Origin: Eledone cirrhosa
Lineage: Eukaryota
NCBI GenBank assembly: GCA_964016885.1
Contig: OZ024740.1
Coordinates: 133,300,001-133,364,000, forward strand
Direction: 5' to 3'
Length of the DNA stretch: 64,000 nt
The notes below the pieces were generated by a model. It saw only the letters and a program-made list of their open reading frames with translations, did no database searches and was not told where the DNA came from. Position 1 is the stretch's first letter. Each line of letters begins with the position of its first letter. Below are positions 1 to 64,000 of this stretch, piece by piece. A program made the translations under genes and the position numbers.

Positions 1-1634
1 AGGTTCTCGACGACAAGCGCCAGCCTCTTTGCCAACACCTTGGCCAAAATCTGTAACTCTGTGTTTAGCAGAGTTATGGGCCGGAAGTTGCCTATGTCAT
101 CCCCCTTATTCTCGTCCTTCCTGATTAGTGTGACCACGCCCCCGGTTACAGAATTGGGAATTCTCCCGTTCTGTTGCCAGTTGCAGTAGACCGCTTCCAG
201 GAGACCGGAGAATAAGTCCGGCATTGCTACGTAAAATTCGTAGGGTAGACCGTCGAGACCTGAAGATTTGCGTTTGCCGCATTGGCTCAGCGCGTCCCCT
301 ATCTCAGTGGCTGAAATCGGCTTTTCGCAGAACTTCGCCTCGCTGTCCGAGAGTCGCGGTAGGCCGTCGAGGTATGGACCGAAATCCATAGCCTCTCCCG
401 GCGCGCCGCTCACCCCGAACAGCCGAGCAAAGTGCCGCTGAAAAGCCGCACACATCTGCTTCGGCTCACGTATCACGCGTCCGTTTTGGTCCTTCAAAGA
501 CCGAATCGTGGACTTGTTGCCACTTTTTGCCTCCGTCACTCGGGCCCAGCTAACAGCTTTGGCTCCCTCGTTTCCCAGAGCACGTATTTTGCTTCTGACA
601 ACGCAGCCCTCGTGCTTTGCGTCGAAGAACTGGTCCAAGGCCGTTCTCGTTGCTAGCACGCTGGCTACGTTGCCACTTCTAATAGCCTCTTCTACTTTAT
701 CTACCAGTTCCTTCTCGGTTCTATTTCTATCTAACGCTCATTCTTTACTAAAAACTATCGAGTCTAATCTAACTGCCCTCTTGAGAGAGTACCACCATCT
801 GTTGTTGACAATGGCCCCTGTCAAGTGCTGTTTAACTAAAGTGCTAATCCGTCTACTGTAGGCTTTGCTTGTCGGTAACGACAAGTTCAGCTTCCAGTAG
901 CCGGGTCCTTGTCTATGGGTTCTATCAAGGTTGGCCATGCAGGTCACTAGTTTGTGATCTGAATAGGCAACCATGAACATTTGTGGACAGCTTAACATGT
1001 CCCTATCCTTATTTCTAACTAGAACCCTATCTAGGTACGATCTAGATGTTCCGCTACGATTACTCCACGTCCACAGTGGCGCAGTCGGAAAATCTAGTCG
1101 ATATCTATCGGCCAGGTCAAATCGGTCGATTAACTGTTTGAGGCTGTTACACCCCCCTTTATCGGGACATGCTCCCACATAGTCCCAACGTGCATCTAGG
1201 ATTCCATTCCAGTCCCCCACTAAAAGCAAGGAGCGGGACGTTCCCAGAAAAGTCTCTAGACGTTTGAAGAAGTCTGGCCGCGGTGTCCCGGATGGGGCAT
1301 ATGCGGCCACCAGCCTGAACGCTCCACTTTCACTACCGTCAACGTCTAGGACCACCAGTCGACCCCCCGGGTCCAGATGTACCGTCTGTGTTACGAGGCC
1401 CAGGTGTTTCCGCAGCAAAACGGCAACTCCGCCCCCACCCCCCGGTTGACAGAGAGATGCGTAGATCTCAAAGTCATCGAAGATGGGGGCCAGCTGTCGC
1501 TCGCCGTGGATCCTGGACTCACAAATGGCTACCACATCCAAACTGTGCGACCTGAGGTCGTTTAAGAGTTTGCCCTGTTTCCAGGGTATCCCCAGGCCGC
1601 GTACGTTCACACATCCAACTCTTATATTGGCCAT
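1..1634 (-). pseudogene. ORF2 of copy A (APE endonuclease plus start of RT), premature stop at 738-740
   Basis: ORF 738-1634 holds the APE domain and GPGYWKLN; homology to copies B and C continues past the TGA. Confidence 0.88.
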
Positions 1635-1667
1635 GTTGGTGCTGAAAAGTTAAAAGAGGAAAAGAGA

Positions 1668-3584
1668 TCACTCACCCTTCGCCTCCTGGGGACCAGGCCG
1701 CACGATTTCCATGGGGGTGTTGGAGGGGTTGTCTGGATGGGTGGTGGTTTCCGGCGGGGTGGGGACGCAGATGTTTGGTGGGGTGGGGTCTGGTGGGATG
1801 GGGGTGTCTGGGGTGGGGAGGCATTTGAGAAGGACGCGGTTGAGTGGTTTCACGCAGGAATTCCCCACATCCTTCTCAAATGTTTCTTTTAGGGACCTAT
1901 AAGTTTGTATAGGGACCCTAATCAGTTTTAGATTCATTTTTTTGCTATTTTTTATAGAGTGGGCGAAAGTTTTCCCTTCGGTGAAAACCGAAGGGTCGTT
2001 CGTAATGGTCTCCATTAGTGTTTTGTTTTCAGTGTTTATGTAAGTGTAAGTGTAATTTTCTTGTGTTGTGTTTGTTTTTGTCTGTAGTTCTTGTGTGTGC
2101 TTTCGTTTTGTTGTAGGTATTTTGTTTTCAGGAGGTGGGGGTTTTGTTTGTGATATTTTTGTTGTTTGTGTTGGTGGTTGTATGTTTGTGGTAGTGTTTG
2201 CTGGTTTTTTGCTTTTGTGATGTCTTTTCTTTCTTTTCGAGCGATGGGGTTCTCCCTCGTCTTCACTGGGTGATGGCGAGATAGCCTCATCTGTTGTATC
2301 GTCTGTGTGATTGGGGAGGGGTATGTCTTGGGGAGCTGTTGTGTCTGTATGTGATTTTGCAGTGGTTTTAGGTGGAGTGAGGTTGGGTGGGACTGTGTTT
2401 GTTGTGGTTATTTTTGTGTGTTGGTGTTGTTGTTGTAGTGGTGGTGTTGGTGGTTGTGTTGTTTTGATGGGTGTTGGCAGAAGAGCCTTTTTTTGGTTCA
2501 TTAGTTTAGGACAGGAAGCCCTCAGGTGACCCCTGCTAAAGCAATGGTAACATGAAGGCCGCCTACCCTCAACCGAAAGGTTTATGTAGGTAAGTCCGTC
2601 CAGGAGTACACGCTGTGGGATCATAGCTATTCGCTCTGGGCTCATTTGCACCAGAACTTCAATGCTAGTCCCATTGAATACATCTCTGGGGGACTTGCCT
2701 ACTGACAGTATTCTGTCTTCATCAAAATTGATGAAGCCGCACAGTATCCACCATATGTTCACCTTTGGTGTGACACTTGTGATTCTGATCTTTTGTGTCC
2801 TTTTTCCCATGTATGTAGGGAAAAAGGTGTACAGGTTGGATACAATTGGCGACACAGAGTAATTTTGGGCCGTCAATTGATCCTTCATCAGTACCGAAAT
2901 ACTCCCAAAAAGTTTGCTTCTTTGAATGAATGCAATATCATTCATTGAATCTTTGAAAACCAGTTCAATATCTTTCTGTGACAATTGGACTGGTTTTCGG
3001 GTAGAATTGGAAACTGTCCTAAAAACTATCGTTTTGAGAGCAGTTTCCTTGCGAATTTCTACCGGAGAATTGATGCTGAAAGCACCATTTTTTTCGAAGG
3101 TGACATATCTCTTAGCGTCCTTTAAAAGGTGTTCAGCATTTGTTATGTCGAGATATATCAATTGTTCTTTCTTTTGAACTTTCTCCGCAAAGGAGATTTT
3201 TGGTTTCTTTGTGGAATCCGTATTGGTGGTGTTGTCATTATTGTTGTTATTCTTGTTGTTATTCTTGTTGTCACCGATGTTGGTATCATCCGTATTTTCC
3301 TTGGTGTTGTTGTTGTCTTTGATGCTGGTGTTATTGGCGTTGTCTTTATTTTTTTCTTTGTTGTTGTTATCATTGTTGCTTTTATCATCATTATTGGTTT
3401 TGCTGTTATTTTTGTTGTCATTGAGCTGTTTGGTGTCATTTGTGTTGTTTGGATGTGAATTCGTTTTTTTATTTTCATTTTGTCTTTCCATCTCTATAGT
3501 ATCTAGTGAAGAAGACGTTGTTGACTGCGAGCTTTGTAGTCTTACCGCCTCTCCACCACCATTATCGTTGGACGCAGCGTTCAT
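1668..3584 (-). CDS. Tx1-type ORF1 (gag-like nucleic-acid-binding protein, CCHC zinc knuckle), 638 aa
   Basis: Open frame; Asn-rich N terminus, central domain ending GRRPSCYHCFSRGHLRASC (CX2CX4HX4C), Pro/Thr-rich linker and KRKKR patch; homologous to ORF1 of copies C, D and E. Confidence 0.9.
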   Translation of the reverse strand: MNAASNDNGGGEAVRLQSSQSTTSSSLDTIEMERQNENKKTNSHPNNTNDTKQLNDNKNNSKTNNDDKSNNDNNNKEKNKDNANNTSIKDNNNTKENTDDTNIGDNKNNNKNNNNNDNTTNTDSTKKPKISFAEKVQKKEQLIYLDITNAEHLLKDAKRYVTFEKNGAFSINSPVEIRKETALKTIVFRTVSNSTRKPVQLSQKDIELVFKDSMNDIAFIQRSKLFGSISVLMKDQLTAQNYSVSPIVSNLYTFFPTYMGKRTQKIRITSVTPKVNIWWILCGFINFDEDRILSVGKSPRDVFNGTSIEVLVQMSPERIAMIPQRVLLDGLTYINLSVEGRRPSCYHCFSRGHLRASCPKLMNQKKALLPTPIKTTQPPTPPLQQQHQHTKITTTNTVPPNLTPPKTTAKSHTDTTAPQDIPLPNHTDDTTDEAISPSPSEDEGEPHRSKRKKRHHKSKKPANTTTNIQPPTQTTKISQTKPPPPENKIPTTKRKHTQELQTKTNTTQENYTYTYINTENKTLMETITNDPSVFTEGKTFAHSIKNSKKMNLKLIRVPIQTYRSLKETFEKDVGNSCVKPLNRVLLKCLPTPDTPIPPDPTPPNICVPTPPETTTHPDNPSNTPMEIVRPGPQEAKGE

Positions 3585-3801
3585 AACGTAATCAAAATTT
3601 TACAATATTTTTTCCAAGATTCGATGGAGAAAAATTTTTTAAATGGATATTCCGCCCCTGAAGGGGCGAAAATGAGTTGACCCACCACCTGAAGGTCCAG
3701 ACGGGTGGTCAAGTTACACAATGATATAAAATTGAACTAAAAACTCACGTTTTTTCCTTACATAAATTAACGGAAACTTCTCCGCGAAGTGACACACGAC
3801 T

Positions 3802-3808
3802 GATAGAG

Positions 3809-3866
<58 letters not shown>
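3802..3866. repeat. (ATAG)n microsatellite between Tx1 copies A and B
   Basis: Direct reading; it is the (CTAT)n 3' tail of B and the 5' flank of A. Confidence 0.97.
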
Positions 3867-6800
3867 ATTTCTATTTATTTGCCACGAGGGCACAAAAGAA
3901 GGGGACAAATACACAGTGGGGGAGTTTACATAAATCGAGTAAAGAAAAAGGAATAACAATAATAATATAATAATAAAAAGTCCTCAAAAGGGAGGGGGCG
4001 TGTTCGGGATTGCACATACCCCCGAAAAGTGTGCAACCCTTTTCGCGGGGGAAGCCCAGAGAGGAGGCGCTCCCCCTTTCCTCTTCACTTCTTCACCTAC
4101 AGAACAATGTAGAGAGAAGGCCCATTTACACGAGCCATTCTCGCTTCTTTCACCCACCTTTCATAAAACTGTCTGGGGCCAAGCACTTCTCTCTCCATCC
4201 TGATCCTTCTTCCGAAGTGGTATCGGAAGAAGTAAACCAGGTGATGGCCGGAGAGAAAGTCACCCGACCTCAGACCTTTCAGGCGCGTCCACTACACAAC
4301 CTCTTTCATCATAGCTATTACGCACAGAAAGACCGCCTCTGCTTCGTTTCTGAAGGGAGGCGGCGGCTTGATGTTCACCACAGACTCGGCGGTTAATCGA
4401 ATCGGCGCCACACGCGACAGCAGTCGTTCGACGTAGCCCCACAGATCGGCAACGCCCGGGCAGTGTACCAGTGCATGCGCAGCGGTTTCCTCGTCGCGCA
4501 CGCATCTGGGACAGATCTTTTTCCCTGGATCCCTGCCCGGGCGCCCGTGTCTGTAGAGCTTTTCTCGAACGGGCAGGGCCCCCCGGTAACACTGCCAGGC
4601 TAGGGACCTCTGGAAGTTGTCCATGGGTCCCGGGCCGAAAGTTCTACCGAACAGGCTGGCCAGTTCGTCCTCCTCCATGCCTAGCGACTCTCCAAGGGTT
4701 TCGTCGCCCCTGCTAGCCGCCAGCTCTCTATACAATGTCGAGGTGGATTCTCCACTGACAGTCGGGTCCGCTTGCCAGATAGCCGTGAGCGCCTGGGCAC
4801 ACTCGGTGTGCCAGTTGCCCAGTTTTCTCGGTCTTTGCTTCACCCAGGATTGCAGCTCGGTGAGCGAGACGAGCTGTGGGAAGGCTCGCCTCACAAACGG
4901 GGCCCACACCGGCTGACCGGTGAGGAATACCTGTAGATGCCGTAGCCTCAATGCGTGCCTACGCATCAACAGCCATGGCATACCCAGCCCTCCTTTCGAA
5001 GGGTGCTGGCAGCAGATGGATCTCCTCACCATGGGAGGCCGCTTCTTCCAGAGGAACTGGAAGAGCATGCGTTCCATGATGGTGATCTTTTCCTTGGGGC
5101 AAGGCACGACGGTCAGGCGGTAGCAGATGACGGACGCTATGTAAGCGCTCGTCACCTCCGCCCGACCTTTCAGTGATAGTTTGCACTTGGCCCACTTCTG
5201 GGTCAGCGCAAACACCCTGCTCGTCACCTCGCCCCAATTTTTCTCCACCTAGAGGTCCGGTCCGAACCAGACCCCGAGCAGCTTCACCGGGCCCTCCGTC
5301 CACCGCCCGACGACACCGTCTAACGGCATCGATTTGCCTCTCCACGTTCCGAGTTGCAAACCGACTGACTTGTCCCGGTTCAGCCTAGCCCCCGTCAGCC
5401 TTTCGTATTCCTCCAGTAAGGTGGCGATCGCCCCGATTTCCGAGGCGTCCGCCACCATTACTGTTACGTCGTCGGCATAGGCCGAGACCGCTTTGTGCAA
5501 TCCCGGTTCCAGGGGTATGCCCCGCAGCAACTCCAACTTCCGCAGCAGTGGCTCGAGAGTCAATACGTACAGAAGGGAGGAGAGGGGGCACCCCTGTCTG
5601 ATGGACCGGCTGATTTGAAACGGCTCCGAGAGGTAGCCGTTTACTTTAATCCTAGAGTAGATGTTGCCACTGTGCATGGCAGAAATCCAGCCCCTGAAAA
5701 CGGGTCCGAAGCCCGCCGCCGCTAGCACCGCATCCAGGTAACCATGGTCGACCCTATCGAACGCCTTAGATTGATCCAAGTTGATCAGGGCCCCACCAAA
5801 TCCGGGTTCGTTGCCAGCCCTCTCTGTGATGTATCGCATGAGGTGGAGGTTGTCGTGAATGGACCTGGACGGGATAGCGCATGTCTGCGCGTCTGCTTCA
5901 TCTTTGAAGGGGGGAGGCGGCTTGATCATTACAATAGACTCGGTGGTCAACCGGATCGGTCCCACCCTTGATAGCAGTTGTTCGACATAGCCCCACAGAT
6001 TGGCTACGCCCGAGCAGTGTACCAATGCGTGTGCGACGGTTTCCTCGTCGCACACGCATCTGGGACAGATCTTTTTGGCGGAGTCCCTACCCGGGCGCCC
6101 GTGTCTGTAGAGCCTTTCTCGAACGGGTAAAGCTCCTCGGTAGCACTGCCAGGCCAGGGACTTCTGGAAGTTGTCCATAGGTCCCGGGCTGAATGTCCTA
6201 CCGAACAGGCTGTCCAGTTCGTCCTCCTCCATGTCTAGGGCTTCTCCGAGGGCGTCGTCGCACTTGCTGCGTACCAGCCCTCTATAGAATGTTGCGGTGG
6301 AGTCTCCACTGATAACCGGATCCGCCTGCCAGAGGGCGGTGAGCGCCTGGGCACACTCAGTGTGCCAGGCGCCCAGTTTTCTCGGTCTTTGCTTGACCCA
6401 GGATTGCAGCTCGGTGAGTGAGACGAGTCTGGGAAAGGTTCGTCTCACAAACGAGGCCCACACCGGTTGTCCGGTGAGGAATACGTAGAGGTGCCGTAGC
6501 CTTAATGCGTATTTACGCATCATTAGCCACGGCATCCCCAGCCCTCCTTTCGAAGGGTGTTGACAGCAGATGGATCTCCTCACCATAGGAGCCCGCCTCT
6601 TCCAAAGGAATTGGAAGAGCGCGCGCTCCATCTTGGTGAGGGTTTCCCTTTGGCAGGGCACTACGGTCAGGCGGTAGTAGATGACGGACGCTATGTAGGT
6701 GTTCGCCACCTCCGCCCGACCTTTCAGGGATAGTTTGCAACTGGCCCACTTCTGGGTCAGTGCAAACACCCTGTTCGTAACCTCCGCCCAGTTTTTCTCC

Positions 6801-8604
6801 ACCTGGAGGTCCGGTCCGAACCAGACCCCGAGCAACTTCACCGGGCCCTCCGTCCAGCGTCCGACGACGCCATCGGAGGGCATCGGTCTGCCCCTCCACG
6901 TGCCGAGTTGCAAACCGATCGACATGTCCCGGTTCAGCTTAGCCCCTGTGAACTTTTCGTACTCCTCCAGTAAGGTGCCGACCGCCTCGATTTCGGAGGC
7001 CGTCGACACCATTACTGTCACGTCATCGGCGTAGGCCGACACCGCTTTCCGCAATCCCGGTTCCAAAGGGATGCCCTGCAACAACTCCAACTTCCGCAGT
7101 AGTGGCTCGAGAGTCAACACATACAGAAGGGAGGAGAGAGGGCACCCTTGTCGGATGGACCGCGCGATTTTGAACGGCTCCGAGAGGTAGCCGTTCACCT
7201 TGACCCTAGAGCAAATGCGGCTGCTGTGCATAGCAGTGATCCAGCCCCTGAAAACGGGTCCGAAGCCTGCCGCCGCTAGCACCGCATCCAGGTAACCATG
7301 GTCGACCCTATCGAACGCATTAGATTGATCCAAGTTGATCAGAGCCCCACCAAAGCCAGGTTCGTTCCCAACCCTCTCTATGATGTATCGCATGAGGTGG
7401 AGGTTGTCATGGATGGACCTGGAGGGGATAGCGCATGTCTGCGCATCTCCCACCAGGTTGCCCACGACAAGCGCTAACCTCTTTGCTAGCACCTTGGCCA
7501 AAATCTGTAACTCTGTATTTAGCAGAGTTATGGGCCTGAAGTTACTTATTTCGTCCCCCTTGTTCTCGTCCTTCCTCACTAGCGTGACTACGCCCTTGGT
7601 CACAGTACAGGGAATTCTCCCGTTCTGTTGCCAGTTGCAGTAGACCGCTTCGAGGAGATCGGGGAACAAGTCCGGCATAGCTAGATATAATTCGTAAGGA
7701 AGACCATCGAGACCCGGGGATTTGCGTTTGCCGCATTGGCTCAGCACGTCCTCTATCTCAGCGGCCGAAATCGGCTCCTCGCAGGACTTCGCCTCCCTGT
7801 CCGAGAGGCGCGGCAGGCCGTCGAGGTATGGACCGAAGTCCACGTTCCCAACCGGCTCCCCGCCCCTCCCGAACAGTCGGGCAAAGTGCCTTTGAAAGGC
7901 CTCACACATCTGCTTAGGCTCAAGAATCGCCTGTCCATCCAGGTCTCGCAAAGACCGGATGGTGGATTTAGTTCCACTGTTGGCCTCTGTCACGCGGGCC
8001 CAGCTAACAGCTTTGGTCCCCTCGTTCCCTAGAGCACGTATTTTACTCCGGACAACGCAGCCTTCGTGCTTCGCGTCGAAAAACTGGCTCAAAGCCGTTC
8101 TCGACGCTAGCACTCTGGCCACGTCGCGGCTTCTAATTGCCTCTTCTACTCTATCTATTAGCTCCCTTTCCTTCCTATTCCTATCCGCAGCTAGAACCTT
8201 ACTAAATTCTATCGAGACTACTCTAATCTCTCTCTTTAGAGATACCCACCACCTGCTGTTGACGATCGCTCCAGTCAACCGTTCCTTAACTAACGTACTA
8301 ATCCGATTCCTGTAGGCTCTACTTACCGGCAAGGACAAGTTGAGCTTCCAGTAACCGGGGCCCTGTCTATGAGTTCTGTCAAGGTTGACCATGCAGGTCA
8401 CTAATTTGTGGTCTGAATAGCCAACCATGTGCATTTTTGGACAACTTAAAAAGTCCTTATCCTTAATTCTAACTAAGAACCTATCTAGGTACGACCTAGA
8501 TGATCCGCTACGATTTGCCCAAGTCCAGGTTGGCGCAGTCGGAAAATCTAGTCGATATCTATCGGCCAGGTCAAATCGACCGATTAACCCTTTGAGGCTA
8601 TTAC
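3865..8604 (-). mobile_element. Tx1-like copy B: 5'-truncated chimera of two related copies (B1 5894-8604, B2 3865-5893)
   Basis: ORF 5249-8629 runs from late APE through RT (QGCPLS, YADD) and the zinc finger (CPRC..ET..HAL..C), then restarts at DAQTCAIPSRSIHDN. Nonsense codons at 5249 and 4292, natural stop at 4097. 3' UTR ends GCCCTCGTGGCAAATAAATAGAAAT then (CTAT)n. Confidence 0.92.
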
Positions 8605-8828
8605 ATAGATAGATTTCTTTATTTACCATAAAGGCATAAAAAGAAGGGACAAATACAAAGGGGGAGTTTACATATAATCGAGTAAAAAGGGTGTAACATG
8701 AAAATAATCGAAAATAACCTCAAAAGGGAGGGGGCGTGATGGGGGTTGCACACACCCCCGAAAAAGTGTGCAATCCTTTGCCCGGGGAGCACATGGAGAA
8801 GGTGCTCCCCTCTCCTTTACTTCTTTAC

Positions 8829-11800
8829 CTACAGGATGGTATACAGAGAAGGCCCATTTACACGAGCCATTCTCGCCACTATCACCCACCTTTCATAAAA
8901 CTGCCTGTGGCCAAGCACCTCTCTCTCCATTCTTATCCTACTTCCGAAGTGATATCGGAAGAAGTAGACCAGACTATGGCCAGAGAGGAAGTTGCCTGAC
9001 CTCAGACCTTTCAATCGTGTCCACCAAACAACCTCTTTCAACATGGCTATTACGCACAGAAAAACCGCCTTTGCTTCCTTTGTGAAGAGGGGAGGCGGTT
9101 TGATTGTCATCACGGACTCGGCGGTCAATTTAATCGGCGCCACCCGCGACAGCAGTCGTTCGGCGTAGCCCCACAGATCGGCCACGCCCGGACATTGCAC
9201 CAATGCGTGCGCAACGGTTTCTTCGTGACGCACGCATCTAGGGCAAATCTTTTTTGAGGGATCCCTGCCCGGGCGCCCGTGTCTGTAGAGCCTCTCTCGA
9301 ACGGGTAGAGCCCCCAGGTAGCACTGCCAGGCCAGTGACTTCTGGAAGTTGTCCATTGGTCCTGGGCCGAAAGTCCTACCGAACAGGCTGGCCAGTTCGT
9401 CTTCTTCCATGTCCAGCGACTCTCCAAGGGTGTCATCGCCCCTGCTAGCCACCAGCCCTCTATAGAATGATGAGGTGGATTCTCCACCGATGGCCTGGCC
9501 CGCTTACCAGAGAGCCCTGAGCGCCTGAGCACACTCAGTGTGCCAGTCTCCCAGTTTTCCGGATCTTTGCTTGACCCAGGACTGTAGCTCGGTGAGCGAG
9601 ACGAGTCTCGGAAAGGCTCGTTTCACGTACGGAGCCCACACCGGTTGACCAGTGAGGAATACCTGTAGGTGCCGTAGCCTGAATGCGTGCCTACGCATCA
9701 TCAACCACGGCATCCCCTGCCCTCCTTTCGAAGGTTGTTGGCAGCAGATGGATCTTCTCACCATAGGAGGGCGCTTCTTCCAAAGAAATTGGAAGAGCAT
9801 GCGTTCCATGGTGGTGAGTGTTTCCTTAGGGCAAGGCACGACAGTCAGGCGGTAGTAAGTGACGGACGCTATGTAAATGTTCGCCACCTCCGCCCGGCCT
9901 TTTAGGGACAGCTTACACTTGGCCCATTTCTGGGTTAGTGCAAACACCTTGTTCGTAACCTCGTTCCAGTTCTTTTCCACCTGGAGGTCCGGTCCAAACC
10001 AGACCCCAAGCAACTTTACCGGGCCCTCCGTCCAGTGTCCGACGACACCGTCAGGAGGCATCGGTCTGCCTCTCCACGTTCCGAGTTGCAGCCCGATGGA
10101 TTTTTCCCGGTTCAGTTTCGCTCCTGACAACCTTTCGTACTCCTCCAGTAAGGTACATATCGCCTCGATCTCCGAGTCGGTCGATACCATTACTGTTACG
10201 TCATCGGCGTAGGCCGACACCGCTTTGCTCAATCCTGGTTCCAGGGGGATACCCTGCAACAACTCCAACTTCCTCAGTAAAGGCTCGAGAGTCAATACGT
10301 ACAGAAGGGAGGAGAGAGGGCACCCCTGTCGAATGGATCGTATGATTTCGAACGGCTTCGAAAGGTAGCCGTTCACCTTGATCCTAGAACAGATGTGGTT
10401 GCTATGTAAGGCAGTTATCCAGCCTCTGAAAACAGGACCGAACCCAGCCGCCGCTAGCACCGCATCCAGGTAACCATGGTCGACCCTATCGAAGGCCTTA
10501 GACTGATCCAAGTTTATCAGGGCCCCACCGAAGCCGGGTTTGTTGCCAACCCTCTCTATGATGTATCGCATGAGGTGGAGGTTATCGTGAATGGACCTGG
10601 ATGGGATAGCACATATCTGCGCATCTCCCACCAGGCCATCCACGACAAGCGCCAACCTCTTTGCTAACGACTTGACCAAAATCTTTAACTCTGTGTTTAG
10701 TAGGGTTATGGGCCGAAAATTATTTATACTATCCCCCTTGTTCTCGTCCTTCCTCACCAGCGTGACTACGCCCTTGGCTACAGAACAAGGAATTCTCCCG
10801 TTCTGCTGCCAATTGCAGTAGACCGCTTCGAGGAGTTCGGAGAAGAAGACCGACATTGCTAAATAAAGTTCGTAAGGTATACCATCGAGACCTGGAGATT
10901 TGCGTCTGCTGCATTGACTCAGCGCATCTCCGATCTCATCAGCCGAGATTGGTCCCTCGCAGGACTCTGCCTCTTCGCTCGAGAGACGCGGCAGGCCGTC
11001 GAGGTATGGACCGAAATCCGCGCCCCCGCCCGGACCCTCGCCTCCCCCGAACAATCGGGCAAAGTGCCTTTGAAAGGCCTCGCACATCTGCTTAGGCTCC
11101 CGGATCACCCGTCCATCTTCGTCTTGCAACGACCGGATGGTGGATCGATTTCCACTCTTAGCTTCTGTCACGCGGGCCCAGCCAACGGCTTTGGCCCCCT
11201 CATTACCTAGAGCACGTATTTTACTTCGAATGACGCAGCCTTCGTGCTTTGCATCGAAAAACTGGTTCAAGGCCGTCCTCGATGCCAGCACTCTGGCCAC
11301 ATCTTCGCTCTTGATTGCCTCTTCTAATTTTCCTGTTAATTCTTTCTCGTTTCTATTCCTATCGGCAGCTAACATCTTGCTATAACTTATTGATTCTGTT
11401 CTAATCTCTCTTTTGAGAGATGCCCACCAACGGTTGTTGACGATTGCACCCGTCAACCCTCCTTAACTAATCTGCTAATCCGGTTTCTGTAAGTCTCTTT
11501 TGCCGGTAAAGACAAATTAAGTTTCCAGTAACCGGGACCCTGTCTATGTGTTTTCTCGAGATTGACCACGCAGGTCACTAATTTGTGATTCGTGTAGCCA
11601 ACCGTGCGCATTTCTGGACAGCTTAATATGTCCCTATCCTTACTTCTAACTAAGAATCTATCTAAGTACGATCTAGATTGACCACTGTGGTTTCTCCAAG
11701 TCCAGGTAGGCACAGTTGGAAAATCTAGTCGATATCTATCGACCAAGTTAAAACGGTCGAGTAACCCCTTGAGGCTGTTACACCCCCTCTATTAGGACAT

Positions 11801-12264
11801 GCTCCTGCATAGTCCCAACGTGCATCCAGGATGTCATTCCAATCCCCCGCTAGAAGCAGGGAACGCGACGTTCCCAGAAAAGTCTCCAAACGCTGGAAGA
11901 AGTCGGGCCGTTCAGCTCCGAAAGGGGAGTAGACGGCGACCACTCTCAAGGCCGCACTTTCACTACTGCCAACGTCTAGCACCAACAAACGACCCTCCGG
12001 GTCCGAGTGCACAACCTGTACGGCAAGACCCATGTGTTTTTGCAGCAGTACGACAACCCCACCCCCACCTCCAGGTTGACAGAGAGATGCATGCACCTCA
12101 AAGTCATCGAAGGTGGGGGCTAGCTGCCGCACGACGCTGATTCGAGTCTCACAGATAACCATTACATTTATACTACATGACCTGAGGTCATTTAGAAGCT
12201 TTGCTTGCTTCCAAGTTGAGCCCAGGCCACGTGCATTCAAACATCCTACTCTTAACACATCCAT
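8829..12264 (-). pseudogene. ORF2 of copy C (APE-RT-zinc finger)
   Basis: ORF pieces 11725-12264, 11453-11746, 9504-11456 and 8829-9452 are collinear with B and E ORF2. Confidence 0.9.
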
Positions 12265-12297
12265 GTGGGCGGCAGAGCCAAAGGAGAGTGTAGAGAC

Positions 12298-14195
12298 CTA
12301 CCTTTCCGCTTCCCGGGGTTCGGGTTGCACGACTTCCATGTGGTCGGGGGTGTTGGGTGAAGGGGTGTCTTGTAGTGGTGTGGGGTCGTCATTGTGTGGT
12401 AGGGTTGGGGTGTTTGGAGTTGTGTTGGGGAGGGGAAGGGGAGGGGAAAGCTTTTTAGTAGAACGCGGGTTATGGGTTTGACAGAGGATGGTCCTACGTC
12501 CTCCTTAAAATCCTTTTTTAGTTTTTGGTAGAGGTTCATTGGGATCTTTATAAATTTTAAATGTGGGTAGTTTTCTGACGAAACAAAGTTTACACCTTCG
12601 GTTTGTACCGAAGGATTATTGTATATGAGTTCATTTAATTTATTATTGTTTCTGTTGATGTAAGTATAGTGTAATGTCTTTTTTTCGGATGGTGTGAGTG
12701 TTTCGAAGAGGGGAGGGGCAGGTTTGGTTTTGTTTGTTGCTGGAGGGGTGTTTCCTGTTTTGTTGGATTGTGTTGAGATTTGGGTGGGGGTTGTTTGTCC
12801 TTGTGTGTTTTGCACATGTTTTCTTTTTTTCCTTTTAATCTGTCTGAAGGACTCCGTTTCTTCCTCCGAATTCGTTGGGTTATCTTCAGTGTTGGAGGGA
12901 AGAGGTATGTTTGCTGGTAATGTTTCCGTGTTGGTTTTCTTTGTGGGGGAGATGGATGTCACTATGTTAGACTGTGTTGTGTGTTGTGTCTGCGGTGGTT
13001 GTGTTGTTTTATTGAGTGAGAGGTTGGGTGGGCCTGTATTTTGTTTTGGGGTAATGTGTTGTGACTGTTTGTGTTGTGGTGGTGTTGTGGTTTTACTGAG
13101 GGACGGGTTGGGTGGGACTGAGTTTTGTTGTTTGTTTATCTGTTGTGGTGGTGGTGGTGGAGCTGGTGTTGGTAGTAGGGTTTTCTTTTTGTTGAGTTGG
13201 CGACAAGCGGCCTTCAGGTGCCCTCTGCCTGCACAGATATGGCAGGACGGCCGTCTCCCCTCCACGCTAATGTTTATATACCCGTGGTCCTCTAATAGGA
13301 TTCTGTCGGGTATTTGGGCGATGCGTTCAGGCTTCATTTGCACTACCAGCTCTATACCTGTTCCACTGAACGCATTGCCTGTGGTTTTCCCAATGGAAAT
13401 CACGTTGTCATTCACTGGATCGATGAAGCCAGCTATGAGCCAGCAGTAGTCCACATCTGGCATCATTGCATCCAGCCATATGCGTTGAGTTCTTTTCCCC
13501 ATATAAGATGGATAAAAGGTGAAATTTTTCGAACGAATCGGTGACAAAGCACATTTTTTTGCCGCCGATTCGTTCTTCATGATAATTGCTAGGCTTCCAT
13601 ACAGTCTGTCTTTTCTTATGAAAGTGGTTTCATTAAGTACTTCTGTGAGTACTGTTTTGATATCTGCTTGAGAAGGCTGTTCAGGTTTTTTTGTACTGTT
13701 GTTGATGGTCCGAAACTTGACCGTTCGGCTTTCAATGTCTTTGGTGAATTCTTGAGGCATTTTTACCGATAAAATACCATTCTCTCCTTCACTTATGTAT
13801 TGTTTGGCGTCTGTGATCCTTCGTGCCACATCTGAAATATTTTCCGCTATATAAGTCAAAGATTTCTTTGTTTTCTGTGCAAATGAAATCTTGTCGTCTG
13901 CTTTGCTTTCTGATATGGTGTTATTTTCAAATGTTATTTTTGTGTTTGTTGTGTCTTTGTTTGTGTTATTAGTATTGTCATGCAATTTTTCAAATTTTTT
14001 TCTTCGTTGTTGGAATTCGTGTCCAGATTTGTGTTTTCGTCATTTTTTTTTCTCCGCAGATTCGTCTGTTTTTATTTTAATTTTTCCTTCCTTCTCTATG
14101 ACGTTAGTTGGGAAGGAAGGGGGGACTAAAGCGTGCGAGCTTACAACTCTTACCGCTGTCCCCCCACCACTATTTTCGTTCGCTGCGTTTAACAT
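12298..14195 (-). pseudogene. ORF1 of copy C (CCHC zinc knuckle)
   Basis: MLNAANENSGGGTAVR aligns with the A N terminus; in-frame TGA at 14040; CHICAGRGHLKAAC knuckle; frameshift near 12460. Confidence 0.85.
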
Positions 14196-14427
14196 TTCTG
14201 TTAGACGATTGAAATTTTTTGCCGCAAAATTTTTTAAAACAGGTTTTTCACCTCTAGGAGGGGTAAAGATGAGCTGACCCACCGCCTGACAGTTCAGACG
14301 GGGGGTCAAGCTACACAATTGTATCAAAATTAAGTTTGAACTCACAAATTTTCCTCAATAAATTTGAACAAAACTTCTGCGCGAAGTGAATGACATCCAC
14401 ACTGTAGAACAGACGACAGCTAGATTA

Positions 14428-14503
<76 letters not shown>
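14428..14503. repeat. (ATAG)n microsatellite at the 5' flank of copy C
   Basis: Direct reading. Confidence 0.97.
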
Positions 14504-14543
14504 ATATACACGGGTGTGTATGATTGTGTATAGAAGATTATAG

Positions 14544-14851
14544 TAATAAAAGGAATTCCAACTTTTGTCTGATTTACTCGTTTTATTTACAATCCTTTAA
14601 AATTTATATTGGTATTACAATGAAATAGTATGGTAGAATATTAAATGTTAAGTGTTCAACTATTGAAAATTGCAAACTTGACTGTCACCACACATTATGA
14701 ACCTGAAGATTGCGAAAGCATGAAAGTACTTGTTCAATTAACACTTAACATTTTATATTCTACCATACTATTTCATTCTAATACCATTATAAATTTTAAA
14801 GGATTGTAAATAAAACGAGTAAATCAGACAAAATTGGAATTCCTTTTATTA
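14544..14851. mobile_element. Short Penelope-type pLTR insertion with inverted arms (about 120 bp) around a hammerhead motif
   Basis: TAATAAAAGGAATTCCAA... at 14544 is reverse-complemented at about 14735-14851; followed by (AT)n. Confidence 0.7.
14698..14736 (+). ncRNA. Minimal type I hammerhead ribozyme motif
   Basis: TGAAC-CTGAAGA-T-TGC-GAAA-GCA-T-GAAA-GTAC-TT-GTTCA: stem I TGAAC/GTTCA, canonical core, palindromic stem III, CUU cleavage triplet. Confidence 0.75.
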
Positions 14852-14989
14852 ATATATATATATATATATATAAGAATTAAAATACTAGAGTGTGTTGGAG
14901 TTAAAAACACTCTTCATTTTATAGAAATGACAGTATAAGATATAGCTTAATGTAATTAAACAGAGCCGAAGAAATTGATAGAAATGATA

Positions 14990-16489
14990 GAGCGGTCAAC
15001 TTTTTAGATGTGACTTTGGACTTGGTCACTAATAGTTATAAACCCTTCCATAAGCCAAATGAGATACTCTCTTATGTTAATCCCAATTCTAACCACCCCA
15101 AATCTATGATTAGCTCTATAATTAACGGTGCATCTAATAGAATTTCCACACTCTCTAAGGATATAGGAATATTTAATTCACATGCGGAGTACTATAATAA
15201 TGCCCTAGCTAACTCTGCTTACTCTGGTAAAATACGTTATAATGAGAACAACCTTAGAAAGTCTCCGTTTACCCATATTAAAATAACATAATTTCCCATA
15301 ATATGGCCATGAATGGGAGTAGAAAGCATAAGAATCGTAGAAATCCCATAGGTGTATCCGAACCCATCCATAGGTTAAGCTACCGTAATCGTAATAGTGA
15401 GTCTAATGGTACACTTTTCGGGATTAGTTCTAGGGAACAAGTTAGGCACTCTGATCGCTCACCCAGTGGTAATGTTTTTACTAATTCTAATAGTGTTGTT
15501 TCAACTGATCCTGGTAGTAACCCTAATCCTATTGATATGATTCCAGATAACAGTAGATATACTAAAGGTAGAAATAGAAGGAGACTCAATAGGGTTTTGG
15601 CTGCTTCTAATAATGTTGTTTCAACTAGTCCTCGTAGTAACCCTGATCCTATTAGTGGGATACTGGATAACGGTAGAGTTGGTAAGGATAGAAATAGGAG
15701 GAGACTCAATACTTATTTTAACCCGCCTTATGATCATGAAGTATTAACTAACATCCCTAGGTCTTTCTCTTGTATCTTAGAGAAAAATTTCCCTCCTTCT
15801 GATAAACACCATGGTATTTTTAATAAAAATGTAATTAAACTATCATTCTCTACTACCCCTCATATTAGTTCTCATTTAGCTAGCACTAACAATAGGAAAA
15901 TTAGGGACAGCTACTCCTCTTTGCGTACTACTAGTCTTGATAGATCCATTAATGCCTTACCACCTGAGCAGACCTTATCTTATAATAACACTAGGAGTGA
16001 TGCATCACTCATTCAGCCGGTCAATAGCACCCGGGAGTGTAACTGTAGAGTAAGTATTAACTGCCCTTTAAATGGTCACTGCCTCTCTAGGAACATTGTT
16101 TATGCTTGTGAAGTTAAGACTAATTCTTCTAATAGCACATATATAGGCTCCACATCTAATACTTTTAAAACTAGGTTTAATTCTTATATCTCTAATTTTA
16201 AGCATGTTAAGTTTAAGAAATCTACTTCTTTAGCACACCATAGCTGGGATCTTAAAGGGGCTGGTATTCCATATAGCCTTAATTGCGTATAGTAGCACGT
16301 TCTAATAACCTATCAACACACACTAAATTCTGTAATCTCTGTATCCTAGAGACCCACTCTATAAATTTCTCTAGAGAAGTTTTGCTTAATAGAAAGTCTG
16401 AGATATTTTCTTCCTGCCCCTATGCCATTTCTAATTCTTTCTTCTATTATAGACCTAAAAGTTCTGGTAGTTTAAATCGTATGCATTAG
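14990..16489 (+). pseudogene. Penelope-like element remnant (RT C terminus, linker, GIY-YIG endonuclease)
   Basis: NFLDVTL..YKPFHKPN..SNHP..RISTLS (PLE RT thumb), FNPPY, CNCR..CPLNGHC, NIVY..YIGST..FKTRF, CNLC; frameshifted. Confidence 0.88.
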
Positions 16490-18859
16490 GTGCTATATTT
16501 CCTTATCTTTTTTGTTTAGGTTCATTTTGATTACCATCATCATTATTATTATTAGTGTTTTACAGCTTTTCGATTTTAGTTTCCATAGTCTTTTGGCTAC
16601 CATACCCTATCTATCTTCTTAAGCATTACTATAGTTTCACTACTAACACCTTATGAGTTTATATCTTATTAAATACTTTGTTTGGAGTCTCATTCAACTA
16701 ATTAACCTCCTCCTCTACACACTTAATATCCGCCCCTTCTATTATACTATATATAATTTTCACCTTTATGCTCCATTTTTATGATATTATATAATATATT
16801 GATTTTACGTTTATGCTCCTTCCTATCCTCCATAACCTCTCTTCTTTCTGTTCCCATTGGTCTACCATAGTTCTATTTAGAGTCCTTTTATTTGATAACG
16901 TTATTCGACTGAACGGAGCATATTTTACTCTATTCTTGATAATCTTATTGAGATATCTTAAACTTATACGATTTTGATGACTTAAACACTAGCCAATTTT
17001 GAAGTGACAAAATATGTATTTTAAATACTTTTAATATTAATTAATTTAAACAGGTTTTCTAGTCAACTCTCCGGTTTACATTTCTATCTTTTTTCTTTTA
17101 CTTAACCGCTTGTGACACCTAAGTAAATATACTTGTTTTTGTTTTTCGATCTTCGGTTTATTTAATTTATTTTTTTACTACCACACGCTGTCTGTCTGAT
17201 CATGTAATTTCATTAATATATGTCTGTGTAAGTCAACCACGTAAATATATATATAAAGCATTTCCTTACACTCTGTTTGCTATTTGATATTAACGTTGTT
17301 ATATCATATGATTTTTATGTAATCGTAATATAGATTTTAATATATGTCTGTTATTTGAGGTACTGTTCTGTTATATTTTGTAATACTTTGTGATATTTTG
17401 GTAATATTTATGCCAATGTAAAATGACTTGACCTCCGTGTATTTGTTACAATGGTATAGATATTTTTTCAACACAATTTGTTCAACACAATTTAGTTCTA
17501 TATGATTTTTTTCTTACCCTGTGTAAAACTTTATACTATTTGTTAACCTTGAATTATATGTATGATGTAATTTTGTATATCTTTTGATGCCAATATATTT
17601 TAATATTGTTATTATAATGTTATTATAATGTTTTTATATTGTTTATGCACACTGACAGGGAATTATATGTTATATTTTATTTTTATTTTTATCTTTATTC
17701 TTATTTTTATCTTTATTATATTATACTGTAAACAATATATATATATATATTTAAATACTTAATAAGTGTTAGTTTGTGTTTGTACTAATGTGTATATGTA
17801 TAGATATATATATATATACATATATTAAGCTTTTTATTATCACCATCATGGACACACTAGAAGACGAAGAGCAACGTTAACGTATGTTGATGCCCTAAGG
17901 ACAGACACTGGTCTGTTGGATATATATATATATATTAAAATAACAGATTAATGTTTAAGCAAAGAATCGCTGCTTTCACCCTTAACGTGATCTTCTGAAA
18001 CTAACAAAGTCAATCTGTAAACACAGAAGTGGATATTTCAAAAACATTGCAACCGGAGGAAGACAAGAAGACGATACTTTGGTTCGTAGAAACGTTCCCT
18101 GGCAAAGAACGGGAAAAAACGAATATAATACGTCACTAATACAATTACGCGCAAAGACAGAACACCGTTTATGGTATAAAAGAGATTGTAGACTAATGTT
18201 CTCTTAGGTGGTTCATAGAGACGTTCTCTGGCAATAAACGAAAAAAACGAAGAGAATACGTCATATGTGGAGCGTGGAGAACAATTGCACGCAAAGACGA
18301 AACCACGTAAATGGTATAGCAGAAGTCGTAGACTAAAATTCTAACTAGGAGACCGAATGAATATCCGCTTCAGAGTTAAGAATAAAGTAAATAAATACAA
18401 TACAGAGGTAATAGAAATTAAATAGATACATACACGCATACAAATACGTACATACACAAGCATACGCGAAAACACTTACCATAGGAATACAAAACCACGC
18501 ACATATACATATGTGTGTGTGTGTGTGTGCGTGTATACAAATAAATAAATAATTAAATAAACGTATATAAATAAATAAATACGTATATAACAAGCGCACA
18601 CACATACCTACATGTAAATACTCAACAGTTCGGAGACGTAAGTCAACCAAAACATGAAGTACACATATACTCACTCCCTACATACGTACGAACCTGCATA
18701 CTCACACAGACGCAAAACTCCCGTATACACATAACCAAACCATATGTACCAGAATATATAAAAAAATATTTGCTCTACGGTTCTTATATATTTTATATAT
18801 ATTTATCCTTATCGAGCCCTCTTTGGATTTTAGTCTTCAAATTTATTATTATTACTATA

Positions 18860-19005
18860 TATATATCTCTCTCTATCTAAGGCGGGTAAAATTCCCGAGA
18901 TCCATGGACGAGTTCTCTCCAGCGGTCTCTGTCCCTCATTATCGCTGCCATGTCCTGCGTCTCCAACAGACCAGTGTATGTCCTTAGGGCATCAACATAC
19001 GTTAA
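18860..19005 (-). mobile_element. 3' end of an RTE-clade LINE (inverted overlapping fragment at 17843-17920)
   Basis: TYVDALRTYTGLLETQDMAAIMRDRDRWRELVHGSR resembles the RTE C terminus (G.R.RGR..T..D...DR..WR); short repeat tail after the stop. Confidence 0.65.
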
Positions 19006-19014
19006 ATTTAGCTC

Positions 19015-19570
19015 TACATGACTGAATACAATAAATGTGATCTGTGTTTTTCGAATATTAATAATAATATTCGATTCATTTGCGATTATGCAAACAAGCC
19101 TCATTTTTAAAGCCATGTCAGTAGAATAAGCCCCTCATTCTTGCTCTTGTGTTGGCATGTAAACAGAACTGCAGACACTAATGTTTCTGGGTATCACCCT
19201 TATCAGTACAGCTCACTGTTCACCTGCCAAACTGTCAGAGCTAGTGATAATATATGATATTCTTCTAAAATATATAGTGACTAATCGGCCTGATATGCAT
19301 ATTAGCTGACTGGCTTATCTGTCAGATCTGCATATTAGCAGATCCACTGATCAACCAGATTTGCATATCAGTAGAATGGTCAGTCAGTTTCCTGTATACG
19401 AGCAATCAATGGACGGGTTTGCCACGTTCAAATAAAAAAAAAATTCGCTTACATGGCTGAATACAATAAATGTAATCTGAGTTTTTCGAATATTAATAAT
19501 AATATTCGATCTGTTTGCAATCATGCAAACAAACCTCAGTTTTAAAGCCATATCAGTAGAATTAGCCCCC
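19015..19570 (-). mobile_element. Non-coding element with about 120-bp terminal direct repeats (period about 435) and a degenerate hammerhead at 19169-19211
   Basis: TACATG.CTGAATACAATAAATGT..AGCCCC at 19015-19134 and 19450-19570; minus strand CTGTA-CTGATAA-GGGTGATACCCA-GAAA-CATTAGTG-TC-TGCAG. Confidence 0.6.
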
Positions 19571-19586
19571 CCCCCCTTCTTGCTGT

Positions 19587-19761
<175 letters not shown>

Positions 19762-20040
19762 GTGGATCCTGTTATTCCCACCCTGCATCACGTTTGTTTT
19801 CCCTACACTTTAACCATAATAATCCTTATCATTATCTTACCTATTTATTTTATTCATCAACATTTCCTTCCTTCGATAGCTCTACCCCATTCATATTTAT
19901 TCGAATGTTGAATTTACAGTCTGGTAGTCCCATCACACAAATCTCACTCCTAATTTGTTCGGGCGATATTGTTGTTATTATTGTTATGAATATTTCTGTA
20001 GTTGCGACTAAAATTATTATTATTATTACTATGGAATCTG

Positions 20041-20241
20041 AGGACGGTGGATTGGCAGTATCGGTAGAGGGTCGGACGCCATGCTTTACAGCATAGAGTT
20101 ACGGCTCTTTATGATCTGAACTCAAATCCCGCCGTATGGGGTCGATAAAATAAAGTACCAGTCACACACTGTGGTCGATTTAATCGACTTTCCCCTCCCC
20201 CTAAATTACTGGCTTTGTGCCTATATAAGAAAGCATTATTA
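20041..20241 (+). mobile_element. tRNA-derived SINE, copy 1
   Basis: A box TGGCAGTATCGG, B-box-like AACTCAAATCC, core GGGGTCGATAAAATAAAGTACCAG, TTA tail; four copies in the window. Confidence 0.85.
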
Positions 20242-20252
20242 CTATGGAATCC

Positions 20253-20450
20253 AAGGGTGGTAGATTGGCCGAATCGGTAGAGTAGAGCGTCAGACACCAT
20301 GCTTTCTAGCATAGTTACGTCCCTTTACAGTCTGAGTCCAAATCCCGCCGAGGTTAACTTTGCCTTTCATCTTACGGGGTCGATAAAATAAAGTACCAGT
20401 AATGTACTAGGTAATTGCTGGCCTTGTGCCTAAAGTAGAGACAATTATTA
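20253..20450 (+). mobile_element. tRNA-derived SINE, copy 2 (tandem with copy 1)
   Basis: TGGCCGAATCGG, GTCCAAATCC, GCCTTTCATC..GGGGTCGATAAAATAAAGTACCAG, tail GCCTTGTGCCTAAAGTAGAGACAATTATTA. Confidence 0.85.
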
Positions 20451-21099
20451 CTCAGGAATCTGTGTCTGACGACCAGTACCACCACAACGGTTGTTAATAT
20501 TGTCCTCGTTACTGTGGTCAAAATTATTACTAATGTTCTTGCTGTTGTTGTCACGGCTGTTTAGCTTAAGTTTTAGTTATTTGGGCGGGATAGTGTCGTT
20601 GTAGCTGTTGCCGTTAAAAATAGATTATTATACAGCAGCTATGGTGGCGGCTGTCAATGTTGTTGTTGTTGTCTCGACTGTAGCTGTCATCACAATCGTT
20701 ATATCATCCACCACCAAAGTCTCTTTTATTACTCCCACTATCTTACGAAATTTAATTACACTTAGACTAACTGTCTGGCACCGGTCACCCGTATGGTTGG
20801 AAAAGATATTCCTTTGATAATTTACGACCACGTATCTGTGGTAGCTGCATGAAACCAGAATCACTTATTGACACATAAACAACGCCTCGCTCGACGAATT
20901 GTAAACAGAACAGCTTTGAGGACCCTTTAAGAACTAATATGTCAGCCAGGCACAAGAGAAGGCATATCACAAAATCGGATTTTCATCTGGAGATAACCTT
21001 CCCATCCATAACAATAACAAATGAAGAAGTTTGTGATTTCAATGCAGAAGTAAATGATAAAGTAGAAAATCAAACTTTCCAGTTGTTGTCTTCCTGTTT

Positions 21100-23210
21100 C
21101 TTCTACAACAACTACAACGGTACGCGATGGGGCCCACCCACACCCACGGCGGACAGAATTGAGAACGCGTTTCGCCGTAGGACGGCAAGGGAGACGCGCT
21201 GAAAAAGCCACTCCAACTCGCGGGGCTCACAGCTGCGGCTGGCCAGCTCAGGGCCTACGGTGGTGAGTAAGGAGGTAGCCCTCGGGCCGAGGACACCTGA
21301 GTCTCCAAAACCTGTCGGAGAGCGACCGGTATTTGAGGAGTTTGGCCCCGTCAGCATGACGTGCAGCAGAACCTGGGTCAGTCGCAGACTGCACAAGGTT
21401 GCAGCTGCATAAAGTGTCGGTGCAAGTGGCATCCCAGACGAGGGGTTTCCACCGCGGAACGGGAAGATGGTCATGCCATCTGACCTTTTGCCGTCCCCTC
21501 GATCCAGCCCCACTGACGCGAGCTGGGAAGGGAAGCCTCCAGCGTCCAAGCCATGCTTAATGACCTCGTTGAGGCCTGCATGGCGTAGAATGCGGCCGGC
21601 AGTGTGGGAGGCGACAGGAAAGCGGGTGGAGGACGAAAGAGTCCACAGTGGTACCGCAGCGACATTCGTGTGGCTGGCAGATCCGGAGGTCGAGCCTCAG
21701 GGAAATGCCGATGCGCAGGCTATAGTTGTCTAGCTGCGTGCCAGTGGAGAAGGAGGGCATGTCATGGAGCCAGGCACCACTGTGGGGATTGGAGGCCGCC
21801 CGAACACAGACAAGGCGGTGCTGGTCGAGCTGGCGCGTGAGCCAGTCTGAGGCCAGGATACACTGAATGGCGTCCCAAGTGCATTGGGGGGACTGGACGC
21901 AACAGGGGGAGAAGGAGGAGGGACGTCTATTGCGCTAAGTACCGATCGGTCACACGTCTCACAGGCGGCCTCACGTTCTCTGAACACAGAGGGATCTGTT
22001 GTGTTTTGAAGAACCCTGCTGACGAGGACGCGGCACGAGGTTCCCAACGAGAGATACGCCGTCAAAGCTAGTGAGATCGGGGACCGGATGCCAAGGCCGC
22101 CATAACAGACAGGTAAAGTGGCCTGTTGCCACCCTATGTCGTCAAACTTGACGTTACATATCTCCTCGGCTGCTGCTCGGATACAAGTATCGAGGTCAGC
22201 TAGGTGAGATGTCTGGGTGTAGCACGGAGCACTGCGGGGTGTATAGAGGAGCTTCGGCATGGCGAAGCAGTTCCTCAGCAGAAAGAAAGCTTGGTGGCCG
22301 TCAATCAAGCCCAGTCAGTTCGTGAGAGTCTGGAGCTGTTGAAGCCTGGACCTGATGGTGGAGCGGATGGCCGGTGGGTGGATCGGTGACCCCAGGATGA
22401 GGACATCTTCTTTGGTGGTCACCTGAACCTGGCGGAGAATGGACCGCACGTCCAAGACGGAGGCTGCAAATCTCGCAGCATCGAGGCTGACATTCATCAC
22501 CTCCGACTTGGCCGAGTTGACCTGGAGGCGGATTCCCGCCAGGGCAGCAACCACCGATTGAAGGTCATGGCAGACCCTCCGTACGGGCCCGCCCAACGTA
22601 GCATCATCCAGATACCAAACGTTGAGAGGAGCCGTGATATTCCGGGCGGTGTGGTGATTACCAAGGACGAACAGGAGAGGTCCCAAAAGGTCGCTCAGTT
22701 GGACCCCAGTAGCCGAGGGTATGACCGCATCAGTAGCAAGGAGCATGCTCGGGGCTCCATACGACAAGTAGGCCAGCGAGTAAGCAGAGGGGGCTCGGTT
22801 GAGGCAGGCCTCGAGCCGATGATCTCGGGGTTAAGAGTTGAAGGCATTCCTCATGTCAAGCTTGACAATGAGGTGCCCGGAGTCCTTGAATGCCGGTTCC
22901 GATGGGCAGCTGTTGAAGAACTGGCCGGTTGCATGAGCGGCCCCCTAACAGCCACCGGACACGCCGACACTCAGTTACACCGGACTAAACTCCTCACCCA
23001 GTTCGTGTGTTACGGAATTGCAGATCACCTTGGAAGCCAGCCTCCGGAAGACATTGCCCGCAGGAATGGGGCGCAAACCACCCTCTTTCTTCCTGAGAGC
23101 CGTAAGGCTGGCCGAAAAAAAAAGGCCTCGGGCGTATGAGCCCAGGGCGCCATGGATGAGCCTATTGGTGAGTGCCACAGGGGGAGTCTCAGATGGACCA
23201 AAACGCACCA
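21100..23210 (-). mobile_element. CRE-like non-LTR retrotransposon remnant (RT, zinc finger, restriction-like endonuclease), 5'-truncated
   Basis: GGLRPIPAGNVFRRLASK, TGVQ..D.LGPLLF, WYLDD, LP..YGGLG, CQPHECRCG..H.LSC, RSDG (RPDG-like), WLFQRVSLAVLRRNA; many frameshifts. Confidence 0.8.
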
Positions 23211-23405
23211 GAATACACAATCCTTAGGGTAGTAGAATGGGTATTATGCAGACCATCAACTAGATTTATTCTTAGCATAATGACTGTTGTCTAGCTTTCT
23301 GACTTCTAATTTTAAACTGTTAAGGTCTGGATCCTAGAATCTTTTCTGGGTTTTCGAGTTGTGAAACCTTTAATATTGTCTATAAGTTATATTAACGATA
23401 GAAGG

Positions 23406-23624
<219 letters not shown>

Positions 23625-23696
23625 CATTATGAAGAGAGAAGAAACATTTAGATATAATTAGTAATAAAATGTATCATACCTAAACTGTTCCTAAAT

Positions 23697-23784
23697 TCCT
23701 CGACTACGTAGTTTCGTGGCATAAACAAAAACAATATATCAAAGATATAGAGTCCTTGCGAGGTCTGCCGACTTATCAAGAGGA
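23697..23784 (-). ncRNA. Type I hammerhead ribozyme, U3:A8 core variant
   Basis: TCCTC-TTGATAA-GTCGGCA-(long loop)-TGCCAC-GAAA-CTACGTAG-TC-GAGGA. Confidence 0.78.
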
Positions 23785-24287
23785 TACCTCATTTTACTAG
23801 TCTCAAGAACGCGTCTACACGACGTGAGAAAGAATCCCAAAAGGCGGAGGGGGAGATAGTCACGCGATATAACGGTCGAGAAACAGAGCTAAGCCTCTTA
23901 TAACCACGAAGAAAATACCACGGAGGCGGAGGGGGTATTCATATCGAGGCCGTAGAAGAGGTAGTGAAGAAGGCGAGAAGTATGAGTAATGGAAGCTTTC
24001 CAGTTGTCCCCACACTTCAAAGATTGCTCGACCAGAGGGAGTTATTAATATATTTATAAACACACAGATACATGCGGACACACACATATATACATGAATG
24101 CATCCGCACCCAACTGTGAGTTAAGGGTGCCAACTTCACCGATGTTGCTCAATGAATGACTGGGACAGACCAATTCAGTTTGAACCAGACTGAACCAGTA
24201 TCAGAGTTAAAAATACATTATGAAGAGAGAAGAAACATTTAGATATAATTAGTAATAAAATGTATCATACCTAAACTGTTCCTAAAT

Positions 24288-24375
24288 TCCTCGACTACGT
24301 AGTTTCGTGGCATAAACAAAAACAATATATCAAAGATATAGAGTCCTTGCGAGGTCTGCCGACTTATCAAGAGGA
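24288..24375 (-). ncRNA. Type I hammerhead ribozyme, U3:A8 core variant (second copy)
   Basis: Same sequence as 23697-23784 at offset +591. Confidence 0.78.
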
Positions 24376-25018
24376 TACCTCATTTTACTAGTCTCAAGAA
24401 CGCGTCTACACGACGTGAGAAAGAATCCCAAAAGGCGGAGGGGGAGATAGTCACGCGATATAACGGTCGAGAAACAGAGCTAAGCCTCTTATAACCACGA
24501 AGAAAATACCACGGAGGCGGAGGGGGTATTCATATCGAGGCCGTAGAAAAGGTAGTGAAGAAGGCGAGAAGTATGAGTAATGGAAGCTTTCCAGTTGTCC
24601 CCACACTTCAAAGATTGCTCGACCAGGGGGAGTTATTAATATATTTATAAACACACAGATACATGCGGACACACACATATATACATGAATGCATCCGCAC
24701 CCAACTGTGAGTTAAGGGTGCCAACTATATATATATATATATATATGCTAACAGATAAAATAAAGATGGTGTAGATATACAATACATAATAGCCCCACTG
24801 ACGATGTTTCTTAGACTATATATGTGTTTATATCTATATTATCTCTGTATTTTTTACCGTTTGTCAGTCAATGGTAAACATTGAGGACCGAATTATATGA
24901 GATACCGAAGAGAAAACCAACCAAACAGTGAGTGTGTTCTGCTATTCAGGCAATATTATTACAACAATATGACGTCTTCCAAGTATAACAATATATATAT
25001 ATATATATATATATATTT

Positions 25019-25099
<81 letters not shown>

Positions 25100-25107
<8 letters not shown>

Positions 25108-25235
25108 ATAAATGGAAAACTATATTTATAAAATATTTATTTAATATTGTAAATATACTCCAAGTATTTGTCGAGTGCTTTTATATCAGTTATAAATATT
25201 TACTAGTTGTAACCCAACAATTTTAAATATAACTT

Positions 25236-25238
<3 letters not shown>
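25100..25238 (+). mobile_element. Short relic related to the Penelope pLTR tail at 60005-60140, with a small 5' inversion
   Basis: TACTCCAA..TTTGTCGAGTGCTTT.ATATCAGTTATAAA..CCCAACAA matches 60054-60125; lies between (AT)n tracts. Confidence 0.55.
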
Positions 25239-25312
<74 letters not shown>

Positions 25313-25685
25313 ATATATATTGTTATATATATATATAAATATTATTATACAATTCACTTGTAGCACTCAACGTCATATTACTTCCTAAAGACCAGGATGA
25401 CGGAGTATATTAATAAAGAGGAAAATGTTAGGGTCCTTTATTAATTGAACCGTTATACTTATTTCCATGACAATAGATATCGTGATTTCTTCAGACAGCA
25501 AAAATTGATTAAAATGTAACATTTCCGAGACAAGTCTGTCTGGAGGGGAGTGAACTAAAAAAATGTGTATGCACACAGGGGTGTGGGTGGTTGACCACTC
25601 AACTTCAACCAAGAATACCACCAACTTTATATGTTCCGTCTATCTTCCAGTCCACCACCACCTCGGCCGACAACTCCATACGGTC

Positions 25686-26407
25686 AGTTAATTATTAAAT
25701 CTAGGAGAAAATAATGCAAGTGGAAGCTTAGTAAAATCGAAGCTTTGGCTGTGAGCAAGCAAAGTCGACGTACAATAGGAATGAGTTAGCAAATCACTCA
25801 ATAAGGGTAGTCCTTAGAGTAATAACATACGTTTAAATAGCTTTACAAATTGAACATTGAGGTAGGCAAAACCAAACCACACAATACCAAAGTAACGAAA
25901 GAATTACAGGTTAAAAAATACACCTGGACAAATCAAACGATAAAGTGTTTCTATGAATCCGAAATCATTTATCCATCTTACGTAACACGCACGCTCGTGG
26001 TATTCCATGATCGAACAGATGATTCATTTCATCAACAGGGATTCGGTTCTGCCCCAAAGCGGAGTGAACTAACAAAATGCGGCCGCTAAGAATGCAGCCA
26101 GCGAACACTTAGTTGTCACGTGGTATTTCAAACAAGGGAAGCAACCCCCGGTTTTTGGCGGGTAAATTCAAAGTGTTAACAAGGGAAACATTATAATTTC
26201 CGCTCAAACATTCCGAATAAAGCTCTCAACCAGATGTTATTAAACAAACACAAATAATTAACCAATCAACAGAATTGTCTAATTAAATTAATTAGTTAAT
26301 TATTAGATCTAGGAGAAAATAATACAAGTGGAAGCTTAGTAAAATCGAAGCTTTGGCTGTGGGCAAGCAAAGTCGACCTACAATAGGAATGAGTTAGCAA
26401 AGCACTC
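25686..26407. repeat. About 113-bp direct repeats (period 608) bounding a non-coding element
   Basis: AGTTAATTATTA.ATCTAGGAGAAAATAAT..GTTAGCAAA.CACTC at 25686-25799 and 26294-26407. Confidence 0.8.
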
Positions 26408-27389
26408 GGTAGTATATATATATACTACCTCCTTTAAATCACGCTGGTATCGGCATCGATTTTCGATTAAACATCCTGAACACCGCTATGTAACTACGCT
26501 CGCTAATAAGACCTGGCAACTCCGCGAACACAACCAGCAGTTCACCCTAAAATGGGATAAATTATCCAGCGCTAGTGCATATGCGAGTGGATTAAAATAC
26601 TGCTAATTATGCAACCTTAAACTTGTTTATATCTTGAAATCTAAAAACAATTTACTAAATGACAGAATCGAACGATCGTTATACTGCAACCACAAACTGA
26701 AGGCTAAATTTTCTCACTATAAAAGTAACTTAACATAATTTGAACCCAAGACTATTATACCACTTTCTCACTTACTAATTTCACTCAATACTTACTTCCT
26801 AACTATACCCCCCCCCCCTCCAATACTAACCAGTACCTTGCTTATCATAATAAATGTATACTTAAGTACGACCAGGCAAACTACAACTATCAACTCGGTG
26901 TATATCACCTTTCCTTCCCCTGCTCTTAACCCTTTTCTGTCCCTTCTCTCTCTCTCTTTCTCTCTCGTTCTTTCTCTCTCTTTCTCTCTTTCTCTCTTTC
27001 TCTCTCTCTCGCTCTCTGTCTATATCCCTCCTTCTCTACATCTATTAACCTGCCCTCTGAGGCAATAAATAATTCCAAGCTTGATACTATCAACACAATG
27101 CCTAAGTTGTCTCTTTGAGAGTAAGCAGTATAATAAAACCACTTGCTGGATCCCTGTCATAACATTTAGATTAGCTATCTATATTCTCCCATTTCTCCTA
27201 CCCTGCATATCTATCTCTCCCTCTCCCTTTCTTTCTTTCTTTCTTCCTTTTCTACTCTATATACATATTCCTGGTACTCACAGATCTGTCCAGTTCATTT
27301 GTCTACCAGCATATCAGGAAAGAATTATATATTTTCTATATATTTTGTCTTAGGAGAACATGTTTTGCTCTATGTTACACATAAAACTT

Positions 27390-30300
27390 TGCATCTTCGA
27401 AATATATATAATGAAACCCAACAGCACTATACGGTCACGTACTGTACAGTAAGCACAAAATCACGTAGGGTTGAAAGAGCCACAGAGGCTGAAATACAGA
27501 AAAGCCTTAGCGTCTGTGTGGCAGCGGAAAACGCATATCCCCCGAGGCAAGAAATATCCCACCATGGATGTGCTTTTTGCCACACCCCAGGAGGCAAAGG
27601 CTCAATCCTTAGTGACCCTAAGGAGCGAGGAAATGGTGTTGGTCCCCTCCTACTGCGGGCAAAAAATTGTGAGGGTCAAACTGACTCATGTCACCCCTGG
27701 GATGGCCCCTTCTTGGCTAGCCGCGTCTGTCCTAGTCGGAATCGAGGAGAAAACAACCGTACTACAAGGGCAGAAAAAAGTACGAGAAGATTGAGATCTT
27801 AATTCAAACCGACCAGGAGTGCATCGAAGCTATACCGGGTGTGATAGACTTCGATAACGGCACTCAACTTCCCATAAGTGTTGAGGGCAAAGGCCCGAAA
27901 TGCTTTCGCTGTGGGTCGATGACTCACCCCAGGGCCTTCTGCAGAGAAGACTCTGAGAAAGGAGAAAACCCCCCTCCTTCCGAAACCGGCTCCACTGCTA
28001 CCAGCAAGAGGACAGCCGGCAAGCAGCGAGAATAGGTCCGTGGCACCCATACCCACGCCACAGAAATCAAGAACAGCAGCAGCAGTGGAAGTATTAACAA
28101 CAACAACAGTAATACCAACTGTAGCTGCAACAGAGACTCCACTGCAAACATCATCAACAACAACAAGTGAAAGAGAGGAGCTGGTACCCCTCCCGGACCT
28201 CACAGAATCGGACATGGAGTGTGAGTTAGGAGTGGGATGGCAAAAGGTCGCAAGAAGGCACAAACGCAGAAGCAGCGCATCGTCGCCTTCGAAAAGGGAG
28301 GGAAGAAATGAAAAAAGGGTAAAGGCTACTGCAAAGAGACTTACAGCAGCAACACCACCAACACCATCACCACCCACACTAGCAATTACCATCACCACCG
28401 GCGGCAACCCCACCACCACCAACAACAACACCTTCAACAACACCACCACAAGCACCAACATCGCAAACACAACAACAAAACAAACACCCAGCAACAACGA
28501 CAAGAAAATAGCAGAACCACACCTCACTCCCAGAAAAAGAATTGCACAGCAATAAATACACACAACAAGAAACCAATGACTTACATAATTGAACACACAG
28601 ACATTTCACAGCACGACTACATAATACCAGCACCAATCAAATCACCAACGAACATAAGACTGGTAAGAATATCATAGAAACAATACACAAACACTAAAAT
28701 GAAATTCCCCAACGCAGTTGGTGATTTCAGAGACCTAGGAGGGACACTCAACCGGAGAGTATACTCGGATATACTCACAGAAGAGCCGACGACCAGCCGA
28801 AAGGACGATTCAACGGTCCCTTTACCAGACGATCAAGGTAAGTGATCCTTTCTCATTTGCCCCGTTCCTGAGCTAACATGGCCGTATTCAGGATCGGAAG
28901 TGTAAATGTGCGTGGCTTGAGCTCAGTTGGAAGCAGGGTCACTTGCTTGACGACCTCAGGTCACTAAACATAGATGTGGTGGCCATCAGCGAGACGAGAA
29001 TCTCCGAAACGCAAGCCTTCGCACCGATCTTCGACGGTTACGAGGTGTACGCATCTCCGAGCCGTCCGGGAGCGGGGGGCGGAGTGGCTGTGTTGTTTCG
29101 GAAAGGCTTGGGTCTCGCCATACGGACCATCTTCCTAGACCCAGAAGGTAAGTCGGTGGTGCTGGAAGTAAGCGGCACCGAAGGCAACGCTTTCAGACTA
29201 GTAGCCGTCTATGCCCCGACAGGGACAGGACGGCCTGTTATCTTTAGACGTCTAGAGACCTCTCTTGGAACGTCCCGCTGTTTAGTGTTAGTGGGCGACT
29301 GGAACGGTATCTTGGATGCCCGCTGGGATTGTGTGAGGCTAGCGGATAGGGGAAGAGGGTTCAAGAGCCTCACCAACCTGCTCAGACGTTTTGAACTGTC
29401 TGACAGGTATCGACAGGATCACCCGAATGTACCAATGTGGACAAGGACAAACCGCATCGGGTCATCCAGATCGTATCTCGATAGGGTATTCTGAAGAGAA
29501 CTAGATAAGGCTAGTATAAGTTGTCCACAATTTAAAATAGTTTACTACAGAGACCACAAATGTGTGATCTGTGAGATCGACATAGACAGACTCCATAGAC
29601 AAGGGCCCGGTTACTCGAAGCTGAACGCATCTTTCCCGGCGCGCAAAGCCTACAGAGACCGGATTAGCGTATTAGTTAAGCGGGCGTCGACAGGAGCGGA
29701 TGTCAACAACAGGTGGTGGTTCGCCCTGAAAAGGGCAATTAAAGTAGAGGGCAATTAAAGTAGGTTGCAAAGGACTAGTGATAGAGGAAAATAGAGTAGA
29801 GGGAGAGCTAGTCAGAAAGCTAGAAGAGACGTTTAGGACAGGCATCGCAATCGACGTGCTTGCGGCAAGATTGGCACTCGACCAATTCTTCAACACAAAA
29901 CAAGAAGTCTGCGTTGTCAGAGCTAGAGGTCTAAAACACGAGGGGACAAAAACCGTCTTATGGGCCCGGGTGGCAGAGGCGCGAAGGGGCAACAAAGCCA
30001 CAATTCAGTCTTTGTCTGACCAAAACGGGTGCGTGATGCTTGAACCCGAGCAGATGTGTGAAGCTTTTCAGCAGCACTTTGCTGAACTGTTCGGGAGTAG
30101 CCGCGGGCCGTATCGGAGATTGGACTTCAGTGCATACATCGATGGACTTCCACGGCTCTCGACGACCGCAGCACAGTGTTGCAAAAAGCCAATAACAGTC
30201 AGTGAAATACGGGAAGCAATGGCTAACTGCACGAGGGGTAAATCGCCAGGTTTGGATTGTCTGCCTACGCTTTATGCATTTATGCCAGACTTTTTCGGTG

Positions 30301-32535
30301 ACCTCTTGGCAGATATCTACTGCAGCTGGCAGCAGAACGGGAGCATTCATATTTTTGTGAGCCGGGGAGCGGTGGGGCTGTTGAAAAAAACCCCGAACAA
30401 GTGGGATGTTATCGATATCTTCAGGCCCATAACCCTGCTAAACGCAGAGTTGAAGATTTTGGCCAAGGTGTTAACGACGAGGTTGGCGCTTGTCGTCAAG
30501 GGTCTGGTGGGAAAGGCGCAGAGATGCGGCATTCCAGACAGATCCATACACGACAACCTCCACCTCATGCGATACATCATAGAGAGGGTGGTTAAGGAAC
30601 CTGGCACGGGTGTGGCCCTAGTCAACTTGGATCAATCCAAAGCATTCGATAAGGTCGACCATCGGTACCTGGCGGCGGTCCTCGAGGGAGCCGGTTGCGG
30701 CCCTTTTTCAGGGGTTGGATCGCTGCGATGTACAGCGACATCTGCTCAGTTGTGAGGGTGAACGGTCACCTGTCGCAGCCGTTCAGCATCGTGCGCTCGG
30801 TCCGCAAGGGTTGTCCCTCTCGTCCCTATTGTACGTGTTGGCTCTCGAGCCGTTACTGCACAAACTGGGGGCGAACTAGGATGCGGGAAATCCGACGCGA
30901 ACTAGGATGCGGGAAATCCGAGTCGGCTTACGCTGACGACGTCACCGTGGTGGTGTCGAGCACCAGACAAGTCCAGATACTCGGCACCGCTCTCAAGGAA
31001 TACGAAGCGGTGACAGGAGCAAAGATAAACCAGGGAAAGTCGGTGGGGTTGCAGCTCGGCACCTGGAGAGGCAAGTCCATGCCGTCCGACAGCGTCATGG
31101 GGCGTTGGACGGATGGACCGGTTAAATTGCTCGGTGTCTGGTTCGGACCGGACATCCAGATGGAGAAAAACTGGAACGTGGTAACGAGCAAGTTGGCCTC
31201 CCTCACCCAGAAATGGGCAGAGGGGAAGCTGTCCCTGAAAGGCCGGGAGGAGGTGGCGAATGCGTACATCGCATCCGTGATCTGCTACCGCCTCACCGTC
31301 GTCCCTTGCCCCGGCCCATCTCTCACCAAAATGGAGCGCCTCCTCTTCCGCTTTTTGTGGAAGGGACGCGCTCCCATGGTCAGACGATCCATCTGCTGTC
31401 AACACCCGTTGCGTGGAGGACTGGGCATGCCATGGTTATGATGCGCAAACATGCGCTGAGGCTGCGACATCTCTGATGCTTACTTGACGGTGAACAGGTG
31501 TGGTCGCCGTTCGCCAGACACGCCTCCTTGACGGAGCTGCAGTCCTGCGCCAGAAAAAGACCGAGGGATAGCGCTTGGAAACTAAAATATCTCCAGGCGC
31601 TCACTGCCCTCTGCCAGCAAGGCACCAGTATCGGTGGAACATCTACCTCGGCGTTCTACAGATGACTAGTGGAGGGGAAGAGCGACGACGTTCTCGGAGT
31701 ACGTTCAGCCCAGGGCCTATGGATAACTTCCAAAAATCCCTGGCCTGGCAGTGCTACCAGGGAGCGTTGCCGGTTCGAGATAAGCTCTACAGGCACGGAA
31801 GTGCCGTCAGCCGAGCTTGTCCGAGATGCGCGCAGAGCAACGAAACCGTCGTGCACGCTCTCGTTCAGTGCCCGAGCATTGCTGACTTGTGGAGCTATGT
31901 CGAACAGTTGATGTCGCGTGTAGGACTGATCCGGTTATCGACTGAGTCCAATGTGCAGATGGTCACGCCGTCTTCCTTCGAGGAGGAAGGGCAGTAGGTT
32001 TTCATCTGCCTGGTAGCCATGACAAAAGTGTATGTGTGGTGAATAAGGTTGAAAGGGTTAAAGACAGATACTTTCCTCTTCGGCGAATCCCTAATTAAAT
32101 GTTTTAAGTTAATTAGGGTGGAGAGGCAAGTGCTGCTTTCTAGCAAGTTTGTTGAATGGTGGGTGAATGTAGCGAGAATGATCCGAGTGAACGGGACCGC
32201 TCTGAATATACGCCTGTAGTTTGAGAAATGGAAAAATTGAGAGAGGGCGCTTGCGCTGGTAGTCAGGGTGGCCGTGGTCTTCTGTGCGGTTTTCGCCACG
32301 AGTAACCCTCAGAGGTTTCCCCCCTATTTGGGAATTTTTTCATTGTTTCAATTTTCATTTTTATTGTTTATATATATATATATGTTTCTATGTCTTTTTT
32401 TTCTTTTTTTATATAAATAATAAAAATATTTACACGCACAAAACCCACATCGTACCGTCCTGTGCCGTCCTGTGCCGTCCTGTGCCGTCTGTAATGTTTT
32501 TCTTGATGTCAGCCCTTGTGGACAATAACGAAAAC
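27390..32535 (+). mobile_element. Tx1-like copy D, degenerate, with (TTA)n tail
   Basis: ORF1 remnants (CFRCGSMTHPRAFC, end 28845); ORF2 remnants 28878-32219 (LVGDWN, LDQSKAFD, YADD, CPRC); 3' end GCCCTTGTGGACAATAACGAAAAC then (ATT)n. Confidence 0.9.
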
Positions 32536-32565
32536 ATTATTATTATTATTATTATTATAATTATT

Positions 32566-35500
32566 GTTCTTTGAGTCTCAGACATTTATGTTATTTAACT
32601 GGAAAGTTTGTTGAAATGAATATCAAGCCACTACCTGCAGCATCAAATATTCAGGACGTATCGGAGGGATTTTGCTGTTCCCAGCAAGCATGCCTTTTGA
32701 AATGTTCCAAAAAGCGGGGCGGGACCAATTTTCTTTAACCATCCTTGGAAACTTTTTGAGATAGTACCTAGTGCGCCTATGACAATCGGGACCATTATGA
32801 TTTCATGGCAGTTCCAGATCATTTTTACCTCCCACTTTAAGTCCTGGTATCGGTTAATTTTCTCCCTCTCCTTCTCTTGCATTCTCGTGTCGAATGGGCA
32901 GTCTACATCCACAATCAGGCACGATCTTTTTCACTTGGCAACAACCACCAGATCAGGTCTATTGTGTTCCAGTTTCTTGACCGTCTGTATCCTAAAATCC
33001 CACAGCACCTTCACCTGATTGTTCTCCATCACCGCCTCTGGCCTATGCTCATAACACTTCTCAGAATGTGGTAAATTGTTTTCTTTGCATAGGTGCCAGT
33101 GGATCACCCTGTCCATCACATCATATATCCAGCCTTTATAGTGAGTCTGGGCTAGGTGTTTACACTCGGATACAATGTGATCCACAGTCTCCTCTTCCCA
33201 CAGATCCTACACAGTGGTCTAGCCTCCTCCTTGTAAATATGGTGTTTCAGCCGCTTCGTTTTGAGGGCCTGCTCTTGCGCAGCCATCAGCATTCCTTCTG
33301 TAGCCTTTTTGCGGTCTCCTCTTTTCAACCAGTTCTATGTCTGTGGATCTCTAAATTCCGTTTTCTCAAAGAAGGTACTATGAAGGGATTTTTCATGAAG
33401 ATTGCTTTCTCCTTGTTGTTATGTCCTCCTTGGACATCCCCTGGTCTATTGTCCTCTCCTTCAGTACAATTCTGAGCATTGGCTCCCTACTATCGGTCAC
33501 GTATTTGTGTTGGTTGTTTTTCTCCATCTGAACACAGTCCTCTATGCTGATAAGATCCCTTCCACCTTCAGAACTACTTAAGTAGAGTCTATCGACATCA
33601 CTCCTCTTGTGGAACGTATTGTAGATATTCAATAGCTTCCTAGTCTTCCTATCCATTTCTTTTTGTTCAGCAACATTCCATCTCAGAATTCCCGCACTGT
33701 ACCTAATAATAGACACAGGTCGGGAATTCACGGCACTTATGGCATTCCTACTGTTCAGATGTGACTTTAATACGTTCCTTACTCTCCGAATGTTTTCAGA
33801 TCATATCAAATCCTTCATTTTTTTGTTCTTGATGTCATCAGCCTCCAGAACACCCAAATACTTGTATCCTTCTTCAGTGTCAATTTCCTTTATCATCTCA
33901 CCTGTTGGTACCTGGATTCCGTTGCTTCTGCTCAATTTACCCCTCTTCATCACAAGGATTCCACACTTACTAATACCAAATTGCATACATATATCATTGC
34001 TGAAAATACGGACAGTGTCAACAAGCACATCCAACTCCTTCTCACTCTTCCCGAAGAGCTTAAGATCGTTCATGAAGAGGAGGTGATTGATGGTAAGATC
34101 TCCCTTCTCCAACTTGTATCCTGCTCTCACTTTTCGCAGTATAATGGTCAGGGGCATCAGGACAAGGACAAACAACAGAGGGGACAGACTATCTCCCTGG
34201 AAGATACCTCTCTTGATCTTCACGCCTCCCCAGGATTCTCCAGCTGATGTTAATTCTGTTTTCCAGGACTTCATACTTTTGCCCAACAACTGTCTGATGT
34301 TATCTGCCACATTGAAGATCTCTAGGCTTTTGGTGATCCAAGAATGAGGCACCATGTAAAATGCCTTTTTGTAGTCTATCCATCCCATGGCAAGACCAGT
34401 GTGACTCCTCTTGCAATTCCTCATTACCATGTTATCAATAAGTAACTGGTCCTATGTACCACGGGACTTCTTTCGGCATCCTTTCTGTTCGTCCGGTAAC
34501 CAGTTGTTTGTGTGCAGGTGATGGTAGATTTCCTCAGACATAATGCTTCCACATTACGGACAGACATGTGATAGGTCTATAGTTGGTAACATCACTACCC
34601 TTGATTCGGTCTTTCATTACCAGAACTGTGGTACCTTTTGTCACCTGACATCAAGCAGTCATTGAACATGGTTGTCAGTTTCGGGTGGAGGGATGTTATA
34701 TTTTTAATCCAATAACCCTGCACACCATCTGGGCCTGGTGATTTACAGTTGGTTAGTTTTTGGACCTGCTCCTTAAGAGTTTTAACTGTGATACTCAAAT
34801 CAGTTTGTTGGTGTGCCTGTTCACTAATATCCTTTTGTACTGTCTCAATCCACACTGCCTGGTCATTATGTTTCACATCCTGCTCCCATATTCCTCTCTA
34901 GAATGTTTTAGTTTGTTCCGCCTCAGGGATCAAGTCGTTGCCTCTTTCTTTCCCTTCAAGCTGTCCAAACAGCATCTTCTGGTTGTTGTCGAACATGCGG
35001 TTCTGTTTATACTGACTGACTCTGCTCTCGTATCGCCTAATTTTTGCACTCTTTGCTACAATGCGTTGCTTCAGTTACTCTATGATAATATTTAGCTTTT
35101 TCATCCTAGTTTTGTACTTTATTTCCAGTCTATTTTTGTGTCTATGTTTTTTAGTGTCCCATTCAGTAGGGACTCAAGCTTTCCAATGTCATTTCTCATT
35201 TCTCTGATTTGACCATTCAGTCGTTTCTTCCACCAAGGTTCTGATTTTTCTTGTTTGTTGTTTCGTCTCGCTTTTATGCCAAGTAATTTGCTCACCGTAT
35301 TTGCTGTTGCTTTGAGGATATTGTTGCTCTGGTGAAGGCTCCTTGCCTCAAGGTATGGGATGACTTTGTTTACCTTAGCTGTTGTTTCTTTTAACTTTTT
35401 CCTGTCTACAAATCTTAGGTTCATAGGTTTCCCACTATCATTGTTCAATTCATCTACCACTAAGTTTAGGATATCAACCAAATCTTGTCTTAGCCCGTCA

Positions 35501-36167
35501 GCATTCATCTCCCCAGTGGCCGTATCTCTGCTCCAGGTATTATTTATTTCATCATTCAGATCATTGTCTGCTTCGGATAGTTCCTCCGTTCTCTCGACCT
35601 CTTTTACCCTTATTTCCCACTGGCTCATTTTCCTGGCATACTCCACCCTCAATTTCCAACCTAATCTCTCTGCTCAGTTCCTCCAGTTCCAGCTCATTTA
35701 TCCACCCATTAGTTCTTATTACCTGAGCCTGACCTGCCAATTTTTGTTCATCTAATTTAAATAGACCAATCTCGTTCCAGATGTTATGCATCCGTTTCCT
35801 ATAGCCTTTCTCCCTGGGGTTACTCTTTATGTAGCATTGCATAACAGTTCTATTCAATTCTTTCGTCCAGTTGGTTCTGATCCCTTTCCTTCTTCTTCTT
35901 CCTCCGCCAACAGCAGTATTTGGTTCACAGCCAGGTACCTGCTGCTGAGCCAGGGAGCACCTGCTGGGTGAGAGTCTGTCACATGACATTCCAGTCTCCA
36001 CTTCACCGTTATTCGAACTCTTTAGGTTCGACATTGAAACACACTTATCGAGGATTGGTGAATGTATGGTTACATAACCACCGGTGATTTTAGTGTGGCA
36101 CTATCACGCTGTAGACGAATATCAATAAACAAACAAACAAATAGGTAAAAAAAAACACAAAACCCCA
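32566..36167 (-). mobile_element. R4/Dong-like RLE non-LTR retrotransposon, family 1, near full length, decayed
   Basis: Single ORF 36034-32643 in pieces: KSPGPDG, WIDYKKAF, GIFQGDSLSPLLF, YKYLG, HIVSEC, HNRPDL, EKINRYQDL, PIVIGALG; (TAA)n at both ends. Confidence 0.9.
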
Positions 36168-36182
36168 ATTATTATTATTATT

Positions 36183-36672
36183 GTTCTTTAAGTCTCAGTC
36201 ATTGATGTTAGTTAACTGGAAAGTTTGTTGAACTGAATATCAAGCCTCTACGTGCAGCCTCAGATATTCCGGACGTATCGGAGGGTTCTTGCTGTTCCCA
36301 GCAAGCATACATTTTGAAGCGTTCCAAAACGTGTGGCGGGGCCAACTTTCTTTAACCATCCCTGGAAACTTTTTGAGATAGTACCTAGTGCGCCTATGAC
36401 AATCGGGACCACTTTGACTTCATGGCAGTTCCAAATCCTTTTTACCTCCCACTTTAAGTCCTGGTATCGGTTAATTTTCTCCCTCTCCTTCTCTTGCACT
36501 CTCGTGTCGAATGGGCAGGGCACATCCACAATCAGGCACGATATTTTTTCTTTGTCCACAACCACCAGGTCAGGTCTATTGTGTTTCAGTTTCTTGTCTG
36601 TCTGTATTCTAAAATCCCACAGCACCTTCACCTGATCGTTTTATATCACCGACTCTGGCTTATGCTCATAAG
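36183..36672 (-). mobile_element. R4/Dong-like family 1, 5'-truncated copy (RLE domain and 3' UTR)
   Basis: Closely matches 32566-33052; (TAA) tail at 36168-36182. Confidence 0.9.
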
Positions 36673-36764
36673 TGTATATATATACATACACAGAGTGTGT
36701 ATATATATACATACACATACACTTATATATATGTATATATTATTATTATTATTATTATTATTAT

Positions 36765-38240
36765 TTGCATTTATCTTGCTTTATGTTTATACGAGTTATC
36801 ACCAAGTCACAACCAGTGACCTCAAGAGACAACAAGGTCCGCTATGTTCAAGAAAGAACATACATATTCACACATGCATCCTTAGTGTTTAGACTTGTGA
36901 TGTACTTATATTGACAGGATCTTCCTTAGTATATGGGCAGTTCCCATTAGTACTATCTTTTGTATTTCTCCTATACGCGGGTTTCCTGGGATTTGCGATA
37001 AGTAGTCGTTAGACCCCTTAGGTATCATTCCCAGAGCGCCTACAACCACTGGTATTGTTTTAGTACTCAATTTCCACATTTTTCTAATTTCTATCTCCAG
37101 GTCCTTATACTTGCTCAATTTTTCAAATGTTTTTATAGATACATTCTTGTCTATTGGAACAGACATATCAATTAGCAGGCATACCCTCCTTTGAAAGTCC
37201 TTCAATATTATATCAGGTCTATTTGCATCTATTTTTCGGTCTGTTTGGATGCTAAAGTTCCACAAGATTGAGATGTGATCTTTTTCAAGTATGGGAGGTG
37301 GTTGATGCTCCCACCAATTCTTTTGATGGGGCAGGTCAAAATGCTTACACATTATCCAATGTATGTATTGTGCAGCTCTGTCATGCCTGTTTAGGTATTC
37401 GGTTGGAGCTATAGGACTGCACATTGAAATTATATGGTCAATGGTCTCTGGTTGTTTTTTGCATACACGGCATAATGGGCTGCACCCATTTCTTATTATG
37501 TTGGCTTGGTAATTTTTTGTTGGCAGACACTGATCTTGTGCGGATATAATCAGTCCTTCAGTCTCCGATTTCAGTCCAGAGGATGCCAACAACTGATGGG
37601 TTAAAGTTTTGTCAACATCAGGATTGTTAGCTCGCTCTGGGTATTTTCCATACAGAGGCTTTTCTTGCCATTTCTTAGCCAGTTTCTGTAGCAGTTCTTT
37701 CTTTGCAGTTACTTTTACCTGCTTTGCTTTTTCTGTGTTTTCCATTTCAGCAGTAAATGGGACTTCTGAAATTTGTAGTCCATTACTGTATCTTTGTGCA
37801 TCTTTTGTAATGGAATATGATCTTTTGGTGCTTTCGTGTTTCAAAACGAGTTTGATCATCCAATCATGTGATTCCCTTAGATATGTGGATAATCCAATTG
37901 TTGCAGTTTTCAACACAATGTCTAACTGGATTAACCCACGTCCTCCTTCTTTCCTAGGGAGATATATTCTATCTATGTCTGCCTTAGGGTGATGCATTCT
38001 GTGCATGGTTAAGAATTTTCGGATTTTTGTATCGAGCCTACGGATCTCTGTGCTTGACCAGTTGATGACATTGTAACTGTAGGTTACTACTGGTATGGCA
38101 AGCGTGTTTATGGCATCGATCCTATTCCTTGCATTCAATTCCGTTCTTAAGATTGCTCTGACTCTGCGGTAACATTCCTTCCTTATCCTTTCCCTCATTG
38201 TCGAGTGCTTGATTCCGTCTCCTTCACAAACACCTAGATA
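36765..38240 (-). mobile_element. R4/Dong-like family 2, 5'-truncated copy
   Basis: ORF 36906-38198: GGRGL, CRVC..ETIDHIISMC, RHD, NRPDI, EKLSKY, PVVVGALG; (TAA)n both sides. Confidence 0.92.
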
Positions 38241-38285
38241 TTATTATTATTATTATCATTATTATTATTATTATTATTATTATTA

Positions 38286-41200
38286 CAGTTGCATTTATCT
38301 TGCTTTATGTTCATACGAGTTATCACCAAGTCACAACCAGTGACCTCAAGAGACAACAAGGTCCGCCATGTTCAAGAAAGAACATAATACTCACACATGC
38401 ATCTTTAGTGTTTAGACTTGTGATGTACTTATATTGACAGGATCTTCCTTAGTATATGGGCAGTTCCCATTAGTACTATCTTTTGTATTTCTCCTATACG
38501 CGGGTTTCCTGGGATTTGCGATAAGTAATCATTAGACCCCTTAGGTATCATTCCCAGAGCGCCTACAACCACTGGTATTGATTAGTTCTCAATTTCCACA
38601 TTTTTCCAATTTCTATCTCCAGGTCCTTATACTTGCTCAATTTTTCAAATGTTTTTATAGATACATACTTGTCTATTGGAACGGACATATCAATTAGTAG
38701 GCATACCTTCTTTTTAAAGTCCTTCAATATTATATCAGGTCTATTTGCATCTATTTTTCGGTCTGTTTGGATGCTAAAGTTCCACAAGATTGAGATGTGA
38801 TCTTTTTCAAGTATGGGGGGTGGTTGTGCTCCCACCAATTCTTTTGATAGGGCAGGTCAAAATGCTTACACATTATCCAACGTATGTATTGTGCAGCTCT
38901 GTCATGCCTGTTTAGGTATTCGGTTGGAGCTATAGGACTGCACATTGAAATTATATGGTCAATGGTCTCTGGTTGTTTTTTGCATACACATCATAATGGG
39001 CTGCATCCATTTTTTATTATGTTTGCTTGGTAATTTTTTGTTGGCAGAGACTGATCTTGTGCTGATATAATCAGTCCTTCAGTCTCCGATTTCAGTTCAG
39101 AGGATGCCAACCGCTGATGGGTTAAAGTTTTGTCAACATCAGGATTGTTAGCTCGCTCTGGGTATTTTCCATACAGAGGCTTTTCTTGCCATTTCTTAGC
39201 CAGTTTCTGTAGCAGTTCTTTCTTTGCAGTTACTTTTACCTGCTTTGCTTTTTCTGTGTTTTCCATTTCTGCAGTAAATGGGACTTCTGAAATTTGTTGT
39301 CCTTTACTGTATTTTTGTGCATCTTTTGTAATGGAATATGATCTTTTGATGCTTTCGTGTTTCAAAACGAGTTTGATCATCCAATTATGTGATTCCCTTA
39401 GATATGTAGATAATCCAATTGTTGCAGTTTTCAACGCAATGTCTAACTGGATTAACCCACGTCCTCCTTCTTCCCTAGGGAGATATATTCTATCTATATC
39501 TGCCTTAGGGTGATGCATTCTGTGCATGGTTAAGAGTTTCCGATTTTTTGTATCGAGCCTACAGATCTCTGTGCTTGACCAGTTGATGACATTGTAACTG
39601 TAGGTTACAACTGGTATGGCAAGCGTGTTTATGGCATCGATTCTATTCCTTGCATTCAATTCCGTTCTTAAGATTGCTCTTACTCTGCGGTAACATTCCT
39701 TCCTTATCCTTTCCCTCATTGTCGAGTGCTTGATTCCGTCTCCTTCACAAACACCTAGATATTTGTAAGTTTTTTCTTGATCAAGTTCTCTTATCACGTT
39801 CCCCCGATCAAGATTATTGCCTGAACTCTTCAGCAGCTTTCCTCTGGTGAACGTTGCTTTGGCGCATTTATCTAGTCCAAACTCCATTTTAATGTCATCA
39901 CTGAACTGCTCCACAGTGGATAATAGACCTTGCAATTGTTCATCATTTTTTTGCAAATAGTTCATCCATGTAGGACAAGTGATTAATGGTTTTGTCATAG
40001 ACTTTATATCCATGTTTTGTTTCATTGAGCATTTTACTTAATGGTATAAGTGCGATGCAGAATAAAAGCGGTGATAAACAGTCACCCTGAAAAATTCCAC
40101 AATTAATATTAACTTCTCCAGCTTCCAGTGATTTTGTTTCACTATTCAAAAGGAGCGTCCTTTTCCATGTCTTCATACTGAATGACAAAAACCTCCTGAC
40201 AACGGGGGATATTTTAAAAATCTCTAAACATTTTTCAATCCAACTGTGTGGCAAACTATCGAATGCTTTTTTATAATCTATCCAAGCAATCGATAGATTT
40301 TTGTGTCTATTATGACAATTTTCCAGTATCATTTTGTTAACCAAAAGCTGATCCTTACAGCCATATGAGCCTCGTTTACACCCTTTCTGCTCAATGGAAA
40401 ATAGGTCATTTGTTATCAGGTGGTCATATGTGTATTCAGTTAGGACTGATGTTAAAATTTTATACATTGTGGTCAAGCAAGTCATCGGTCTGTAATTTTT
40501 GGGATTGTTTGTCTCATCATTCTTCGGAAGCAGGAATGTAATGCCGTTAACTAGCCATGATGGTATCTTTTCTGGCTCCTTAACTATTTCATTGTAAGGT
40601 TGGGCTAAAATCTCATGAGACTCTGCGAAGGCATTTATCCAAAAATTTTGTATTTTGTCTTTTCCTGGGGATTTCCATTTGCTGGTTTTTCTTAGAACCA
40701 AACCCAACTGTTCAACTGTTATATTTTCCCATATTTGTTCCTCAATGTGAGCTGTATCTTTCATTTGTCTGTCTATCCATGGGGCATGTATGTTATGAAC
40801 TTTTTCTTCGGCCCAGATCTTTTCTCAGAATTCTTGCACTTCCTCCTTGGGTGGTATTGATTTAGCAGTTATTGTTGACTTACCAATTTTTCTGTAGAAG
40901 TTTCTTTGGTTGTTTTTGAACATATTATTGTCCTTATAGAATCTAGATCGTTTTTCAAAGCGCCTTATACGAGCAGCTTTGGCCGACACTTTTTGCTTGA
41001 TTATTTCTATCAGCATGTCTATGTCACTTGTTGATTTTATACTGTACTTTCTTTTCAATTTTCTAAGTTTAGTTTGTTTAACATGTTCACCTACTTTATA
41101 GTTTGTGAACATTTCTATGTCAGATCGGAGAAGGTTTATTTGGCGATTGATGTTCTCTTGCCAAGTAGATTTCTTGTGGGAATTCCTTTGTTTTTTCATC

Positions 41201-41927
41201 TTCACTCCACATAACTGAGTGGTGACTTTAGCCGATGTATAATAGAGATGATTTAAATCAGTAATGTTTAGTTTGTTTGTGATGATAATGTTTTTGAGAA
41301 TTATGTTAGTCTTGTGTATTATCTTTTGGTTCTGTTTGGAGTTCTGGATCTTAGGGAGGGTGTCTCGTTGCCCCATGTCAGATTCTTTCATTTTCGTCCA
41401 TTCGATCATAATTTCATCCTTCAAGTTAGCAAGTTCATTCTCATTCATTTCTTTATCATTTACGATCTCATTATTTTCATTTGGGGTTTCATCTTGAGCA
41501 TGCACTCCCTCCACTTTTTTTATCCTTTCTTTAATTTGTTCTGTTGCCAGTGATTCCGCCCCAACCCTGGGATTCGAAGTGTTACAGTTTACCTCGTTTT
41601 CACTGACACATGTTTCATTTTCCCTTCGCTGACTTTGTGCTATTAGCTTGATCTGATCAATTTCTATATCAGTTAGTAACTTTTTTCTTACAATATTTCT
41701 TCGTTTATTGGCTAGTTTGTTACTGTCAATATAGCCTCTGTTTTCAGGATGTTTCTTTTTCCAGTTGATATATGTCTGTTCTGTATTCGATGTATTTGAT
41801 GGGTAGTACATGGCAGTGTAGAAAGCCTCAAGGACTTCTTTATTATCTTCCCTTGACCATTTTACTCTCTTTGTCTTTGGATTTCTTGGTGGTGAGCATG
41901 GAGGGCCAACAGTAGGAGTATTCCGGT
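38286..41927 (-). mobile_element. R4/Dong-like family 2, long copy, decayed
   Basis: ORF pieces 40825-41811, 39943-40764 (KSPGKD, WIDYKKAFD, GIFQGD), 38991-40025 and 38563-38945; 3' part nearly identical to 36765-38240; (TAA)n both sides. Confidence 0.92.
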
Positions 41928-41945
41928 ATTATTATTATTATTATT

Positions 41946-44900
41946 GGAGACCTACGTAGTAAATCGTATCATCGTGAGCTCCGCAAAGGTTTGTTATTTC
42001 CTCTTGTTAAAAATTGCCATTTATGGAAATTTTTTATTGTTAACTATATATAAGCGCACATACATTGTTTTCCGAAAAGGACACCCAAAAAGATTGGGGC
42101 CTTGTGCCCAAAATTTAAACTTTTATGATTATCAAAAAAATTCTTTGAAAGAAAAATGGCTAATTCACCACTGCACCAAGCAGCTGAAAGCCTTTCTCAC
42201 AAATTAACACCTCACACATACTACGTCTGCCAACACACACAGTTTAAGCACTAGCAATATTTTTAATTTGTCTCAGGCAGACATTCATTTGCCGCCATTA
42301 CCAATGACTGCAGGTGTTAAAGCCGCCACCACCACCACCACAGCGACAACCCCCACCCCCACCACAACCGCGACAACAGAAACAAAAGGAAAAAGTAAAT
42401 CAACTCGTGATGTCGAAATATTTTCAACCAAAATGGACTCTCCCAAACCGAACTTCACTGACGTCACCACCACCACAACTGAAACTAAAATTAATAATAA
42501 CAAAAATGACGATAACAACAACAACAACAATGACATTAAAAAAACCACCCTGAGTTTTGCCAGAGTAGCAAAACAGTGCGAAGCATATACGGTAACTCAG
42601 GAGGATTTAGAAAATGCCAAACAAATGGTAAAGAAAGATGGGTACAGGGTCAGCCTCACCTCCCCACCTAATAAAATGGAGCATCGGCGCCTATGCACCG
42701 TGTCGTATAGAACAATAAATGTAAAATCGCGCCGAGTGGACGGGCATCCGAGTCCCAAATCCAAAAAGCTTTGGGACATGTGTGGGCAAGAAAAACCCAC
42801 ATCAGACGTGGGCAAAAGTATGGAACCGTGGACGTGTTCTTTGAAACACCAGAGGAGGCTAGAGAACACTCCATGGCCCCATTAAGAAGTGACGACTTCA
42901 CACTCGTCCCAAGCTATTGTGGCCAGAGACTCGTAAAGATCAGGGTGACCCACGTTCCACCGGCCATCGAAATTCCCTGGCTAATAGCGGCTGTCCTCGC
43001 CGGCATCGAAGCCAACACGAAAATAATAGCAATAGCAAAAGAAAAGCAGGAGAACTGGTCCGGATCTGGGATGGAGCTCCTGATCCAAGCGGACCAAAAA
43101 AGCATTGAGGAGATCCCAGGGGTAATAGACATCACTGACGGCAGCCACCTCACGGTAATTGTCGAGGGCAGAAGACCTAGGTGTGTCGTTTGTGGTGAAG
43201 GAACCCACCTAAGGGCTTTCTGCCCTCAGGCTAAAAGGTTGAGGCCACCTCTCCTACCCACCCCAGTGACACAACCATCAACACCACCAGTAGCAGAGAT
43301 GGCAGCAACAACTGTAGCAGCAACAACAGAAGCAACTATAACAGCAAACCCCAGCAACAGTAGCAAAACCAACACCACCACCACCACCAGCAAAACCAAC
43401 ACCACCACCACCCAACGCTTCAGAACTAGCACCAGCGCCTACACCATCCACCACGCCACAACCAAAACTAACGGCTGTGGAGGATTTTCCACTCCCCGGC
43501 CTATCACAACTGGAGACAGATTGTGACGACGAGGAGTGGGAAACGATATCCGGAAAAAAAAAAGAAACCAAAAAAGAAAAAAATTCTCTTCCTTCCCCCT
43601 CCAAAAACAAAATACAGAGGGAAACAAATAAATTAAGAAACAAAAAAGTTAGGACAGATATGCCACTATCCACACCAGCATCACCAACCCCATCAACCCA
43701 AACACCAACACCATCACCATCATTAACCCCAACACCACCATCACCTACACCACAAAAGTCACCAAAATGCGAAACAGAAACAAACCCACAACAAACGCAA
43801 ACAAAACAAAACAACCAAAACGATACACACTACACAGCAATAAATTTGAACAACAAGCAATTATTACACTACATCCAACACAACACCAGCATCACAGAAA
43901 GAGACTACACAACAACCCCAAAATTCACACCACCTCCACACATACAAATCACTCGCATCACACAGAAAACGTACATGACACTAAAACAAAAATTCCCCAA
44001 AGACATCGGAGACTTCCGACAAGCACTCTCCAGGAGGATTTATAAGGACATCCTTCCTGAAGAGGCCACAAGCAGTGAAAAGGATGGAAAAACCGTCCTT
44101 CCCCTACGAGAAGTAAGGTAAGTGGTCTTTCCCATCTTTTCCACTCCTTTTCAACATGACCACACTCAGAATAGGCAGCATAAATGCGCGTGGCTTGGGG
44201 TCGTCATGGAAGCAGGGCCACCTGCTCAACGACCTCAGGTCACTAAACATAGATGTAGTGGCCATCAGCGAGACCAGAATCTCCGAAGCACAGGCTTTCG
44301 CACCGATCTTCGGCGGCTACGATGTGTACGCATCTCCCAGCCGTCTGGGATCGGGGGTGGGTGGGGGGGAGTTGCTGTGCTTTTCCGGAGAGGTTTGGAT
44401 CTTGCCATACGGGCCATCTTCCTGGACCCAGAAGGTAAGTTGGTGGTGCTGGACGTGACCAGCGGAGACGGCCAAGCTTTCAGGTTAGTGGCCGTCTATG
44501 CCCCGACAGGAGCAGGGCGGCCTGATTTCTTCCGGCGTCTGGAGACCTTTCTTGGAACGTCCCGATCTTTAGTGTTAGTGGGCGACTGGAACGGGATCTT
44601 AGATGCACGCTGGGATTGTGTGGGATTAGTGGATAGGGAAGGAGGGTGCAAGAGTTTTGAACTGTCTGACAGGTACCGAATGGATTTCCCGAATGTACCG
44701 AGTGTACCAATGTGGACTTGAACAAATCGCATAGGGTCATCCAGATCATATCTAGATAGAGTCTTTTGTAGGGAAATAGATAGGTCTAGCATAGGCTGTC
44801 CACAATTCAAGATAGTCAGCTACACGGACCACAAATTCGTGATCTGTGTGCTTGACTTAGATAGGCGTCATAGACGAGGACCCGGCTACTGGAAGCTAAA

Positions 44901-47812
44901 CGCGTCCTTACCAGTGCGCAAGGCCTACAGAGACCGGATTAGCGAACTAGTTAAGCGGGCGTTGACGGGGGCCATCGTCAACAACAAGTGGTGGTTTGCT
45001 CTGAAAAGAGCAATTAGAATAAAGTCCATTATGTTTAGTAAGACTTTAGCAATAGAGAAAAATAGAGCAGAGGGAGAATTAGTTAGAAAATTAGATGAGG
45101 CGCTTAGCAAAGGCATCGCGACCGACGCACTTGCGGCGAAATTGGCCCTTGACCAATTCTTCAATGCAAAGCACGAAGGCTGCGTTGTCAGAGCTAGGGT
45201 GCGTGCTCTCAGACACTAGAGGACGAAAGCCGTTCAATGGGCCCGAGTGGCGGAGGCGCGTCGTGGCAACAAAACCACGATCCGGTCTTTGGTGGACCAC
45301 GACGGGCGCATGCTACTCGATCCCGGGTAAATGTGTGAAGCTTTTCAGCGACACTTCGCTCAACTGTTCGGAGGCAGTGGCGGGCCGGATCGAGGGATGG
45401 ACTTTAGTGTCTACCTCGACGGACTGCCGCGGCTTTCGGCCACTGAGGCGGAGTGTTGCGAAAAGCCGATAACAACCGCTGAAGTACGGGATGCAATGAC
45501 TAGTTGCACAAGGGGTAAATCGCCTGGTTTAGATGGTCTGCCATATGAACTTTACGTACAAATGCCAAATTTGTTCGGAGGCCTCTTGGCGGACGTCTAC
45601 AGCAACTGGCAACAGAACGGGAGAATTCCCAGCTCTGTGAGCCGAGGAGCGGTGGCGCTGCTGAGAAAGGATCCGAACAAGGGGGATAACATAGATAATT
45701 TTAGGCCCATAACTCTGCTAAACACAGAGTTCAAAATTTTGGCCAAGGTGCTAGCAAAGAGGTTGGCGCTTGTCGTTGGTAGTCTAGTGGGAGAGGCACA
45801 GACATGCGCCATTCCCGACAGATCCATTCACGACAACCTCCACCTCATGCGATACATCGTAGAGAGGGTAGCTAGGGAACCTGGCACGGGTGGGTCTTTG
45901 ATCAATTTAGATCAGTCGAAAGCCTTCGATAGGGTCGACCATCGTTACCTAGCGGCAGTCCTGAGGGCGGCTGGCTTTGGGCCCGTCTTCAGAGGCTGGA
46001 TCGCTGCCATGCACAGCGACATCTGCTCTGTAGTGAGAGTGAACGGTCACCTTTCGGAACCGTTCAACATCATGCGCTCGCTCCGCCAAGGATGTCCCCT
46101 CTCGTCCCTATTGTACGTATTGACTCTCGAGCCATTACTGCACAAACTGGAGACGTTGAGGGGGGTCCCGCGCGACCCAGGATGCGGAAGATCCGTGTCA
46201 GCATATGACGACGTTGTCACCGTAGTGGTGTCGAACGCCAAGCACATCGAGGCGATCGGCACTACACTAAGAGAATACGAAGCGGTGACAGGAGCAATGA
46301 TCAACCAGGAAAAGTCAGTGGGCCTGCAGCTCGGCACCTGGAGAGGCAGGTCCATGCCGTCCAACAGCGTCGTCGGGCGCTGGACGGACGGACCGGTTAA
46401 ATTGCTAGGGGTCTGGTTCGGTCCAGACCTCCAGACGGACAAAAACTGGGACGAGGTGACGAGCAGGGTGGCTTCTCTCACCCAGAAATGGGCCGAGAGG
46501 AAGCTATCCCTGAAAGGTCGAGCGGAGGTGGCGAATGCGTACATCGCATCCGTCATCTACTACCGCCTGACCGTCGTACCTTGTCCTAAGCCCCGCCTGA
46601 CTGAGCTGGAGCGTTTGCTCTTTCGCTTCTTGTGGAAGGGACGCGCTCCGATGGTCAGGCGGTCCATCTGCTGTCAACACCCGCTACGTGGAGGGCTGGG
46701 CATGCCGTGGCTGATGATGCGCAGACACGCGCTCAGGCTACGACATCTCCACCTCTTCCTCGACGGTGATCAGGTGTGGTCGCCGTTTGCAAGACGCGTT
46801 TTTCCCCAGCTCGTCTCCTTGACGGAGCTGCAGTCCTGGGTCAAGCGAAGACCGAGAGGGAGCGCTTGGAGACTGGAATGTCTTCAGGCGCTCACAGCCC
46901 TCGACCAATCGGGCAATGTGATCGGTGGAAACTCCACCTTGGCGTACTATAGGGGATTAGGGGAGGGGAAGAGCGACGACGTACTTGGAGAAACTCTAGG
47001 CGTCGACGAAAATCAACTAGCCAATCTCTTCGGAAGGACTTTCGGGCCGGGGCCTATGGACAACTTCCAGAAATCCCTGGCCTGGCAGTGCTACCGAGGA
47101 GCTTTGCCAGTTCGGGATAAACTCTACAGGCATGGAGGTGCCGTCAGCCGGGCATGTTCGAGATGCGCGCAGGGCGACGAAACCGTCCTGCACGCACTCG
47201 TCCAGTGTCCGAGCATTGCTGACTTGTGGGTTTATGTCGAACACCTGCTGTCACGTGTAGGACGGATCCAGCTATCAGCTGAGTCCATCGTGAGGATTGC
47301 CCCGCCCCCTTCCTTTAGCCTGGAAGGGCAGGCAGTTTTTATCTGTCTGGTGGCCATGGCGAAAGAGATAGTATGGTGGACACGTTTGAAAGGGCTGAAG
47401 ACGAGCACTTACCTCTTCGGTGATGCCCTGATTAACTTTTTCAAATTTCATTTGAAAAGGAAAATCAGGGTAGAGAGGGAAGTGCTCTCTTCCCAGCATT
47501 TTGTTGAAAGATGGGTGAGAGAAGCAAGTATGGCCCGAATGAATGGGCCTTCTCTGAGTATGTGTCTGTAAATTAAAGGTGGAAAACTGGGAGAGGGCAC
47601 TTGCCCTGGTGGTCAGGGCCACTGTGGTCTTTTAATGGGCTTTCTCCACAAATGTCGCTTGGAAGTCTCCCCCTATTGGGGAATTTTTCTTTGTTATTTT
47701 ATTTCAACCTCTGTTTTTTTACACGCAGAAATGCTCATTTGTACCGTCCTGTATTGTCCTGTACTGTCCTTAATGTCTACTTTATGTGAACCCTTGTGGT
47801 TAATAAAGAAAA

Positions 47813-47814
<2 letters not shown>
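41946..47814 (+). mobile_element. Tx1-like copy E, full-length but mutated, flanked by (TTA)n
   Basis: (TTA)n at 41928-41945 and 47815-47853; ORF1 about 42304-44121 (two frameshifts, CVVCGEGTHLRAFC); ORF2 44156-47571; 3' end CCCTTGTGGTTAATAAAGAAAAC. Confidence 0.93.
44156..47571 (+). pseudogene. ORF2 of copy E (APE-RT-zinc finger)
   Basis: Frameshift near 44360, stops at 44719, 45217 and 45328; 746-aa open RT/zinc-finger segment with an altered AYDDV motif. Confidence 0.9.
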
Positions 47815-47857
<43 letters not shown>

Positions 47858-48337
47858 GTTATATTGCATTTATGTTTGCGGAACATGTTGAAAGCATGTG
47901 GTATTTACTAAGTTATGGTTTACGGGCATACTCATGAAATCCGAAAATATTACATTTCCTTACTCAAGAAGCGAAACGCTCGACTCTGCTGAAATCACCA
48001 TGGTATATGTTCTTAGTGATTGAAAACTAATGTTTTCTAACTTTAGTGCAACTCACGATTTCCAAAAATGTTAAAAGCCATCTAGACTATTCACCGAGCC
48101 GTTACATTATTGCTTATGTAGCGTGAAATCCAAGCACATTATGAAAAGCTTATATACCATAATAAGAAAACTAATCTGATCTGTAAAACGATTGCGACCT
48201 ATTAGTGTAAGAAATAGGTATTCAAGGTTCACCGCAAAAACAATGTCAGTGCATTGTTTAAAAATAGCCTTTAGTTCATAGTGTATGCATAGATATCCAT
48301 ATATGTGTCTGTGTCTGTGAGTGGTGCGCGCGTTTCT

Positions 48338-48374
<37 letters not shown>

Positions 48375-48377
48375 GTA

Positions 48378-48433
<56 letters not shown>

Positions 48434-48546
48434 CACACACATATATATATTCATGTATATATATATATATGTGTGTGTGTGCGTGTGTGTGTGTATATAT
48501 ATACATACACACACACTTATATATATGTATATATATATATATTATT

Positions 48547-48630
<84 letters not shown>

Positions 48631-48675
48631 GATAGATAGATAGATAGATAGATAGTAGATAGATATATAGATAGA
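48338..48675. repeat. Compound (AT)/(GT)/(ATAG) microsatellite
   Basis: Direct reading. Confidence 0.95.
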
Positions 48676-48769
48676 TTTCTTTATTAGCCACAAGGGCGCA
48701 ACAAGAAAGGGGACAATACAAAGACATGCCGGGGATTTTACATACAGTCGTGTAAAAAATATAAAAACA
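48676..48769 (-). mobile_element. Very short 3'-end fragment G of another ATAG-type Tx1 family
   Basis: Minus strand TTGTCCCCTTTCTTGTTGCGCCCTTGTGGCTAATAAAGAAA then (TCTA)n resembles the 3' ends of B and C. Confidence 0.8.
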
Positions 48770-48781
48770 TAGAAAGATATA

Positions 48782-51700
48782 TTTCTTTATTTACCATAAA
48801 GGCATAAAAAGAAGGGACAAATACAAAGGGGGAATTTACATACAATCGAGTAAAAAGGGTATAAAATGAAAATAATCGAAAATAACCTCAAAAGGGAGGG
48901 GACGTGATGGGGGTTGCACACACCCCCGAAAAAGTGTGCAATCCTTTGCCCGGGGAGCACATGGAGAAGGTGCTCCCCTCTCCTTTACTTCTTTACCTAC
49001 AGGATGGTATACAGAGAAGGCCCATTTACACGAGCCATTCTCGCCACTATCAACCACCTTTCATAAAACTGCCTGTGGCCAAGCACCTCTCTCTCCATTC
49101 TTATCCTTCTTCCGAAGTGATATCGGAAGAAGTAGACCAGACTATGGCCAAAGAGGAAGTTGCCTGACCTCAGATCTTTCAATCGTGTCCACCAAACAAC
49201 CTCTTTCAACATGGCTATTACGCACAGAAAAACCGCCTTTGCTTCCTTTGTGAAGAGGGGAGGGGGGTTTGATTGTCATCACGGACTCGGCGGTAAATTG
49301 AATCGGCGCCAGCCGCGACAGCAGTCGTTCGGCGTAGCCCCACAGATCAGTCACGCCCGGACATTGCACCAATGCGTGCGCAACGGTTTCTTCGTGACGC
49401 ACGCATCTAGGGCAAATCTTTTTTGAGGGATCCCTGCCCGGGCGCCCGTGTCTGTAGAGCCTCTCTCGAACGGGTAGAGCCCCCCGGTAGCACTGCCAGG
49501 CCAGTGACTTCTGGAAGTTGTCCATTGGTCCTGGGCCGAAAGTCCTACCGAACAGGCTGGCCAGTTCGTCTTCTTCCATGTCCAGCGACTCTCCAAGGGT
49601 GTCATCGCCCCTGCTAGCCACCAGCCCTCTATAGAATGAGGAGGTGGATTCTCAACCGACGGCCTGGCCCGCTTGCCAGAGAGCCCTGAGCGCCTGAGCA
49701 CATTCAGTGTGCCAGTCTCCCAGTTTTCCGGATCTTTGCTTGACCCAGGACTGCAGCTCGGTGAGCGAAACGAGTCTCGGAAAGGCTCGTTTCACGAACG
49801 GAGCCCACACCGGTTGACCAGTGAGGAATACCTGTAGGTGCCGTAGCCTTAATGCGTGCCTACGCATCATCAACCACGGCATCCCCAACCCTCCTTTCGA
49901 AGGTTGTTGGCAGCAGATGGATCTTCTCACCATAGGAGGGCGCTTCTTCCAAAGAAATTGGAAGAGCATGCGTTCCATGGTGGTGAGTGTTTCCTTAGGG
50001 CAAGGCACGACAGTCAGGCGGTAGTAAGTGACGGACGCTATGTAAATGTTCGCCACCTCCGCCCGCCCTTTTAGGGACAGCTTACACTTGGCCCATTTCT
50101 GGGTTAGTGCAAACACCTTGTTCGTAACCTCGTTCCAGTTCTTTTCCACCTGGAGGTCCGGTCCAAACCCCAAGCAACTTTACCGGGCCCTCCGTCCAGT
50201 GTCCGACGACACCGTCGGGAGGCATCGGTCTGCCTCTCCACGTTCTGAGTTGCAGCCCGATGGATTTTTCCCGGTTCAGTTTCGCTCCTGACAACCTTTC
50301 GTAATCCTCCAGTAAGGTACCGATCGCCTCGATCTCCGAGTCGGTCGATACCATTACTGTTACGTCATCGGCGTAGGCCGACACCGCTTTGCTCAATCCT
50401 GGTTCCAGGGGGATACCCTGCAACAACTCCAACTTCCTCAGTAAAGACTCGAGAGTCAATACGTACAGAAGGGAGGAGAGAGGGCACCCCTGTCGAATGG
50501 ATCGTGTGATTTCGAACGGCTTCGAAAGGTAGCCGTTCACCTTGATCCTAGAACAGATGTGGTTGCTATGTAAGGCAGTGATCCAGCCTCTGAAAACAGG
50601 ACCGAACCCAGCCGCCGCTAGCACCGCATCCAAGTAACCATGGTCGACCCTATCGAAGGCCTTCGACTGATCCAAGTTGATCAGGGCCCCACCGAAGCCG
50701 GGTTTGTTGCCAACCCTCTCTATGATGTATCGCATGAGGTGGAGGTTATCGTGAATGGACCTGGATGGGATAGCACATGTCTGCGCATCTCCCACCAGGC
50801 CACCCACGACAAGCGCCAACCTCTTTGCTAACACCTTGGCTAAAATCTTTAACTCTGTGTTTAGCAGGGTTATGGACCGAAAATTATTTATACTATCTCC
50901 CTTGTTCTCGTCCTTCCTGACCAGCGTAACCTCGCCCTTGGCTACAGAACAAGGAATTCTCCCGTTCTGCTGCCAATTGCAGTAGACCGCTTCGAGGAGT
51001 TCGGAGAAGAAGACCGGCATTGCTAAATAAAGTTCGTAAGGTATACCATCGAGACCTGGAGATTTGCGTCTGCTGCATTGGCTCAGCGCATCTCCGATCT
51101 CATCAGCCGAGATTGGTCCCTCGCAGGACACTGCCTCTTCGTTCGAGAGACGCGGCAGGCCGTCGAGGTATGGACCGAAATCCACGCCCCCGCCCGGGCT
51201 CTCGCCTCTCCCGAACAATCGGGCAAAGTGCCTTTGAAAGGCCTCGCACATCTGCTTAGGCTCCCGGATCACCCGTCCATCTTCGTCTTGCAACGACCGG
51301 ATGGTGGATCGATTTCCACTCTTAGCTTCTGTCACGCGGGCCCAGCCAACGGCTTTGGTCCCCTCATTACCTAGAGCACGTATTTTACTTCGAATGACGC
51401 AGCCTTCGTGCTTTGCATCGAAAAACTGGTTCAAGGCCGTCCTCGATGCCAGCACTCTGGCCACATCTTCGCTCTTGATTGCCTCTTCTAATTTACCTGT
51501 TAATTCTTTCTCGTTTCTATTCCTATCGGCAGCTAACATCTTGCTATAACTTATTGATTCAGTTCTAATCTCTCTTTTGAGAGATGCCCACCATCGGTTG
51601 TTGACGATTGCACCCGTCAACCTCTCCTTAACTAATCTGCTAATCCGGTTTCTGTAAGTCTCTTTTGCCGGTAAAGACAAATTAAGTTTCCTAGTAACCG

Positions 51701-52690
51701 GGACCCTGTTTATGTGTTTTCTCGAGATTGACTACGCAGGTCACTAATTTGTGATCCGTGTAGCCAACCGTGCGCATTTCTGGACAGCTTAATATGTCCC
51801 TATCCTTACTTCTAACTAAGAATCTATCTAAGTACGATCTAGATTGACCACTGTGGTTTCTCCAAGTCCAGGTAGGCACAGTTGGAAAATCTAGTCGATA
51901 TCTATCGACCAAGTTAAAACGGTCGAGTAACCCCTTGAGGCTGTTACACCCCCCTCTATTAGGACATGCTCCTGCATAATCCCAACGTGCATCTAGGATG
52001 TCATTCCAATCCCCCGCTAGAAGCAGGGAACGCGACGTTCCCAGAAAAGTCTCCAAACGCTGGAAGAAGTCGGGCCGTTCAGCTCTGAAAGGGGAGTAGA
52101 CGGCGACCAGTCTCAAGGCCGCACCTTTACTACTGCCAACGTCTAGCACCAACAAACGACCCTCCGGGTCCGAGTGCACAAACTGTACGGCAAGACCCAG
52201 GTGTTTTTGCAGCAGTACGACAACCCCACCCCCACCTCCAGGTTGACAGAGAGATGCATGCACCTCAAAGTCATCGAAGGTAGGGGCCAGCTGCCGCACG
52301 ACGCTGATCCGAGTCTCACATATAACCATTACATTTATACCACATGACCTGAGGTCATTTAGAAGCTTTGCTTGCTTCCAAGTTGAGCCCAGGCCACGTG
52401 CATTCAAAAATCCTACTCTTAACACATCCATGTGGGCGGCAGAACCAAAAGAAAATGTAGAGACCTACCTTTCCGCTTCCCGGGGTTCGGGTCGCACGAC
52501 TTCCATGGGGTCGGGGGTGTTGGGTGAAGGGGTGTCTTGTGGTGGTGTGGGGTCGTCAGTGTGTGGTGGGGTTGGGGTGTTTGGAGTTGTGTTGGGGAGG
52601 GGAAGGGGAGGGGGAAAGTTTTTTAGTAGGACGCGGTTTATGGGTTTGACAGAGGGTGGTCCTACGTCCTCCTTAAAATCCTTTTTTAGT
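48782..52690 (-). mobile_element. Tx1-like copy F (same family as C), 5'-truncated within the end of ORF1
   Basis: Highly similar to 8615-12520; ORF2 52431-48997 with stops and frameshifts; TSD TATAAAAACATAGA at 48760 and 52691. Confidence 0.93.
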
Positions 52691-52882
52691 TATAAAAACA
52701 TAGATAGGTAGATAGATAGATATAATTTTGCAATTTATTTGGAGACCTATGGATTGAAATATATCATGATAGAAAATGTAATATTGTTCAGACAAATAAT
52801 AATGTGTACATCCTCATCTAATTTATTGTTTCAATATTCAAATAAACCCACTGGCTGGCTATACCCTCAGTATATTCTTGTC

Positions 52883-52924
<42 letters not shown>

Positions 52925-52965
52925 TTCAAAATACTAAGAAAATAAATATTCTTGTGATCGATTAT

Positions 52966-53030
52966 ATTTCATTATACATATTTCAGAGGTACTGAGTTAA
53001 GTTCAACAGTACCTCCTCATCAGATAAAAT
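52966..53030 (-). ncRNA. Minimal type I hammerhead ribozyme in a solo pLTR-like fragment (about 52923-53127)
   Basis: ATTTTAT-CTGATGA-GGAGGTACTG-loop-CAGTACCTCT-GAAA-TATGTA-TA-ATGAAAT; between (AT)n tracts. Confidence 0.82.
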
Positions 53031-54038
53031 AAGATGATGCATGACATACCCTGACATAGTAGATGGTTAAGATTCAGTCATGGTAGTCATTCTTTGATGT
53101 TTTCATTGAACCTTGTTTAACTTTTAAATATATATGTATATATATATATAAATAAATGTGTGTGTATGTATGTGTGTGTATGGGTGTATATTTATATATA
53201 TTATATATACATTTTTTACATACATGATATACATGAAAGTATATATATATTTATATATATATATATATTCACGTAATTATGTTTACTTATATATATATAT
53301 CTGTGTGTGTATAATACTATTTATATATGTTCATACTCGGAACAAACGCGCTACTCATATGTTCAAGGCCCAAATTTTACCATCCCTTCAGAATGAAAGA
53401 AGCACCAAATGTGTTACCTTTCTTGGAGCGCTTATAAAAGTCAAACGAACTAAAAAAGCCTGTCTACGAAAACAACGTATTATAACAAAGTGAAATATCT
53501 CCAAGATGTAAATTTGAAATGTAAGATCTCTCACGAATTAGTGTTCTTATGTTATACCAAAAATGTTGTATTTTGTACTGGAATGTAATATAGAGACAGT
53601 AATATTTATTTAGGTATGGAGGTTGGGTAGTATTGAAAGTGCATAGTATTATATAAGTGTGGAAAGATAAATATAAAGAAAATATATAACGGAAGCATAT
53701 AAATCAAATTAAGGTGTTTGAATATCAGTCGAATTTGTTAAGCATTTCCACATATCAAGAAGATTTGTTTTTAAAATTTCGCTCTTTTATTTAAAATAAA
53801 TATTTTGAGAGCTCTTTATGTGTAACGCCCTCTTATAAACTCTTATAAGCGCCAGTGAATTCTTATAAGTATTCTTATAAGCATGTGAATTCAGGAGGCA
53901 TGGTTAAATGTGGGTCTTGAGATCTTGGGTAACGTTTCTGTTGCGTAAACATAAATAGTATATTTCTGCTCACATACCGATTGGCCACTGTTGTCCGTTT
54001 TCTTTTTCATACTTACGGGTATTACCACACACAGACAA

Positions 54039-54042
<4 letters not shown>

Positions 54043-54132
<90 letters not shown>
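54043..54132. repeat. (CT)n(AT)n microsatellite
   Basis: Direct reading. Confidence 0.95.
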
Positions 54133-54135
<3 letters not shown>

Positions 54136-54504
54136 ACATATTCAGGACCCCAACGGCTGCAGCGATGGCCCAGGCTTATCATCCGATCATGATGCAGGAT
54201 CTAGACAATTCCATCATGTGATAATTGTTAATTAAATCCATAAGACAACAGATTTACGTCAGACACAAACACAATAGAAAATAGAAAATAGAGGACCGAT
54301 TCGATTCGGAGTCAGCCTGCCAATTCACTGTTATAGCCGTGGCAGATGATCCCCAAACTTCGCACTATCAATTAATGCCTCGAGAACTATATTTCTTAGT
54401 TTTGTGCTCGTACTAAGTGTCTTATACATTAACAAGAAATCAGCTCTGAGCAAGAATTTAATTAATATGTGGAATGTTCAGAGAAAATATGATTATTATA
54501 TAAT

Positions 54505-54513
54505 GTATATATG

Positions 54514-54545
<32 letters not shown>

Positions 54546-54581
54546 CACGCGCGCTAGTGTGTGTGTGTCTGTGTGTGTGTA

Positions 54582-54676
<95 letters not shown>
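54505..54676. repeat. (GT)n microsatellite
   Basis: Direct reading. Confidence 0.96.
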
Positions 54677-54677
<1 letters not shown>

Positions 54678-55557
54678 AAGTAAAGTAACGGAGTAAAGAA
54701 CTCGCGTATATCCCTGTAATTTAATGACCACAAAGGAAAACTTTCCTGGACACTTCAGAATACAGTATAGAGAGGGAAAAACAAAGGAGAGTGTGTTTTC
54801 ATTGACATGCGTTATAAGACCACTAGCGTGAAAAACATATAAGCCCCGAAAGGTTTGGGAAATACATTATAATTAAAAGGATAAATTAAAATGAAATAAC
54901 CAAAGGTATAATTAAATCACACATGTTCATCAGACTCACTAGGAGAATGTTTCCCCATCAATTACTGAGGGGACCGATTCAGCCTTTTGGATCGTCAGCA
55001 TGTGTTAAGCCAATATGGCCATCACTACTAAGGAGACCTAAAATAACTGACCTGTAGCACGTGCAAATGAAAAGAGAATGCCTGCGTGAGGGAGTGACTA
55101 GTTGCATTGAATAGAACAAGAAGCCGTTATCAATTCAATTTATAGTTCTCAACAAACGGAAAAGCATGGAGCCAATATCAAGTAAATCAACGGAGTATAG
55201 GATTATTTTCTTTGTTTGCGCAAACTAAGTACACAACACACACACAAACAAGATGGCGTAGGACAGAACAAAGGAGAGGCACAAAACAAAGAAAAGTATC
55301 CCCGTCACTGAAGAGGTCACAGAATGTGTGACGAAAGAACTTTGACAATATATGAACAACCGTCCGGTTATGGAACCAACCAACAAACCGGAAATTCATA
55401 AATTTTTAAAGTTATAATTTAATTTATAATAAATTGGAGTGAAAGCAGCAGGTGCGTATGTTTCTTATTGGCAACATGACCCTCCCAAAGTATAACAATA
55501 TTTGGTTCAACAAACGTTTTCAGATAAAGAATCTTGCTATACAAATTCAGAAACGAA

Positions 55558-55629
<72 letters not shown>

Positions 55630-57047
55630 TAGTGGAGGGCCAACCAGGAGGTGGAACTGCCCAGATAGATCTACGTGCCCCCTCAACAACAGATGCCGAG
55701 AACGTAACGTGATCTACCAGTGCAACGTGAGGACAGACACCTCCAACAAAGCTTATATAGGATTAACCGCTTGTGACTTTAAGACCCGGCTCTACCAACA
55801 CCCACATACGTTCCCAAGCCCGGTCCAGCGACATGCCACCACACTTTCGGGCCATATCTGGGACCTCCAAGATAATAATATAACCTACCATCTTACTTGG
55901 AGCTTACTCTTCAGAGCCAACTCTTACACGAGAGGACGCCGTCCGTGTAACTTATGCTCGGAGGAAACATTACGAATGTGTTTACGAAGGATCAACTCCT
56001 AAACAAAAAAGACGAACTGGTAACTGTATGCAAACACAGAGTGCGGAAGAATTACCTCGCCCTCAAACCCTTAACGATCCGAGTGGGTAGACTAGGGCTG
56101 AAACACCGCTCTTGCCGAATAAGTTAGGGTAAAGCTCTACTTATATAGGTATATGTACCTCTTTCCTCTATATTTTCTACTTCCCTTTGTCTCCTATCAA
56201 TTCTTTCCACCACCAAATTTCTTCCTCGTTCGTTTCTTTGTGTTTTTCCCCCTTTCGCCTACCCCGAGGCAGCCCATGGGGCCTCTTTAGCCTCAGTACC
56301 CCCAACCCTGTAACTTACAGATAGCATTCGCCGATTACGCTATACTAACTATTCATAGCAGCTGTGTTACACCCCAGAGATGTGGTATTAATTTTTAATT
56401 CTATATTTTCAATAATTCTCATCTGGCAACTCATTCTATAGCTTTGGCCGAAATAGCAACAACTAAATATAGCAATTGTGTTAGACTCCTTAGTTTTATT
56501 TCACTTCTCACTTCCCAATCTTACATTCTGATACATCTTTCTATCATTTTTTATTATATTCTCTTTTATTATATTTTTTCATTATCCCCTAATCACATTT
56601 GATTTACTATTCCTATAACGTCCCTCCTCCACTTTCTAAAGAAACTTTTTTCGCCAATCTCCAGTGGCCTACTTCCTTAGAAATTGCCGTGTAGATTTCA
56701 CCTTCTACGCTTGACCGGCTCTACCCACTCCCTATCGTTCTACAGGCAAGTTCAGCCATCCCCACCCCGCACCCACGGCCATGATAGACTTTTCTGTGTC
56801 TGCTACAAATGTTGACCAATCCTCTTGACAAATACAATCTACCCATATAAGGAAATATCCCTTGAAAAGTTCGGGTATTTATTTACCAGACTAAAAATAC
56901 TTTTATATTACTCCAGAAATAGCCGTCGAAACGGCTTGAGCTCTGCCGTCGGGGTCATACTTTCTCGTACTACCCACTCTACTACCCTAAGTATTGAGGA
57001 CTCTGGCGTGTTATGGTCCATCTGGTTCCTTATCACAACTCCTTCGT
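55630..57047 (+). mobile_element. Penelope-like element 3' part (GIY-YIG remnant 55630-56060 and 3' region)
   Basis: NCPDRSTCPLNNRC, NVIYQC..AYIGLT..FKTRLYQH, WDL, CNLC; inserted between (AT)n tracts. Confidence 0.8.
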
Positions 57048-57207
57048 TATATATATATATATATATATATAACAAAGGAATTGTGGTAAGGAACCAAATG
57101 GACCATCACGCACCAGAATACTCAATACTTAGGGTAGTAGAGTGGGAAATAGGAAAAAGTATGACCCCGACGGCAGAGCTCATGCCGTTTCGACGGCTAT
57201 TTCTGGA
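56912..57207. repeat. Tail-to-tail inverted repeat (about 135-bp arms) centred on (AT)n
   Basis: 56912-57047 is reverse-complemented, with substitutions, at 57070-57207. Confidence 0.88.
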
Positions 57208-57290
57208 CACACACATATATATATATATATATATACATATATATATACAATATATTAACAAATGGAAACAATATTTATAAAACCAAATTT

Positions 57291-57354
57291 ATTTTATTAT
57301 ACATATTTCAAGGGCCACCAAGGCAGATTATGGTGCGCTTTCACCAGATAAAAT
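57291..57354 (-). ncRNA. Hammerhead motif in the 3' pLTR, core mutated (CTGGTGA)
   Basis: ATTTTAT-CTGGTGA-AAGCGCACCA..TGGTGGCCCTT-GAAA-TATGTA-TA-ATAAAAT. Confidence 0.65.
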
Positions 57355-59941
57355 ATAATACAGATTAGTTTTATTAATAAATATTGACATACCCTGAAAA
57401 AATGCAACCTCCCCGGTTGGAGGTTCCTGGATATTGGAGATATTAGATATATTGTTGATTTAGTATGCAAATTGGTGTCGGAAAGGTTTAAATAACAGTA
57501 TATTTAAATTAAACCGTTGGAAGAGAGAAAAAAGAAAGAAAAAGAGTAAAGGAATAGTTTATCTATATTTTTTGCCAGTGGGAGAGAGTAAACGTGACTA
57601 TATTTAAGTGAGAGAGAATATTAGTTATGACGACAATAATAGCGTAATTTTGTTTACGTGAGAAGAGAGAAGAAGCGAAGAAACGAATATAGTGTGGATG
57701 AATAATAGCAGGATTCATTATAATGATAGGTTGAAAAACTTTATCTAAGGTTTAATTCATAAAATTGATTAATTTTTTAATTAATAATTTAATAGTTTAA
57801 TCATTACTTTAAATGTGTATGTTAGATTATTAAAAAAATAAAAAAATTAAAAACTATTATATATTATTCAAAATATATTATTATTATAAAAACATATATA
57901 TTATTATTATAATAAAATATATATTATCATTAATTATTAATTATTAATTATTAAAAAAATTGCAGGTTAAAAGTCTCCAAATAATTCTAAACCCATGGAA
58001 ATTCCGAGAGTTTACAGAAGAATAACCCCTTATTTGGATTATAATAGCTGTACAGCGTAAAGGAAATTACTAGTGATTTATTAATAACTCAGATGACTCT
58101 AATGATTAAATGCTATAAGGTTAAGAAATTAAAAAGTTAAATTTCCTATCATAAGAATGTAATTAGAATATGAATCTTATGTTAATTTATACTGAGTCAT
58201 AAATTTATAAATTCATAAATTTACCTGTTATAAAGTTATAACAGTTAAAACACAAATTTACTTGCCATAACGTCACAATATATAGAAATTACAACATTTA
58301 AAATTTTAATAGGAATATATTCAAAGCATAAAGCACAAAAAAACTCTTTCATAAGAATATATTTATAAAATATATTTAAAGTATAAATTTTAGGTTATAC
58401 CACATATACATCAAAAATCACTATGTTTATCATATATATATATAGACATTTGGATATATATATATTAAGCATTTGAAAAATATAAGAATATAGAAATATA
58501 AAATACACAATATAAAATATGAATTATAATGTTAAAGAATATAAGAATATAGAAATATAAAATACACAATATAAAATATGAATTAAGGAATTTTCAAAAA
58601 ATCCTTCAGTACGTTTATCAAGAAAAATTTTTCAAGAAAAGATGTTATTTTCTTTTAGAGAGTTACAAGCAGTCATATAAAAGGAATCTAATGATTTATC
58701 GATTGGTGTAATAATGTAATTATGTAAAACAGATGAATTACATTTTATATATATATTTGAACGTTAAATTCAACCGATGTTTACAAAAACTGAATAAATT
58801 ATTCCTTAAATTAACAGAAATTTTACTTTTTAATATAAAGAATATTTCCTCTATACAAAGAGCACAATTTTCAGATGAAGCATTGAATGAAGGAGCTTTG
58901 GAGATGATATTCCAAAGTAAAGAGTAGTTAATGTTCTTTGATTTTAGGTCCCATAGTAAATTAGATAGAGAAGTTGAAGATTGTTTACCTATATACGTAA
59001 AAGAGCATTTATGGTTATTAAATCTGTTGAGGTAGAGCCTACATAATTAAATGAATTTATATTAGTATTTATATTACAATTGTATAATATATTTTTAACT
59101 AAACAATTATTATTTAGAGGACAGTTAGATTTATTTCTATAGTTACATTTATCTAAATTTAAGTTACTAGGAGCCGTACTATCATATTGGATATTGCTAG
59201 GGTTATTAATGGTATTCTGGTTAGGTTTTAAGTTTCTATTATTAATTATATTAATATTCTGCGCTAAATTACTAGTGGTGGAATACGATAATTTTATAGT
59301 ATGTCTATTAAATATTGAGTAATATCTATGTGTTCTAGGAAAGCATTTATCTAGAGCTTTAAAGAATAATTTAGCAATAGGAGTGTTAATACTTAATGAG
59401 AAAGGGGGAGCGAATCATAATATATTCCTAGTTCTATTTATTTTTTTTGTTTTTCGATTTATTGTAAGGTCATTATAGTTTTTAAAGTTATGGTTAGTTG
59501 GCACATTATTATTATCAATGTATTTAATGTTATTACTATATCCAGCTCTACCTAACGCTTCGTTATAATAATGCGCTTTATCTTCAAAAATATTCCTATT
59601 AGCTGAAATACTAGAAATACGTTGCTGCACAGAAATTACTATAGTGTTTTTAACGGATCTGGGGTGATTGGAATTAAAGTTAACGTAGTTTAAGTTCTAT
59701 TTATTTTGGGAAATTGATAATAAAGACCTGTGTTAAGGTTTAAAGTTACATCTAGAAAGTTAACTATTTTATAATTATTCTCTACTTCTACTTTAAGATT
59801 AAGGCAATTAAAAAATTGTATAATTTCTTGTCTTTTCCTATTTATTTCACAGTTATTATTATTTTCTATAAGTAGTAGCATATCGTCATGATATAACCTC
59901 AGCGTATGTCAATATTTATTTATAAAACTAATGTATATTAT

Positions 59942-60005
59942 ATTTTATCTGATGAAAGCGCACCATAATCTGCCTTGGTGGGCCTTGAAATAAATATAAT
60001 AAAAT
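59942..60005 (+). ncRNA. Minimal hammerhead ribozyme in the inverted pLTR
   Basis: ATTTTAT-CTGATGA-AAGCGCACCA..TGGTGGGCCTT-GAAA-TAAATA-TA-ATAAAAT. Confidence 0.75.
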
Positions 60006-60136
60006 AATATGGTTTTATAAGTATTGTTTCCATTTGTTAATATATTGTATATTTACTCCAATAATTTGTTGAGTGCTTTATATCAGTTATAAAAATAGTG
60101 TAGCTTGTTGTATCATCCCAACAAATTAAATAAAAC

Positions 60137-60222
<86 letters not shown>

Positions 60223-60273
60223 GTATATATAATTGAATATAAAAGAAAAACGAACACAGACATATATGTGTAC

Positions 60274-60919
60274 ATACATATATGTGTACAGACAAGTATG
60301 TATACGTACATATATGTGTACAGACGCACAGTAGTATGTATATATTATGTATTAACATGTATATACATTATAATAAATGTTCGGTAAACCCATACGTACA
60401 TATATATATATGTGTGCATGTATGTATGTATGAATATACATACTACTGTGCGTCTGTACACATATATGTATGTACGTATACATACTTATATTTAGGTATC
60501 AGCCGTACTAAGAGTGAGAAATGAAATTTCGTTTCATTCTTTTCCATTTATCGTTTTCGGTATGCCCGGCCGACTAACTCACTCGATATGCAAATTGGGC
60601 TGCTCAGCCGTTAATATGCATAAGGAAAGTATATACTTTCACACGTTCAATCATCTGACAGAAATGTATACGATGCTGACGATAGCTAATAAGCTTGAAA
60701 CTAGTACATCGTTCCTTTGTCAGTGTTGAACAAAAGGTCGACGATGATTGCCGAGCACTGTACGGCATAATTCGGGTTGTTTGTTTACAAACAAAGCCGA
60801 ACATTATAATAAATGTTCGGTAAACCCATAGGTACATATATATATATATATATATATATGTGTGCATGTATGTACGTATACATATATATATATGTGTCTG
60901 TACACATATATGTATGTAC

Positions 60920-60922
<3 letters not shown>
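60274..60922 (+). mobile_element. Non-coding hammerhead element, about 1.3 units (period 436), with a short inverted 5' piece
   Basis: CATTATAATAAATGTTCGG at 60366 and 60802; inverted segment about 60274-60335. Confidence 0.75.
60670..60712 (+). ncRNA. Minimal type I hammerhead ribozyme
   Basis: ACGATG-CTGACGA-TAGCT-AATA-AGCTT-GAAA-CTAG-TA-CATCGT; GUA triplet, palindromic stem III. Confidence 0.85.
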
Positions 60923-60983
<61 letters not shown>

Positions 60984-61109
60984 ATACTTGGGGAGGGTTA
61001 TATTGTTATAATATTGCCTGAAATAATAACAGAATACATTCACTGTTTGATTTGGGTTGGTTTTCGCTTCTCTATCTTTTATATCTTCCTAGTTAGTGTG
61101 TTCCGTTAT

Positions 61110-61296
61110 TATGTAGAATGGCAGTGTCGGTAGAGAGTCGGAAGCCATGCTTTGCAACATAGAGTTATGCCCCTTTATGGTATGATTTCATAACGAGGGT
61201 GACTTTGCCTTTCATCCTTACTGGGTCGATAAAATAAAGAGGCAGTAATGCACTGGGATAATTGCTAGCCTTGTGCCAAAAGTAGAAACAATTATA
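61110..61296 (+). mobile_element. tRNA-derived SINE, copy 3
   Basis: TGGCAGTGTCGG..GCCTTTCATCC..GGGTCGATAAAATAAAG..GCCTTGTGCCAAAAGTAGAAACAATTAT. Confidence 0.8.
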
Positions 61297-61318
61297 TCTG
61301 GCAATACTATATATATAT

Positions 61319-62245
61319 AAACGGAAAAAATGAAACGAAATTTCATTTCTCACTCTTAGTACGGCTGTTACTTAAATATATGTATGTATACGTACATACA
61401 TATATGTATACAGACGTACAGTAGTATGTATATATATATATACATACATGCACATATATATATATGTACGTATGGATTCACCCAACATTTATTATAATGC
61501 TCGGTGTGTTTGTAAACAAACAACCGGAATTAAGCCGTACAGTGTCTAGCAACCATCGTTGCTCGTTTGTTCCACACTGACAAAGGAACGCTGTACCATC
61601 CTGCCAGATGGTTGAACGTCTATACTTACCTTATGCATATTAACGGCCGAGCAGCCTAATTTGCATATCGAGTGAGTTAATCGACCGAGCATTATAATAA
61701 ATGTTCGGTGAATCCATACGTACATATATATATGTGTGCATGTATGTATATATACATACTACTGTACGTCTGTATACATATATGTATGTACGTATACATA
61801 CTAATATTTAAGTAACAGCCGTACTAAGAGTGAGAAATGAAATTTCGTTTCATTTTTTCCGTTTATCGTTTTCGGTACCCCGGCCGATTAACTCACTCGA
61901 TATGCAAATTAGGCTGCTCGGCCGTTAATATGCATAAGGAAAGTATATACTTACAGACGTTCAACCATCTGGCAGGATGGTATACGTTGCTGACGATAGC
62001 TAATAAGCTTGAAACTGGTACAGCGTTCCTTTGTCAGTGTGGAACAAATGAGCAACGATGGTTGCTAGATACCGTACAGCTTAATTCGCGTTGTTTGTTT
62101 ACAAACACACCGAGCATTATAATAAATGTTCGGTGAATCCATACGTACATATATATATATATATATGTGCATGTATGTATATATATATATATATAATACT
62201 GTACGTCTCTATACATATATGTATGTACGTATACATACTTATATA
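61319..62245. mobile_element. Second insertion of the 430-nt hammerhead element: inverted permuted unit (61319-61686) plus about 1.3 direct units (61690-62245, period 425)
   Basis: CATTATAATAAATGTTCGG at 61690 and 62115; reverse-complement copy on the left. Confidence 0.8.
61984..62026 (+). ncRNA. Minimal type I hammerhead ribozyme
   Basis: ACGTTG-CTGACGA-TAGCT-AATA-AGCTT-GAAA-CTGG-TA-CAGCGT. Confidence 0.82.
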
Positions 62246-62610
62246 TATATACATATATATACAGTAAATAATTGTTTCTACTTTGGCAAAAGGCCAGTAA
62301 TTATCCAGTGCATTACATCTTCTTTATTTTATCGACTCCGTAACGATGAACAGCAAAGTTAGGAAGGACCATATGAAGTTCTACATAACTTTATTCTCCT
62401 ACGATACATATTATTTACTGTATGTATACTCCGCCATTAACAACCAAAACGAACTTTGACAGGAACATAACGTCGAGAGATATAATCCATTGGCATCAGC
62501 GTTGACTGATTGGAGATTGGATTACATAACTCTAGGCAGTTAATACCTTATAAAATGGTGTACACGCTCACACCCCGGCACACACCCACACATGCACCTC
62601 ACCATGCGCA

Positions 62611-62955
<345 letters not shown>

Positions 62956-63106
62956 GCACATCGTCCCTTAATGACCAGGGAACCATGAAACACAGGATAG
63001 CAACAGTTATAATATAAAATGAATGATCATTACACTACTTTGTTATTAAGTACTTTTTGTCTGCTTTGAACATACGCTTATATATCTGCATGTAAATCCA
63101 CCTACA

Positions 63107-63157
<51 letters not shown>

Positions 63158-63169
63158 GTGTGTGTGTGC

Positions 63170-63224
<55 letters not shown>

Positions 63225-63857
63225 TCCCGGCTTCAATTGGGGGTAACAACAGAAAGTAAGGTACTCAATACAGTAGTAGACTATATACAAAATGTAGTAT
63301 GGGCTTTTGTTATGATTTCCTTCGAATGAATCATTGCAAGTCCTGTAGAAGCTTATTCTATGTTAAACTATATATATATGTGTGTGGGTGTATGTACATG
63401 TATATATTTCTAGATACTTCCTTTAGAAATATTTTCTTTTTACATAAAAACTCCATAAATTAGATGTTTTTATTTGTAACAAGTTTATACACACTTAGAC
63501 CCTTTACTTACATATGTATTTTTTAATAAAAAATTGATCGAATAGGTTCTTGTACTGTAGATCAAAGATGCCATATTCTTTGGCAACAGTAACCGTCGCT
63601 TTTCTTCCTTTTCTTTATTTATCAAACCGACCACAAGCTGAGTTTAATGAGGGTTTTCATTCGTCGAATTAGGATAGGAGGTGACTTCAATGCTATCACG
63701 AACCCTTTCGAATAACAATCAATACATTTCTAAGATACCTGGCTCGGTGAACTGAGATTTGGAGTGGCTTTCTCTTATATATTAAAATATCTATATAAAT
63801 ATTGTAAATACCAGATAATTAGTCTATTTACTCATATATATTTTGATATATTTTATT

Positions 63858-64000
63858 GGGGCAGTGGATTGGCAGTATCGGTAGAGGGTCGGACGCCATG
63901 TTTTGCAGCAACGAGTTGCGGCCCTTTATAGTCTGAGTTCAAATACCACCGAAGTTAACTTTGCCTTTCATCCTTACGGGGTCGATAAAATAAAGTACCA
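63858..64000 (+). mobile_element. tRNA-derived SINE, copy 4 (cut by the window end)
   Basis: A box TGGCAGTATCGG, B box GAGTTCAAATAC, core GCCTTTCATCCTTACGGGGTCGATAAAATAAAGTACCA. Confidence 0.85.

Follow-up and report, generated by a model that had tools for sequence, protein, structure and literature searches.

The end of ORF1 in a very abundant group of LINEs carries a 5' splice-site consensus, and comparison among families strongly supports the view that this consensus is constrained at the nucleotide level. Of several possible explanations we favour, at roughly even odds (about 0.5), a selected donor that would give rise to an ORF1-only mRNA by way of a 3'-end acceptor of variable position. 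The sequence-only reading of the window (the whole stretch of 64,000 nucleotides of Eledone cirrhosa DNA analysed here) had proposed that ORF2 is a precisely excisable intron, with its donor on the ORF1 stop and its acceptor on the ORF2 stop.

The elements and their donor motif

Copy C has the following layout:

8610..14429, minus strand: copy C, a full-length two-ORF LINE flanked by (TCTA)n repeats, both ORFs disrupted here
12298..13982, minus strand: ORF1 of C, which in this family stops with the TAG at 12300-12298
12261..12295, minus strand: pyrimidine-rich spacer 5' of the ORF2 ATG of C
8829..12260, minus strand: ORF2 of C, encoding endonuclease, reverse transcriptase and zinc finger; this would be the body of the intron
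8618..8828, minus strand: 3' UTR of C, with AATAAA at its end

A 1-nt frameshift near 12442 causes ORF1 of this copy to be read for 16 codons beyond the donor. Copy B is 5'-truncated and composite. The group numbers 10,165 genomic copies and comprises about a dozen subfamilies, 62–99% alike in ORF2, with the E-like elements being the most abundant (about a third among the copies listed). ORF2 has Pfam matches to an APE-type endonuclease, a reverse transcriptase (RT) and a C-terminal zinc finger, and its closest solved relative is human L1 ORF2p (E 5e-50). ORF1 of the intact copy L101 has 587 aa with a CCHC-type motif, and ORF1 look-alikes have a zf-CCHC domain (scores 0.89–0.92); the ORF1s of the window had no Pfam match, and Rfam and tRNA searches gave no matches. 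(TCTA)n adjoins copies A, B, C and F and (ATT)n lies on both sides of E, a preference for microsatellite targets that was judged by eye from few copies. Its ORF2 domains, its targets and an ORF1 that is a frame of its own, with an RNA-binding part and a CCHC knuckle, would be in keeping with the Tx1 clade; the RT tree is made up of unnamed relatives.

The donor motifs lie where the sequence-only reading had placed them, at 1675 (minus), 12301 (minus), 28838 (plus), 44118 (plus) and 52468 (minus):

1670..1678, minus strand: donor of A, AGG/GTGAGT, phase 1
12296..12304, minus strand: donor of C, AAG/GTAGGT, over the ORF1 stop, ranked first among the 298 GT sites of the element
28835..28843, plus strand: donor of D, AAG/GTAAGT, phase 1
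44115..44123, plus strand: donor of E, AAG/GTAAGT, phase 2
52463..52471, minus strand: donor of F (C family), phase 2

All five junctions bear the motif, but they are not independent. C and F are 97% alike and form one family, so that five junctions correspond to four related families, and the relatedness of these by descent means that few independent events lie behind the conservation of the donor. The two codon phases that had been described were confirmed, A and D being in phase 1, E and F in phase 2, and the C/F family in phase 2 in 28 of 30 loci. Phase 1 of A marks a real subfamily; many of 100 listed copies share it.

Of the 10,165 copies, the first 100 listed were counted by eye, and 92 of these have GTRRGT 25–45 nt 5' of the start of ORF2. 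By a simple count of U1 matches, not a trained splice-site model, the donor ranks first or second among the 238–342 GT sites per element in all 24 elements scored; because a donor-like pattern within 95 nt served to select the site, the invariance of its own columns is partly circular, but its rank is not. The columns flanking the donor vary freely across the 24 elements, variation inside it does not depart from the U1 consensus (A and G being the only alternatives at +3 and +4), and it is retained despite changes of the ORF1 frame between sister subfamilies. At other stop triplets of these elements, a donor score of at least 7.5 within −8..+5 was seen at 36 of 5,289 (0.7%), which puts the donor far above chance.

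The motif extends to a sister lineage with an ORF2 protein that is 40% identical, which groups with the G000 families at 100/100 in the tree. One of its two families has a donor just past the ORF1 stop in 36 of 38 overlapping loci; as this donor is 3' of the stop, codons cannot account for the motif. The other family has no donor at the ORF1 end. Both carry a donor 15–41 nt past the ORF2 stop, retained in all 37 3' ends, and a top-ranked acceptor 183–277 nt into the 3' UTR. Among distant relatives, 0 of 34 have a donor near the ORF1 stop, and a further count gave 0 of 37, outgroup loci without a full ORF2 being excluded. Nucleotide-level constraint on the donor is strongly supported, and more widely than had been claimed, by the listed copies, the 24 elements, the sister lineage and the distant relatives. 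A word search found no relatives of ORF1 and HMMER found seven, including the ORF1 of an Octopus sinensis RefSeq entry (XP_036364761.1), the C-terminal residues of which are similar to the translated 3' UTR of D. No close family of this ORF1 is present in G000 (at most 38%), and the long matches examined for it proved to be spacer deletions or ordinary copies.

Two other arrangements were rejected. A donor 3' of the ORF2 stop reaches 7.5 in only 1 of 18 G000 elements, and a short intron within the spacer fails as a general rule, a YAG before the ATG being found only in A-like and D copies (34–38 nt from the donor). A donor-like site near the ORF2 end, common to the sister lineage, was also observed in C:

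8884..8892, minus strand: second donor-like site in C, AAG/GTGGGT, 61 nt before the ORF2 end, encoded by E-R-W-V

Candidate acceptors and the stop after joining

The ORF2 ends, CTGTAG at 4097, 8829, 32219 and 48997 and CTGTAA in E, were likewise found as described:

4097..4120, minus strand: ORF2 end of B, CTGTAG
8829..8852, minus strand: candidate acceptor of C, pyrimidine tract plus CTGTAG, top-ranked among the 102 YAG sites of C
32196..32219, plus strand: CTGTAG closing ORF2 of D, preceded by a weak tract with 12 pyrimidines in 19 positions
47566..47571, plus strand: CTGTAA closing ORF2 of E, a stop that offers no acceptor
47705..47728, plus strand: candidate acceptor in the 3' UTR of E, as an alternative to the stop site; CAG after a T-rich tract, 157 nt past the stop
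48997..49020, minus strand: ORF2 end of F, CTGTAG

ORF2 of A also ends in CTGTAG, to the left of the window (L031). The TAG of this hexamer is the ORF2 stop itself. In the A/C clade it ranks first or second among 99–117 YAG sites in 7 of 7 elements, and to this extent the proposed acceptor on the ORF2 stop stands. It is mediocre, however, in D-like elements (L102, D, L109 and L098 reach ranks of only 3–12, with numerous ties), and absent from E-like families, in which ORF2 ends in TAA in 4 of 4 3' ends, family-wide, and from the sister lineage. Scoring across families retains the donor GTRRGT but loses the terminal YAG in the E-like elements, and the acceptor position is not conserved. An acceptor lying exactly on the ORF2 stop is plausible, from its rank, for the A/C clade only.

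In this clade a further AG is found 7 nt upstream of the stop-site acceptor in 5 of 7 elements, and a branch-like motif, sought with a crude pattern, was absent from all seven. The acceptor tract also encodes the conserved residues G-P-S-L-Y. Synonymous conservation in the last ten ORF2 codons (0.79 vs 0.66 ± 0.09, rank 99 of 1,137) is not exceptional. If donor and acceptor were joined, a stop would follow within two codons in 9 of the 11 types that bear TAG and in 8 of the 11 A-like copies that could be used (of 20 such loci, 9 are without a usable 3' end), against a background of 3.6%. The immediate stop predicted for the joined RNA is nevertheless missing in L101, L104 and the other 3 of the 11 A-like copies.

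Joined copies and alternative explanations

A donor-acceptor junction did not appear in any of the data analysed, and no joined genomic copy was found in any family searched. Exact-match patterns gave 0 joined against 610 unjoined copies for C/F, and 0 joined copies for F1 and D-like (both without an exact denominator) and for E-like; for C/F, F1 and the first E-like pattern, the filter sees only joins in which the fifth base is not G and the sixth not T. There was none among 100 A-like copies listed of 1,161, nor in 30 ORF1-end loci or 30 3' UTR loci (the best 30 of 1,137 and 1,733 candidates), and no genomic copy of C or F1 is rejoined to any sequence past the donor. Fourteen E-like pattern matches were rejected as joins, 12 being small local changes as read from the listing; among the five checked by BLAST, L254 proved to be rearranged locally and L253 had no match to any element. 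The genome search that had been suggested, for copies of ORF1 plus 3' UTR lacking ORF2 exactly at GT..AG, thus came back empty with exact-match patterns, HAL1-type ORF1-only copies at the predicted junctions included, and the idea that an ORF1-only RNA is mobilised in trans finds no support. Any retrotransposition of the putative spliced RNA is below what these genomic searches detect; cis preference could explain the absence of joined copies.

Contigs from four runs of unrecorded kind, compared with copy C, contained no donor-acceptor link among 15 joints listed of 85. In run X2 one contig runs through the ORF2 stop without a break (8620-9098), and the depth is 75–90 for ORF1 contigs vs 32 for the first ORF2 contig. 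As the kind of run is unrecorded and contig depth cannot rank parts, these X2 observations were not counted as evidence.

The absence of joined copies would also be expected if the motif were a U1 snRNP site that normally remains unexcised and suppresses premature polyadenylation or steers nuclear handling of the full-length, intronless RNA, YAG being merely the stop codon. We regard this as unlikely, though it is a serious contender: the donor is near-universal and the acceptor labile, AATAAA occurs about 270–350 nt 5' of the donor in most representatives, the post-ORF2 donor is kept in 37 of 37 sister-family 3' ends so that the intron-like stretch is never lost, and a second U1 role is reported for the Copia element EVD (PMC5580714). 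On the other hand, copy A, L104 and L106 have no upstream AATAAA, and ORF2 contains few poly(A) signals needing protection. Such a role would also leave unexplained why, in either lineage, the donors are no more than about 50 nt away from a stop codon, and why strong 3' UTR acceptors follow the sister-lineage donors.

It is quite unlikely that motif and pyrimidine spacer form a termination/re-initiation signal for ORF2, with an incidental likeness to a donor. Coupled translation of ORF2, as known in L1 and SART1, counts in favour of this, and the spacer is always short and pyrimidine-rich (75–92% in the 18 representatives scored) with a conserved context before the ATG. However, the variation at +3/+4 stays within the U1 consensus, the motif is independent of codon phase, and it recurs past ORF2 in the sister lineage, where there is no re-initiation.

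A functionless origin, by chance and common descent, is highly improbable. G followed by any stop yields GTRR, the G000 families share one ancestor and one sister family does without the motif; but the background is 0.7%, the motif persists while neighbouring bases, spacer length (25–45 nt) and frame change, and it is found outside an ORF at 40% protein identity. Least probable is splicing mostly to other acceptors, in ORF2 or downstream host exons, resulting in attenuated or chimeric RNAs: no acceptor position is conserved across families and human L1 is reported to use varied cryptic sites (PMC5860796, PMC2896524), but harmful cryptic splicing should have been purged, not conserved, and C and F1 copies rejoined to anything 3' of the donor were not found.

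Proposed mechanism and known systems

In the process we favour, a selected donor at the ORF1 stop, likely working and presumably bound by U1, would be joined to an acceptor near the 3' end of the element, so removing a candidate intron of 3.5 kb. The acceptor would be the ORF2 TAG in the A/C clade; for the E-like families and for the sister lineage it would probably be a YAG of the 3' UTR. The product would be an ORF1-only mRNA using the normal poly(A) signal, which may serve to provide surplus ORF1 protein, and the unspliced RNA alone would be the source of ORF2 protein and the template. With the junction on or just past the stop, ORF1 would be nearly unchanged and nonsense-mediated decay would be avoided under the 50-nt rule, should this extend to molluscs.

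In the Ty1/Copia elements EVD and BARE1, a spliced shGAG subgenomic mRNA has been shown by experiment (PMC5580714). The likeness, predicted here from sequence, is that one transcript supplies template and enzyme and a spliced one the structural protein, with a stop at or just past the junction and a U1 site that possibly has a second role against early termination (PMC5580714). Ty1/Copia elements differ in having LTRs, a single gag-pol frame and a short intron whose excision deletes the protease and is linked to early termination (PMC5580714), whereas the present elements are non-LTR, have two ORFs, a 3.5-kb candidate intron and a normal poly(A) site, and are known from sequence alone.

Human L1 SpIREs and SpORF2 also involve splice sites within a two-ORF LINE RNA, but their donors are reported in the 5' UTR, promoter or ORF1 sequence is removed, and spliced genomic copies exist (PMC5860796, PMC2896524); an inhibitory effect of splicing on retrotransposition has been reported for L1 (PMC5860796). 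The donor described here is at the ORF1 end and looks selected, and no spliced genomic copy was found. The predicted RNA shares its layout of ORF1 plus 3' end with the L1 derivative HAL1, which is described as forming genomic non-autonomous families (PMC5753468), none of which was found here at the predicted junctions. Kibi and Koshi of the Tx1 clade are endonuclease-RT LINEs inserted in microsatellites (PMC4494074), the targets here being (TCTA)n and (ATT)n. Our literature search found no splice signal described for Kibi or Koshi.

The large excess of LINE ORF1 over ORF2 protein from one RNA is usually ascribed to inefficient translation of ORF2. We tentatively propose, as possible but somewhat doubtful, that an animal LINE lineage adopted the spliceosome, with stop-codon donors yielding an ORF1-only mRNA and only the unspliced RNA being copied, that the sister lineage does so with two donors and one 3' UTR acceptor, and that this Copia-like strategy evolved independently. 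If the selected-donor reading is true, the ten thousand or more copies with this donor on their ORF1 stop would represent a second solution to the ORF1:ORF2 ratio, and a Copia-like strategy would exist in non-LTR elements, where splicing is otherwise regarded as harmful. Even without excision, the strong donors number in the thousands and are likely to influence host splicing in introns that contain the elements.

The LINE families and their setting

Copies A-F are LINEs with an ORF1 and an ORF2 encoding endonuclease, RT and zinc finger, in a genome of 3.0 Gb. The closest named relative of ORF2 is found in Argonauta hians (64%), those of ORF1 in Octopus sinensis and O. bimaculoides; as all of these are octopods, the host is probably one too. 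The copies are surrounded by (TCTA)n or (ATT)n repeats, a likeness to the Tx1 clade, where microsatellites are the insertion sites of many elements according to PMC4494074; we call them Tx1-like, their place in the clade being putative. Head-to-tail arrays of full-length copies, with short microsatellite stretches between them, are common (loci L034-L036, L055, L056, L193-L233). The window also carries a different retroelement:

33600-41930, minus strand: the different retroelement, with RT-bearing frames
36738-38242 and 38260-39763: a 1.5-kb tandem duplication within it (96.5%)

A conserved splice-donor motif at the ORF1 stop

All nine motifs named in the sequence-only reading (9/9) lie where it had placed them. 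C and F belong to a single family (97% identity) and are not separate cases. Its claim that the donor of C overlaps the ORF1 stop in phase 2 holds for 28 of 30 family loci but not for copy C itself, where a private frameshift carries ORF1 beyond the donor; GTAGGT is kept in all 30. Phase 1 in A marks a genuine subfamily.

A pattern for the ORF2 start retrieved 10,165 copies. Among the first 100 listed, counted by eye, GTRRGT precedes the ORF2 start in 92, a one-base variant is present in 4, and neither in 4. Across 20 representatives and 4 window copies (62-100% ORF2 identity), spacers range from 25-45 nt, with two donor phases, and columns outside -2 to +6 are mostly conserved at 39-67%. By a simple U1-match score, no other GT site equals or beats the donor in 14 of these 24 elements (238-342 GT sites each), and one equal or better rival exists in the other 10. 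The donor is real and general in these LINEs: a U1-complementary motif has been retained at the ORF1 stop despite changing frame, spacer and host.

Two A-like copies (G000:C1:29216577-29216687 and 29252564-29252674) have lost the donor through a short deletion common to both; they represent either a locally duplicated segment or a small subfamily without the donor. At E-like ORF1 ends (L255-L274), another motif, similar to the D-like ORF1 end, is found some 45 nt upstream of the donor (2,437 matches), which agrees with a short duplication having shifted the stop and altered the phase.

A sister lineage with 40% ORF2 identity, joined to the families of this genome at 100/100 on a long branch, occurs as tandem arrays in contigs of a bacterial bin (L193-L233, L240), evidently mis-binned animal (host) DNA. 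In one of its two families, AAG|GTAAGT follows immediately past the ORF1 stop, in non-coding sequence (36 of 38 overlapping loci); in the second the ORF1-end donor is absent. Each of the two has a strong donor 15-41 nt past the ORF2 stop; the best acceptor lies 183-277 nt into the 3' UTR, and the TAG of ORF2 makes a poor one (9-10 of 19 pyrimidines). What marks the lineage is thus the placing of a donor at a stop codon rather than of an acceptor on the stop of ORF2. In more distant relatives neither stop has such a donor (0/34 and 0/37). The intron-like 3' UTR stretch of the array units, with strong donor and acceptor, is never lost, and a further donor is present in the 5' region of some units.

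Candidate acceptors and the recreated stop

The proposal that the acceptor lies on the ORF2 stop is only partly right, and we are less sure of it than of the donor. Ranked by the pyrimidine content before YAG sites, the ORF2 TAG is first or second of 99-117 in 7/7 A/C-clade elements. In L102, D, L109 and L098 it takes a place between third and twelfth, tied with other sites, and it is missing from all four E-like ends. Copy E had been named as the exception, and its ORF2 does end in CTGTAA; that of copy A, left of the window, ends in CTGTAG. E-like ends have a CAG ranked second, 157-164 nt into the 3' UTR, but similar sites exist in TAG-keeping families, so that compensation for the lost TAG does not follow. 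An additional AG lies 7 nt upstream of the TAG in 5/7 A/C-clade elements, and a branch-like motif, sought with a crude pattern, before it in 0/7. The final Leu codon of ORF2 is CTG in 14/14, but the ten terminal codons come no higher than 99th among 1,137 windows in synonymous identity.

Joining donor to acceptor was said to recreate a stop, and in 9 of 11 TAG-bearing types and 8 of 11 usable A-like copies a stop would indeed come no more than two codons past the join (random expectation 3.6%); the phase-1 A subfamily fits, but three phase-2 copies do not. As the cases share ancestry, they amount to only two or three independent events.

A second donor-like site (window 8884-8892, minus strand, and homologous sites, also in the sister lineage) lies 61 nt before the ORF2 TAG, within high synonymous conservation (codons 1119-1129, ~0.90); by competing for that acceptor it could trim the last 20 ORF2 codons. 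The highest synonymous conservation in ORF2 of L101 (codons 560-572, 0.93-0.97, mean 0.66) suggests an RNA or DNA element within the RT region. Right after the ORF2 stop, a purine-rich run (57-97%) precedes hairpin-like inverted repeats (window 8770-8810, minus strand, and other 3' UTRs), which might act as a splicing enhancer or as a structure through which the 3' end is recognised.

Predicted splicing and its alternatives

We favour, at a probability of roughly 0.5, a process where the motif acts as a working donor and splicing to a 3'-end acceptor would yield an ORF1 mRNA ending at the usual poly(A) signal; placed at the stop, the junction would leave ORF1 intact and let the mRNA escape decay, and unspliced RNA would supply both ORF2 and template. 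That the ORF2 TAG is the exact acceptor in C/F and A is a tentative reading; in the remaining families the acceptor probably lies elsewhere.

Precisely deleted genomic copies, named in the sequence-only reading as a check, were not found: the C/F family has 0 joined against 610 exact unjoined junctions (the single copy in which other bases follow ORF1 is unjoined and has mutated), and searches of F1, E-like and D-like families, like the first 100 of 1,161 A-like copies, revealed no joining to the 3' end. Mobilisation in trans is accordingly unsupported in the families searched. A cis advantage of the ORF2-encoding RNA is established for L1; RNA without ORF2 would forfeit it, so missing spliced copies do not refute splicing. 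The last residues of an O. sinensis ORF1 model (P0074, XP_036364761.1) resemble translated D-family 3' UTR, which may reflect a spliced model or chance.

The strongest alternative, a U1 site that is present but unexcised, is about half as probable as the favoured reading; in Ty1/Copia, U1 additionally blocks early termination (PMC5580714). We give distinctly less weight to a translation signal, the motif lying at the stop in two phases. Chance plus descent is improbable: a comparable donor stands next to just 36 of the 5,289 stop triplets found elsewhere in these elements. Scattered cryptic splicing from the donor is the least credible.

The proposed scheme would work like that of Ty1/Copia shGAG (PMC5580714), the predicted RNA shares the layout of HAL1 (PMC5753468), and human L1 differs in that its splicing inhibits retrotransposition (PMC5860796; PMC2896524). 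L1-Tx1 families are listed, and splicing goes unmentioned, in the passages covered of a recent repeat annotation of Octopus vulgaris (PMC13282606). In the full-text literature searched we found no printed description of a conserved donor at a LINE ORF1 stop. The lineage-wide sequence constraint is real; the ORF1-only splicing product is a prediction.
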